This document shows, piece by piece, positions 1 to 64,000 of a stretch of 64,000 nucleotides of DNA. The stretch is from Octopus sinensis. Lineage: Eukaryota. Under the pieces are notes generated by a model that did no database searches, was not told where the DNA came from, and was given only the letters and a program-made list of their open reading frames with translations. Numbering within the stretch: position 1 is the stretch's first letter; the number at the start of each line of letters is the position of its first letter. The position numbers and the translations under genes are program-made. The stretch covers positions 66,848,464 to 66,912,463 of the forward strand of contig NC_043011.1 of NCBI RefSeq assembly GCF_006345805.1, read 5' to 3'.

Positions 1-59
1 GGCTCATTCACCTGTGTTGTTGTATAAGCGGGGATATCCTTCTTTCATCCATAGATCAA

Positions 60-960
60 CAGTCTGCAAACGTTATCTTCTCCCATGTATGAATTCATGG
101 AATTTTTTTACTGCAAATATGATGGTTAATGCTTCTTTCTCTGCATAAGCGTAAATTTTGTCAACCAGCAATAAGGATCGCGAACCATGATCTACAAATT
201 TCATATTTGTGGAAAATCACATCTCCAAAACGAATTTCATTAGCGTCAGATGCCATTTCTAAATTCAGGTTTAACTGTTATAAAACCTTCCGATGTTAAG
301 AGATTTTTAATTTCTTGAAAATTTTTTGGTATTTGTCCGACTAATTCCACTTAAAGTTTCTTTTAATAAGTTATTCAGGGATGCTCTCAAATCATGCATA
401 TTCGGTATATATACCTCAGTAATTTGCGTGCCATAAAAATACTTGTAACTATATATTGTTTCATGGGAGAGGGATATTATATATTGCAGTCGTCCTTGCA
501 CTCTTCCTTTAAGATTATCTATTATTAAAAATTTCGATATTCCCCATCTCCTCGTGCCTGCATATATGCTTCAAATAGGTCCAATTTCCTCCATTGAACT
601 TCCCGAACATTTTGTCCGAACTTGGTTACGGTAATCATATGATATCAAACATTTGTTTAACGCTTAGGAAAATCAGCTTATACACGGATTTATTATATTT
701 TGTTGATATTAACTGTTGGGCTCGCAATCCTAAAAGTCTCGTCGTCGACACTATTATATACTTGGTTGCCTATATATGCTTTTAAGAAAGCTGTGGGAAA
801 GCAAAGTATTCACAAACCAAACTTCCGACTGTCATCACCCGAGACTCCTGCATCTTCTCTTGTCTCAAGGAGACACATTATTCTTTATAAGAGTTCGACG
901 TATCCTCCTTTTAATCGCACAGGGGTTTAATATGTCTATCACCACAAAAATATTATTTTT
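60..960 (-). mobile_element. Degenerate Ty3/Gypsy LTR-retrotransposon pol remnant (RT-RNase H)
   Basis: Minus-strand frameshifted peptides FGKFNGGKLDLFEAYMQ (RT), YIPNMHDLRASLNNLLK (RT thumb/connection), ASDA and YAEKEALTIIFAVKKFHEFIHGRR (RNase H) match Gypsy pol motifs; many stops and frameshifts. Confidence 0.75.
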
Positions 961-1744
961 CAAATGGATCCAATCCACGTTTGTATTCTGCAAACGATGA
1001 GCAGTTTGCTATAATATAATATCAATAATATACACTCGACTTATAGCTGTAGCTGAAGGGTATGAACATATATCATAAACTTTATTACCATTCCTCAACT
1101 GATGATTTATTGCCAAATTTTGATCTAAGTTCTTGTAGCATTTCTCTCCTTAAATTTTGTCGTTTTTTAGATATATAAAAGTCACAAGTTTAACCGTTGC
1201 CAGTTGTTTGTCTGTTTATACTTTATATCGTTGGGCTTCTATCGGCACCTTTGGAGCAAAGACAATAGCAAATCTCCACAAGGCAACCTACATGTTTAGT
1301 TTCAGCCCATGTTGCATGTCAGTCTGAGCATTTACCGCATTTCAGATCGAATGTTATTAGTATCACTAATTATATATATAAATATATAAATATGCGTGTG
1401 TGTGCGGGGTCTGTGTGTCTGTATGTCTGTGTGTCTATGGGTGTGTGTGAGCGTTTGTTTGTGTGTCTGTGGGCGTGCGTATACATGTCTGTGATGTGTG
1501 TGTGCATGTCCGTGTTTATGCGTATGTGGAGAACTTTCTTTCTATGATTAAAAAAATCCATCAATAGCAGATATGCTGTCACGTGTACATGCTACATGTA
1601 CATGATCTGACACAAGACACTAAATTTACGTCATTTATATTTGTAAACATTTTAAATACTGTGAAATATTTTGTACACCAAGTATGAATGGAATGGAAAG
1701 ATTCTTGCCGAAATGATTCGGCTGATAAAATAGAACATTCTAAA

Positions 1745-2110
1745 CATCATATCAACAAAAGGAGCCGCAATTCATCCAACAGATTCAAAACATTATCGAT
1801 TACAAACCGAGAATATAGATGTAGATTATTTTCGAAAATCTCGCGGTATCAGAGTTAAACATCAGAAGTGTTGGGCACAAATCTTTCTGAACTGAGCTTC
1901 TGCTAATTTATGTGTCGTCCAGAACACAGAAAATGGTTTGATCTGTACCAAGTGGTTACTTAACAACGTTAAAAACGATCGCGAACATTGCAAGATTTGG
2001 GTTTTGGGGAGAAAATTTGGAAAAGACAAACGTTTGTCCACTTATAAACAATTTCTTATTAAGGTGGGAAAATGATCAGAAAACCGTTTGTATTCATCTT
2101 TTCAAATATA
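1745..2110 (+). mobile_element. Decayed Tc1/mariner-like transposase fragment
   Basis: Short peptide PQFIQQIQNIIDYKP resembles the HTH region of an invertebrate Tc1/mariner family; remainder degenerate. Confidence 0.4.
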
Positions 2111-2152
2111 TAATAACATACCAAGTATTTACTATTAATTACTCTACTATAA

Positions 2153-2196
<44 letters not shown>

Positions 2197-2301
2197 ATAT
2201 ATAAAATCATATTAAATGGAATGGAGGGGAAGTTATGAAAATTTACATTTCCAGTAGTCTATTATGTAAACTTTTGAGTGCAAAAGACTATATATTACTA
2301 T

Positions 2302-2975
2302 ACGATATAGTGTATATTTAATTCCATGAGGAATCTACTTATAGAATTCAATACGCTAGAAAGAACAGCTAGGTTCTATAACCACAAATTAGGGATAAAC
2401 TCAAAAGAACGAAAAAAATGAAAAACATTTTACCGTCTAGTTTCCTGGACCATTGGATTCTGATTTTAGTTTAGCAAGTCAAGGAACTCGCTAGGTGCAA
2501 TCTTCTTCAGCAGGACCACCTAGGGTTAAACGTATACACGCTGGGCGATGAAACTACTTGTCCCGTATTTATACGTCCTAACCTCTTCAAAATCTACTGC
2601 GCAGCCGCAGACCCTCGCTAGCAATAAAAAAAGGCAACTTTAAAACCGAAAATTATGTAGCGAAGGTCTGCGGCTGCGCAGTAGATTTTGAAGAGGTTAG
2701 GATGTCTAAATACGGGACAAGTAGTTTTATCGCCAAGTGTGTATACGTTTAACCCTTGGTGGTCCTGCTGAAGAAGATTGCACTAGCGAGTTCCTTGACT
2801 CGCTAAGCTAAAATCAGAAACCAATTGGTCCAGGAAATTAGATCGTAAATGTTTTTCATTTCATTCGTTCTTGTTGAGGTTTATCCCTAATTTTGTGGTT
2901 ATAGAACCTAGCTGTTCTCTACGTATTGAATTCCTATAAGTAGATTCCTCATGTATTTAATATACACTATATCGT
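2302..2975. repeat. Long inverted repeat (foldback/MITE-like palindrome), ~320-bp arms and ~37-bp loop
   Basis: 2302-2620 is the reverse complement of 2658-2975 (e.g. ctcttcaaaatctactgcgcagccgcagacc / ggtctgcggctgcgcagtagattttgaagag), roughly 90% identical by eye. Confidence 0.92.
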
Positions 2976-3087
2976 TATATCTTTATATATATCTGTGTAT
3001 GTATGTATTATGTATGTATATATGTATGTATATAACACTCGCAAATACTTATGAAAATTCAAAAATAGTTATCATTTCGCTACTTAC

Positions 3088-3124
3088 GGAAAAGAACAAA
3101 GAAAATAAATATGGAATATTTTAT
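3088..3124 (-). pseudogene. CRG1 signal-peptide exon 1 paralog with start codon mutated to ATA (IKYSIFIFFVLF)
   Basis: 37-nt exon ATA AAA TAT TCC ATA TTT ATT TTC TTT GTT CTT TTC C|GTAAGT. Same length, phase-1 donor and upstream flank as the other exon 1 copies; no in-frame ATG in the preceding ~10 codons. Confidence 0.7.
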
Positions 3125-3884
3125 TACGTAGTTTAGCGTTGGACTCAATAACTGCTCAATCTCTGACGATATAACGCGTAATTTTCTTTATAATAGTGAT
3201 GTAACATGTGTCGGAACGGTGCAAACAGCCTAATAAATTGGATTTATGGCGTTCTTTTGTAATATTTCAGACGTATTTGTTGATTTAGAGAAAATTGTCT
3301 ACATCATTACGTACGTTTGATGATTGTTTAAAAGTTTAAAGTAACTATCTTAATTTTGCCTGTAAATTTCTAAGCTTCAAAATGGTCGAGCGGCTATCAG
3401 GTATTGGAGGTTGTTGGGGTGTCAGCCTTTCAAACCTCATAGACGTCTGCTGGCAACATATTTAACTCGGGTAAGAGTAAACATACAGTATTTCTCTGCT
3501 CTTTTCACAGCTATATTTCGTTGGGAATTTAATTGTCTGAAAATCACTAATACGTTCGGGGATTCCAAAGTTATCCTGAATATCATCTGAGATAGCGGTC
3601 TAATGACTGCATGTTAGTTAAAGCAAGAGCTTTCAGTCTGTCCGCACTTACTACTTTACTTCCTATTTCACACAGAGAACGGTAAAGCGATAGAAGTCTC
3701 CTCGGAAGCGTAGAGGCGGCGAAATGTGTAGATGCGGGGGATGTACAACTTTCACCATAAGATATATCGTGACGGATGTGTATCTGCTTTTCTCAGGGGA
3801 AATAGGTCACAAACATACTTTCCCTTAACACAAGAACATTGTACACACACACACACACGCACACACACACACACTTATATATAT

Positions 3885-3916
<32 letters not shown>

Positions 3917-4332
3917 CTTCCGGCTACCCAGCAATGTAAACTACACACTACACACGTATTAGCGATTTCTTTTCCTTATTTGGACTTTTCTATACTCCTT
4001 TCCGACAAAGTGCTCAGCACGAATGTCAACTCCTTATTTTTACCAAGTGTTAATATACACATTCCTTAACCCGTTCTCTTGCTCTCCCTTAGCTGTATTC
4101 GTTTATTTGAACAGTGTTTCTTTATGTGAATTCCTGTGTTGAAGCATATATCGTTGTGTCTGGAGAGAGTCATTCAGTTTTAATGTTTTATTAACACACT
4201 CGCCGCTTCCATTTCCACTCATTTACTTCTTTATTTTCTAAAATTGTCCTTGCTTCTGCAACCTCTTCTTGAAGTAACTGAGTGTATTAAGTACTAAGAC
4301 ATTAATAGAGAATGTCTCACGCCACCCGAGGC

Positions 4333-4419
<87 letters not shown>

Positions 4420-4429
4420 AAATATTAGG

Positions 4430-4714
4430 GAATAAATCCAAACTTACAGGGAAAAATAAGATTGAGGATTGAATCCAATTTTATAGTAAAATATTATATT
4501 ATTTTAATTAGAGATAAACCCACTATCAGGCAAATCATACAATGACATACTTAAGCCAATACATAAGATTATGAAACGATCGTAGTGTTATACTAAATTA
4601 TCTTTTTTTATAATTTTGATATATATTTAAAATAATATTAATTATTAATCTATGCTTTGGCTTAAGCTTTTCATTGTATGATTTGCCTAATAGTGGTTTT
4701 AAAATCTTCTATTA

Positions 4715-4715
<1 letters not shown>
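4430..4715. repeat. AT-rich Penelope-type terminal-repeat fragment arranged as an inverted repeat around a half hammerhead (GAAACGATCGTAGTG)
   Basis: Same family as 11336-11775; arms ~4515-4570 and ~4650-4710 are reverse complements; the junction carries GAAA-CGATCG-TA. Confidence 0.6.
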
Positions 4716-4773
<58 letters not shown>

Positions 4774-4785
4774 ATAATACATAAT

Positions 4786-4826
<41 letters not shown>

Positions 4827-4983
4827 CAATAATAAAAACCAATAATAATATGAGGGAATATTCCCAAACTTACTGCAGGAATAAATTCAATTTTGAATAC
4901 TAAATCAAATGTTATCATAAAATATAATAATATATATATAGTCTATATAATATATATATATAATATATATATATCTATATAAA

Positions 4984-5083
4984 NNNNNNNNNNNNNNNNN
5001 NNNNNNNNNNNNNNNNNNNNNNNNNNNNNNNNNNNNNNNNNNNNNNNNNNNNNNNNNNNNNNNNNNNNNNNNNNNNNNNNNNN
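4984..5083. other. Assembly gap (100 N)
   Basis: Run of exactly 100 N; the true size is unknown. Confidence 1.
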
Positions 5084-5710
5084 ATCTCAATTTCATTGCA
5101 ACTGAGAGTGAAAGACCAATTTATGAAGGACAGATCCTTTGTGATTGCTTCCCTCTCGTATTTGTGGAAGTTTATGTTGTCAAATAAGTGCACTGGATTG
5201 GGATTGGCTGATTTGGTTTTGATATGCCGGAAATTAAAGTTACAGACTATCATGTTGTCGTTTGAGAGGAGAGTTTTTTCAACTGAAATACTGTGAACAG
5301 AGCTATTGTGGTTGGTTAATATGAAATCGAAAATCGTTTTATTCTGTTTTATTTGTCCGAGCACAAGCTGAATCAGGAAATATTCACCCATTAGATTAAA
5401 GAATAATTCTCCTGCTGCTTTATCTGGTGTAGAACATTTGTCTAACTTCAGAGTATTTGTGGGACCGTTTATATAAGGGACGTTAAAATCACGCACCACC
5501 AGTATGTTTCCGGATTTGTATTTTAGAAGGAAGGAATTGATTTTGTTGAGTCATTCTTCAAAGAACTTTAGAGGTGCTTGGAGAGGCCTGTATAGAATAA
5601 CAATGATTATATCGTTGGCCTTGTTGAATAGGGACATGGATTCACCATAGCCATTGGAAAATGTGCAGTGAGTGATGGGTTAATGCCACGTACATTTAGC
5701 AGTATGTCAA
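5084..5710 (-). mobile_element. CR1/L2-type LINE fragment (APE endonuclease region)
   Basis: ORF 4975-5499 has degenerate GDFN (VRDFN), IFDFILTN and SND (SDH-like) motifs; 5460-5700 is near-identical to 24700-25150. Confidence 0.75.
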
Positions 5711-5789
5711 ACACATAATCAATACCAACACACATAAAACGCATAAACACACACACGCCACCCAGACAAACCCAACACACATGGACACA

Positions 5790-6330
5790 CATACGAACAT
5801 ACACATACACACACTAGCACGCACGCAACACACTAACAAACATTAACCACACACATACACAACACACACACACACACACACACACAAACGGGCACACATA
5901 TACACACACATTCATACTAAATCTTAAAAACACACATCTATTTACACCACAATCGACCCTGGGACCAATCAAAACCGGCCCACACACACAAAGACATGTG
6001 TGTATATGTATATATATACATATATATATATATACATACACACACACCCACTCACACCGTTTTGACCGACATACAGACACACATATACACACACGTGCGC
6101 ACACACAGCACTATAACAAATACCAATCATGCACATTCATACACACACAAACACACAAAAACACACACATATATATGTATATACACACACACTCGCACCA
6201 TATATACGCACACACACTGTTGACACACGGGCACACATATATACACACCATCCTACCAGATTTTACAATCACACAGACACATCTATTCACACCACATATG
6301 TATATACACACACACAAAGACACACACACT
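5790..6330. repeat. Compound (CA)n/(TA)n microsatellite
   Basis: Degenerate CA/TA repeats; source of several spurious ORFs. Confidence 0.9.
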
Positions 6331-6544
6331 CAAACCATCTTAACCTCTAAAGCCAATCCCCCAAATCCTTGATGCTTGAAGGAGAGACAAAAAGGTGAAA
6401 TTCCGTTCAGTTCCACATTACTACTCCTTCCCACCACCCAAACACACCTACTGTGTGACTTGAAATAGATAATATTCTTTTACGTTAATATGGTGGACAG
6501 GTCAGTTTTAGCTCCCCTACTATTATAATGAAAACCTTTTTGAA

Positions 6545-6713
6545 CTCATAATATTCTGTGCGAGTATACCAATATTCCACTGAACTTTTTAATAATTCCT
6601 TCTGGAAATTATTTTGAGAATGTATAATATATTTGTTGTAATCTTTTGTGCCCAATATTTCAATGAATTTGTTAAACTTTTGTATGTTCTTAACATGCTC
6701 TTGTCATCAAAGA

Positions 6714-6744
<31 letters not shown>

Positions 6745-6950
6745 AGTACTCTGTGTCAACCAATATTCTGTGCGTGTTTGAATATACAGATACAATACCA
6801 ATATCCCACTGAACTTTTTAATAATTCCTTCTGGAAACTATCTTTAACATGTTCTTGAGAAGGATTATTTATGTAGTAATTTTTTGTGCCCAATATTTTA
6901 AGGAACTTGTTAAACTCTTTTATGTCCTTGTTACCAAAGACTGTATATAT
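6545..6950. repeat. Local direct duplication (~190-bp unit) separated by (TA)n
   Basis: aatattctgtgcg...ccactgaactttttaataattccttctggaaa...tttgtgcccaatattt occurs at ~6550-6710 and again at ~6760-6940. Confidence 0.75.
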
Positions 6951-7128
6951 GTAATGTAGCATTTTGTAACAACCATTAATCAACGCAACCAAACTTCTAC
7001 ATGTTACGTTTACAAGCTTTTTCCAAAGAGTGAAACCGGTAAAGTAAATAAACATCTTTTAAAATTGCATTTTCAAACCTTCTTTCGCATATAATTCCGC
7101 TCGTGCAGTACCCTACAACTCCTCTTTG

Positions 7129-7176
<48 letters not shown>

Positions 7177-7191
7177 TATATATATATTATA

Positions 7192-7248
<57 letters not shown>

Positions 7249-7290
7249 ATATATATATATATATAATATATATATATATATATAATATAT

Positions 7291-7323
<33 letters not shown>

Positions 7324-7577
7324 TAAGCTATGCATGAATGTTTGGATGTATGTATTAATTCATGTGGGCAAGAGTAGAGAGGGAGAATTAAAAATATCAA
7401 TATTCTGAGCACAAATATGAAGGGCTATTACCATGCGCACGTAAGTAACTCCCGATTATAGAAATCCCTCGGCTTAGTCTGTTCATCTGTATATTTGCGC
7501 GCTGGGTATGCTTCGCCCCTCTTGTGCTTTTTTCTTTATTTTTTACATTACAAAATAATTTCCATATGGATACTTAC

Positions 7578-7614
7578 GGAAAATGACTAAGAAAAAAACG
7601 ACGCAATATTTCAT
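7578..7614 (-). CDS. CRG2 exon 1 (signal peptide MKYCVVFFLVIF); downstream exons not seen
   Basis: ATG...TTC C|GTAAGT, 37 nt, identical to 54002-54038 and one synonymous change from 27716-27752. Confidence 0.75.
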
Positions 7615-7649
7615 TGTGTAATTTCGTGTCGAACAGCTCCTATTCTGGC

Positions 7650-7755
7650 GATGTGCATGTGGAAACATGTATTGTAATTAAATATGAAGTAACATGTGTT
7701 TCAACTAACACAGACAGCATGTAAATTAGATCAATGACATGCAATGCCATAATAA
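7650..7755 (-). promoter_or_regulatory. Conserved putative promoter block upstream of CRG exon 1 (TATTTAA TATA-like element; conserved gcatgtaaa-gatcaatgac block)
   Basis: Block recurs upstream of exon 1 at ~27790-27895 and ~54075-54180, in diverged form at ~36570-36665 and ~60700-60775, and weakly at ~3190-3250. TATTTAA lies ~65 nt 5' of the ATG. Confidence 0.5.
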
Positions 7756-7779
7756 TATTTTTATACTTTTTATACTTCT

Positions 7780-8330
7780 ACATTCACGAGCAACTGGTAC
7801 TTAATTTATTGATCCTGAAAGGATGACAAGCAAAGTTGACCTCGGCGGAATTTGAACTCAGAACGTGTACGACGTACGAAATAAAGTTAACGTTTTCGAC
7901 CGGCGTGCTTAAAATGTCTGCCAGCTCGCCGCCTTGCACGGAGAATAATATTCTTATCTCATCTAGACTTTGGTGGTGGGGGCCAGTCGATTAGATCGAC
8001 CCCATTACGCGACTGCTACTCAATTTATCGGCCCCAAAGAGATGAAAGTCAACGTCGACCACAGCTGAACTTGAACTCTGAACGTAAAACCGGAGAAATA
8101 CCTATTTCTCTACTACCTACAAGGGGCTAAACACAGAGAAGACAAACAAGGACAGACAAACGGATTAAGTCGATTATATCGACCTAAGTGCGTAACTGGG
8201 ACGTATTTAATCTATCCCGAAAGGATGAAAGACAAAGTAGACCTCTGCGTAATTTGAAATTAGTACGTAGCGGCTAAGCATTTCACCCGGCGTGCTAACT
8301 GTTCTGCCAGTTCGACGCCTTAAAAGAAGA
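7780..8330. mobile_element. Cluster of SINE-type repeat fragments (gtcgattagatcgacccc...gaaaggatga...ctcggcggaatttgaactc family)
   Basis: Several partial copies of one short interspersed repeat; a matching cluster lies at 54210-54900 and a single copy at ~28005-28095. Confidence 0.7.
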
Positions 8331-9159
8331 TTACAAATACAAAGTGTTCGGTCTAGATTTAACAACATATATTTATGTATTCTCAAAGGCAAACCTTTAT
8401 GAATTTCTGACCATTCAACATCGCTGGAGGGCGTATATATTCATGTTGTAATTGTGAAAATGTCAGATGACATGGAGGAATGGTAGCCAGTTTCAAATTT
8501 GGGGACAAGTCAAGCTATTTCGGTTAGTGTGGAAAAAATCCATCACATTCATCTCGGCACTTCATTTCTGCATATTTCATCGATCCTAAAGATAAGGTTC
8601 CATCGACATCGACGGTAATGGAACTCACAATTTCCGCTCTCATTTTCGATCTTTTCCTCCCTTCACATTTCTTTCTTTCTTCTCTAATTGTATTCTCTTT
8701 CTACTGCTTTTTTATAATCTCCTATTCTCTTGACACTTATTCACATTTTTCTTGCTCAACTAATTCCCTTCTCATTGCTTCTCCTCAAAATAGTTAATTG
8801 CTTTCTAAACATTACACTCTAATATATACAAACACGGATGTGTGTCTATATGAATTTGTATGAGTGTGTATCGTCAGTATTTCATATTTCCGAAGAAAAG
8901 CACGCTCGAATGCATTAAAAAAGTAATCTAATTTTAGGAAGTTAAAACTTACGGCCTGTCATAGATTGATCATTGCGCAGATATAAAGGTTTTAAGGGTA
9001 TAAACGTCTCGTCGGATTCTTTATAATTGCGAAACCCATGGTCACTATATGACCGGCCATAACTTTCACCTTTATAATGTGTGTGTGAGTGTGTGTGTGT
9101 TTGTGTGTATGATGTGTACGTGTGTGTATGGTGTGTGGTTAGACTACTGCAAGATCGCA

Positions 9160-9250
9160 TCGTCAGATCATGTTGTTCGATTCCCACACAAGGCACGGAC
9201 TTGTGTCCTTGTGCAAAACACTTCATTACACGTTGCTCAATTCCATTTAT
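9160..9250 (+). mobile_element. tRNA-derived SINE fragment with conserved central-domain motif
   Basis: B-box-like gttcgattccc followed by gtgtccttgtgcaaaacactt, similar to the Deu/Meta-type SINE core. Confidence 0.45.
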
Positions 9251-9373
9251 GATCAGTGCGGAACGTTAGCCTGCTTACTCAGCCAGTTGGATGTCATTTG
9301 AAAACTTAAACGGTACAACATGCATCTTCGTCATCGGTGTTCAGCGCTATCTTATAACCTGGTTGCTCTCGTG

Positions 9374-9439
<66 letters not shown>

Positions 9440-10129
9440 GTGTGTGTGTGTGAATGTATCAAGAATTTTGGTGTCTACATTGAGCAACATGGGGAGAATT
9501 CCTATCAAGATATATGGACCATCAAACCTTGATAATAGGGCAAATGGAAACACGATACAAGTTTAAATGGTGAGTCAGTTTGGTGGCGGATTACTCTTGG
9601 CCATTGAAACATGATGGTCCTCATGCACAGAACACGCGAAATTCATAGCGGTTCTCCCTCTTTTCGATCAATATAAGGGCTAATCCTTAGGAGCATATTT
9701 GTTCTTACGTTCATTGGAGTTGATGATGAGAATTCATCACTTATTTTATGATAGAATGATTTATTTCATGTTGATTTGGAATATATATGTTCCTAACACT
9801 AACAGAATATGTTTTTCCATGTTTCATTAAATTGCTTTAATTAAGTAACAATTTATAAAAAAGTTCACATCGTTATTATCATGAATAGGTACTGTATTGA
9901 AATATCTTACGCGACGAAGCATAATAGTGTAGATATTTCAAACCAGCAAACCCTTAATGAGTAAGATCACATCCGTGAATAAAATCATGCAAGAAAAAAT
10001 CCCAAAATCAGACCTACGTATTCCCGAGATATTTATTCAGAAGGTTTTTTCTTTGAGACCGGTGTACATCTTGTCGGGGTGGGGGTGAAAATGTTTATAT
10101 GCGTATACTAAATGATTCATCTTCATGTT

Positions 10130-10800
10130 CGACATCATTCGAACGAAGTTGCTGTTCAAAGAAGCTTCTGGACGTGTGAGCATGTGCATTTGTTACACGT
10201 TCGACTTGCGTCAAACGTACAATTCAGAGGGACATAAGTCTGGTCTGTTTGAATCTCACTTGTCGGGCGATACATGATCGTAAGCGGATTAAATATTAAC
10301 TCCAACATCTCAATGAACACTAGCATAAATACTAAATCTCCGGTGGAAGGTATGAGTTGTGACATCTTCTTCACTCATGACTTCTAAATCTATCACATTT
10401 CTGGTCAATGCTTCTGAGGATATTGCAGAAAGAACTGTACAATCTGCGATTTCTCTTATTGCTTTTGCCATTTGATCAACTTTTTTCTTAAACATAGACG
10501 AAACGAATATTCGTGAGATTTATTCTTGTTATGTATCGGCTTGACATTGATCAACCAATTTCCAGTGTCTTGGATGTTATATCCAGACTACTTCACAGTA
10601 AATACGCTATATACTTGATATTCCTTCATCACATTTCTGAAAGTGGACTCCGGTTCATGATGTGGTTACCTAACGAATTTTTTCTTTGCTTTTCGTACAA
10701 TTGAAACATTTCCTCACATATCAGAACGCGCTGCTACTTCAGACAATCGGACAACTGTGTTCACAGCTGACACGGATGCAATGATCATCCGCTTCATTTC
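10130..10800 (-). mobile_element. Decayed Tc1/mariner-like transposase remnant
   Basis: Fragmented peptides VMSEEDVTTHTF and VFIEMLELIFNPL resemble the region between catalytic Asp residues (GxVMPPHFF...YIEVLETVVKPW) of invertebrate Tc1-like transposases. Confidence 0.45.
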
Positions 10801-11287
10801 CGGTGTATTTTAAGACAAACAATTTTACTCACTCTTCCTCTCTAGCTCACGTGGCCCCCACGTGATCATCGGCCATCTTTCTTCTCCTAACTTGTGCTTA
10901 TTTCTCTCTGTTGTAGCTGGATCAAGGAAGATGTTTTCTTGCCTGTCTCCTGTCCAATCTTGATTTACGCGTTCGACACTACAACCACGTTTAGGCTTAG
11001 GAAACCTTCCTGTTTGTTTTCACTGTCCTGTTTGTGTTACTAATTTGAACCCTCCGCAAAATACCACATTACGTTTAATTTTCCTTGCAGGTGCAACTGT
11101 TTTATCGAAAGCCACACTTGTTAAATAATGGAAATACGAGAGTAGAAAATTATGAAGTTTCATTCTTTGTGTTGCTTGCTTGTTTTCCACTTGAGTCTTT
11201 CGCTGTTCGAAATAATGGTTCATATTCCATGTACTCGTACTTCGTATCTTTTGTTGTACATGTTTCGTGACGTCTTGTACCAACATA

Positions 11288-11334
<47 letters not shown>

Positions 11335-11335
11335 T

Positions 11336-11775
11336 AAATTAGAGATAAAACCACTATTAGGCAAATCATACAATCAATGAAACACTTAAGCCAACACATA
11401 AGATTATTTAATTTATATTATTTAAATATATAACAAAATTATTAAAAAAAATATAATTAATATAACACTACGATCGTTTCATGGCTGTTAATTTCTTTAA
11501 ATTTTCGAGTTGCAGTCATTCTTCAGGTGGTTTAAATATTTAACTTGGCGATCGTAGTGTTATATTAATTATCTTATATTATATATTTTTTTAATAATTT
11601 TGTTATATATTTAAATAATATAAATTAAATAATCTTATGCATTGGCTTAAGTTTTTCATTGTATGATTTGCCTAATAGTGGTTTTATCTCTAATTTAAAA
11701 TAATATAATATTTTACTATAAAATTGGATTCAATCCCAAATCTGATTTTTCCCTGTAAGTTTGGTTTTATTCCCT
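11336..11775. repeat. Penelope-type terminal repeat in inverted (palindromic) configuration
   Basis: 11336-11476 is the reverse complement of ~11549-11700; the spacer holds a hammerhead core. Confidence 0.8.
11462..11533 (-). ncRNA. Type I (minimal, Penelope-type) hammerhead ribozyme with intact core
   Basis: Minus strand: CAC-CUGAAGA-AUGACUG...CAGCCAU-GAAA-CGAUCG-UA/GUG. Core boxes intact, stem II 6/7 pairs, palindromic stem III, predicted GUA cleavage between 11469 and 11468, short stem I (CAC/GUG). Confidence 0.65.
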
Positions 11776-11789
11776 AATATTTATTATTA

Positions 11790-11872
<83 letters not shown>

Positions 11873-12204
11873 GTATGCATGTATGTATATATGTATATAT
11901 GTATGTATGCATGTAGAAAATTTTGAAAAAAGACCTCTATTAAACAATTCAATAGTGAAAGACGTTATCCCCACCATATAGAAGAGGTTATATATATACT
12001 ATAGAAAACATTATTCTAAAAATCAATAGAGTACATAAACAAAACATAGAAAACAGTCTACGTGCGCTTCGTGGCTATATTTACAAATAAATAATAATAG
12101 TAAAATGAATTAACAATATAATCACTCTTCAGATCTATAACAATAATAATTATAATAATAATAATATTATTAATAATAATGATAATAATAATATTAATAA
12201 TAAT

Positions 12205-15200
12205 AAGATAGAAGCCACACAACAATGCCCAATAATATAAACACTGAAACTGTAAAACACGAAGACAAACGCAACATTCCCAACAAACACGATGTAAACA
12301 ACGAAGAGGAGCCTAATGATTATGATAATATAAAAAATAAAATAATCAAAGAACTGAAAACCACAGAGCCCAAAATGGACCACCGACCATACCTCCCAAG
12401 AATAAAAATAAACGCAATAACAACACCAATTATAAACAACATAAACCTAGCCGTCACTGAACTAGCCACTGAAGCAAAAAAAGTGATATCACTGAACTAA
12501 ATGACTTGATATACGCAGCAGCCACTGCAGCCACAAAAGAAGCTGGATACTCACCCAAACCCGCCCAAAAAGGAGTACCACCACCCAAACAAACCCTGTG
12601 GATAAATAACATGCAAAACAAAATAAAAAAAATTAGAAAAGACCTGTCGATTCTTAATGAAATCAGCAAACAAGCAACGCTACTAAGCAACAAAAAGAGA
12701 ACAAAAATGCTCCGCAAATATAACATCACAGAAAAAGATTTGCCGAAGATAAAAGAAAAACTGAAGCAAGATATCCTTGCCAAAGCTCAAAGGATCCGCC
12801 GGTACGAGAAACGCCAACGCTTCTTTGAACAGAACAAAAAGTTCAACTCCGACCCCAAAAAGTTCTACCAAGAACTGGGCGAAAATAAAATAGAAGTCAC
12901 TGCAGCACCAACGGCAGAAGAATTGGAAGAATTCTGGGGAGAAATATGGTCGGCGAACGAACAGCCAAAAAAAAGGAGTATGAAAATAACAAACTCGGCA
13001 TCTGAACAACTTGGACCCCCATAACAACTGAAGAGGTCACCCAGCAACTGCAAAAGCTAAGCAACTGGAAGGCACCTGGGCATGACAAGATCCCCAACTT
13101 CTGGTTGAAATATCTAACAGGAATGCACAAAAAGCTGGCTGAAAACTTTAACAGCATACTAGCAGAGCCAGAGACAATGCCTGAATGGCTCACGAAGGGG
13201 AAAACCATCTTAATTCCCAAATCAAATGAAACAACAAAACCAGAAAACTACAGACCAATAACCTGCCTCCCTACTATGTTCAAGGCATTTACTGCAGTGA
13301 TATCACAAAGGCTGAACAAGCACCTGGACGAAAACAAACTGTTCCCAGAAGAGCAGAATGGATGCCGCCTAGGGCTCATATGGCTGTAAAGATCAACTAA
13401 TGATTAATAAAGCCGTAACTGAAGACAGCCACAGAAAGAAGAAAGGCCTCAGTATGGCCTGGATTGACTACAAAAAGGCGTTTGATAGCATCCCCCCCAC
13501 ATGGATCCTCGAAACACTAGCCATTAACAAAGTAGCACCAACAATCATAAAATTCATAGAGCACTCTATGAATAAATGGCAAACAGTCCTACACCTCCAA
13601 ACAAAAGAGGGACTCATTAAAACCAAAGACATCCCCATTAGAAGAGGAATATTCCAGGGAGACACGCTCTCTCCACTCCTTTTCTGCTTGGCACTGTCAC
13701 CTCTATCTGATATGCTAAGTAGAACTGGATGCGGATATAAATGTTACGGCAAAACGATCAGCCACCTTTTATATATGGATGACCTAAAACTATACGCTGC
13801 AAATGACAAACAGCTGGAAACACTATTAAAGACAGTTCATGGATTTACCAAAGAAATAGATATGAAATTTGATTAGAAAAATGCGCCAAAGTAACCATGA
13901 AAAGAGGAAAACTAGTTAAGAGTAACAACATCACACTAGATAAAACCAATGAAATAAAAGAAATAGACCAAAGCCAAACTTACAAATACTTAGGAATCCA
14001 TGAACTAGATAAGACACAACACACACAAATGAAAGAGAAAATAAAACAAGAATATTATAGATGAGTTAGATCAATACTAAAAACAGAGCTCAATGCTAAA
14101 AACAAGATAATAGGTATCAACACTTTAGCTGTCCCAGTTATAAGTTACAGCTACAATATCCTTAACTGGACACGAAATGAACTGTCCAAAATAGATAGGA
14201 AAACAAGAAAAATACTGACAGGATATAGGATGCATCACCCTAAATCTGACATAGAAAGACTATATATACAACGTATAGAAGGTGGTAGAGGCCTTATATA
14301 GCTGGAAAACTACTATAAAATAACCACCATAGGACTGCAAAAATACCTACTTCAGAAGGAAGGAAAACTGATCCAGATAGCAGCAAAACACGAGCAAAAC
14401 AAAAAACTGTTCTCAGTATTTAAGGAAGCTGACAAATACAAACAAGAAATCATACCACCTAATAAACACAAAGAAGACGAAGAAGATGATGAAGAAACAA
14501 CAAAAGCTATAAAACAAATGAAATCCAAACTAAAAATAGAACAGCAACGCGCCATGATAAAACGATGGCAAGAAAAGCCCCTTCATGGTAAATACTGCAC
14601 TAAACTAAACGCAAAAGAAATAGACAAAGAAAAATCCCAGCAATGGTTGAGAAGCTCAGGACTCAAAGCAGAAACAGAGGGATTTTTAATTGCAGCACAA
14701 GACCAAAGCCTCCCCACCAGAAATTACCAAAAACATGTAATGAAAAGAAATATTACAAGTAACTGCAGAATATGTGGAGATGGACAAGAAACAATAAATC
14801 ATATTATCTCTAGCTGCCCAGTCCTGGCTAAGAAGGAATATATTCACAGACATGACAGAGTTGGAACCTACATACATTGGAAGCTATGCCAACATTATGG
14901 AATAACAACAGAAAAAAGATGGTATAGACACACACCAGAAAAGGTCACAGAAAACGAGAAGCAACCATACTCTGGGATATGCCGATACACACAGATAGAG
15001 AAATTAAGGCCAACAGACCAGATATAGTTGTCAGAGATCATGAAGAAAAAAATGCTTTCTAATTGATGTATCAATACCGGCAGATGACAACGTGTCTCTA
15101 AAAGAAATGGAGAAACTTTCAAAATACAAAGACCTGGAAATAGAGATAACTAGAATGTGGAACCTGAAAACAGAAACAATTCCTATCATAGTAGGTGTAT

Positions 15201-15428
15201 TAGGCATGATAAAAAATATTCAGACAAATACATAACAAAAACACCAGGACTTACAAACACATATAACATACAGAAAATTGCACTACTATGCACTGCACAC
15301 ATCCTACGCAGAACACTTTCCATACAATAACCATCAGAGCATCACAACAAATCACAGCACATACCCAAGGCACACAGAGCTGCGCTCGGTAGTGAAGTGA
15401 AAGCACGCTATAAAAATAAAACTACTGA
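12205..15428 (+). mobile_element. R4/Dong-type non-LTR retrotransposon (RT + CCHC knuckle + restriction-like endonuclease), near full length, disrupted
   Basis: PENYRPITCL, WIDYKKAFDSIP, GIFQGDTLSPLLF, LLYMDDLK, CRICGDGQETINHIISSC, RPDIVVRD...IDVS; split by stops and frameshifts; both ends abut (TAA)n. Confidence 0.9.
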
Positions 15429-15790
15429 ATAATAGTAATAATAATAACAATATGCATTATAAAATACGTGTACGCATCTAAATTTAGAAATTAACTAGTG
15501 ATTTTATCTTCAGAAATACTATTAAATTTTATTATTTATTGTTAAAACAAGTATTTTTTAATATTTATTCGTTAATTTGTAAGTTAATCTACGTACATTT
15601 ATTATATTATTTATGTTGTTTTTATTATTATTATTATTAATATTATTATTATTGTTATTATTATATTATTATTATTATTATTTTATTATTATTTTTGTTG
15701 AAGAGGATGCGTGGCTTTCAATCATAACAATGTAAATAATATTTATGTACATATTTACACCTATAGGTAAAATACATACATACATATATA

Positions 15791-15826
<36 letters not shown>

Positions 15827-16299
15827 TGTATGTATGTATGTATGTATTTTTGTATGTATATCTTCTAAATAGTAGGGAATACAATTCCAAACCTACAGGG
15901 AAAAATTCTGTTCAGAAATTTCAAATCAAATTTCACAATATATAACATATATATAAATTTTTTTTAGATCTCTCTTAATCAATTCAATAGTGAAAAACAT
16001 TATTCACACCATATAGAAAAGGCTAAATATACTATAGAAAACTTTATTCTAGAGGTCAATAGAGTACATAAACAATAAATAGTAAATAGACTACACGCGT
16101 TTCGAGGCTATAGTTACAATAAAAATGACAAAATCAATTCGATTACGACTAAATCGATCTAAAATAAATTCTACTTAAAAATATAGTCACTATATAGGTC
16201 TATAATAACAACAACAACAACACTGATAAAAAAACCACAGCTGCCTTTACTACAGAAATCTTTCAATAGTATTATTTTCAATTAAAGCAAACAGATCTT

Positions 16300-16386
16300 T
16301 CAAAGTAATTTAGTTATAGTAATATATTGTATACTCAGCGGCAGTAGAAATGTTTTGCTTATTCCAACGCTGCCAGCAGCATTTGC
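16300..16386 (-). CDS. CRG3 exon 4 (terminal; GPI-signal-like ANAAGSVGISKTFLLPLSIQYITITKLL*)
   Basis: Acceptor atttatttcAG|G, phase 0, open to TGA at 16302-16300; paralogs at 38994-39071 and 46317-46400 keep the frame. Confidence 0.8.
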   Translation of the reverse strand, partial: ANAAGSVGISKTFLLPLSIQYITITKLL

Positions 16387-16864
16387 CTGAAATAAATATT
16401 GAAGTATTGTGAAAACTTAGTTTCAAAATGAAATAGTACATTTTCAAACATATACTCTAACATCCTCTACTGAATATAGACGTTAGAATATGCGATCGAT
16501 GAAAAATCTTAGAAGTAGGAAACAATTGTTGTGAAAAATTATCCTCTACTGAATATAGAAACCATGATACATCAATCGATTACAGATCTTACAAAATAGA
16601 TTGTCAAAAGCAATTAAAACCACTGCAAGCATAACCGTTTATGACGTTTATTTCAATCGCTGTACGCCCTATGCCCCATTATTTAGTATTGAATTGCGAG
16701 CTAAATATCATTTCCTCATCCTTCGCTCGATTGCTCCATCAAAGGTGATTTAAAGAAAATTAAAGATAGTTTAGATTTTAAAAATAAACAATGATTTTTA
16801 AAACGAGAATTTCTCAGCCGATGCCTTTTAATGGAAATATAGTGAACACAAGGCAACTACTTAC

Positions 16865-16952
16865 CGGGCACATATGCAACTCTAAATCTATAAAATGATT
16901 TAGACAAGCTTTGGATTTTCTCCTGATGCAAGATTTAAATTCACTGATGTTT
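16865..16952 (-). CDS. CRG3 exon 3 (R)NISEFKSCIRRKSKACLNHFIDLELHMCP
   Basis: Acceptor tttccctttccAG, donor CCG|GTAAGT, 88 nt, phase 2->0; open in the frame set by exon 2. Confidence 0.85.
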
Positions 16953-17154
16953 CTGGAAAGGGAAAATATGAACGGAAATTATACACTCGGGTATTTTTGT
17001 ATAGTTTGTATTTTAAGAAAATTTTCGTATATTTGTTTAGTATTTTATTCCTTACTTAACTTTGGTAACATATTATTTGAATTATGGCTTGTATTGTAGG
17101 GTCCAACGAACCTAATTTAAACATACCTATTACACACATACATAAGGTCTTTAA

Positions 17155-17218
<64 letters not shown>

Positions 17219-17498
17219 TTGTATTGAACGTTGATAAAGGGATATGAGGACCTGATGATTAGGGTTAGATTTTAAGACGGGTTCCAGGAAAACATTGCGT
17301 GGTTTAGAAACTGGAGTATGTACCTCATGAAACACGTGTAGCTAGGTAACAAAAGAGTAGGTAATTAAAATGAAAATTATTTTATATGGTGGAGATGAAG
17401 AGGCCTATCTCTAAATTAAAAGATATTTCTTCATTGAGAATAATTTGAACCTCTGGTATGCCGGAATGTTTATTCCCTAACAAATAAAATTTATATAA

Positions 17499-17551
<53 letters not shown>

Positions 17552-17678
17552 CATATATATGTTTATATATGTGTGTATGTGTGTGTATATATATATATAC
17601 ATAAGTATGCGAGTGTGTGTGTGTCGTGTGTGTGCATATATATCTCTCTATATATATAAATATCTGTATATATGTATG

Positions 17679-17778
<100 letters not shown>

Positions 17779-18046
17779 TATGTGAGTTTTTATGTATGTA
17801 TATATATATATGTATATATATTTGTGCATATCGCCATGATAGATCGCTAGCCACTAAGCATTTATTCTTTCTGCTTATCTCTGTTTTTCCTTTCGGTCGA
17901 AAAGCGAAGGATCGAAACCTAAATGGCATTCTCAGTTTCCCGAGCGTCAAGCTAATACATCTGTTTCTTGTTTACACGCAAGTCTTCGTCTTTTGCTTTT
18001 TTATAGTCTCATTATATATGTATATATATACATATATATGTGTATA

Positions 18047-19662
18047 CAGTTGCGGCCAAAGTGTTCAGAACGGAATTGTTTTCGACAGAACAGTAGGTAT
18101 AAGTTTTTATCAAAGTTGTTGTATATTCTATAATTTTCACAGACAATGAATACGATATTAATTGTTATTGTCTGAGATTTTGGTGTAATTTCAGAGGATA
18201 ATACAAAAGTTATAATTGATTTAGTGATTTACTGCAAAACCCATGGCGGCCAAAAGGATAAGAACGGTTGAAAAAATAACAAAATAATCATAAATGATAG
18301 AGAATACTGGAATTATTTAATATTTAGTGTGAAGCCCTTTAGCTTCAATCACACTTTGACATCTTCGACTGCATGAGGAAATTAAATTTTCAATTTCTTG
18401 CTGGGTGATCTTATTCCATTCTTCCTGAAGGGCTTTCCATAATTGCTTGGTTGTTTTAGGATTTCTGGCTTTCGAACGTTCTCCTAGAATATTCCACACA
18501 TTTTCAATAGGATTGAGATCTGAGCTTTGAGCAGGCCAATCCATAACAACAACCTTTTCAGCCTTGAGGAAGTTCATGACCACCTTAGCCTTGCGACATG
18601 GAGCATTGTCCTGCATCAATATGGGTGGTCACTTAGTTGAATTTCTCAGCACAGGCAACACATGATCTTTTACAAGTTGTTTATAAACTCCTGCATTTAA
18701 CTTCCCATATAATCGCATCAAATGGCACACTCCATCTCCAGATATCATCCGCCAAACCACACTTCTTCCACCGAATTTAACACTAGTCTTAAGGCATTTA
18801 GGCGACAATTTTTCACCTACTTTTCGACGAACGTACCTTTCCCCATCTGAGCCAAATAACATAAACTTAGATACATCACTAAAATGCACCGTTTGCCATT
18901 CTTCTTGAGACCACAACACATTGCAAAAGTAAGACGACACTTTTTATTTTTGGAGCAGATCAGTGGCTTCACTGTAGGTGCTCTTGCTTGTAGGTCATGT
19001 TCAACTAAATGATGCGACACAGTTTTTCGAGATAAAGTTTTCTTCAATACAATGCTCATTTCCCGAGAAACAGCAGCAGTAGCTTTAAATCTGTCCTTTT
19101 TAACCAACGTTACCATAGCACGATCTTCTCTCTTGGTAGTTTTTCTTGGCCTACCTGTAAACTTTCTTGCTTCACACGAACCACAATCATTGTAGACCTT
19201 AAGAATACCGTGAACAGCACTTTTTGACTCGTTAACAATCTTTGCAATAGATTCAATACTTAAATTATCCTTCTTTCGAAGCTTAATAATCTGCTGACGA
19301 ATTGGCAACGGAGTAAGTGGCATTATATTAACAAAGTACGCTGCAGATATTCTTACTAATGTTTAGTAAACGACTCATCACGTAAACAAATTCAAAACAT
19401 TAGAGTTCGTCGGTTAAATATACTAAAACACGGAGTAAAAGCAACCGTTCTGATCCTTTTGGCCGCCATGGGTTTTGCAGTAAATCCCTAAATCATCCAT
19501 AACTTTTGTTATCCTCTCAAATTACACCAAATTCTTAGACAATAACAATTAATATTGTATGTATTGACTGTGAAAATTATAGAATATAAAATAACGTTCT
19601 TAAAAACTTATACCTACTTTTCTGTCGAAAACATGCCATTCTGAACATTTTGGCCGCAACTG
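18047..19662 (-). mobile_element. Tc1-family DNA transposon with ~220-bp IR/DR-type inverted repeats; frameshifted DD34E transposase
   Basis: TA|cagttgcggccaaa...tttggccgcaactg|TA. Inner repeat gcggccaaaagga at ~18248 and ~19455. Peptides GRPRKTT, VHFSDVSK, MQDNAPC, SDLNPIENVW in ORFs 18317-19323. Lies in CRG3 intron 2. Confidence 0.92.
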
Positions 19663-19668
19663 TATATC

Positions 19669-19722
<54 letters not shown>

Positions 19723-19745
19723 TATAAACATATGCATATATATAT

Positions 19746-19801
<56 letters not shown>

Positions 19802-20139
19802 GGAGAGAGAGATTAAATGATCGAAATCACAGTCAACCGCGTCAGACAATTTGTAGCGAAACATCATTTCTTCCGGTGCAAGTTTAAAAACCAAAAATTG
19901 TACATGGAGATTTGCTACATTCATCAAAGAAGATATTCAGGTTTATTGTCGCGATTCCATATAATACATGTGGCATTTTGGTAATAGTTTTATAAAGGGA
20001 ATGTTTGTCAATATGCATATATATATAGATATAAACATATGCATATATATATATATACATACATATATATATATATATATATACATACATATATATATAT
20101 ATACATATAAATATGTATACATATATATACATGTATATA

Positions 20140-22545
20140 TATGGAGACACCGACACTACTCTCGGATCACAACATGGTAGAGCTGACCATGTACGGGCCA
20201 AATGAAAAGCATGGACATGCAGCCTACAAGAAACTCTCAGAATCTTTCCAGCTTGAACTTCCATAAGGCAAACTGGAAACAAATTGAGAAAGAGATCCTC
20301 AAACAAATCTGGCCTGAATGACTCTCCTGCCAGACATCGATATGAAACTTCAACAATTCATGTATGTAATGCAAGCCATATGCTACAAATGTGTCCCAGA
20401 CCGAAAGGCCACTGTACACAAGAACAAAATCCACAGAAAGATGAAAATTTTAATGAGACGGCGTTCGAAAGTTTCAAATCGCCTAAACAAACAAATTGAA
20501 AGCAGTGAAAAGTCCCGCCTGAAAATAAAACTGTTGCAATTCGAAAAATGTCTGCAACTCTCCCATGAGAAAGAAAGAGCAGACAAAGAAGCCTGGGCTA
20601 TAGACAACATAAAATCTAACCCCAGAGCTTTCTACATGTATGCCAAAGAAACAGCTACGGTGCACGGTAGGATAGGGCCACTCCCTGAAAAGGATGGCAC
20701 ACTCACAGAAAATCCAGTGAGGATAAGTGAAATACTAAATGAGCAATTCAAGAGTATTTTCACTCCACCCCTAGGGCATTTTCAAGTCAGCAATCAAACT
20801 AACTTCTTTACAACTGCAGATATAAAATCAGGGGTAGTGATGATTGATTACATCAATATAAAGGAAGACGATGTAATAAAGGCTATTGATGAAATTAAAA
20901 CAAACTCAACTACTGGCCCCGATTGATTCCCAACAATCCTTCTAAAAGTATGTAAGAGAGTCCTAGCAAGACCACTGCAGTTCCTCTTTGAGATCTTCCT
21001 TGCAACAGGTAAACTTCCAAGAAAACTAAAGGAAGGTAAAATATGCCCTATTCATAAAGGAGGTAGCAGAGCGGAGGCCAAGAACTACAGACCTAACTCT
21101 CTGACCTCACACATCAGCAAGGTCATGGAATGAATAGTCAGAAGGAAACTAATCACCTTCCTTGAAGAAAATGACTTGCTGCCTGACACCCAACATGGTT
21201 TCCGACCGGGAAGAAGCTGCTTAACTCAGCTCCTACAACACTATGACTGGGTGCTGAAACGACTGCTCAACCACTCAAATGTGGAAGTCATATATCTCGA
21301 CTTTGCAAAGGCCTTTGATAAAATCGGTCATGGAATGATATGTCACAAACTGCGTGATCTTGGCATAGTTGGAAAATTGGGAGAATGGCTTCATGACTTT
21401 CTGAAGGATAGAAGTCAAGTGGTAGTAGCCAATGTGGCCACTTCCATTAACACGCAAATAGTAAGCGGTTTTGGGACAACTACTGTTCATAATGGCCCTC
21501 TCAGACATGCCCTCAGCCACGTAGAGAGCCACGATCACAAGTTATGCAGATGATACAAAAGTTTGACAAGCAATACAGAACCCTGAAGACACTAAGCACC
21601 TGCAATGTGAGCTGGACTAAATAGACAAGTGGGCTGAAAAGAATAGCATGCAATTCAATGCTGAAAAGTTTCAAGTTTATGCTATCAGCATGCAAAATTC
21701 AATGCAATACCCAATAAATACACTGGACCTGGAGGGATTGCAATCCCAGAGGCACAATTGGTGCAAGAACTGGGTATTTACATGAGTGATGATGCAAATT
21801 TGCATGTGCATGTTGCTAAATTGTCAATGAAATGGAGGCGGCTGACCGGATGGATTCTTAGAACCTTTAGAACAAGAGACCAGGAAACCATGATGGTCCT
21901 CTGGAGGACACTTGTCCTAAGCCACTTTGACTATTGCTCTCAGCTATGGTCACAACCCAGTGTCAAGTTAATCACAGAACTTGAGGCGATCCAACGAAGC
22001 TACACGAAGAAGATAGCCTCTGTGCAGCATATAAGCTATTGGGAAAGCCTCAAGAGATTAAAACTCTATTCCTTAGAGTGTAGGCGAGAGAGATATGCCA
22101 TAATACACATCTGGAAGATCCTAGAAGTACTTGTCCCAAACTTTGGCATAGAGATTCACACAAATGCCAGAATTGGGCGCCTTTGCATAGTGCCAAGGAC
22201 TCCACGTTTGCCATCAAGATGTAGGACAGGATACTGTGATAATCTGGGCTTCCGAGTCCCACCGCTCTTCAATATCCTCCCGAAGGACCAGAGACCTGCA
22301 TGGGATGGATGCAGATGTCTTTAAAATAAAACTGGATCTCTTCGTGTCAGGTGTGCCAGATGATCTAACTTCACGGCGAGATATGCAGATGAGGGCAGCT
22401 GCATCGAACTCTCTCATGCACCAAATGGCAATTGCTAAAAAGCATTCGTGAAGTAAATCTTTGTAGCAACACCAAATGGTGGTGCCCCAGCATGGGCATA
22501 GCTCGTGGGCTGAAACTAGATAAAAATACTTTTGGTTTCAGTATT
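20140..22545 (+). mobile_element. 5'-truncated CR1/L2-type LINE (RT region), disrupted
   Basis: TTGPD, QHGFRPGRSCLTQLL, YLDFAKAFD, YADD-like tatgcagatgat, SHFDYCSQLW; stops and frameshifts. Lies in CRG3 intron 2. Confidence 0.88.
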
Positions 22546-22586
22546 AACTTGATATTTATACATATCTATCTATCGATATATCTATC

Positions 22587-22689
<103 letters not shown>

Positions 22690-22713
22690 GCTTATAAACA
22701 TAACTATATTTAC

Positions 22714-22810
22714 CTGCAGAATTCCTGAGGATCTCGTACAGGATCTACAAAAATGTAAGCACAGAAGTGTCTTCCAACGAAATTGCATTCATGTCTATCT
22801 GACGCTGCAC
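22714..22810 (-). CDS. CRG3 exon 2 (R)[31 protein letters not shown]
   Basis: Acceptor catattttAG|G, donor CAG|GTAAAT, 97 nt, phase 1->2, open; the paralog at 52319-52415 keeps all Cys. Confidence 0.88.
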
Positions 22811-23702
22811 CTAAAATATGTGAAGTTTGTTTTGAAAATATTAAATGATTATTCCCAAAATAAGTTCCTCTTAAAATACAAATCATTTTAGTTTGTTAGG
22901 TATTCGTATGATACAGATTATACATATAGTTGCTTCATATTCTGTTTTGTGTATTTTTGAGGGCGCTGAAGACGTTTCAATATAGTTATTGTCTTATGGT
23001 TATCAGCTGACATAAATACGCCACTTTACAGGAAACATGCTATATATCGAATGTCCTCGTTCATCACGTTTCTCACTCCGATACATAATGGTGTTTGGAA
23101 ATGGCCTCCATTTATTTACCGGGTTTATCATCGATAATATTTGGAGCACGTCGTATAAGTTGCGGAGTCCAATGATTTGATTTCTACAGTTGAAATATTC
23201 CAGTCAGAGTCTACCAAATCGTGTTGCTCATCTAATGCACTTGCTCGTGCATCTGCGTGTTCACAGTTGGGACCTAAGCTTCTATGATATCATCTATTAT
23301 ACTTTAAATAAATCATATTTTGGATAAACCCTCAAGGGGTGTATTTTGACACCCTTGAATGAAACATTTCACATAATAATTACTCGTCAAAATATATGTT
23401 TAGCATAATATTCTTTCTTTTTATTTGTCTAGAAAATGCTGTTCGTTGGATTTTTCCCTTCGTAATACGACAGAATGAGGTCTCCGTTTTGCCTTTGCAA
23501 CAATCTTGTTCCGTCAATTTGTCAGCATCAAAAACACCTCGAAACAATTTCACAATACATTTTTAATAGCCCTGTTCAGGAACTTATCACAATCTTGTTC
23601 CTTGGACGTGGTATAAGAAGTTTTATATTATGAACACAACTCATAAACCAAAATATTTTGATCACACATATCGTGTTATAATGTTCTCATGTAGAATATT
23701 TG

Positions 23703-23749
<47 letters not shown>

Positions 23750-24189
23750 CATATATATATAAATTTTATCATGTTATATATATATTTATAAATATACAAT
23801 TTAACAAAGGAACGTAATAAAAATGGTTCTAAAGAAAGGAAAAGATTTAACTTCTCTAAAGTTGAATTATGAGATAACGGAATATTTGTTACCTTTGGAA
23901 GAATTTTTTAATAATAAAAAGCTAATGACTGTGTTCCATTAGTTTCTATTCTAATTGGCAACATATTTCTAATGAACATATTTAGATATATATATATAAC
24001 ACTTGTTTCCTGGGTGTGCGATAAGAGTTTGCTTTCCAAACACATGGTTTCATACATCCGGTCTTGTACGTGGAACTTGACTGTCACTACATAAAACTGG
24101 TGATTTCGTAATGCATTAAAGAACTCTTTTATTTAAATATTGTAAAACTGTAACGATTGCAAATGATAAAACGTGAAAGGGGATCTTTG

Positions 24190-24690
24190 TTGGAATTTTA
24201 TTGATTAATATATCACTTTGCAAAAAAAGTACAAGGTCGTGGAAGAACTCACCAAAATCGGTGTCTCTGAAAAGTTACTACAGTGGATCAAGTGTTTCCT
24301 GACAGACGGAACCCAACACATTGTTAGTCGAAGGAGTAAAATCAATGTTAATACCAGTAGCAGTGTTCCACAAGCCAGCGTTTTGGGCCCACTTATTCTC
24401 ATCATCTACATTAATGACAATTGTGACATCATCATGTACTACAACATATGACTTTTTGCAGATGATTCCCAGATCCAGAAGGTCATCATTGAGGTGGGTA
24501 ACCGGATATGTCATCAGTTTTCAGTCAGCGGGTGGAAATGAATAATAGGCTCCTGAAGGAAGACAAAATTCAGTTGCTCAACGTCGGAAAAGTAGATACC
24601 CTGAAACTCCCAACCTTCAGGTGAAACACTCATGGCATCCAACTGAATAAGCTTGGCAGCACATATAAACAGCAACGGCCTAACTTCAGA
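24190..24690 (+). mobile_element. CR1/L2-type LINE RT fragment
   Basis: SSVPQASVLGPLILIIYIND and FADDS motifs. Confidence 0.75.
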
Positions 24691-24699
24691 GAATTTGTG

Positions 24700-25160
24700 G
24701 GACAGTTTATATAAGGGACGTTAAAATCACGCACCACCAGTATGTTTCCAGATTTGTATTTTAGAAGGAAGGAATTGATTTTGTTGAGTCATTCTTCAAA
24801 GAACTTTAGAGGTGCTTGGAGAGGCCTGTATAGAATAACAATGATTATATCGTTGGAATTGTTGAATAGGGACATGGATTCACCATACCAATGGAAAATG
24901 TGTCCTTGGCATCAACTGAAATGGAGTCATGAACTAAGATGGCTACTCCCCTTTATATCGTTCTGGGCAATCTGCACGGATGATGGCGAAATCTATTATT
25001 TTCAACTCGGCATCCATATGAGTGCTGTTTAAGTGAGTTTTATTAAGGATAAAGATAGGGATGCAATATACCGTTTCTGCCGGCCCATGTGTGGAATCTT
25101 CCATTTTGGGGCAGTGAGTGATGGGTTAATGTCACGTACATTTAGCAGGACTGTCAAAGC
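24700..25160 (-). mobile_element. CR1/L2-type LINE endonuclease fragment (same family as 5084-5710)
   Basis: Near-identical to 5460-5710 apart from an internal segment missing from the 5.6-kb copy. Confidence 0.7.
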
Positions 25161-25527
25161 AAGGGTAGTTTAATGTTTGCATTGTTCTAAGAGCTCAGTG
25201 TTATGTGTAATGCTCTTCAAAGATAGCAACGAGGGTAGTTTTTGTATGGAACTGTGTGTGTGTGATTTTCTAGTTGGTGTTGTGTGTGTGTTACTTGAGT
25301 TTGGCATAAGTGGCTGTTGATGGCACGTTGGATCTCCTGGCTTAGTTCAGCCTTCATATTTTCTAGAAAAGTTAGTAAAAAAGAGTTGCTTCTTTGGATT
25401 GCTACTTGGCCATACGATACATAGTTCAAGGTTAAGTTATTTGGTGTTAAGGCTTACCCATAGTTTTGTTTTACTTGTTTGGTTATAGGTTATATATATA
25501 TAACCTATATATATATATATAGGTATA

Positions 25528-25580
<53 letters not shown>

Positions 25581-25881
25581 ATATGTATGTATTTATATAT
25601 AAATTAGAAAACTAACCACATTTTATCAATTCTACAATGAAAAGTTTAATTATGCCATTTAGAAAAAATACATATTATAGAAAGCTATATATAACAAAAC
25701 ACATATAACAATGATTAGTAATATGCAAATAAAGAAAACGTATACATCTGGTACAATAACTACACGTGTTTCGTGGCTATATTAAGGAATGATAATAATA
25801 ATGATAGTAAAATTATTTCAATATAAATATAGCCACACTTCAGTTCAAAGTTAACAACAATAAAATAATTAATTAGATAAA

Positions 25882-25929
<48 letters not shown>

Positions 25930-26700
25930 GTATGTATATGAAATATATTAACAAATATATTCTTATTTAAATAAAACAAAATAGAAATATACGTATCTTG
26001 TAAAATACGAAATACTTTGACAAATATATTCTTGTTTAAATAAAGACAGAATAAAAAATAAGATACAATGAAATAAAATATTTGAAACAAATATATATAT
26101 ATGTATATATATATATGATACAAAATATACATTAAGTGAAAATTAAATACTATAATTTCATCAATATACATTAAATTAAATTACTAATTAATTTATTTAT
26201 TTAATAAACATCTATATAAAATCTTATGTTCATTAAGTATTTTAAATTAATAACCTGAATGTTAAGTAATATGCATTATGTTAGTACAAGCTATAAATAT
26301 TACAATTAAAAATAAGAAATGGTTCAAACATATTAGATAAATTAAATATATTATTAATATATAAGTACTATCTATAGATTTAATATTTTACTCAATTATA
26401 TAGTTGACTAAAATATCAATTAATATTAAACTAATTTAATTCAATGTAATACTACATAATGAATAGACCACCTAACTATTAAATAATTTATTGTCTTACA
26501 AAACTAATTCTCAAATCAATTATGTATAATAGGTTAAATCTCATTATAAAAATAACAATAAAACATAAGAAATAAATATATATACATAACATAACTTGTA
26601 ATTATCAAGAAATTATATATAAATTAATATTTTAACAATAATAATAATAATGATAATAGTAATAATAATAAATGTAATAATAATAATAATAATTATAATG

Positions 26701-26734
<34 letters not shown>

Positions 26735-26893
26735 TAATAATAATAAAACTAAATACAATTCAAACGTTAAATAATATTGTTAAATAAAAACGTTACTTAG
26801 CTTGTCGATGAAAATAATATATGTATATGTATGAATGTATATATATATATATATAGGTGTGTATGTATATACATGTATATATATATATGTAAG

Positions 26894-26951
<58 letters not shown>

Positions 26952-27258
26952 ATATTTCGGAATGGTCATATGCCAGTTTAGCTAATAAAAACACACGCAC
27001 TATATGTGTTATTTATATTTTACAATAATGTAAAAAATAAATAACACTAAAGCAAAATAACACCAAATATATAGTGCATGTGTTTTTATTGGCTAAACTG
27101 GCAATATGACCATTCCGAAATATAACAATATCTGTTTCAACACACGACTTCACATAAAAAATCTTGCACAACAAATATTTAAACGTATATATATATATAT
27201 AATATATATATGTGTGTGTGTGTGTGTATGTATGTATATATGCATATACATATGAGTG

Positions 27259-27293
<35 letters not shown>

Positions 27294-27497
27294 CAAGTAA
27301 GTTAGGGGTTGTGGATCCAACACACTCAGGGATGATACTTACCCAATATACTGTTATTATAATTACTTGTATTTTTATCTTATATGCATTCAATTATATA
27401 TTTTTATATGTATGTTATTTTGATAAATAGATAAGTCAACATTTTAATATCCTAAAGCTGATGAACAAATTAATGTGCTTCTGCATTTTCGTAATTG

Positions 27498-27545
<48 letters not shown>

Positions 27546-27715
27546 TATATAATATATATATATATATCTATATATATATATATATATATATAGATATATA
27601 TACATATATATATATCTTTATTAGTATGTATCTACCAATGCATGTATGTTTGTATGTATGTATGCTTTTTTCTTTATTTTTTACATTACAATATAATTTC
27701 CATATGGATACTTAC

Positions 27716-27752
27716 GGAATATGACTAAGAAAAAAACGACGCAATATTTCAT
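27716..27752 (-). CDS. CRG3 exon 1 (signal peptide MKYCVVFFLVIF)
   Basis: ATG at 27752, hydrophobic core, donor TTC C|GTAAGT (phase 1); joins exons 2-4 into a 309-nt CDS with no internal stop. Confidence 0.85.
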
Positions 27753-29063
27753 TGTGTAATTTCGTGTCGAACAGCTCCTATTCTGGCGATGTGCATGTGG
27801 AAACATGTATTGTAATTAAATATGAAGTAACATGTGTTTCAACTAACACAGACAGCATGAAATTTGATCAATGACATGCAATGCCATAATAAATTTTTTA
27901 TATTTTTTATTCTTCTACATTCACGAGACCGACAGGTGTGTAAAAGATAATTTCACAAAAAATCGTGTACTCGTACTTAGTGAGGGCAAAAATTTTGGGT
28001 AAGGGAGCCTGTCGATTAGATAGACTCCAGTAAACAACTGGTACTTAATTTATCGATCTCAAAAAGATGACAAGCATCGTCGACCTCGGCGGAAGTTGAA
28101 CTCTGAACGTAACCTTTGTGAATTTCTGACCATTCAACATCGCTGGAGAGCGTATATATTCATGTTGTAATTGAGAAAATGTCAGATGACATGGAGGAAT
28201 GGTAGCCAGTTTCGAATTTGGGGACAAGTCAAGCTATATCGATTAGCGTGGAAAAAGTCCATCACATTCAAATCGGCACTTCATTTCTGCATATTTCATC
28301 GATCCTAAAGATAAGGTTCCATCGACATCGACGGTAATGGAACTCACAATTTCCGCTCTCATTTTCGATCTTTTCCTCCCTTCACATTTCTTCTTTCTTC
28401 TCTAATTGTATTCTCTTTCTACTGCTTTTTTATAATCTCCTATTCTCTTGACACTTATTCACATTTTTCTTGCTCAACTAATTCCCTTCTCATTGCTTCT
28501 CCTCAAAATAGTTAATTGCTTTCTAAACATTACACTCTAATATATACAAACACGGATGTGTGTCTATATGAATTTGTATGAGTGTGTATCGTCAGTATTT
28601 CATATTTCCGAAGAAAAGCACGCTCGAATGCATTAAAAAAGTAATCTAATTTTAGGAAGTTAAAACTTACGGCCTGTCATAGATTGAGCATTGCGCAGAT
28701 ATAAAGGCTTTAAGAGTATAAACGACTCGTCAGATTCTTTATAATTGCGAAACCCATGGTCACTATATGACCCTTGTTGTTTGTTTTCATTGTTCTGTTT
28801 GTGTTACTAATTTTGACCCTCTGCAAAATCCTACCTTACATTTAATTTGCGTTGCGGCTGCAACTGTTTTATCGAAAGCTTATCTTGTTAAATTCTAGAA
28901 ATATGAGAGTCGAAAAAACATCCAACGATTTATGAAGGGTCTTTCTTTATGTTCTTTGTTTGTTTTCCATTTGTGTCTTTCGTTCTTCGAAAAAATAGTG
29001 TTTATTCCATGTACTTCGTATCTTCTGTTGTACACATTCCGTGACGTCCTATACCCACATAGC

Positions 29064-29125
<62 letters not shown>

Positions 29126-29469
29126 TGTGTGTGTGTGTGTGTGTGTGCGTGTGTGTGTGTGTGTGTATAAAATTTAGAGAAAACCTCTATTAAACAATTC
29201 AATAGTGAAAGTCGTTATTCACACCATTAGAAAAGGTTAAATATTCTATAGAACATATTCTAAAAATGAATAGAGTACGTAAACAATAAATAGTAAATAG
29301 ACTACGCGTGTTTTGTTGCTATATTTTCAAATATATAATAATAAAATTAATTTGATTAAAACTAAATCGATCTAAAATTAATTCTATATAAAAATATAGT
29401 CACCCATCAGGTCTATTTAGAATTGCTAACTTGAATTTATCCCTGTAATTTTGGAATCATATTCCCTAC

Positions 29470-29500
<31 letters not shown>

Positions 29501-29724
29501 CGCATACATATAAGTATGTATATATATATATATTATTTACATTATTATATGATTGGATCCCATCATCCTCTTCTAAGTATGTTTTATCCGGTATATATGT
29601 ACATAAATATATATATGTGTGTTCGTGTGTATGTGTGTATGTGTGGCAATTTCTCTTATAAATATAAATTATATATATGATGTAACATCTGCACATATAG
29701 TCACCCATCAGGTCTATAATAATG

Positions 29725-29793
<69 letters not shown>

Positions 29794-29794
<1 letters not shown>

Positions 29795-32145
29795 GGCACC
29801 TGGGCATGACAAGATCCCCAACTTCTGGTTGAAATATCTAACAGGAATGCACAAAAAGCTGGCTGAAAACTTTAACAACGTACTAGCAGAGCCAGAGACA
29901 ATGCCTGAATGGCTCACGAAGGGGAAAACCATCTTAATTCCCAAATCAAATGTAACAGAAAAACCAGAAAACTAAAGACAAATACCCTGCCTCCCTACTA
30001 TGTTCAAGGCATTTACTGCAGTGATATCACAAAGGCTGAACAAGCACCTGGACGAAAACAAACTGTTCCCAGAAGAGCATAAAGGATGCCGCAAAGGCTC
30101 ATATGGCTGTAAGATCAACTAATGATTAATAAAGCCGTAACTGAAGACAGCCACAGAAAGAAGAAAGGCCTCAGTATGGCCTGGATTGACTACAAAAAGG
30201 CGTTTGATAGCATCCCCCACACATGGATCCTCGAAACACTAGCCATTAACAAAGTAGCACCAACAATCATAAAATTCATAGAGCACTCTATGAATAAATG
30301 GCAAACAGTCCTACACCTCCAAACAAAAGAGGGACTCATTAAAACCAAAGACATCCCCATTAGAAGAGGAATATTCCAGGGAGACACGCTCTCTCCACTC
30401 CTTTTCTGCTTGGCACTGTCACTCTATCTGATATGCTAAATAGAACTGGATGCGGATATAAATGTTACGGCAAAACGATCAGCCACCTTTTATTATGGAT
30501 GACCTAAAACTATACGCTGCAAATGACAAACAGCTGGAAACACTATTAAAGACAGTTCATGGATTTACCAAAGAAATAGATATGAAATTTGGATGAGAAA
30601 AATGCGCCAAAGTAACCATGAAAAGAGGAAAACTAGTTAAGAGTAACAACATCACACTAGATAAAACCAATGAAATAAAAGAAATAGACCAAAGCCAAAC
30701 TTACAAATACTTAGGAATCCATGAACTAGATAAGACACAACACACACAAATGAAAGAGAAAATAAAAAAAGAATATTATAGACGAGTTAGATCAATACTA
30801 AACACAGAGCTCAATGCTAAAAACAAGATAATAGGTATCAACACTTTAGCTGTCCCAGTTATAAGTTACAGCTACAATATCCTTAACTGGACACGAAATG
30901 AACTGACCAAAATAGATAGGAAAACAAGAAAAATAATGACAGGATCTAGGATGCATCACCCAAAATCTGACATAGAATGACTATATATACAACGTATAGA
31001 AGGTGGTAGAGGCCTTATACAGCTTGAAAACTACCATAAAATAACCACCATAGGACTGCAAAAAATATCTACTTCAGAAGGAAGGAAAACTGATCCAGAT
31101 AGCGGCAAAACACGAGCAAAACAAAAAACTGTTCTCAGTATTTAAGGAAGCTGACAAATACAAACAAGAAATCATACTACCTAATAAACATGAAGAAGAA
31201 GAAGAAGATGAAGAAACAACAAAAGCTATAAAACAAATGAAATCCAAACTAAAAATAGAACAGCAACGAGCCATGATAAAGCGATGGCAAGAAAAGCCCC
31301 TTCATGGTAAATACTGCACTAAACTAAAGGCAAAAGAAATAGACAAAGAAAAATCCCAGCAATGGTTGAGAAGCTCAGGACTCAAAGCAGAAACAGAGGC
31401 ATTTTTAATTGCAGCACAAGACCAAAGCCTCCCCACCAGAAATTACCAAAAACATGTAATGAAAAGAAATATTACAAGTAACTGCAGAATATGTGGAGAT
31501 GGACAAGAACAATAAATCATATTATCTCTAGCTGCCCAGTCCTGGCTAAGAAGGAATATATTCACAGACATGACAGAGTTGGAACCTACATACATTGGAA
31601 GCTATGCCAACATTATGGAATAACAACAGAAAAAAGATGGTATAGACACACACCAGAAAAGGTCACAGAAAATGAGAAAGCAACCATACTCTGGGATATG
31701 CCGATACACACAGATAGAGAAATTAAGGCCAACAGACCAGATATAGTTGTCAGAGATCATGAAGAAAAAAATGCTTTCTAATTGATGTATCAATACCGGC
31801 AGATGACAACGTGTCTCTAAAAGAAATGGAGAAACTCTCAAAATACAAAGACCTGGAAATAGAGATAACTAGTATGTGGTACCTGAAAACAGAAACAATT
31901 CCTATCATAGTAGGTGCATTAGGCATGATAAAAAAAATATTCAGACAAATACATAACAAAAACACCAGGACTTACAAACACATATAACATACAGAAAATT
32001 GCACTACTATGCACTGCACACATCCTACGCAGAACACTTTCCATACAATAACCATCAGAGCATCACAACAAATCACAGCACATACCCAAGGCACACAGAG
32101 CTGCGCTCGGTAGTGAAGTGAAAGCACGCTATAAAAATAAAACTA

Positions 32146-32148
<3 letters not shown>
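29794..32148 (+). mobile_element. R4/Dong-type non-LTR retrotransposon, 5'-truncated second copy
   Basis: Near-identical to 13073-15428; flanked by (AAT)n on both sides; same 3' end aaaataaaactactgaa(taa)n. Confidence 0.9.
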
Positions 32149-32185
<37 letters not shown>

Positions 32186-32403
32186 TAATAATAATAATAA
32201 TCATAATAATAAAAGCAATATAAATAATATAATAAATGTACGTATGTTAACTTATAAATTAACTAACGTTTTTATTTTAAGTGATACTGTTAAATATTAT
32301 TATTTATTGTTAAAACAATTGTTTTTTCTATATTTCTAGTTAAATTATTGTTAGAATACGTACATTTATTATATTTTTTATACTGTTATTATTATTGTTA
32401 TTA

Positions 32404-34450
32404 AACTGGTCAACATCAGGGTTATTATATGGTGTTTTATATGTCGTTTTTTACCGCAGATTTCAAAAATGTAATCGGTTTCCTTCTATCAGGCACATTT
32501 TTTCTGATGAGATGAGAGAGGTATATAACTCCCATCAGCAGTATCGCTACACGTAAACGTCTTATACAGGTAAATTCTAACTATGTCAATGCATTGCAAG
32601 ACCAGTCCTGATACATTTTGTCATGTGGTTCATTTACAACCAAAGCTCATCAACGTGCAATCACAAGTGAAATCAAGAACTACCAGTTATACTTTGGCTG
32701 CTCTCTCGGGGAACAAGATAAGAGTTGTGCCCCGCACATCATCTGCTCGGTTTGTTCAAATGGACTAAGGGATTGGTTGAATAAGAGGAAGATAGCAATG
32801 CCGTTTGCAATACCTATGATATGGAGAGAGCCAAAGGATCATTTCTTGGACTATTATTTCTTCAACGTTAATGTATGTGGGTTTACTGTAAAGACCAAGC
32901 ATGAGATTGTGTAAATCAACTTGGAATCAGCAAGTTGACAAAGATGTATTTTCTGAAGAAAATATTACTGCTGTCGAAGACACCGAAGTGGGTGCAGATT
33001 TCACGATTGAAAATGAAGATGTACCACAGAAATTTTCTCAAGGAGAGTTAATTGATTTAGTTAGAGACTTGTCATTGCCGAAGGATAAAGCTGAGCTATT
33101 AGCCTACAAGAAAAGTGTCTGCTTAAGAAAGATGTTTGTATTACTCATTTCAGGAAGCGCAATAGGGGCCTGACTTCCTTCTTCTCTCTTGATGGAACAC
33201 TTTGTTTCAGTAATAACACTGATTAGTTATTTTGCTGTTTGTTCCAAAAGCATGTTTCAGCTGAATGACGCTGATTCATTTATTCATCTAAGAGAAGCCT
33301 CAAGGCAGTACTATTACTCAACGGCAATAAGAAACCATCCATTCCCATAGGACATTTAGTGTACATGAGGAGTGTTATGAAATCATGTAAGTACTCCTCA
33401 ATGCTATAAAGTATACAAACTACAGCTGGAAAACATGTGGAGACTTGAAGGTGATTGGAATATTGATGGGAATGCAATCTGGGTTCACCAAATAGTGTTG
33501 CTTTTTATGCTTATGGGACAGTCATGCAACTAGCAAGCAGTATGTGCAATCAGAGTGGCCTTTGCGAAACTCATATGAGCCAGGAGTTTCTAGCGTCTAG
33601 ACTAAGCCACTTTTAAACCCAGAAAATGTTTTCTTCCCCCTCTTCACATAAAGCTTGGCCTCATGAAACAATTCGTGAAGAGACTTGCTAGGAAAAGCTC
33701 AGAATGTTTTGAATATGTGAACGCCAAATTTCCAAAAATCACCGAGGCAAAACTGAAGGAGGGCGTATTCATAGGTTGTCCTCCTGAAGGACAACCACTT
33801 CCTTACAGCACTAGATGAGATTGAGCTTAAAGCCTGGGAATCCTTCAAATGGTTCTGTGGAAATTTCCCAGGCAACAAGAGATCTCTAGAATTTAGAAAC
33901 GGAGTGAAATATCTTCTAGTCTCCCACGCTGCAATGGACTGTTGGATGTCACTAAAAGTCTATTTCCTTGATTCACATCTGGACTTTTTCGCAGAGAAAC
34001 TTGGAGCAGTATCTGATGAGTAAGGGGAACGATTTCATCAAGATATTGCATCGATGGAACAACGTTATCAAGAATTTCGGAATGCAGGAATGTTAGCTGA
34101 CTACTGTTGGATGTTATACAGGAATGAACCTGAGACAAAACACAATAGAAAGTCCAAATTTCAAAGATTTTAAGTTGTTATGCATTTGAGTGTATTCTAA
34201 GTTCTTTCTACAGAATAATTTTAATTTTGTACAATAAAAAGCCATGAAGTGATCGTATCTTGTAATCAGTATACTTTATATATACATGATTTACGTATCC
34301 TATAAGTGAAAACAGCGGGTATCATTAACATGAAAATAGGACCTGATAGAAGAAATCTGACTTCAGATTCATAATCAGCATCAAAAATTAACCCAGAAAA
34401 GTCAATCAGTAACTCTGATGATTGAAAACGTTTCATTTGGTTGACCAGTG
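32404..34450 (+). mobile_element. Degenerate DNA transposon, probably CMC-Chapaev3-like
   Basis: Terminal inverted repeats (a)actggtcaac...gttgaccagtg. Peptides CKTSPDTFCH, YFGCSLGEQDKSCAPHIIC, MPFAIPMIWREPKDH, LHIKLGLMKQFVK, GERFHQDIASME, LADYCW. The superfamily name is from recall of these motifs. Confidence 0.65.
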
Positions 34451-34507
34451 TTTTGTTATTATTATTATCATTATTATTATTATTTATTATTATTATTTTG
34501 TATGTGT

Positions 34508-34570
<63 letters not shown>

Positions 34571-34575
<5 letters not shown>

Positions 34576-35213
34576 TAGTTTTATTTTTATTTTTATAGCG
34601 TGCTTTCACTTCACTACCGAGCGCAGCTCTGTGTGCCTTGGGTATGTGCTGTGATTTGTTGTGATGCTCTTATGGTTATTGTATGGAAAGTGTTCTGAGT
34701 AGGATGTGTGCAGTGCATAGTAGTGCAATTTTTTGTATGTTATATGTGTTTGTAAGTCCTGGTGTTTTTGTTATGTATTTGTCTGAATATTTTTTTATCA
34801 TGCCTAATGCACCTACTATGATAGGAATTGTTTCTGTTTTCAGATTCCACATTCTAGTTACCTCTATTTCCAGGTCTTTGTATTTTGAGAGTTTCTCCAT
34901 TTCTTTTAGAGACACGTTGTCATCTGCCGGTACTGATACATCAATTAGAAAGCATTTTTTTTCTTCATGGTCTCTGACAACTATATCTGGTCTGTTGGCC
35001 TTAATTTCTCTATCTGTGTGTATCGGCATATCCCAGAGTACGGTTGCTTTCTCGTTTTCTGTGACCTTTTCTGGTGTGTGCCTATACCATCTTTTTTCTG
35101 TTGTTATTCCATAATGTTGGCATAGCTTCCAATGTATGTAAGTTCCAACTCTGTCATGTCTGTGAATATATTCCTTCTTAGCCAGGACTGGGCAGCTAGA
35201 GATAATATGATTT
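34571..35213 (-). mobile_element. R4/Dong-type 3' fragment, third copy (reverse orientation)
   Basis: ORF 34676-35029 RPDIVVRDHEEKKCFLIDVSVPADD...; flanked by (TTA)n on both sides. Confidence 0.9.
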
Positions 35214-35220
35214 ATTATTA

Positions 35221-35267
<47 letters not shown>

Positions 35268-35268
<1 letters not shown>

Positions 35269-35655
35269 GTGGAGGCGCAATGACCCAGTGGCTAGGGCAG
35301 CGGACTGGCGGTCATAGGATCGCAGTTTCGATTCCCAGACGGGCGTTGTGAGTGTTTATTGAGCGAAAACACCTAAAAGCTCCACGACGCTCCGGCAGGG
35401 ATGATGGTGATCCCTGCTGTACTCTTTCACCACATCTTTCTCTCACTCTTACTTTCTGTTTCTGTTGTACCTGTATTTCAAGGGGCCGGCCTTGTCACTC
35501 TCTGTGTCACGCTGAATATCCCCAAGAACTACGTTAAGGGTGCACGTATCTTTGGAGTACTCAGCCACTTACACGTTAATTTCACGAGCAGGCTGTTCCG
35601 TTGATTCGGATCAACCGGAACCCTTATCGTCGTAACAGACGGAGTGCTTCCACCA
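35268..35655 (+). mobile_element. tRNA-derived SINE
   Basis: A-box-like tgacccagtgg and B-box-like gtttcgattcc in a tRNA-like head; ~390 bp, flanked by (TTA)n. Confidence 0.75.
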
Positions 35656-35664
35656 TTATTATTA

Positions 35665-35700
<36 letters not shown>

Positions 35701-36250
35701 TATTATTATTATTATTATCATCATCATCATCATCATCATCATTATTATTATTATATTATTATTATATTATTATTATTAAAGACCTGATGAGTGACTATAT
35801 TTCTAAATAGAATTAATTTTAGATCGATTTAGTTTTAATCAAATTGATTTTGTGTTACTATCTATTTGTAAATATTGCCACGAGATGTGGGTAGTCTATT
35901 GACTTTTATTGTTTATGATTTTTAGAATAATGTGTTCTATAGTATATTAAAACTTTGCTATAGGGTTTGAATAAAGTCTTTCACTATTGAATGGTTTAAT
36001 AGAGGTTTTTCTCCAAATTTTATACAAATATTACGTATTGTGAAATTTGATTTAGTTTTTCTAACTTGAAATTTTGCCTATCAGTTTGGAATTATATTCC
36101 CTACTATTATATATATATATGTGTGTGTGTATGTGTGTGTGTGTGTATGTGTGTGTGTATATATACGTATAAATATAAGTATGTACATATATATTATTTA
36201 CATTATTTTAGAATTGAACGCCACGCATCCTCTTCTAAGTTTTATCCCAC

Positions 36251-36300
<50 letters not shown>

Positions 36301-36488
36301 ATGTATGTGTGTGTGTGTGTGTTTGTGATCCGTGCATTGGTATGTATATCTATGCAAAAGTGTGTATGTATGACGAAAGAGAATGAGATGGAACCGAATA
36401 GATATATTACGCATCGCTTATATCACATGTATATTCAGCGCACAAATAGAAACACTATATTAAAGCTAATTAACATATAGATAACTGC

Positions 36489-36525
36489 GAGAAATAAGAA
36501 AGAAAATAATCATAGAATATTTCAT
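36489..36525 (-). pseudogene. CRG4 diverged exon 1 (MKYSMIIFFLIS) with degenerate donor
   Basis: 37 nt from the ATG, homologous flanks and promoter; donor reads GCAGTT instead of GTAAGT; no exon 2 found downstream. Confidence 0.65.
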
Positions 36526-37271
36526 TCTGTAATTTCGTGATCAAATCGTCATATTTTGTCGACTTCCACGTTACAATTTCTATTATAAATATGATGTAAC
36601 AACTGTATCAACTTACGGAGAAAGCATGTAAAGTTGATCAATGACCTGCTATGTCAGTAATACATTTACAACATTTTTCTTGTATAGTCACCAACACGAC
36701 AGGTGTATAAAAGATAAATTTACAGAAAATTGTGATGTTTGTGTGTACCCGTACTTTCTGAACGAAAAACAGTATTACAAATACAATGTTTTCGGCCTAA
36801 ATATAATGACTTTTATATATCCATTTTAAAGAAAAAAAATTGTCAATTTTTAACCATTAAACGTCAAAAACATTCATGTGGTAATTGAGAAAATTTTAGA
36901 TGACATGGAAAGATGGAAACCATCTAAATATTGGTTTTCAATTTTCTGGAAAGACAAACAATTTCGGTGAGTGTGGAAAAAGAGTATTGCATCCACACCA
37001 GCACTTAATTTCTGCATATTTTATCGAACACGAAAAAGAGCAAATGCAACACCGACATGGACGGAAATGAAACTCTAAATATCCATCCTGTTTTCACTCA
37101 CTTTTCTCTCTTCACTTTAATATCTTTACTCTCTATTTTTGTTCTCTTTCTCCTTTTTTTTATCTCCTATTCATTTAACCCATAATCACAGTTTTCTTAT
37201 GCTATTACTTGCCTCTTTATTGCTTCACCCCACCTCAAAATACTTATATTTACGTTCTGGCAATCTACATA

Positions 37272-37298
37272 CTAGATTACCCATGACCCGTTGGGTCA
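37272..37298 (-). mobile_element. Helitron-type 3' terminus (hairpin + CTAG)
   Basis: Minus strand: TGACCC-AAC-GGGTCA hairpin, 8 nt, then CTAG|T; this is the canonical Helitron 3' signature. Confidence 0.55.
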
Positions 37299-37655
37299 CC
37301 GGAACAGTCTGAGTTTTCCAGCAACGGTGTTTTGTTCCATGTCATTATTTAATTTCGGAGTGAATAGTTTGCCCTTAAAACGACTTAAAACGATTAGTTA
37401 CATTTAAAACGATTAAGAAATTACAAAAACCAACTGACATACACAATGTCGACGAAAGCTTACAGAGCTAGTCTAAACTATATTTAAAGCATACTGTGTT
37501 AAATATTAGATATTCTCAAGTCACGTATAACATGGTAGACATATGTGGTTTGGGTTGATCTCTTGTAATACAAGGATTTCATTGTTATGGTTCATCTCAG
37601 TAAATAACGTCTCCAAAATATGACACTTTCATACTTGTAGTGGCATAATGAATCC

Positions 37656-37715
37656 TTATGTATATGTGAGTAATAAATTGACAACTGCAGTTGCGAATAC
37701 TCATCATCTACCAAC
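37656..37715 (-). pseudogene. Candidate alternative terminal exon with early stops (VGR**VFATAVVNLLLTYT*)
   Basis: Acceptor ttctttcatttacAG|G; aligns codon-for-codon with 45304-45363, including the final TAA. Confidence 0.45.
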
Positions 37716-38993
37716 CTGTAAATGAAAGAACAGTTTGATTGTTTACAGTTTTAGATCGATACACATTTAAAGAGTATTAGGTTAGCAATTTTACATGCAT
37801 CCAATTTTAGCGTGCATCCATTATTCCTATTGAATTGGCCTATGGTTTCTACGCTGATATAAACATGAAATATATTAGTAAGAACTACATATAATTTGAT
37901 ATGACATTTCTGAGGATATATAAAGGTAGATTTCGCTAATAGACCGATGTCTATGCAATACATTTTACCATATCAGTTATTTTTCGAGAATTTTTTTTCA
38001 TGAAATTACAAAGAGGTTTAATTGGATAAGTACTCGTTGTTTAATATAGCTGACATATTCCGTTTATCTTCTACTTTTAAGCTTTTTTATGATGTGTGGT
38101 AAGTGTAGTTTGATTAGTATGGATGCTAGATTCAATTCACATTTACAGATGCCAGTAATTGTTGATGTAAAACCACCGAGGTATCCCCTGTCTTCAAGCT
38201 ATTTCTTTTGCTACGATAATTATCGAACATGCTGTTATCGGGTGATTTTTCCGTCAAGGGAATGTCAATAACCCCGAAAACATTTCCTTTCGAATGCTCT
38301 CTCCTCATAATCAGTATTGTTACTGAAAATTTATTTGATAGCAATTTTATTCGCAACGGCTATGTAAATCAATAAAAATTCTATATTATTCCAATAAAAA
38401 TAAACATTTGTTATTAAAGTGCTTTAACCATATTACAGCAAGGATCTACCGTACCTGTATTATAAAACTAGTACCTCATTCTCATAATTGTAATTCCCTA
38501 CATAGATTTATATAATATGTATAAGTCAAACTCTCCATAAGTTTACTGTAACTACGCACATTCTTACTTCCGTTTTCTGCAACTGCCATTACAACGAGAA
38601 GTTCTTTGAACGTTATCGCGTTGAATTTACATTGCAACGGACATACAATATTTATTACATATCTAATGCATGTCATTTATTATAAGGCCTTCTATTTCAG
38701 CTTGCATCTTAAATATGACTTTAATACGGAAGATAGAAGTTGTAATACACCTGTTTTGAATATGTTCATTCACTTTCTGGAAATTAAATAATAGGGAAAT
38801 TACACTGTAATACTACTGGAAAAGCAATATTTTTCTCTTTCAGATTATTGGCGTTAAAATTTATTCATATGATACTGTTATCGTAACCATGTCGAAAAGG
38901 TTTACATACTATTTCACTGATAACAAAACCACAGCTGCCTTTACTACAGAAATATTTCAGCGGTAATATTTTCAATTAAAACAAACGGATCTT

Positions 38994-39071
38994 TCAAAGT
39001 AATTTAGTTATAGTAATATATTGTATACTCAGCGGCAGTAGAAATGTTTTGCTTATTCCACCAGAGTTTGC
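38994..39071 (-). CDS. Extra CRG exon 4 copy (ANSGGISKTFLLPLSIQYITITKLL*)
   Basis: Near-identical to 16300-16386 with an in-frame 9-nt deletion; acceptor intact; no exon 3 immediately upstream. Confidence 0.65.
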   Translation of the reverse strand, partial: ANSGGISKTFLLPLSIQYITITKLL

Positions 39072-39900
39072 CTGAAATAAATATTGAAGTATTGTGAAAA
39101 TTTAGTTTCAAAATGAAGTAATACATTTTCAAACATATACTCTAACATCCTCTACTGAATATAGACGTCAGAATATTGCGATCGATGAAAAATCTTAGAA
39201 GTAGGAAACAATTGTTTTGGCAGGATTATTAAAAATATAGCAACCGTGACTGTTCGTTACGTTTATGTCATTATGGTACTTCGTAAACCACATTCTTTAC
39301 TATACAATTGAAAGAAAATACGAATGTAGCTAAATAACATTTTTTCCTTTCCTTGAGCCATTATTCCGTCACCAGTGACTTTAAGGAAATAATGACTGTT
39401 TATATTCTTACAATGAAGTAATCTACTTGAATCGTTAATTCCTCAGTCATTGAGGTTTTTTGGCAAATATAACTAAAGTAATACAAGCTACGTACCGCAC
39501 ATATGCTATTAAATTTACTTCTGTACCGTTTTGAATAATATAGGCTTTTCCATCGAAAGCATTTATTAAAGTCCCTGTAATAACTGGAAGGTAAAATATG
39601 AATCAAAATTATGCATTCAGGCATTGCTTTATGTTTTATATTTTAATATCATCTCTATTCTGGAATTAGACACACCTTTGAAATGGCTTCGAAATATAGG
39701 AAGAATAAATAAAAATGAAAACGCTGTTATCGAAGACAAAATGGCCTCTCATAAGTCTGCATCAAACTGTCTAGAGTTTATCTCGTCAGATATCTTTAAA
39801 CAACGATAGAATAATTGAACCACTTTAGATTCAAAATAGACAAAAATAGCTATCTATTTATTCATATTTCCTTCAATGTATTGCTGTTTCCTTAATTATG

Positions 39901-39980
<80 letters not shown>

Positions 39981-39981
39981 C

Positions 39982-40039
<58 letters not shown>

Positions 40040-40255
40040 CATATATATATACATATATATATGTTTATATATACATATAGCCCGGAGAAATCCCGGATAA
40101 ACACCCTACACCCGGATATGTCTCTGTAAACAATAACTCTCTACTTGAGTGGGCCATAGTGCCCAAATTCTGTCTTGAAAGACTTCACCAGGTGGTGCTA
40201 TTAAGTTAGACATGGCCTGGGCCAATAATGGCTGAAGCCTATCAGAGTATCAAAG

Positions 40256-40310
<55 letters not shown>

Positions 40311-40369
40311 ATATATTATATATATATATATATATACACTTATTTCTTTTGATAGCAAACTATGGGACA

Positions 40370-40905
40370 GGGCCAATAACCATAGCATCAACCGTAGCAA
40401 CCTATTCGATATATCCATAGCATCATCGGATTCAGCTCAGGTCACTGACTTCGTTTGGCTTTATAAACTATACCAGCTCCACAGGTACTTTCCTAATATC
40501 AGGGGATGCCTATATAGGTACGATGCTTTATTAATTACTAAAAGTATAAATAAATCCTCATAAGAAAGAACAGAAAGGACCTACATAAATTCTTTTCTAA
40601 CCTAAACATATTTATCCCATTCAAAAACGCCCACAAAACTGCTAACTTTCTGGACGCAACCCTAAACTTAATCACATCCCAATACTCCCCTTACCACAAA
40701 CCTAACCAGTGCCTTAAATACGTTAACATCCATTCCAATCACCATAAATCCACTTTTAATAATATAATCAAGGAAATCTCAACCCGCATATCTGCCCTCA
40801 CTTCCACTGAAGAAATCTTCAATAATCACACACCATATTATAATCAAGCACATGCCACTAGCGGCTTCTCTTAACAAATAGAATACATCCAGAACACCAG
40901 GCTGA
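40370..40905 (+). mobile_element. Penelope-like element RT fragment
   Basis: GCLYRYDAL (YRDD-like), NFLDATLNL, YSPYHKPN, YVNIHSNH and SGFS motifs typical of PLE RT/thumb. Confidence 0.75.
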
Positions 40906-40920
40906 AACAATACATATTCA

Positions 40921-43630
40921 GTTATTTAGTTAGTAAATTTTTTGGCTCAAAAAGCGAAAAGCCAGGCCTTGTAGTGGGACATGGAGTTTTGTACAGGATG
41001 GTGTTCATATAAAGAGTTCAGGCCTCTTGAGGTCAAGGGAGACTTTGAACCGAGCGGTCGTCGGCATCTTCACTATCTCGTCTGGCAGCTTATTCCACGG
41101 ATCCGCAAACCGGACGGAGAATGCCCCTCTCCTTCGATTGAGATGAAGTCGTCGCAGATAGAGCTTTTCGGAATGACCCCGCAGCCGACGCTCTGGAGCT
41201 GGTGTGACGAACAGCTCTTTCCAGAGGTTACATTTTCCGCTTATGATGTTGTGAGCAAGAATGAGATTTCCACGGCGTCATCGTTTTTCTAGAGAATAAA
41301 GGTCGAGTGTCCTCAGCCTTTCTTCATAAGACAAATACTTGACACCAAGAACCATGCGGGTAGCCAGCTTCTGGACTCTTTCGAGATGCTGTATATCTTT
41401 GAGGAGATAAGGAGAATAGGCTTGAATCCCATACTCCAATATGGTCTCACCAGCATGACATAGAGCGGTAGGAATATGGCTGCTGTGAGAATTCCGAATG
41501 ACCGTCGAATCAAGAACAGAAATCCGCGTGCTTTGTTGGTAGCATGGACGCACTGGGCCGAAGGAGAGAAAACGAGGAATCCACCAAGATACCCAGGTCC
41601 TTTACCTGATCGGTCCTCCTCAGCAGCAGACGACCCGGCTCGAAATCAAGTTGAGTTGCAGGAGGAGAGCCAACAGGCAGATGACAGCACTTTGACACGT
41701 TCAGACATAGGTCCCATTCGTTAGACCATCTCCAAATTTGGTGGAGGCATCGACGAAGATCCTCTATATCACCGCGAGGAGCGACCAGTTTGATATCGTC
41801 GGCAAATAGAAGGGTGTGTTGCGTGAGGTCGTCGGGCAAGTCATTTTTGAAGACTAAGAACAATAAGGGCCCAAGCACTGAACCTTGAGGCACGCCACTG
41901 CTCGCACTGGAGACGTCGGACCGCGAACCATTAACTTGGACTTGGAAGGAGCGATCTGAAAAGAAGGAACCAACCCATCGTACAATATCTGGATGGAAAC
42001 TATATGCTTGAAGCTTGACAAGTAATAGCTGTTGGTTTACCGAATCAAAAGCTTTGGCAAAGTCCAATAAAACGATGTCAACAGCATCACTATCATCGAG
42101 GATGCGCGTCACCAATTCTTCCATTACCAGTAAGTTGGTCAAGCATGATCTCTTCGGCACGAAGCCGTGTTGGGAATCAGAGATAGAGGCTGTGTTTTGG
42201 AGGTGGAGCATCATACGTTTCTTAAGAATGGTTTCGAACATCTTGCTGATTATTGAAGTAAGGGAAACCGGTCGGTAGTTAAGCGGGTCTTCGCGGCTCC
42301 CTTTCTTGAAAATTGGACAGATTATCGCTGTTCTCCAGTCCGCAAGCATAACACTCGTCACCAATGACATATTGAATAGACGTGTTAAGGGCTCGCAGAT
42401 GACCGGAGCCAGCGCTTTGATAACCGTGGGTGTATGCCGTCAGGGACGTGACCCTTGTTGACATTGAGGCCTTGAATAACGCGTTCTGCTTCGTCCAGCG
42501 TGATGATCAATCGAAGCATTGGAGGTACCGATCTATCAAATGGAGGGGATTTACGACCATCATCTTGTTTGAAAATAGTTGAAAAAGCCTCAGCAATTAA
42601 TTGACTCTGCTGATAAGTGTCCTCAATCGATACGCCTGTTGAGTCTACCAACGTTGCAATTTGGTTGTTCAAGCGGGAATTCCGTTGGACATGGGCAAAG
42701 AAAGTTTTGGGATTGCTACTGGCGTTTGCCGCGATTTTGTATTCATATCTGAAGCGTTCTTCCTTTTCAATTTTCACGGCTCGGTCTCGTTGAGTTTTGT
42801 ACACCTAAAAAGCTGCAGTCGAATCCAGATTTTCGAATTCCGCCCATGCAATATCTCTGAGTTGAAGTTCTCGTTTAACCTTCTTCGTCACCCAGGGCTT
42901 GTGTTTCTTCTTCTTGGGAAGCCCAGCGGGAACTGCCTGGTCAGTCAACCAGATTACATATGCTTTGAGGGATGACCATAGTTCGTCAACTGATGACAAC
43001 CTCATCAGGGATCGCCAGTCCAGAAGCGCGGAAGCCTCGGTTAGAATTTCAAGATTAATTGCAGAGAAGACACTACGTGGCACCGAAGTAGTCGTGGGCG
43101 TAGAAAACGTTGTGTGCATGACGAACTTCAGGACCGCATGATCACTCTTGACAAGAGGGGCGCACACAGATACGTCTGACACTGATCTTGGATAGCGGGA
43201 GAATACCAGATCCAGCATAGATGGCTGCTGCCCAGACCGATGCCTTGTCGGATATTCAACATGTTGCGATAGAAAATAATCTTCAGCCACGTCAAGAAGG
43301 ACCTGGCCGAATCGGGAAGATGATGTACAAATTGATGCGGGCCAATCGATCGTGGGAGCGTTGAAGTCTCCTAATATCAAACAGTCATGAGAAGCTGAAA
43401 CGAATGTTATCGCTTCGAGTAAATGAGCATCGTCCTAGGGGCCGGCAAGAGGCGGCCTGTAGACAGCTAACACGGGCAGGCAAAACCCAGATAGGCTCAG
43501 CTTGCAATAGACGGCATCGAATTTTGTTGTAGGTTGGGCATTAGTGGGTAGATTACCGCTGGACTGTTTGAGATCAGATTTAACATACACAGCAACACCT
43601 CCACCTCGTCTTTTTTCTCTTTCACATCTG
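40921..43630 (-). mobile_element. GC-rich CR1/L2-type LINE, 5'-truncated copy of the 56327-60416 family
   Basis: LGDFNAP, LDLVFS, NYRPVSLTS, QHGFVPKRSC, GVPQGSVLGP, FADD; highly similar to 57715-60416; tail taactaa at the low-coordinate end. Confidence 0.92.
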
Positions 43631-43679
43631 ATAACAAAGAGAGAGCTGCTGCTGCTTATTCGAGGCTACTACAATAGAT

Positions 43680-44420
43680 TCAAAGTTAGGTGAGTTTGAA
43701 TAAGATAGTTTCAGAGTGGATCTATTAAAGATAGAGTGATATTTATGCTGTCGAGGGAAGTTAGACTCAAATATACTAAAGACGGATTTAGCTAGGTTCT
43801 TAACGTTAAGTGAGAATGGTGGTGTGTACCATAAAATAGAGCGTTTCCGATGAAGGGATATTGTTATTAATTAATATTCTACAAACAACTGTAAGACCTT
43901 CTATCTATAAATGCTCTAAAATCTATACAGCCTTGGTTTGTTTATCTCGTTACGCAAAAAATTCATATATATATATTGTTATGAGAACATATTTGTCTTA
44001 ATTATAGTATTGTAAAGATTTGAGATTTATTTATTCTGAAGAAGATATGTTTTTCGCCGGTAAATAATTTTTGTCAATAGCATCGGTTGCAATTTGCGTT
44101 TGATAATTTTGCGTGCGCACAAATTTCCTCGATTGTTTTATCTCCAATGAGTACGGGCAGATTATGAATGATGATATTGAATGACTTTTTGTATCTTGGG
44201 TTTTGTGAGGAGATGTGACTGCTTTTAAATTTTGTGTGATTTTTCGGTTAACTTCCCTTAATGCTTGTATGACTATTTCCTTTCTTCGCTTCACCCCTTC
44301 GTTTATTAATGATGGTGGGTAATGTCTTCTGCGGAGTGTCGAATTAAGTTCACAGAGTCTCCGTTTGCGGAGATTGGTATCCGAAACTATAGTTTATACT
44401 CATTTCGCTAGATTATAAGG
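43680..44420 (-). mobile_element. Penelope-like element fragments (post-RT linker)
   Basis: ILWYTPPFSLNVK and FPRQHKYHSIFNRSTLKLSYS match PLE IWFNPP.../FNRNTLKLSYS motifs; RLCELNSTLRRRHYP upstream. Confidence 0.6.
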
Positions 44421-45303
44421 TATATTAATTTTTAATATATTTGGGTTGGTATGAGTTAAATAACAGGTATGGTTTTGACATTTCCTTGAGAGACGATGAT
44501 AATTTATTTTGCTTTTAGATATGAGAACGGAAACCATTTTATATAAATTTTACTCATATTTAAATTACACGAAGGTTACAGTTACAAAATTCTAAGTATG
44601 GAGTACTCAAATTATAACAGATATTCCAACAGCTATAAACTTTTTAAACACATAAGATATAGTGATATTAATGAAATACATTATTGCTTTCGTCCGAGTT
44701 ATTTTTTACCAGAGATATTAAATACTACTCTGAAAGTAAAATGCATCATAATTTTATATATGAGGAATTATAATTAATGCACATTGAAATATTTTCCAAT
44801 ACCTTACTGTTCTCGTTAAGGAATCGCCCGGTACATATGTGCACTCAAATGTATGTTTTGTCGTAAGAGATTATATTTCATAATATAGTCTCTCATGTGG
44901 GGCTATTTATTATAGCATCTCTGTTAAGTGATACTTCACGATCCATAATGCGAAATCTTAATTAATGTAGAATTCCTGGCTTTCTTACCATTATTGATTC
45001 TGCTTCTATGGTACCATCTTCATCCGGGGTAAATACTTCGAATGCGACATTAAAAACAATTTGAAAATTAAAAGAAACAATGACGCAGTGAAATTCGTTG
45101 AAATATCTCAGAGATATTTTAATCTATATTTAAAGCATACTGTGTAGGGCATTATTAGAATCCTCAATGTCACATATGAAATTGTAGACATTTGTAGTCC
45201 AGTCGATCTAGTTGTGATACTGGAATTTCGTTGTTCGGCTCATCTTTTTGAATAAATTTTTCAAATTAATACGCATATGTACTTCTAGTACCATAAGAAA
45301 TAT

Positions 45304-45363
45304 TTATGCATGTGTGAGCAATAATGTTACAAAAGCAGCTCTGGATACTGGCTGACCGCTAAC
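45304..45363 (-). CDS. Candidate alternative terminal exon (VSGQPVSRAAFVTLLLTHA*), GPI-signal-like
   Basis: Acceptor ttcttccatttacAG|G is conserved with 37715; open in phase 0 with small residues followed by a hydrophobic tail. Confidence 0.45.
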   Translation of the reverse strand, partial: VSGQPVSRAAFVTLLLTHA

Positions 45364-46316
45364 CTGTAAATGGAAGAAAAGTTTCGTTATTTGAGATTTA
45401 ATAAAAACAATGACGTAACGTGAATTAGGTGAGCCTTTTTGCTAGTGAGATGTTTTACTGTGCAATTCCTATCACTTGCATTAATTTCCGAATAGTCTAT
45501 GTTATCTTCGATGATATAAACACAAAATATATTAATGAGGGCCACATATAATTTTATGTTACTTATCAGGATTTGACAAGGTAGATTCCCCTATCAGGCG
45601 GAAGTGAATGTTGAGTTTTTTAAACATATACGCTATGTTTGCATAGGTGCGCTTTCTTGTGCATACCCTATCTTGTACTTTTATTGATTTTAAGCCCGAA
45701 CGTTGACGTAGGTTTACTCGAATTGTTGCTAGATTCCATTTACACCCGCAGATGCTAACAATTGTTGAGGTAGAATAACTACGGTAATTACCAAACCAGC
45801 AGCCTTGAGATCATTGTTCATTGAGGGGAAACTACAGTATCCTATTCTTAAACACTTTCTTTTCAGTTATATACACGTAATAATTAGCTGTACCATTGAA
45901 CGATTTTTCGATTACAATTATATTTCGACGGGCTTATAACTCCATAAATATTATATCATATGTATTATAAAGATTATACACATGTATGCTATCAAAATAC
46001 ATTCAAAATATTCCTGTACGGATATCTGTAGCCCATTTGTATTAAGAGCGAATCAACGCATTCTCATAATTCTAATTCCTATGCTTACTGTGAAATTCAA
46101 TGTTATTGTAACTTCACGGTCTCTTAATGTAATTTTCTAAAACACCCCTTACATTGGAACCATCTTTTAACTTTCTCAATCAAGGAAGATTAACTAGAAA
46201 ACTGACGTAAATTTCATTTAGGACGTTATAATATGACCCTTTGCTCTCCGGGTGCATTGCATTATGTTTTATGCCAATGTTACCGTTATTGAAGTCATAT
46301 GAAACGGTTTACCATA

Positions 46317-46400
46317 CTATGTTACTAGACTCAGCGGCAGTAGAAATATTTTACTTGCTCCAACTATGTTCCACAATACCTTGCCCGACGGAGAAGTATT
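46317..46400 (-). CDS. CRG5 exon 4 (NTSPSGKVLWNIVGASKIFLLPLSLVT*)
   Basis: Acceptor atattttcAG, open in phase 0, shares VG.SK.FLLPLS with the other exon 4 copies; TAG at 46319-46317. Confidence 0.7.
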   Translation of the reverse strand, partial: NTSPSGKVLWNIVGASKIFLLPLSLVT

Positions 46401-46814
46401 CTGAAAATATTTCGAATTAATGTGAAAAATTAGTTTCAAAAGCAATAATAGATTCTCAAACCTATTCCCATGCGAAAAATTATCATCTGCTGAATATAGA
46501 AACCATGATAGAGCAATCGATTACAGATCTTACAAAATAGATTGTCAAAAGCAATTAAAACCACTGCAAGCATAAAGGTTTATGACGTTATTTCAATCGC
46601 TGTACGCCCTATGCCCCATTATTTAGCATTGAATTGCGAGCTAAATATCATTCCTTCTTCCTTCGCTCGATTGTTTCATCAAAGGTGATTTAAAGAAAAT
46701 TAAAGATAGTTTAGATTTTAAAAAAAACAATGATTTTTAAAAAGTCAATTCCTCAGTCGATGCCTTTTAATGGAAATATAATGAACACAAGGCAACTACT
46801 TAGCGGGTACTTAC

Positions 46815-46899
46815 GCAACTCTAAATACATAAAGCCATAAACTGATGGAAACAAACTTTGGATATTCTCCAGATGCAAGATCTAAACTGATTGAACTTT
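46815..46899 (-). CDS. CRG5 exon 3 (R)KFNQFRSCIWRISKVCFHQFMALCI*SC with in-frame TAG and shifted donor
   Basis: Same acceptor as 16952; 8-nt insertion; ancestral donor GTAAGT->CTAAGT; a new GTAAGT at 46814-46809 gives an 85-nt phase 2->0 exon; TAG at 46823-46821. Confidence 0.75.
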
Positions 46900-47088
46900 C
46901 TGGAAAGGGAAAATATGAGCGAAAATTATAAATTCAGGTATTCTTCTATTGTTTATATTTTAAGAAAAACCCCATTTCTGGAGTCAGACTCGACTTTCAT
47001 AATAATTCAATTTGTATTTTCTCTCTGCAAATTAGGTGAAAATAACACACACACACAGACACACACACACACAGACACACACACACAT

Positions 47089-47136
<48 letters not shown>

Positions 47137-48235
47137 GGAAAAATCAAGATAAAAAATGCTGAAATTATTTTACAAAAGATTTTTCACTACCGGTTTCAGC
47201 CATTGAGACTTTTTCAACTGTAAGTATGGAAAACAATCTAATTTTTGAAAACTTAAAATATAAGGTTTTTTTTTAAAGAATATTTGTATAGTGTTCAAAT
47301 ACAATTTGTATTTTCCTTCTTTCTGCCTGTATCTGTCTTACTTGTTTACTCTTGTGGGTTCGAGTTCGTAGTGAATTCCTGGTAGGGAAGAAAAAGGAGG
47401 AGGAGAAGAAGAAGAAGAAGAAGAACAACAACAACAACAACAACAAAACGAAATTGGGATTGCCACTTTAAAAATGATATCTAAATTATAATCAACAAAT
47501 ATAGTACTTAAAACCTAAAATTTACTCTATCAATAAATATATAGACATATAATGAAAAATATATAATTTATTAGTCCATCATTACTTACATAAATACTAT
47601 AAATATCAATATAATATATTTATGAAATACATTAAAAATTAAAGATAAAAATCAAATTAAAAACATATAAACTATCTTAAAAGAACCGGATGATTATTTT
47701 ACGATCAATATACCTCAGTGACTAAGTAATATCTTACAAATTACGTCAAGTTATAATCTAATAATTAAATACATATCATCAACAACTAAATAATTATAGA
47801 TTCAAATTAACAATCAGTATTTATATAGTATACAATACAATACAATGAAACTTCTTAAAGTATCTTAACATATCTTAAATAGAAAAGGTTTACTTAGCTT
47901 TCAAAAACCGTTTTCGAAAGCTTAGTAAAACTCTTCTATATAATTGCCAAATAATTTGGTAATAAAATATTGGTAAATAACTGAGTTAAGGATATATATA
48001 TTTGTGCATATTGCCATGCTAGATCGCTAGCCATTAAGAATTTCTTTATTTTTTCTCCCTGCTTATTTCTATGTTCCTTTCTGTCGAAGAGCGTTGTATG
48101 GACACGTACAAGACTTTCTCACTTCCTGAGAGTTAAACTAGTACATCTGTTTGTTGTTTACACATCCGTCTTCTTCGTTTGTTTATTTTTTTGAAAGTTT
48201 CATTATATATGTACATATACATATATATGTGTGTG

Positions 48236-48280
<45 letters not shown>

Positions 48281-48323
48281 ATATATGTGTATGTATATAT
48301 ATATATATGTATATATATATATA

Positions 48324-48359
<36 letters not shown>

Positions 48360-48433
48360 GTATATACGTATATAATAGAAATATTAAAATTACTAAGTCT
48401 CTATAAAAGAGAACAGCGGCAGCGTTCCCGGAA

Positions 48434-48629
48434 AATAATAGTTATCGCCATACTAATATGGCATTCTTATAAAAATAAGAATAAAGCTGTCCGCTTATTA
48501 GCTCCATGAGGCCATCGCCTTAAGTTAGCTATTTGATACACAAACTGTATCCATATAACCTTCGAACAAGGGAGGTCAGTCGCTCCACACTACTTGACCG
48601 GCCATATTAGTATGGCGATAACTATTATT
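48434..48629. repeat. Perfect 29-bp inverted repeat enclosing ~138 bp
   Basis: aataatagttatcgccatactaatatggc (48434-48462) / gccatattagtatggcgataactattatt (48601-48629). Confidence 0.8.
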
Positions 48630-49339
48630 ATACGTATATATATATATATATATATATGTGTGTATACGTGTGCATATATATATCGGTTTATATATGTATA
48701 TATATGGTTACATATATGTGTATATATGTATGTATATATACATATGAAGTATAAAGGCGTGATTTTGCTCCCGTCCGCCGCACTGATCAGCAGCAAGCTT
48801 CACAGCTACAAACGAAATTGACCATCACATATATTCCTGTATATTTGAAACCACGCGATTCCCAACACGTGAGTAGACTTTTCTTTAACTACAAATTATT
48901 TTCATAAATTTCAAACGACCAAATAAACAAAACCACACACTCCTATGAGAGAGCATTTATTTATATATACACTTCGTCAACACCTTCTGATAACTAAAGG
49001 ATCACCCACATATTAAAAATTAGAAAAAGAAAAGAAAGATAAAATAACTGCAAGTTTATAATTCAAATACAATCACAAACTTCTCAGTATTACAGCAAAC
49101 ATTCTGTAAATCTATTCTACATACTTCTCCCTAAAAAAATAAATAAATAAAAATAATCAACAAAACAAACAAATAAAATAAAATTTAATAAAATATATCC
49201 ACCAGAGTGGTTAGCCATAAAAAAAAACTGGTCTGATAATGAAATCGTCGTTCTAATAAACACGTGGCATTGCCTTACCCAAACAGAAAACATAGGTGCT
49301 TCCTGTCAGAACGAAATTCCTAAACAGACAGTTCATATT

Positions 49340-51670
<2,331 letters not shown>

Positions 51671-51999
51671 AACCCTTTCTAAGTTATTATAAGTTATATA
51701 AACGTACATATATATAAAGAGAGAGAGGGAGAGAGGGAGAGAGAGAGAGTTAATGATCGAAATCACAGTCAACCGCGTCAGATAATTTGTAGCGGAAATA
51801 ACATTTCTTTCGGTGCAAGTTTAAAAACCAAAACATTGTACATGGAGATTTGCTACATTCATCAAAGAACATATCAGGTTCATTGTCGCGATTCCATATA
51901 AATACATGTAGCATTTTGGTAATAGTTTTATAAAGGGAAATGTTCGTCAATATGCAATTGTATAAATAATAAGTTAATACTGAAACCAAATGTAGGATC

Positions 52000-52031
<32 letters not shown>

Positions 52032-52318
52032 TATATATATATACACACATATATATATATATACATATATATATACATATATATATATATCTACATATAT
52101 ATATATACATGTATATATATGCACACATATATATATACACACATATATATACATGTTTATATATATATGCATATATGTATATACATATATATATAGACAT
52201 ATATATATTATACATATACATATATATACTTATATAGATGACCCTAATATATTTATATATATATGTATGTATGTATGTATGTATATATATATACACTTAT
52301 AAATATAACAATATTTAC

Positions 52319-52415
52319 CTGCAGAATCCCTGAGTATCTTGGAGAGGATCTACAAAGGTGGAGGGACAGTGTTGTTTTCCAATTCGATTGCATTCATGTC
52401 TATATGACACTGCAC
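52319..52415 (-). CDS. CRG5 exon 2 (R)AVSYRHECNRIGKQHCPSTFVDPLQDTQGFC
   Basis: Same splice sites, length (97 nt) and phase as 22714-22810; open; Cys conserved. Confidence 0.88.
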
Positions 52416-54001
52416 CTAAAATATGTGAAGTTTGTTTTGAAAATATTAAACGATTATTCCCAAATTAATCTTTTTCTTAAAATACAAATCATTTTAGTTT
52501 GTTAGGTATTCGTATGATACAGATTATACATATAGTTGCTTCATATTCTGTTTTGTGTATTTTTGAGGGCGCTGAAGACGTTTCAATATAGTTATTGCCT
52601 TATGGTTATCAGCTGACATAAATACGCCACTTTACAGGAAACATGCTATATATCGAATGTCCTCGTTCATCACGTTTCTCACTCCGATACATAATGGTGT
52701 TCAGAAATGGCCTCCATTTATTTACCGGGTTTATCATCGATAATATTTGGAGCACGTCGTATAAGTTGCGGAGTCCAATGATTTGATTTCTACAGTTGAA
52801 ATATTCCATTCAGAGTCTACCATATCGTGTTGCTCATCTAATGCAGTTGCTCTTGCATCTGCGTGTTCACAGTTGGGACCTAAGCTTCTATGATATCATC
52901 TATTATACTTTAAATAAATCATATTTTGGATAAACCCTCAAGGGGTGTATTTTGACACCCTTGAATGAAACATTTCACATAATAATTACTCGTCAAAATA
53001 TATGTTTAGCATAATATTCTTTCTTTTTATTTGTCTAGAAAATGCTGTTTCGTTGGATTTTTCCCTTCGTAATACGACAGAATGAGGTATCCGTTTTGCC
53101 TTTGCAACAATCTTGTTCCGTCTATTTCTCAGCATCAAAAAGACCTCGAAACAACTTCACCACACATTTTTAATGGCCCTGTTCAGATACTTATCACAAT
53201 CTTGTTACTTGGACGTGGTATAAGAAGTTTTATATTATGAACACAACTCATAAACCAAAATATTTTGATCACACATATCGAGTTATAAAGATATCATGTA
53301 GAATATATACATATATGCAAAATAATATGTATGTAACGTATATATTTGGTGGAATTACTACACGTGTTTCGTGGCTGTATTTTAGAAATGATAATAATAA
53401 TAAATAGTGAAATCGCTTCAATATAAATATAACCACACTTCAGGTTAAAGATAAAAACAATAAAATAATTAATTAGATAAATTAATAAATATACGTATCT
53501 CGTAAAATACGAAATACATTGACAAATATATTCTTGTTTAAATAAAAACATAGAATAAATTAATTAAAATATTTAAAACAAATATATATATAATGCAAAC
53601 TATATATATATATTAAGTGAAAATTAAATACTATGATTTAATCTATATACATTAAATTAAATTATTAATTAATTTATTTATTTAATAAACATCTAAATAC
53701 AATCTTATACTCATTAAGTAATTTATATTAAAATTTAATGTCAAGTAATATACATAATATTAATACAAGCTTTAAATATTAGAATTAAAATTAGGAAATG
53801 GCTCAAATATATACACACATATTAGATAAACAAACTATATTATTAATATATATGTAGAATCTATAGCAATCACCATGCGCGCGTAAGCGAAGGCCGATTA
53901 TTGAAATCCCTCTCCTTAGTTTGTTTGTCTGTGTGCTTTTCCCCTCTAGTGCTTTTTTCTTTTTTTTTACATTACAATATAATTTCCATATGGATACTTA
54001 C

Positions 54002-54038
54002 GGAAAATGACTAAGAAAAAAACGACGCAATATTTCAT
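54002..54038 (-). CDS. CRG5 exon 1 (signal peptide MKYCVVFFLVIF)
   Basis: ATG at 54038, donor C|GTAAGT at 54001-53996. Confidence 0.85.
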
Positions 54039-55918
54039 TGTGTAATTTCGTGTCGAACAGCTCCTATTCTGGCGATGTGCATGTGGAAACATGTATTGTA
54101 ATTAAATATGAAGTAACATGTGTTTCAACTAACACAGACAGCATGTAAATTAGATCAATGACATGCAATGCCATAATAATATTTTTATACTTTTTATACT
54201 TCTACATTCACGAACAACTGGTACTTAATTTATTGATCCTGAAAGGATGACAAGCAAAGTGACCTCGGCGGAATTTGAAATTAGAACGTAACGACGGACG
54301 AAATAAAGTTAACGTTTTCGACCGGCGTGCTTAAAAAGTCTGCCAGCTCCCCGCCTTGCACGGAGAATAATATTCTTATCTCCTCTAGACTCAATGTCCG
54401 AAATTTTGGTGGTGGGGGCCAGTCGATTAGATCGACCCCATTACGCGACTGCTACTCAATTTATCGGCCCCAAAGAGATGAAAGTCAACGTCGACCTCAG
54501 CTGAACTTGAACTCTGAACGTAAAACCGGAGAAATACCTATTTCTTTACTATCCACAAGGAGCTAAACACAGAGAGGACAAACAAGGACAGACAAATGGA
54601 TTAAGCCGATTACATCGACCCCTGTGCGTTTGAAACCGGAATAGGTGTTGATATTAAGATATGAGCAATGAAATATACCTGAATGTATCATTTTCATTCA
54701 TAATTTACCTTACGATAGTAAACCCTATTCGGTTTAAAACGGTACAGAGACAAATTAAGAGCATCTGTTCCTGAAAGTTTAATGGCATAGTCGACCTTGG
54801 CGTTATTTAAACACGGAACGTAACAGCAGACGAAATACCGCTCAACAATTCGCCTGGTGTGCTAACTGCTCTGCCAGTTCGCTCCTTAAAAGAAGATCCT
54901 CTATTACAAATACAAAGTTTTCGGTCTAGATTTAACAACATTTATTTATGTATTCTTAAAGGCAAACCTTTATGAATTTCTGACCATTCAACATCGCTGG
55001 AGAGCGTATATATTCATGTTGTAATTGAGAAATGTCAGATGACATGGAGGAATGGTAGCCAGTTTCAAATTTGGGGACAAGTCAAGCTATTTCGGTTAGT
55101 GTGGAAAAAGACCATCACATTCAACTCGGCACTTCATTTCTGCATATTTCATCGATCCTAAAGATAAGGTTCCATCGACATCGACGGTAATGGAACTCAC
55201 AATTTCCGCTCTCATTTTCGATCTTTTCCTCCTTCACATTCTTCTTTCTTCTCTAATTGTATTCTCTTTTACTGCTTTTTTATAATCTCCTATTCTCTTG
55301 ACACTTATTCACATTTTTCTTGCTCAACTAATTCCCTTCTCATTGCTTCTCCTCAAAATAGTTAATTGCTTTCTAAACATTACACTCTAATATATACAAA
55401 CACGGATGTGTGTCTATATGAATTTTATGAGTGTGTATCGTCAGTATTTCATATTTCCGAAGAAAAGCACGCTCGAATGCATTAAAAAAGTAATCTAATT
55501 TTAGGAAGTTAAAACTTACGGCCTGTCATAGATTGAGCATTGCGCAGATATAAAGGCTTTAAGAGTATAAACGACTCGTCAGATTCTTTATAATTGCGAA
55601 ACCCATGGTCACTATATGACCCTTGCTGTTTGTTTTCATTGTTCTGTTTGTGTTACTAATTTTGACCCTCTGCAAAATCCTACCTTACATTTAATTTGCG
55701 TTGCGGCTGCAACTGTTTTATCGAAAGCTTATCTTGTTAAATTCTAGAAATATGAGAGTCGAAAAAACATCCAACGATTTATGAAGGGTCTTTCTTTATG
55801 TTCTTGTTTGTTTTCCATTTGTGTCTTTCGTTCTTCGAAAAAATAGTGTTTATTCCATGTACTTCGTATCTTCTGTTGTACACATTCCGTGACGTCCTAT
55901 ACCCACATAGCATGTATA

Positions 55919-56011
<93 letters not shown>

Positions 56012-56326
56012 ATAAAATTTAGAGAAAACCTCTATTAAACAATTCAATAGTGAAAGTCGTTATTCACACCATTAGAAAAGGTTAAATATTCTATAGAACA
56101 TATTCTAAAAATGAATAGAGTACATAAACAATAATTAGTAAATAGACTACGCGTGTTTTGTTGCTATATTTTCAAATATATAATAATAAAATTAATTTGA
56201 TTAAAACTAAATCGATCTAAAATTAATTCTATATAAAAATATAGTCACCCATCATGTCTGTTTAGAATTGCTAACTTGAATTTATCCCTGTAAGTGTGGA
56301 ATCATATTCCCTACTATTATATATAT

Positions 56327-59300
56327 ACCAACCTAATTTGAGAAGCGTAGACTCAAACCCACCTGAAGACCGTTGTTCTCCCCAAAAGAAGAAACGTCGT
56401 CAAAACTCCAGTGGGGCAGATTTAGCTATGAAACCTGACCACGATAAACAGTCTCCTGTTGACGCAGAGACACCCTTGATTTCTTCCCTGGAGACGTCCA
56501 AACCGAAGGGAGCAAAATCGAAGCGGCCAAAGAAGGCGAAGGAACCGGCGGTCGTTTCTGCACATGATCGTTCCTGTGCGGATTCTTCCTCATCTGCCTT
56601 TTCGGTCCCGGAGGGTCCCCAAACTAATTTGAGGAGCGTAGACTCAAACCCACCTGAAGACCGTTGTTCTCCCCAAAAGAAGAAACGTAGTCAAAACTCC
56701 AGTGGGGCAGGTTTAGCTATGAAACCTGATCACGATAAAATCTGTTTGGATTCTCCCTCACTTGTCCTTCCCATTAATGCCATTGCTCAACCAATTCTGA
56801 ACGATCTTGATGTGAGTTCATCTGGGGAGTGGTGCTCCCCCAAACCGAAGAAGAGGCAGTGCAGTTCCAAACCAGGCGGGAAAATTATGACCACTAAATC
56901 CATTCCGATCGACCCCACAGGCCGACATAAGTCCGATGGCTATGAAACCACCCTTCGAAATCCTCCAATGAAGAATCGAATACCGCAGCTCATAGTAGAG
57001 AACTTTTTGCCCACTCAAGATCAGCAATATTTATGGTAAAGCTGAATCCACCTGTGATACAGGCATAACCCGCCTAAAAGATGACATTAATTTTGTTTCC
57101 ATTTTAGTTGGAGAATTGTTCTCTGTGAACGAAAATGTCAGTGTCCATAAGGTCGCTCGGCTAGGAAGATTCCAAGCGAACCCAACCTCAGATACTAGAC
57201 CACGCCCAATAAGAGTAATCTTTTCTTCCGATCAGGAGCCTTCAGTCTTTCTGAACAGAGCTCAGTCGCATGCCTGGGAGGACCCCAATATGGGTTTTCG
57301 CGAGGAATACTCACTAAGAGAGAGAATTCGTCGGAGAAACCTAATATCCGAACTAAAGATGAGGAAACAAATGGGAGAGAAGGGTTTACGAATCCAAGAT
57401 GGACAGATAATCAAGTCCTACCTCTGGTCCCATGCTGTAGTGCTGACAGGGAAAGTGATGTGAGGGCAAATCGAAGTGAAGTTGATACCCCCGTCAACGA
57501 TGCTATATCTGATACCCCTTATTCTGCTTGTTCCCCAACTCCCGCCCCTCAGACTTCACAGCTCAGCATCGTCTACACCAACTCGTGCTCCTTATTCCCA
57601 AAGTTCAGTGAACTATTTCCACTGGCCTTACGTGACTCCCCTGATGTGATAGCTATCACCGAGACTTGGCTGACTCCAGCAGTAAAGGACTCAGAAATCC
57701 ACCTGCAGGGCTACGTCCTTTTCAGATGTGACAGAGGAAAAAGGCGAGGTGGAGGTGTTGCTGTGTATGTTAAGTCTGAGCACAAACCGTCCAGCGGTAT
57801 TCTACCCACTAATGCTCAACCTATAACAAAATTCGATGCCGTCTATTGCAAGCTGAGCCTATCTGAGTTTTGCCTGCCCGTGTTGGCTGTCTACAGACTG
57901 CCTCTTGCCGACCCCCAGGACGATGCTCATTTACTCGAAGCGATAAGATTCGTTTCAGCTTCGCATGACTGTTTGGTACTAGGAGACTTCAACGCTCCAA
58001 CGATCGATTGGCCCGCATCAATTTGTACAACATCTTCCCGGTTCGGCCAGGCCCTTCTTGACGTGGCTCAAGATTATTTTCTATCGCAACATGTTGAATA
58101 TCCGACAAGGCATCGGTCTGGGCAGCAGCCATCTATGCTGGATCTGGTATTCTCCCGCTATCCAAGATCAGTGTCAGACGTATCTGTGTGCGCCCCTCTT
58201 GCCAAGAGTGATCATGCGGTCCTGAAGTTCGTCATGCACACAAATTTTTCTACGCCCACGACTACTTCGCTGCCACGTAGAGTCTTCTCTGCAATTAATC
58301 TTGAAATTCTAACCGAGGCTTCCGCGCTTCTGGACTGGCGATCCCTGATGACGTTGTCCCCAGTTGACGAACTATGGTCATCCCTCAAAGCATATGTAAT
58401 CTGTTTGACTGACCAGGCAGTTCCCGTTGGGCTTCCCAAGAGGAAGAAACACAAGCCCTGGGTGACGAAGAAGGTTAAACGAGAACGTCGACTCAGAGAT
58501 ATTGCATGGGCTGAATTCAAAAATCTGGATTCGACTGCAGCTTTTGAGGTGTACAAAATTCAACGAGATCGATCCGTGAAAATTGAAAAGAAAGAACGCT
58601 TCAGTTATGAATACAAAATCGCGGCAAATGCCAGTAGCAAACCTTCTTTGCCCATGTCCAGCGTAATTCCCGCTTGAACAACCAGATTGCAACGTTGGTA
58701 GACTCAACAGGCGTATCGATTGAGGACCCTTATCAACAGAGTCACTTATTTGCCGAGGCTTTTTCAACTATTTTCAAACAAGATGATGGTCGTGAACCCC
58801 CTCCATTTGATAGATCGGTACCTCCAATGCTTCGCTTGGTCATCACGCGGGACGAGGTCAAACGTGTTATTCAAGGTCTCGATGTCAACAAGGGTCACGG
58901 CCCTGACGGCATACACCCACGGGTTATCAAAGCGTTGGCTCCGGTCATCTGCGAGCCCTTAACGCGACTATTCAATATGTCATTGGCGACGGGTGTTATA
59001 CCTTCAGACTGGAGAACAGCGATAATCTGCCCAATTTTCAAGAAAGGGAGCCGCGAAAACACGCTTAACTACCGACCGGTTTCCCTTACATCAATAATCA
59101 GCAAGATGTTCGAAACCATCCTTAAGAAAAGTATGATGCTCCACCTCCTAAACACAGCCTCTATCTCTGATTCCCAACACGGCTTCGTGCCGAAGAGATC
59201 ATGCTTGACCAACTTACTGGTAATGGAAGAATTGGTGACGCGCATCCTCGATGATAGTGATGCTGTTAACATCGTTTTATTGGACTTTGCCAAAGCTTTT

Positions 59301-60416
59301 GACTCGGTAAACCACCGCCTATTACTTGTCAAGCTTCAAGCATATAGTTTCCACCCGGATATTGTACGATGGGTTGGTGCCTTCCTCTCAGATCGCTCCT
59401 TCCAAGTCCGAGTTACTGGTTCGCGGTCCGACGTCTCCAGTGCGAGCAGTGGCGTGCCTCAAGGATCAGTGCTTGGGCCCCTGTTGTTCTTAGTCTTCAT
59501 AAATGCCTTGCCCGACGACCTCACGCAACACGCCCTTCTATTTGCCGACGATATCAAACTGGTCGCTCCTCGCGGTAGTATAGAGGATCTTCGTCGATGC
59601 CTCCACCACATTTGGAAGTGGTCTAACGATTGGGACCTGTGTCTGAACGTGTCAAAGTGCTGTCATCTGCCTGTCGGCTCTACTCCTGCAACTCAAATTG
59701 ATTTCGAGCCGGGTCGTCTGCTGCTGGAGAGGACCGATCAGGTAAAGGACATGGGTATCTTGGTGGATTCCTCCTTTTCGCCTTCGGCCCAGTGCGTCCA
59801 TGCTGCCAACAAAGCACGCGGATTTCTGTTCTTGATTCGACGGTCATTCGGAATGCTCACAGCAGCCATATTCCTACCACTCTATGTCACGCTGGTGAGA
59901 CCCATATTGGAGTATGGGATTCAAGCCTATTCTCCTTATCTCCTCAAAGACATACAGCATCTCGAAAGAGTCCAGAAGCTGGCTACCCGCATGGTTCATG
60001 GGCTCAGAAATTTGTCCTACGAAGAAAGGCTGAGGACACTCGACCTTTATTGCCTTGAAAAACGCCGCCGCCGTGGTGATCTCATTCTCGCCCACAACAT
60101 CATAAGCGGAAAGTGTAACCTCTCTAAAGAGCTGTTCTTCACTCCTGCTCCAGAGCGTCGGCTGCGGGGTCATTCCGAAAAGCTCTACCTGCGACGATTT
60201 CATCTTAATCGAAGGAGAGGAGCTTTCTCCTTCCGGGTTGCGGATCCGTGGAACAAGCTGCCAGACGAGATGGTGAAGATGCCGACGACCGCTTGTTCAA
60301 AGCCTCCCTGGACCTCAAGTGGCCTGAACTCTTTACATGAACACCACCCTGTACTTAACTCCATGTCCCCCTACATGGCCTTGCTATTTGCTCTTGAGCC
60401 AAATTAACTAACTAAC
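56327..60416 (+). mobile_element. Near full-length GC-rich CR1/L2-type LINE (ORF1-like + APE-RT ORF2) with (TAAC)n tail
   Basis: APE: YTNSCSL, IAITETWL, LGDFN, SDH. RT: 577-aa ORF with QHGF, LDFAKAFD, GVPQGS, FADD. ORF2 is split by a 7-nt deletion near 58640 relative to the 42.7-kb copy. Inserted in a (TA)n tract. Confidence 0.93.
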
Positions 60417-60466
60417 ATATATATATGTTAGTTATCTATGCGTATATATATACGCATAGATATAAG

Positions 60467-60521
<55 letters not shown>

Positions 60522-60899
60522 TACATTATTATATGATTGAATCCCATCATCCTCTTCTAAGTATGTTTTATCCCGTATATATGTACATAAATATACATAT
60601 GTGTGTTCGTGTGTATGTGTGTATTATCCGTGCATTAGTTTGCATATCTATGCAAAAGTGTGGCAATTTCTAATATAAATATAAATCATATTATAAATAT
60701 GATGTAACAACTGTATCAACTGACGGAGAAAGCATGTAAAGTTGATCAATGACCTTCTACGTCATTAATACATTTACAACTTGTTTTCTTGTATATTCAC
60801 CAACACGACAGGTGTATAAAAGATAAATTTACAGAAAATGTGATTTTTCTCTGTACCCGTGCTTGCTGGTTTTAAATTTTGGAAATTTTTGCATTTTTA

Positions 60900-62129
60900 T
60901 GTTTTCGAATCAATTTGTTCCGAGAATTCTGTTTTTGAATCATTTTGGAATCTTTTTTTTTTTACTGAATTTTAGTTAATTTTTGTTTATTTTCAGATCA
61001 TTAAAATGGAATGCCAAGTTAAGAAAAATGAGGTTTTTAGAAACCGCCTACGTTTTGCTATTGATCAAGCTTCTAAGACTGCAAAAGATGCTGTCGAAAT
61101 TTATGCTGTGTAGTGGGAGGGTGCCATAGCGGAAAGAACCGCTCGTGATTAGTATGCCAAATTCAAAAATGGAAATTTTGATCTCAAAGACGCACGCCAT
61201 TCTGGCCGTCCAGTTCAGGCTAATGAAGAGCGATTAAACCAACTTTTGCACGAAAATTCTTGTCAAATCACAAGGGAATTGACAGAGAAAATGGAATGCT
61301 CGCACACTGCTATAATGAAGCATCTTCACTCGATGGGAAAGCTGCAGAAGTATGGAGCATGTGTTCCGCAGGCTTTAAGTGACAAAAACAAATATCAACA
61401 TGCCACAATTTCCACTAGTTTGCTTGCTCGTCACCGCTCAACTTATGGAAACAAGCAACGATTTCTTTACGGAATCGTTACTTGCAAAGAAATATAGTAC
61501 CTGCACATCAGTATGAAGCAGCGTAAGGAATGGCTTAGCCCCGGTAAACAAGCGACAACGCGCGTGAAACAAGATCTTCATCCGCATAAAATGATGTTGC
61601 GCGTATGGTGGTAGTGGGAAGGGATTATTCATTACGAATTGCTTGAACCGATCCAAACAGTCAACATGGAACTCTATGTTCAAGTGATGGAACGACTCAA
61701 CGCGGCTATTCAAGATAAAACATCAAATTGGCTGCATGGAGTTCTTCCGCTGCACGACAACGCCTGCTCCCATATCGCCAGTATGACCTAGGAAGCCATT
61801 TAAACACATGGCTTGGAAGTGCTACCACACTCGCCGTACTCTCTTGATTTGGCACCAACGGCTTTCCACCTCTTTCGATCTCTTTCAAATGATACGAGCG
61901 GAATTTCGTTCAAAACTGATGCAGAATTGAGAGCTTGGTTGGATCAAGTTTTCGAGTCGAAACCGGGTGATTTCTACCAACGAAGTATTGAAAATCTTGC
62001 TGAACGTTGAGAAGAAGTCGTAAAAAACATGGGTGAATACATTATTGATTAATTAGTTTTTATTTTTTACTAAACTTTTTTAAAAATTCAAATTAAAAAA
62101 ACGGCTGGAACTTACTTGCTAACCTAATA
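60900..62129 (+). mobile_element. Mariner (DD34D-type) transposon, pseudogenised transposase
   Basis: MECQVKKNE..., SGRP, WVP-like ACVPQAL, LHDNA, HSPYSLDLAP; right TIR acggctggaacttacttgctaacctaata; many stops; left TIR not recognisable. Confidence 0.88.
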
Positions 62130-62189
62130 GTATGAGGAAATTTCAGATATTAAAACCTGTTTTAAATCACTGCGTTGATGCGGAAGTTT

Positions 62190-62420
62190 TTGGAGACATG
62201 ATGTTTTGAAGAGGGTAAAAGAAGCAATTTTAGACCAGATGGAAATGAAAAAGCTTCAAGAGGAATTAGAATTGAAAAGATTTGAAAAAGAAATTGAGCA
62301 AAAAGTGTTAGAATGTTCTGTCGCTCCATCACACCCTTCCTCTTTCGATTATTCAAGACATGCCAGAATCCATCCCCCTTTCAATGAGAAAAGAGGTTGA
62401 CATGTATTTCGAACAGGGGC
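62190..62420 (+). mobile_element. Gypsy-type gag fragment
   Basis: ELELKRFEKE...FDYSRHARIHPPFNE then VDMYFE resembles the FDxSKxIRLVPPFxE-VDxYF gag motif. Confidence 0.45.
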
Positions 62421-62712
62421 TGTTTCTTCTGGATGCAGTAACCGTAACAATATATGTCTGTGTGTGCGCGCGCTCTGTGTGTATGCACTCATATGAGTAA
62501 ACCACTAATATCCCGTTCAAGAGCGTGAGAGAATTGATAGCGGCAATATCATTAAAAACAAAATATCGTCAATATTTAATTTTACATTGAGTTGTTATAA
62601 TATATTAGTCAAAGGACATATACTCTCTCATCATTTTAGATATATCTAAAAGAGCTAGCATTTTGATAACGACAAACGATTTATAAAAGCAGATATAACA
62701 ATAAGTTCATAC

Positions 62713-62788
<76 letters not shown>

Positions 62789-62899
62789 GCAGTGCTCGAA
62801 TGTACTGTTGAGAGGTGTTACAAATGAACAAGGGCAGGGCCGTCGTGCTAGTCCATCGCAATCCCGTGAAAATACCCTGACACCTACAAAATGTAAAGT

Positions 62900-64000
62900 T
62901 TGGCTTCATAATGTGAATTTTGCGTGTTCAAGGAATGCGATCGTCGAATGTTTTGGAGATTTTACAGACAAGAAAGTAAATTTCAAAATGCAGTATGGCC
63001 GTGAAAGCAGAAATAAGATTGTTCATTTTATGATTATAAAAATGAAGTTTGTCAGCGGACAGCTACGGATGTCAAACACCTGACCCTCAGACACCGGCTG
63101 TATCCCTGCCATTAAGCTAGACGGCCTGTTGCCCATAATGACCAACAAATTTTTGGAATGAGACAACATTTTATAGACGATCTTTTTTTTATTAGCGTCG
63201 AATGTGTTTGGTATTTTACAGTCAGGAAAGCAAATTTTATAAGTTGTATAGCTGTGAAAACATCAGGAAATTTCGTCTCCTGTATCCCTCTGCTGACAAC
63301 ATTTTTTAGTCTTTTAAGTTTCAAATATACAATCTTTCTGTTATTCAGATGCCTGGAATGCGTTCAAAATTTACTTTCTCTTGTCAGCAAAATATCGAAG
63401 TGAAAATTGTTGATCCCAAGAATATTCTACTGCCACCTCTCCAAATAAAAAAAGGTCTTCAAATCGAAAATGAAAATTGTGCGTGGTCCCTGAAGAAGTA
63501 CGTGGCACTCTCAAGTACATGAATCCAAAGTTTCTATGTATGGCAGAAGGCAAGCTAAACGTAGGTAACTTTTTTGGCTGTCATTTTCGAGAATTCATGA
63601 AGGAACTCATTTTGAGGTAACACAAGTCAGTGTCGAGTTAAATGATTGGTTCTCCCTTCAAACAGATTTCCGAAACTTACTTGGGAATTACCCGCTTCAC
63701 AGGATATGAAAAATTTTATTCAAGACCTGATTTCCAGTTGCCAACAACTTCGGTCTGCAATGAGTGTAAAAACGGACTTTTTGGAATCACATATTGAGTA
63801 TTTGCCAAGAATTGTGGCAACTACAGTGAGGAAAAAAGAGAGAAATACTATTAGGATATATGCATCATGAAATCTCGATAATATGGCAAATAGAAACAGG
63901 ATAACAGAGCAAATGGAAAGTCAGTTTGATTACTGTTGGTCATTCAAATGTAATGGTCCACATGCACAGCAGAAGCGGAATACAAAGTGATCTTCTTCGT
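62900..64000 (+). mobile_element. Highly decayed Chapaev3-like transposase remnant (same superfamily as 32404-34450)
   Basis: DAWNAFK, DFLESHIEYLP, NCGNYSEE and DYCWS fragments, in the same order as in 32404-34450. Confidence 0.45.

What the first reader, a model, noticed from the sequence alone, without database searches (positions are those of the whole stretch)
46801..46899. CRG5 exon 3: compensated rearrangement leaves one in-frame UAG - secreted variant or editable stop
Seen: relative to CRG3 there is an 8-nt insertion, loss of the ancestral donor (GT->CT) and of the sixth Cys codon (TGC->TAC), and a new GTAAGT donor that restores phase 0. The shifted frame supplies a new Cys (ALCI), then TAG, then SC, then the open exon 4. 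Stopping at TAG gives a 70-aa precursor that still has six mature Cys and no anchor. The stop is 6 nt before the last junction, so the usual 50-nt rule predicts NMD escape. Inference: a soluble paralog derived from an anchored one. Speculative: A-to-I editing, which is extensive in coleoid cephalopods, would turn UAG into UIG (Trp) and restore the anchored form.
Basis: partly seen in the sequence, partly recalled or inferred. Interest (0 to 1): 0.8.

Follow-up and report, generated by a model that had tools for sequence, protein, structure and literature searches.

The report
Frameshifted octopus cysteine-rich gene copy
One copy of a small, octopus-only, fast-evolving gene for a secreted cysteine-rich protein carries an 8-base duplication that exposes a stop codon; it is most likely a recently broken or shortened duplicate, and nothing here shows that RNA editing rescues it.

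Summary
Every sequence statement in the finding checks out: the 8-nt insertion, GT->CT at the old donor, TGC->TAC, a new GTAAGT donor in phase 0, ALCI-TAG-SC, a 70-aa product with six mature Cys, and an open exon 4. The gene belongs to a four-exon family that HMMER finds only in Octopus (O. bimaculoides LOC128249758/LOC128249756, O. vulgaris CAI9735856.1). The window is about 99% identical in substitutions to O. vulgaris chromosome OX597831.1. Outgroups show that the insertion, the donor loss and the Cys6 loss are unique to CRG5. Exon 3 is 88 nt in four other copies. CRG5, not CRG3, keeps the ancestral exon 4, but a 100-nt deletion has removed its last 8 codons. The TAG is an ancestral off-frame triplet exposed by the frameshift. 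Read through, the product has the canonical Cys5-x11-Cys6 spacing but seven Cys. No extended RNA duplex surrounds the UAG. The array holds many broken fragments, and CRG3 is intact. Best reading: a young disabled or null copy (0.5). Rivals: a functional soluble truncation (0.27), stop bypass by editing (0.07), assembly error or polymorphism (0.08). The perfect in-phase donor is rarer than chance (about 0.2%) and stays unexplained. Interest is modest.

The parts
54002..54038 (-). CRG5 exon 1: MKYCVVFFLVIF plus 1 nt; donor GTAAGT
   Evidence: Identical peptide at 27752-27716 (CRG3) and 7614-7578. Same junction as in XP_052830203.1.
52319..52415 (-). CRG5 exon 2 (97 nt, three Cys): AVSYRHECNRIGKQHCPSTFVDPLQDTQGFC
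   Evidence: 20.6% diverged from CRG3 exon 2, while the 900 nt of intron upstream are 3.3% diverged.
46815..46899 (-). CRG5 exon 3 (85 nt; 88 nt in four other copies): KFNQFRSCIWRISKVCFHQFMALCI*SC
46827..46834 (-). 8-nt insertion (near-tandem duplication TTTATGGC/TTTATGTA). It supplies the new TGT Cys codon at 46829-46827. Its placement is ambiguous by a few bases.
   Evidence: Absent from CRG3 and from both O. bimaculoides exon 3 sequences.
46821..46823 (-). In-frame TAG (A at 46822). The same TTTAGAG is present out of frame in CRG3 (GAT TTA GAG).
46809..46814 (-). New donor GTAAGT (GTAAGTA with 46808). Seen only in CRG5 among the five exon 3 sequences aligned over this stretch.
46807..46809 (-). 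TAC at the place of the conserved Cys6 codon TGC; now at intron positions +6 to +8
46802..46803 (-). Former donor, GT -> CT
   Evidence: GGTAAGTA is conserved in CRG3 and in both O. bimaculoides paralogs.
46317..46400 (-). CRG5 exon 4, open in phase 0 (27 codons plus TAG). 94% identical to exon 4 of O. bimaculoides LOC128249758 up to 46327.
46326..46327 (-). Junction of a 100-nt deletion relative to O. bimaculoides (L001 24284-24383). The deletion removes the last 8 codons (QYMTTNSI), the stop and 73 nt of 3' UTR.
16300..27752 (-). CRG3, the intact paralog used as comparator. Exons: e1 27752-27716, e2 22810-22714, e3 16952-16865, e4 16386-16300; 102 aa.
   Evidence: HMMER E = 8e-18 to XP_052830203.1.
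38994..39583 (-). Third exon 3 / exon 4 pair ('c39'): e3 39583-39496 (88 nt, donor GTACGT, Cys5 replaced by Tyr), e4 39071-38994. No exon 1 or 2 of its own was found.

Best explanation
CRG5 is the counterpart, in an Octopus vulgaris-group genome, of O. bimaculoides LOC128249758 (isoform X1).

That gene belongs to a tandem, octopus-restricted, four-exon family. Each member encodes a signal peptide, a roughly 55-aa six-Cys domain predicted to be helical, and a short hydrophobic C-terminal tail.

After a duplication in the O. vulgaris lineage produced CRG3 and CRG5, an 8-bp near-tandem duplication in CRG5 exon 3 shifted the frame by +2. This brought a pre-existing off-frame TAG into frame four codons later, so translation stops there.

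The nearby changes are probably parts or aftermath of one local error-prone event, or neutral change in what is now untranslated sequence. These are GTAAGTA created 11 nt upstream of the old donor, the old donor GT->CT, and Cys6 TGC->TAC. The 100-nt deletion in exon 4 is a further lesion.

The 'compensation' (net -3 nt, exon 4 in phase, a TGC in the Cys6 slot) follows largely from the local sequence:
- TGCATATGTGC holds two TGC triplets exactly 8 nt apart.
- ATATGT, directly after the first TGC, is the only near-donor site.

The copy is therefore most likely a young pseudogene or null allele in a birth-and-death array, while CRG3 carries the function.

Shown: the lesions, and the direction of change for the insertion, the donor loss and the Cys6 loss. 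Also shown: family membership and orthology of exon 4. Inferred: loss of function, and the single-event origin.
For: - Direction of change: the insertion, the donor loss and the Cys6 loss are unique to CRG5 against CRG3 and two O. bimaculoides paralogs. Exon 3 is 88 nt in CRG3, c39, Obim LOC128249758 and the O. vulgaris CAI9735856 gene.
- The TAG lies in TTTAGAG, shared with CRG3, so it was present when the frame shifted.
- Second lesion: the 100-nt deletion at the end of the exon 4 ORF.
- The conserved Cys5-x11-Cys6 spacing is lost in the truncated product (x7), and read-through gives 7 Cys.
- Context: the window holds many family fragments. These are an orphan exon 1 (7614-7578), degenerate exon 1 copies at about 36530 (no GT donor) and about 3100 (ATA for ATG), and an exon 2 at 62884-62788 with its donor replaced by (AT)n. 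There is also c39 without Cys5, and a pseudo exon 4 at 44729-44610 with two stops.
- An intact paralog, CRG3, is present.
- No extended duplex at the UAG.
Against: - A perfect, in-phase GTAAGT(A) donor together with loss of the old one is rare under independent random substitution (0.07-0.24%). It hints at continued selection on splicing, or at a templated event that I could not reconstruct.
- All other CRG5 splice sites, exon 1, exon 2 and its three Cys are intact.
- Substitutions specific to CRG5 before the insertion (3 synonymous, 8 non-synonymous) are no more numerous than those specific to CRG3 (2 synonymous, 12 non-synonymous).
- Exon 4 is still 94% identical to the O. bimaculoides ortholog, against 84-86% for its flanks. 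The lesion is therefore young, and decay cannot yet be told from function.
- No expression data could be reached.
Confidence: 0.5

Rival explanations
1. Functional soluble truncation. The 8-nt duplication created a 70-aa precursor (about 52 aa mature) that ends at the TAG, has six Cys and lacks the tail. The protein is secreted instead of membrane-held. After the old donor was lost, selection for removal of intron 3 (transcript stability, 3' end formation) built the new donor ATATGT -> GTATGT -> GTAAGT(A). On this reading its phase is incidental.
For: - The perfect new donor is unlikely by chance.
- All other signals are intact.
- There are six Cys, and the new Cys lies 4 residues (about one helical turn) before the canonical Cys6 on a predicted helix.
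- Exons of this family evolve faster than introns: exon 2 is 20.6% diverged against 3.3% for intron 1, and dN/dS is about 1.1 with all compared Cys kept. Novelty is therefore plausible.
- The stop is 6 nt before the last junction.
Against: - The Cys5-Cys6 spacing, invariant at x11 in five members, becomes x7.
- The path needs a deleterious donor loss to be fixed and then repaired.
- The anchor function of the tail is unproven.
- No transcript or protein evidence was reached.
- Neighbouring copies are decaying.
Confidence: 0.27
2. Stop bypass. A-to-I editing of UAG to UIG (read as Trp), or translational read-through, yields a full-length product ...FMALCIWSC|NTSPSGKVLWNIVGASKIFLLPLSLVT. One gene would then give both a soluble and a tailed form, and the donor shift was selected because it restores the exon 4 frame.
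For: - Only a bypass gives the phase restoration a coding benefit, because the TAG predates the frameshift.
- The read-through product aligns colinearly with XP_052830203.1 (53% identity, one 1-aa gap), with the terminal Cys at the canonical x11 spacing.
- The exon 4 ORF is open and well conserved.
- UAG is the triplet ADARs prefer (established knowledge).
- Stop-loss UAG->UGG events are an accepted class in coleoid editomes (PMC8382921). A fungal precedent is PUK1 (PMC4817773).
- The base at 46822 is G in the O. bimaculoides ortholog.
Against: - Only a 7-bp hairpin holds the UAG.
- Pre-mRNA z = -0.9 and spliced mRNA z = +0.4.
- The best long-range duplex (-33.6 kcal/mol) is weaker than the mean for shuffled targets (-36.9).
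- The product would have 7 Cys and would lack the Pro after Cys6 seen in CRG3 and XP_052830203.1.
- The tail end is deleted.
- UAG-A is not a known leaky context (established knowledge).
- The chain of selected steps is long for a gene with an intact paralog nearby.
Confidence: 0.07
3. Assembly or polishing artefact, or a heterozygous null allele of the sequenced animal. On this reading the true or common CRG5 lacks the TAG or the insertion.
For: - The window differs from O. vulgaris GCA_951406725.2 by about 1% substitutions plus microsatellite indels.
- It has an N gap (4984-5083) where that assembly holds three exons of a paralog.
- That reference is an ONT assembly polished with short reads (PMC10700109).
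- The paralogs are about 90% alike, which invites mis-polishing.
Against: - An 8-nt non-homopolymer insertion plus four nearby substitutions, none of them present in CRG3, is not a typical error and cannot come from CRG3 reads.
- The TTTAGAG context is shared with CRG3.
Confidence: 0.08

Closest known systems
Octopus bimaculoides LOC128249758 (XP_052830203.1) and LOC128249756 (XP_052830201.1); O. vulgaris CAI9735856.1. All are annotated 'uncharacterized' or 'hypothetical'.
   Same: Four exons with the same junction phases, a signal peptide, Cys1-5 at the same spacing, and an exon 4 peptide GKVLWNIVG.SKIFLLPLSL. The CRG5 read-through is 53% identical to XP_052830203.1.
   Different: CRG5 alone has the 8-nt insertion, the in-frame TAG, the shifted donor, no Cys6-Pro, and a truncated exon 4 end.
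Duplicated (non-processed) pseudogenes in birth-and-death families of secreted cysteine-rich peptides
   Same: A tandem array, many fragments, one copy with a frameshift and premature stop next to an intact paralog, and exons diverging faster than introns.
   Different: The lesion is accompanied by a perfect new splice donor that restores the phase. This is not expected of plain decay.
Loss of a membrane anchor giving secreted paralogs (Ly6/uPAR -> SLURPs and three-finger toxins; from established knowledge)
   Same: The proposed logic: a truncation before the C-terminal hydrophobic signal turns a tethered small disulfide-rich protein into a soluble one.
   Different: This is not that family. 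There is no Pfam hit to UPAR_LY6, there are six rather than 8-10 Cys, and the fold is predicted helical, not beta. Anchoring of the octopus proteins is untested.
Stop-loss A-to-I recoding (UAG -> UGG): coleoid editomes (PMC8382921); Fusarium PUK1 (PMC4817773)
   Same: An in-frame UAG inside an otherwise colinear ORF, in an octopus.
   Different: No editing data and no duplex evidence here.
RAMP ectodomains (three-helix bundle, three disulfides, C-terminal membrane helix)
   Same: They are the top Foldseek matches of the AlphaFold model of XP_052830203.1. The layout is similar: signal peptide, helical six-Cys domain, hydrophobic C-terminus.
   Different: The matches are not significant (E > 2, TM about 0.24), the model confidence is moderate (pLDDT 65), and the domain is much shorter. 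This is a lead only.

Membership tests
Octopus LOC128249758/LOC128249756 family | Significant sequence similarity to annotated members | tested here: met
   CRG3 against XP_052830203.1: phmmer E = 8e-18. CRG5 read-through against the same protein: BLASTP 2e-34 as a pairwise E-value, 53% identity.
Octopus LOC128249758/LOC128249756 family | Four coding exons: exon 1 has 12 codons plus 1 nt, exon 2 is 97 nt, exon 3 is 88 nt ending in phase 0, and exon 4 encodes the tail | tested here: met
   CRG5 has the same junctions. Exon 3 is 85 nt rather than 88, but still ends in phase 0.
Octopus LOC128249758/LOC128249756 family | Six Cys, with Cys5-x11-Cys6 invariant | tested here: not met
   Up to the TAG the spacing is x7. 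x11 holds only if the TAG is read through, and then there are 7 Cys.
Non-processed pseudogene | A disabling lesion relative to intact orthologs and paralogs, derived in this copy | tested here: met
   Frameshift and premature stop, loss of Cys6, loss of the donor, and the 100-nt exon 4 deletion are all unique to CRG5.
Non-processed pseudogene | No expression or no function | not testable with these tools
   No RNA or protein data could be reached. The word-index searches are unreliable here, because one search failed to find a known relative.
GPI-anchored or membrane-tethered protein | A C-terminal hydrophobic signal after a small-residue site | tested here: inconclusive
   Mean Kyte-Doolittle score of the last 10 residues: 1.1 (CRG3), -0.1 (XP_052830203.1), 1.85 (XP_052830201.1), 2.98 (CAI9735856.1). 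No dedicated predictor was available.
Ly6/uPAR (three-finger) domain | Pfam UPAR_LY6 match; 8-10 Cys; beta fold | tested here: not met
   No Pfam family above threshold. The predicted fold is helical.
ADAR recoding site | The target A lies in an extended imperfect duplex | tested here: not met
   Only a 7-bp hairpin; no unusual stability; no long-range partner better than for shuffled targets.
ADAR recoding site | A-to-G mismatch between RNA and DNA | not testable with these tools
   No reads available.
NMD-immune premature stop (50-55 nt rule) | The stop lies less than 50 nt upstream of the last exon junction | tested here: met
   The TAG ends 6 nt before the 46815|46400 junction. Whether the rule applies in cephalopods is assumed.

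The most novel reading that the evidence does not exclude
The UAG at 46823-46821 is a regulated recoding switch. Unedited mRNA would give a secreted six-Cys peptide. Edited (UIG = Trp) mRNA would give a tailed, membrane-associated form with the canonical Cys6 position. On this reading the donor shift was selected because it keeps exon 4 in frame for the edited form.
Probability: 0.05. Interest if true: 0.8.

Novelty: new member of a known kind. Interest (0 to 1): 0.3.

Why it matters
If CRG5 is simply a young pseudogene, it is an ordinary by-product of birth-and-death evolution. Its value is as a dated example within an uncharacterised, octopus-only family of small secreted or tethered proteins whose exons diverge faster than their introns.

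If the truncated form is functional, it would show how a tethered protein becomes soluble in one small mutational step.

If the UAG is edited, it would be a compact case of editing choosing between two protein fates. That can be tested directly with existing octopus RNA data.

The family itself may deserve more attention than this one exon. It has no known domain, is predicted helical with six Cys, and its annotated isoforms join one first exon to different downstream exon sets.

Tried and rejected
- **Word-index protein searches.** Searches with CRG3 and with the CRG5 read-through found nothing. I do not count this as absence: one search failed to retrieve XP_052830203.1, which shares at least 11 five-residue words with the query.
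- **Exact look-ups.** The look-up of a LINE ORF found nothing, and a spliced CRG5 product was not accepted.
- **Rfam** on the window: no match.
- **Pfam** on CRG3 and the CRG5 read-through: nothing above threshold.
- **Organism from the LINE reverse transcriptase:** the best hit is only 53% identical, mostly bird and turtle CR1-type elements, so it is uninformative.
- **More exon 2 / exon 3 copies** by phase-aware ORF scans: mostly microsatellite noise.
- **Ly6-like three-finger fold:** rejected (helical model, no Pfam hit).
- **TAG arose after the compensation:** rejected, because TTTAGAG is shared with CRG3.
- **Alternative donors or exon 3 skipping** that would avoid the TAG: read by eye only. 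The other GT sites I saw in the exon are weak, and the ones I followed gave early stops or shifted frames.
- **Simple template-switch model** for the GTAAGTA heptamer: I could not reconstruct one.
- **CRG5 region of GCA_951406725.2:** no route with these tools.
- **Accession search in papers:** no paper mentions these loci.

Full report
**1. The observation**

On the minus strand, an exon with a good acceptor (ccctttccag) runs from 46899 to 46815 and ends TGC|GTAAGT.

Aligned with CRG3, CRG5 shows these differences:
- 8 extra bases, a near-tandem copy (TTTATGGC TTTATGTA against TTTATAGA);
- ATATGT -> GTAAGT;
- TGC -> TAC;
- G|GTAAGT -> G|CTAAGT.

The shifted frame reads GCT TTA TGT ATT TAG AGT TGC, which is A L C I * S C. 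The TAG is at 46823-46821.

I rebuilt the whole gene:

| Exon | Coordinates | Content |
|---|---|---|
| 1 | 54038-54002 | MKYCVVFFLVIF plus 1 nt |
| 2 | 52415-52319 | 97 nt, three Cys |
| 3 | 46899-46815 | 85 nt |
| 4 | 46400-46317 | open in phase 0 |

CRG3 is intact and encodes 102 aa (e1 27752-27716, e2 22810-22714, e3 16952-16865, e4 16386-16300).

**2. What the gene is**

A full HMMER scan of 1.84 billion representative proteins with CRG3 found four relatives, all from Octopus:
- XP_052830203.1 and XP_052830204.1 (LOC128249758, O. bimaculoides);
- XP_052830201.1 (LOC128249756, O. bimaculoides);
- CAI9735856.1 (O. vulgaris).

All four are unnamed. The RefSeq model XP_052830203.1 has the same exon junctions as my models.

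The first 46 residues of CAI9735856.1 are encoded without a mismatch at window 10471-10334. The matching stretch of O. vulgaris chromosome OX597831.1 (locus L002) is 97-98.5% identical to the window, about 1% by substitutions. The window is therefore from the O. vulgaris group: another individual, another assembly, or O. sinensis.

On structure and domains:
- There is no Pfam domain.
- An AlphaFold model of XP_052830203.1, built from a seven-sequence alignment, has moderate confidence (pLDDT 65 overall, 75-85 in the Cys domain). It shows three helices and is not a three-finger fold.
- The best PDB matches are RAMP ectodomains, but they are not significant (E > 2).
- The family alignment shows C-x7-C-x14-C, then three more Cys, with Cys5-x11-Cys6 invariant in five members.
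- The C-terminal tails are only moderately hydrophobic in CRG3 and XP_052830203.1, and clearly hydrophobic in two other members. 'Anchored' is therefore plausible but untested.

**3. Direction of change and orthology**

I fetched the O. bimaculoides array (L001). Exon 3 of LOC128249758 and of LOC128249756 both lack the 8-nt insertion. Both keep GGTAAGTA at the donor and TGC for Cys6.

Exon 3 is 88 nt in CRG3, c39 (39583-39496), LOC128249758 and the O. vulgaris CAI9735856 gene. The insertion, the donor loss and the Cys6 loss are therefore derived in CRG5. The GTAAGT is unique to CRG5. The ancestral state at its first base is uncertain, because the O. bimaculoides ortholog also has G there.

CRG5 exon 4 is the ortholog of LOC128249758 exon 4 (94% over 81 nt). 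CRG3's 3' end (16221-16533) is 92.7% identical to the c39 unit (38915-39219) and is orthologous to another O. bimaculoides unit. CRG5 thus keeps the ancestral layout, and CRG3 is the younger, chimeric duplicate.

CRG5 exon 4 also carries a 100-nt deletion (junction 46327/46326). It removes the last 8 codons (QYMTTNSI), the native stop and 73 nt of UTR.

**4. The TAG and the 'compensation'**

TTTAGAG is shared by CRG3 (read there as GAT TTA GAG) and CRG5. Nine other differences from O. bimaculoides in the same 17 nt are also shared by both copies. The triplet was therefore already present when the insertion shifted the frame, and the stop appeared at once.

The donor shift makes the net change -3 nt, so exon 4 is in phase. 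Reading through the TAG gives ...C-FHQFMALCIWS-C|NTSPSGK. This aligns colinearly with XP_052830203.1, with the terminal Cys at the canonical x11 spacing.

Much of this follows from the local sequence:
- The ancestral TGCATATGTGC has two TGC triplets exactly 8 nt apart, so an 8-nt insertion slides the first into the codon slot of the second.
- ATATGT, directly after the first TGC, is the only near-donor site.

What chance does not readily give is the perfect donor itself. With four random substitutions in the 19 nt after the TAG, GTAAGT arises in 0.24% of trials, and in 0.07% together with loss of the old donor. This is post hoc, but it is a real residue that the pseudogene reading does not explain well. 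It could come from selection on splicing, or from a clustered, possibly templated, mutational event. The new GTAAGTA repeats the old donor heptamer 11 nt upstream.

**5. Tests of the editing idea**

- The 251-nt pre-mRNA around the TAG folds no better than shuffles (z = -0.9).
- The best duplex between the 61 nt around A46822 and any 80-nt window of intron 2 to exon 4 is -33.6 kcal/mol. That is weaker than the mean best value for shuffled targets, -36.9.
- In the spliced mRNA, the UAG sits in a 7-bp hairpin created by the insertion. The whole mRNA has z = +0.4.

This is far from the extended duplex that ADARs usually need. The read-through product would also have seven Cys and would lack the Pro that follows Cys6 in CRG3 and XP_052830203.1.

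Stop-loss UAG->UGG editing inside ORFs is already treated as a known class in coleoid editomes (PMC8382921). It has a fungal precedent in PUK1 (PMC4817773). The idea is therefore not new in kind and is unsupported here, but it is not excluded without RNA reads.

**6. Family dynamics**

Between CRG3 and CRG5:

| Region | Divergence |
|---|---|
| Exon 2 | 20.6% |
| 900 nt of intron 1 upstream of exon 2 | 3.3% (Fisher p = 4e-9 against exon 2) |
| Exon 3 | 19% |
| Intron 3 | 9% (p = 0.007 against exon 3) |

dN/dS is about 1.1, with both rates raised and all five comparable Cys kept. Substitutions polarised with O. bimaculoides are 3 synonymous and 8 non-synonymous on the CRG5 branch. On the CRG3 branch they are 2 and 12. 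Upstream of the lesion, CRG5 therefore does not look more decayed than the intact copy. This fits a young lesion and does not decide between loss and change of function.

The window is littered with family fragments:
- an orphan exon 1 at 7614-7578;
- degenerate exon 1 copies at about 36530 and about 3100;
- an exon 2 at 62884-62788 whose donor is replaced by (AT)n;
- c39 with Cys5 changed to Tyr;
- a pseudo exon 4 at 44729-44610 with two stops.

This raises the prior that CRG5 is another casualty.

**7. Verdict**

| Reading | Probability |
|---|---|
| Recently disabled copy or null allele | 0.5 |
| Functional soluble truncation | 0.27 |
| Stop bypass by editing or read-through | 0.07 |
| Assembly error or polymorphism | 0.08 |
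| Other | remainder |

The family is new in the sense of being uncharacterised, but this exon is a new member of a known kind of event. Existing O. vulgaris RNA and DNA reads would settle the matter quickly.

Noticed in passing
window 52319-53315 vs 22714-23708; 46804-46899 vs 16865-16952: Exons 2 and 3 of the two paralogs are about 20% diverged, while the adjoining intron 1 is 3.3% and intron 3 about 9%. Both synonymous and non-synonymous sites are raised (dN/dS about 1.1), and all compared Cys are kept. Either the introns were homogenised by gene conversion or the exons evolve at an accelerated rate.
   Followed up: partly
window 16221-16533 vs 38915-39219; L001 14602-14853 and 24109-24461: CRG3 is chimeric. 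Its exons 1-3 are of the CRG5 type, but its exon 4 region is 92.7% identical to the c39 unit and is orthologous to a different O. bimaculoides unit. CRG5 keeps the ancestral exon 4.
   Followed up: yes
window 4984-5083 (N run) and 7578-7614; L002 10507-15192: In O. vulgaris GCA_951406725.2, the exon 1 matching window 7614-7578 (peptide identical to CRG5 exon 1) is followed by exons 2-4, which make up the body of CAI9735856.1. Those exons are missing from the window, where an assembly gap sits. The window is about 1% diverged from that assembly.
   Followed up: partly
window 10334-10471 (-): The annotated first exon of CAI9735856.1 (MAKAIREIADC...) has no signal peptide. The model reads through the usual exon 2 acceptor (…ILGAVSY). 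The true first exon is probably the MKYCVVFFLVIF exon, so this looks like a likely mis-annotation.
   Followed up: no
L001 9895-24311 (O. bimaculoides LOC128249758): RefSeq joins one first exon to two different downstream exon sets 10 kb apart (isoforms X1 and X2). The X2 ORF starts upstream in another frame and skips exon 2. This could be cassette-like use of the array or a model artefact. In the window, CRG5 exons 1-2 could likewise splice to the c39 exons at 39583/39071.
   Followed up: no
window 62788-62884 (-), 36491-36592 (-), about 3060-3135 (-), 44610-44729 (-), 39496-39583 (-): Family debris: an exon 2 whose donor is replaced by an (AT)n run; an exon 1 copy with GTAAGT changed to GCAGTT; an exon 1 copy with ATA for ATG; an exon 4 of the CAI9735856 type with two stops; and an exon 3 with Cys5 changed to Tyr.
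   Followed up: partly
window 18320-19362 (-), 40926-43634 and 57719-60415, 12506-15027, 20318-22324, 50453-50926: Transposable elements fill much of the array. There is a Tc1/mariner-like ORF inside CRG3 intron 2, two CR1-type LINE copies in inverted orientation (93% identical), and other reverse-transcriptase or endonuclease fragments.
   Followed up: no
tool behaviour: the search for homologous proteins reported no candidate for a query that shares at least 11 five-residue words with XP_052830203.1. That protein is in the collection. Its negative results here are not evidence of absence.
   Followed up: yes
P0121 model, PDB search: The family domain is predicted as three helices with three disulfide-capable Cys pairs. 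The top structural matches are RAMP1 and RAMP3 ectodomains, which are not significant.
   Followed up: partly
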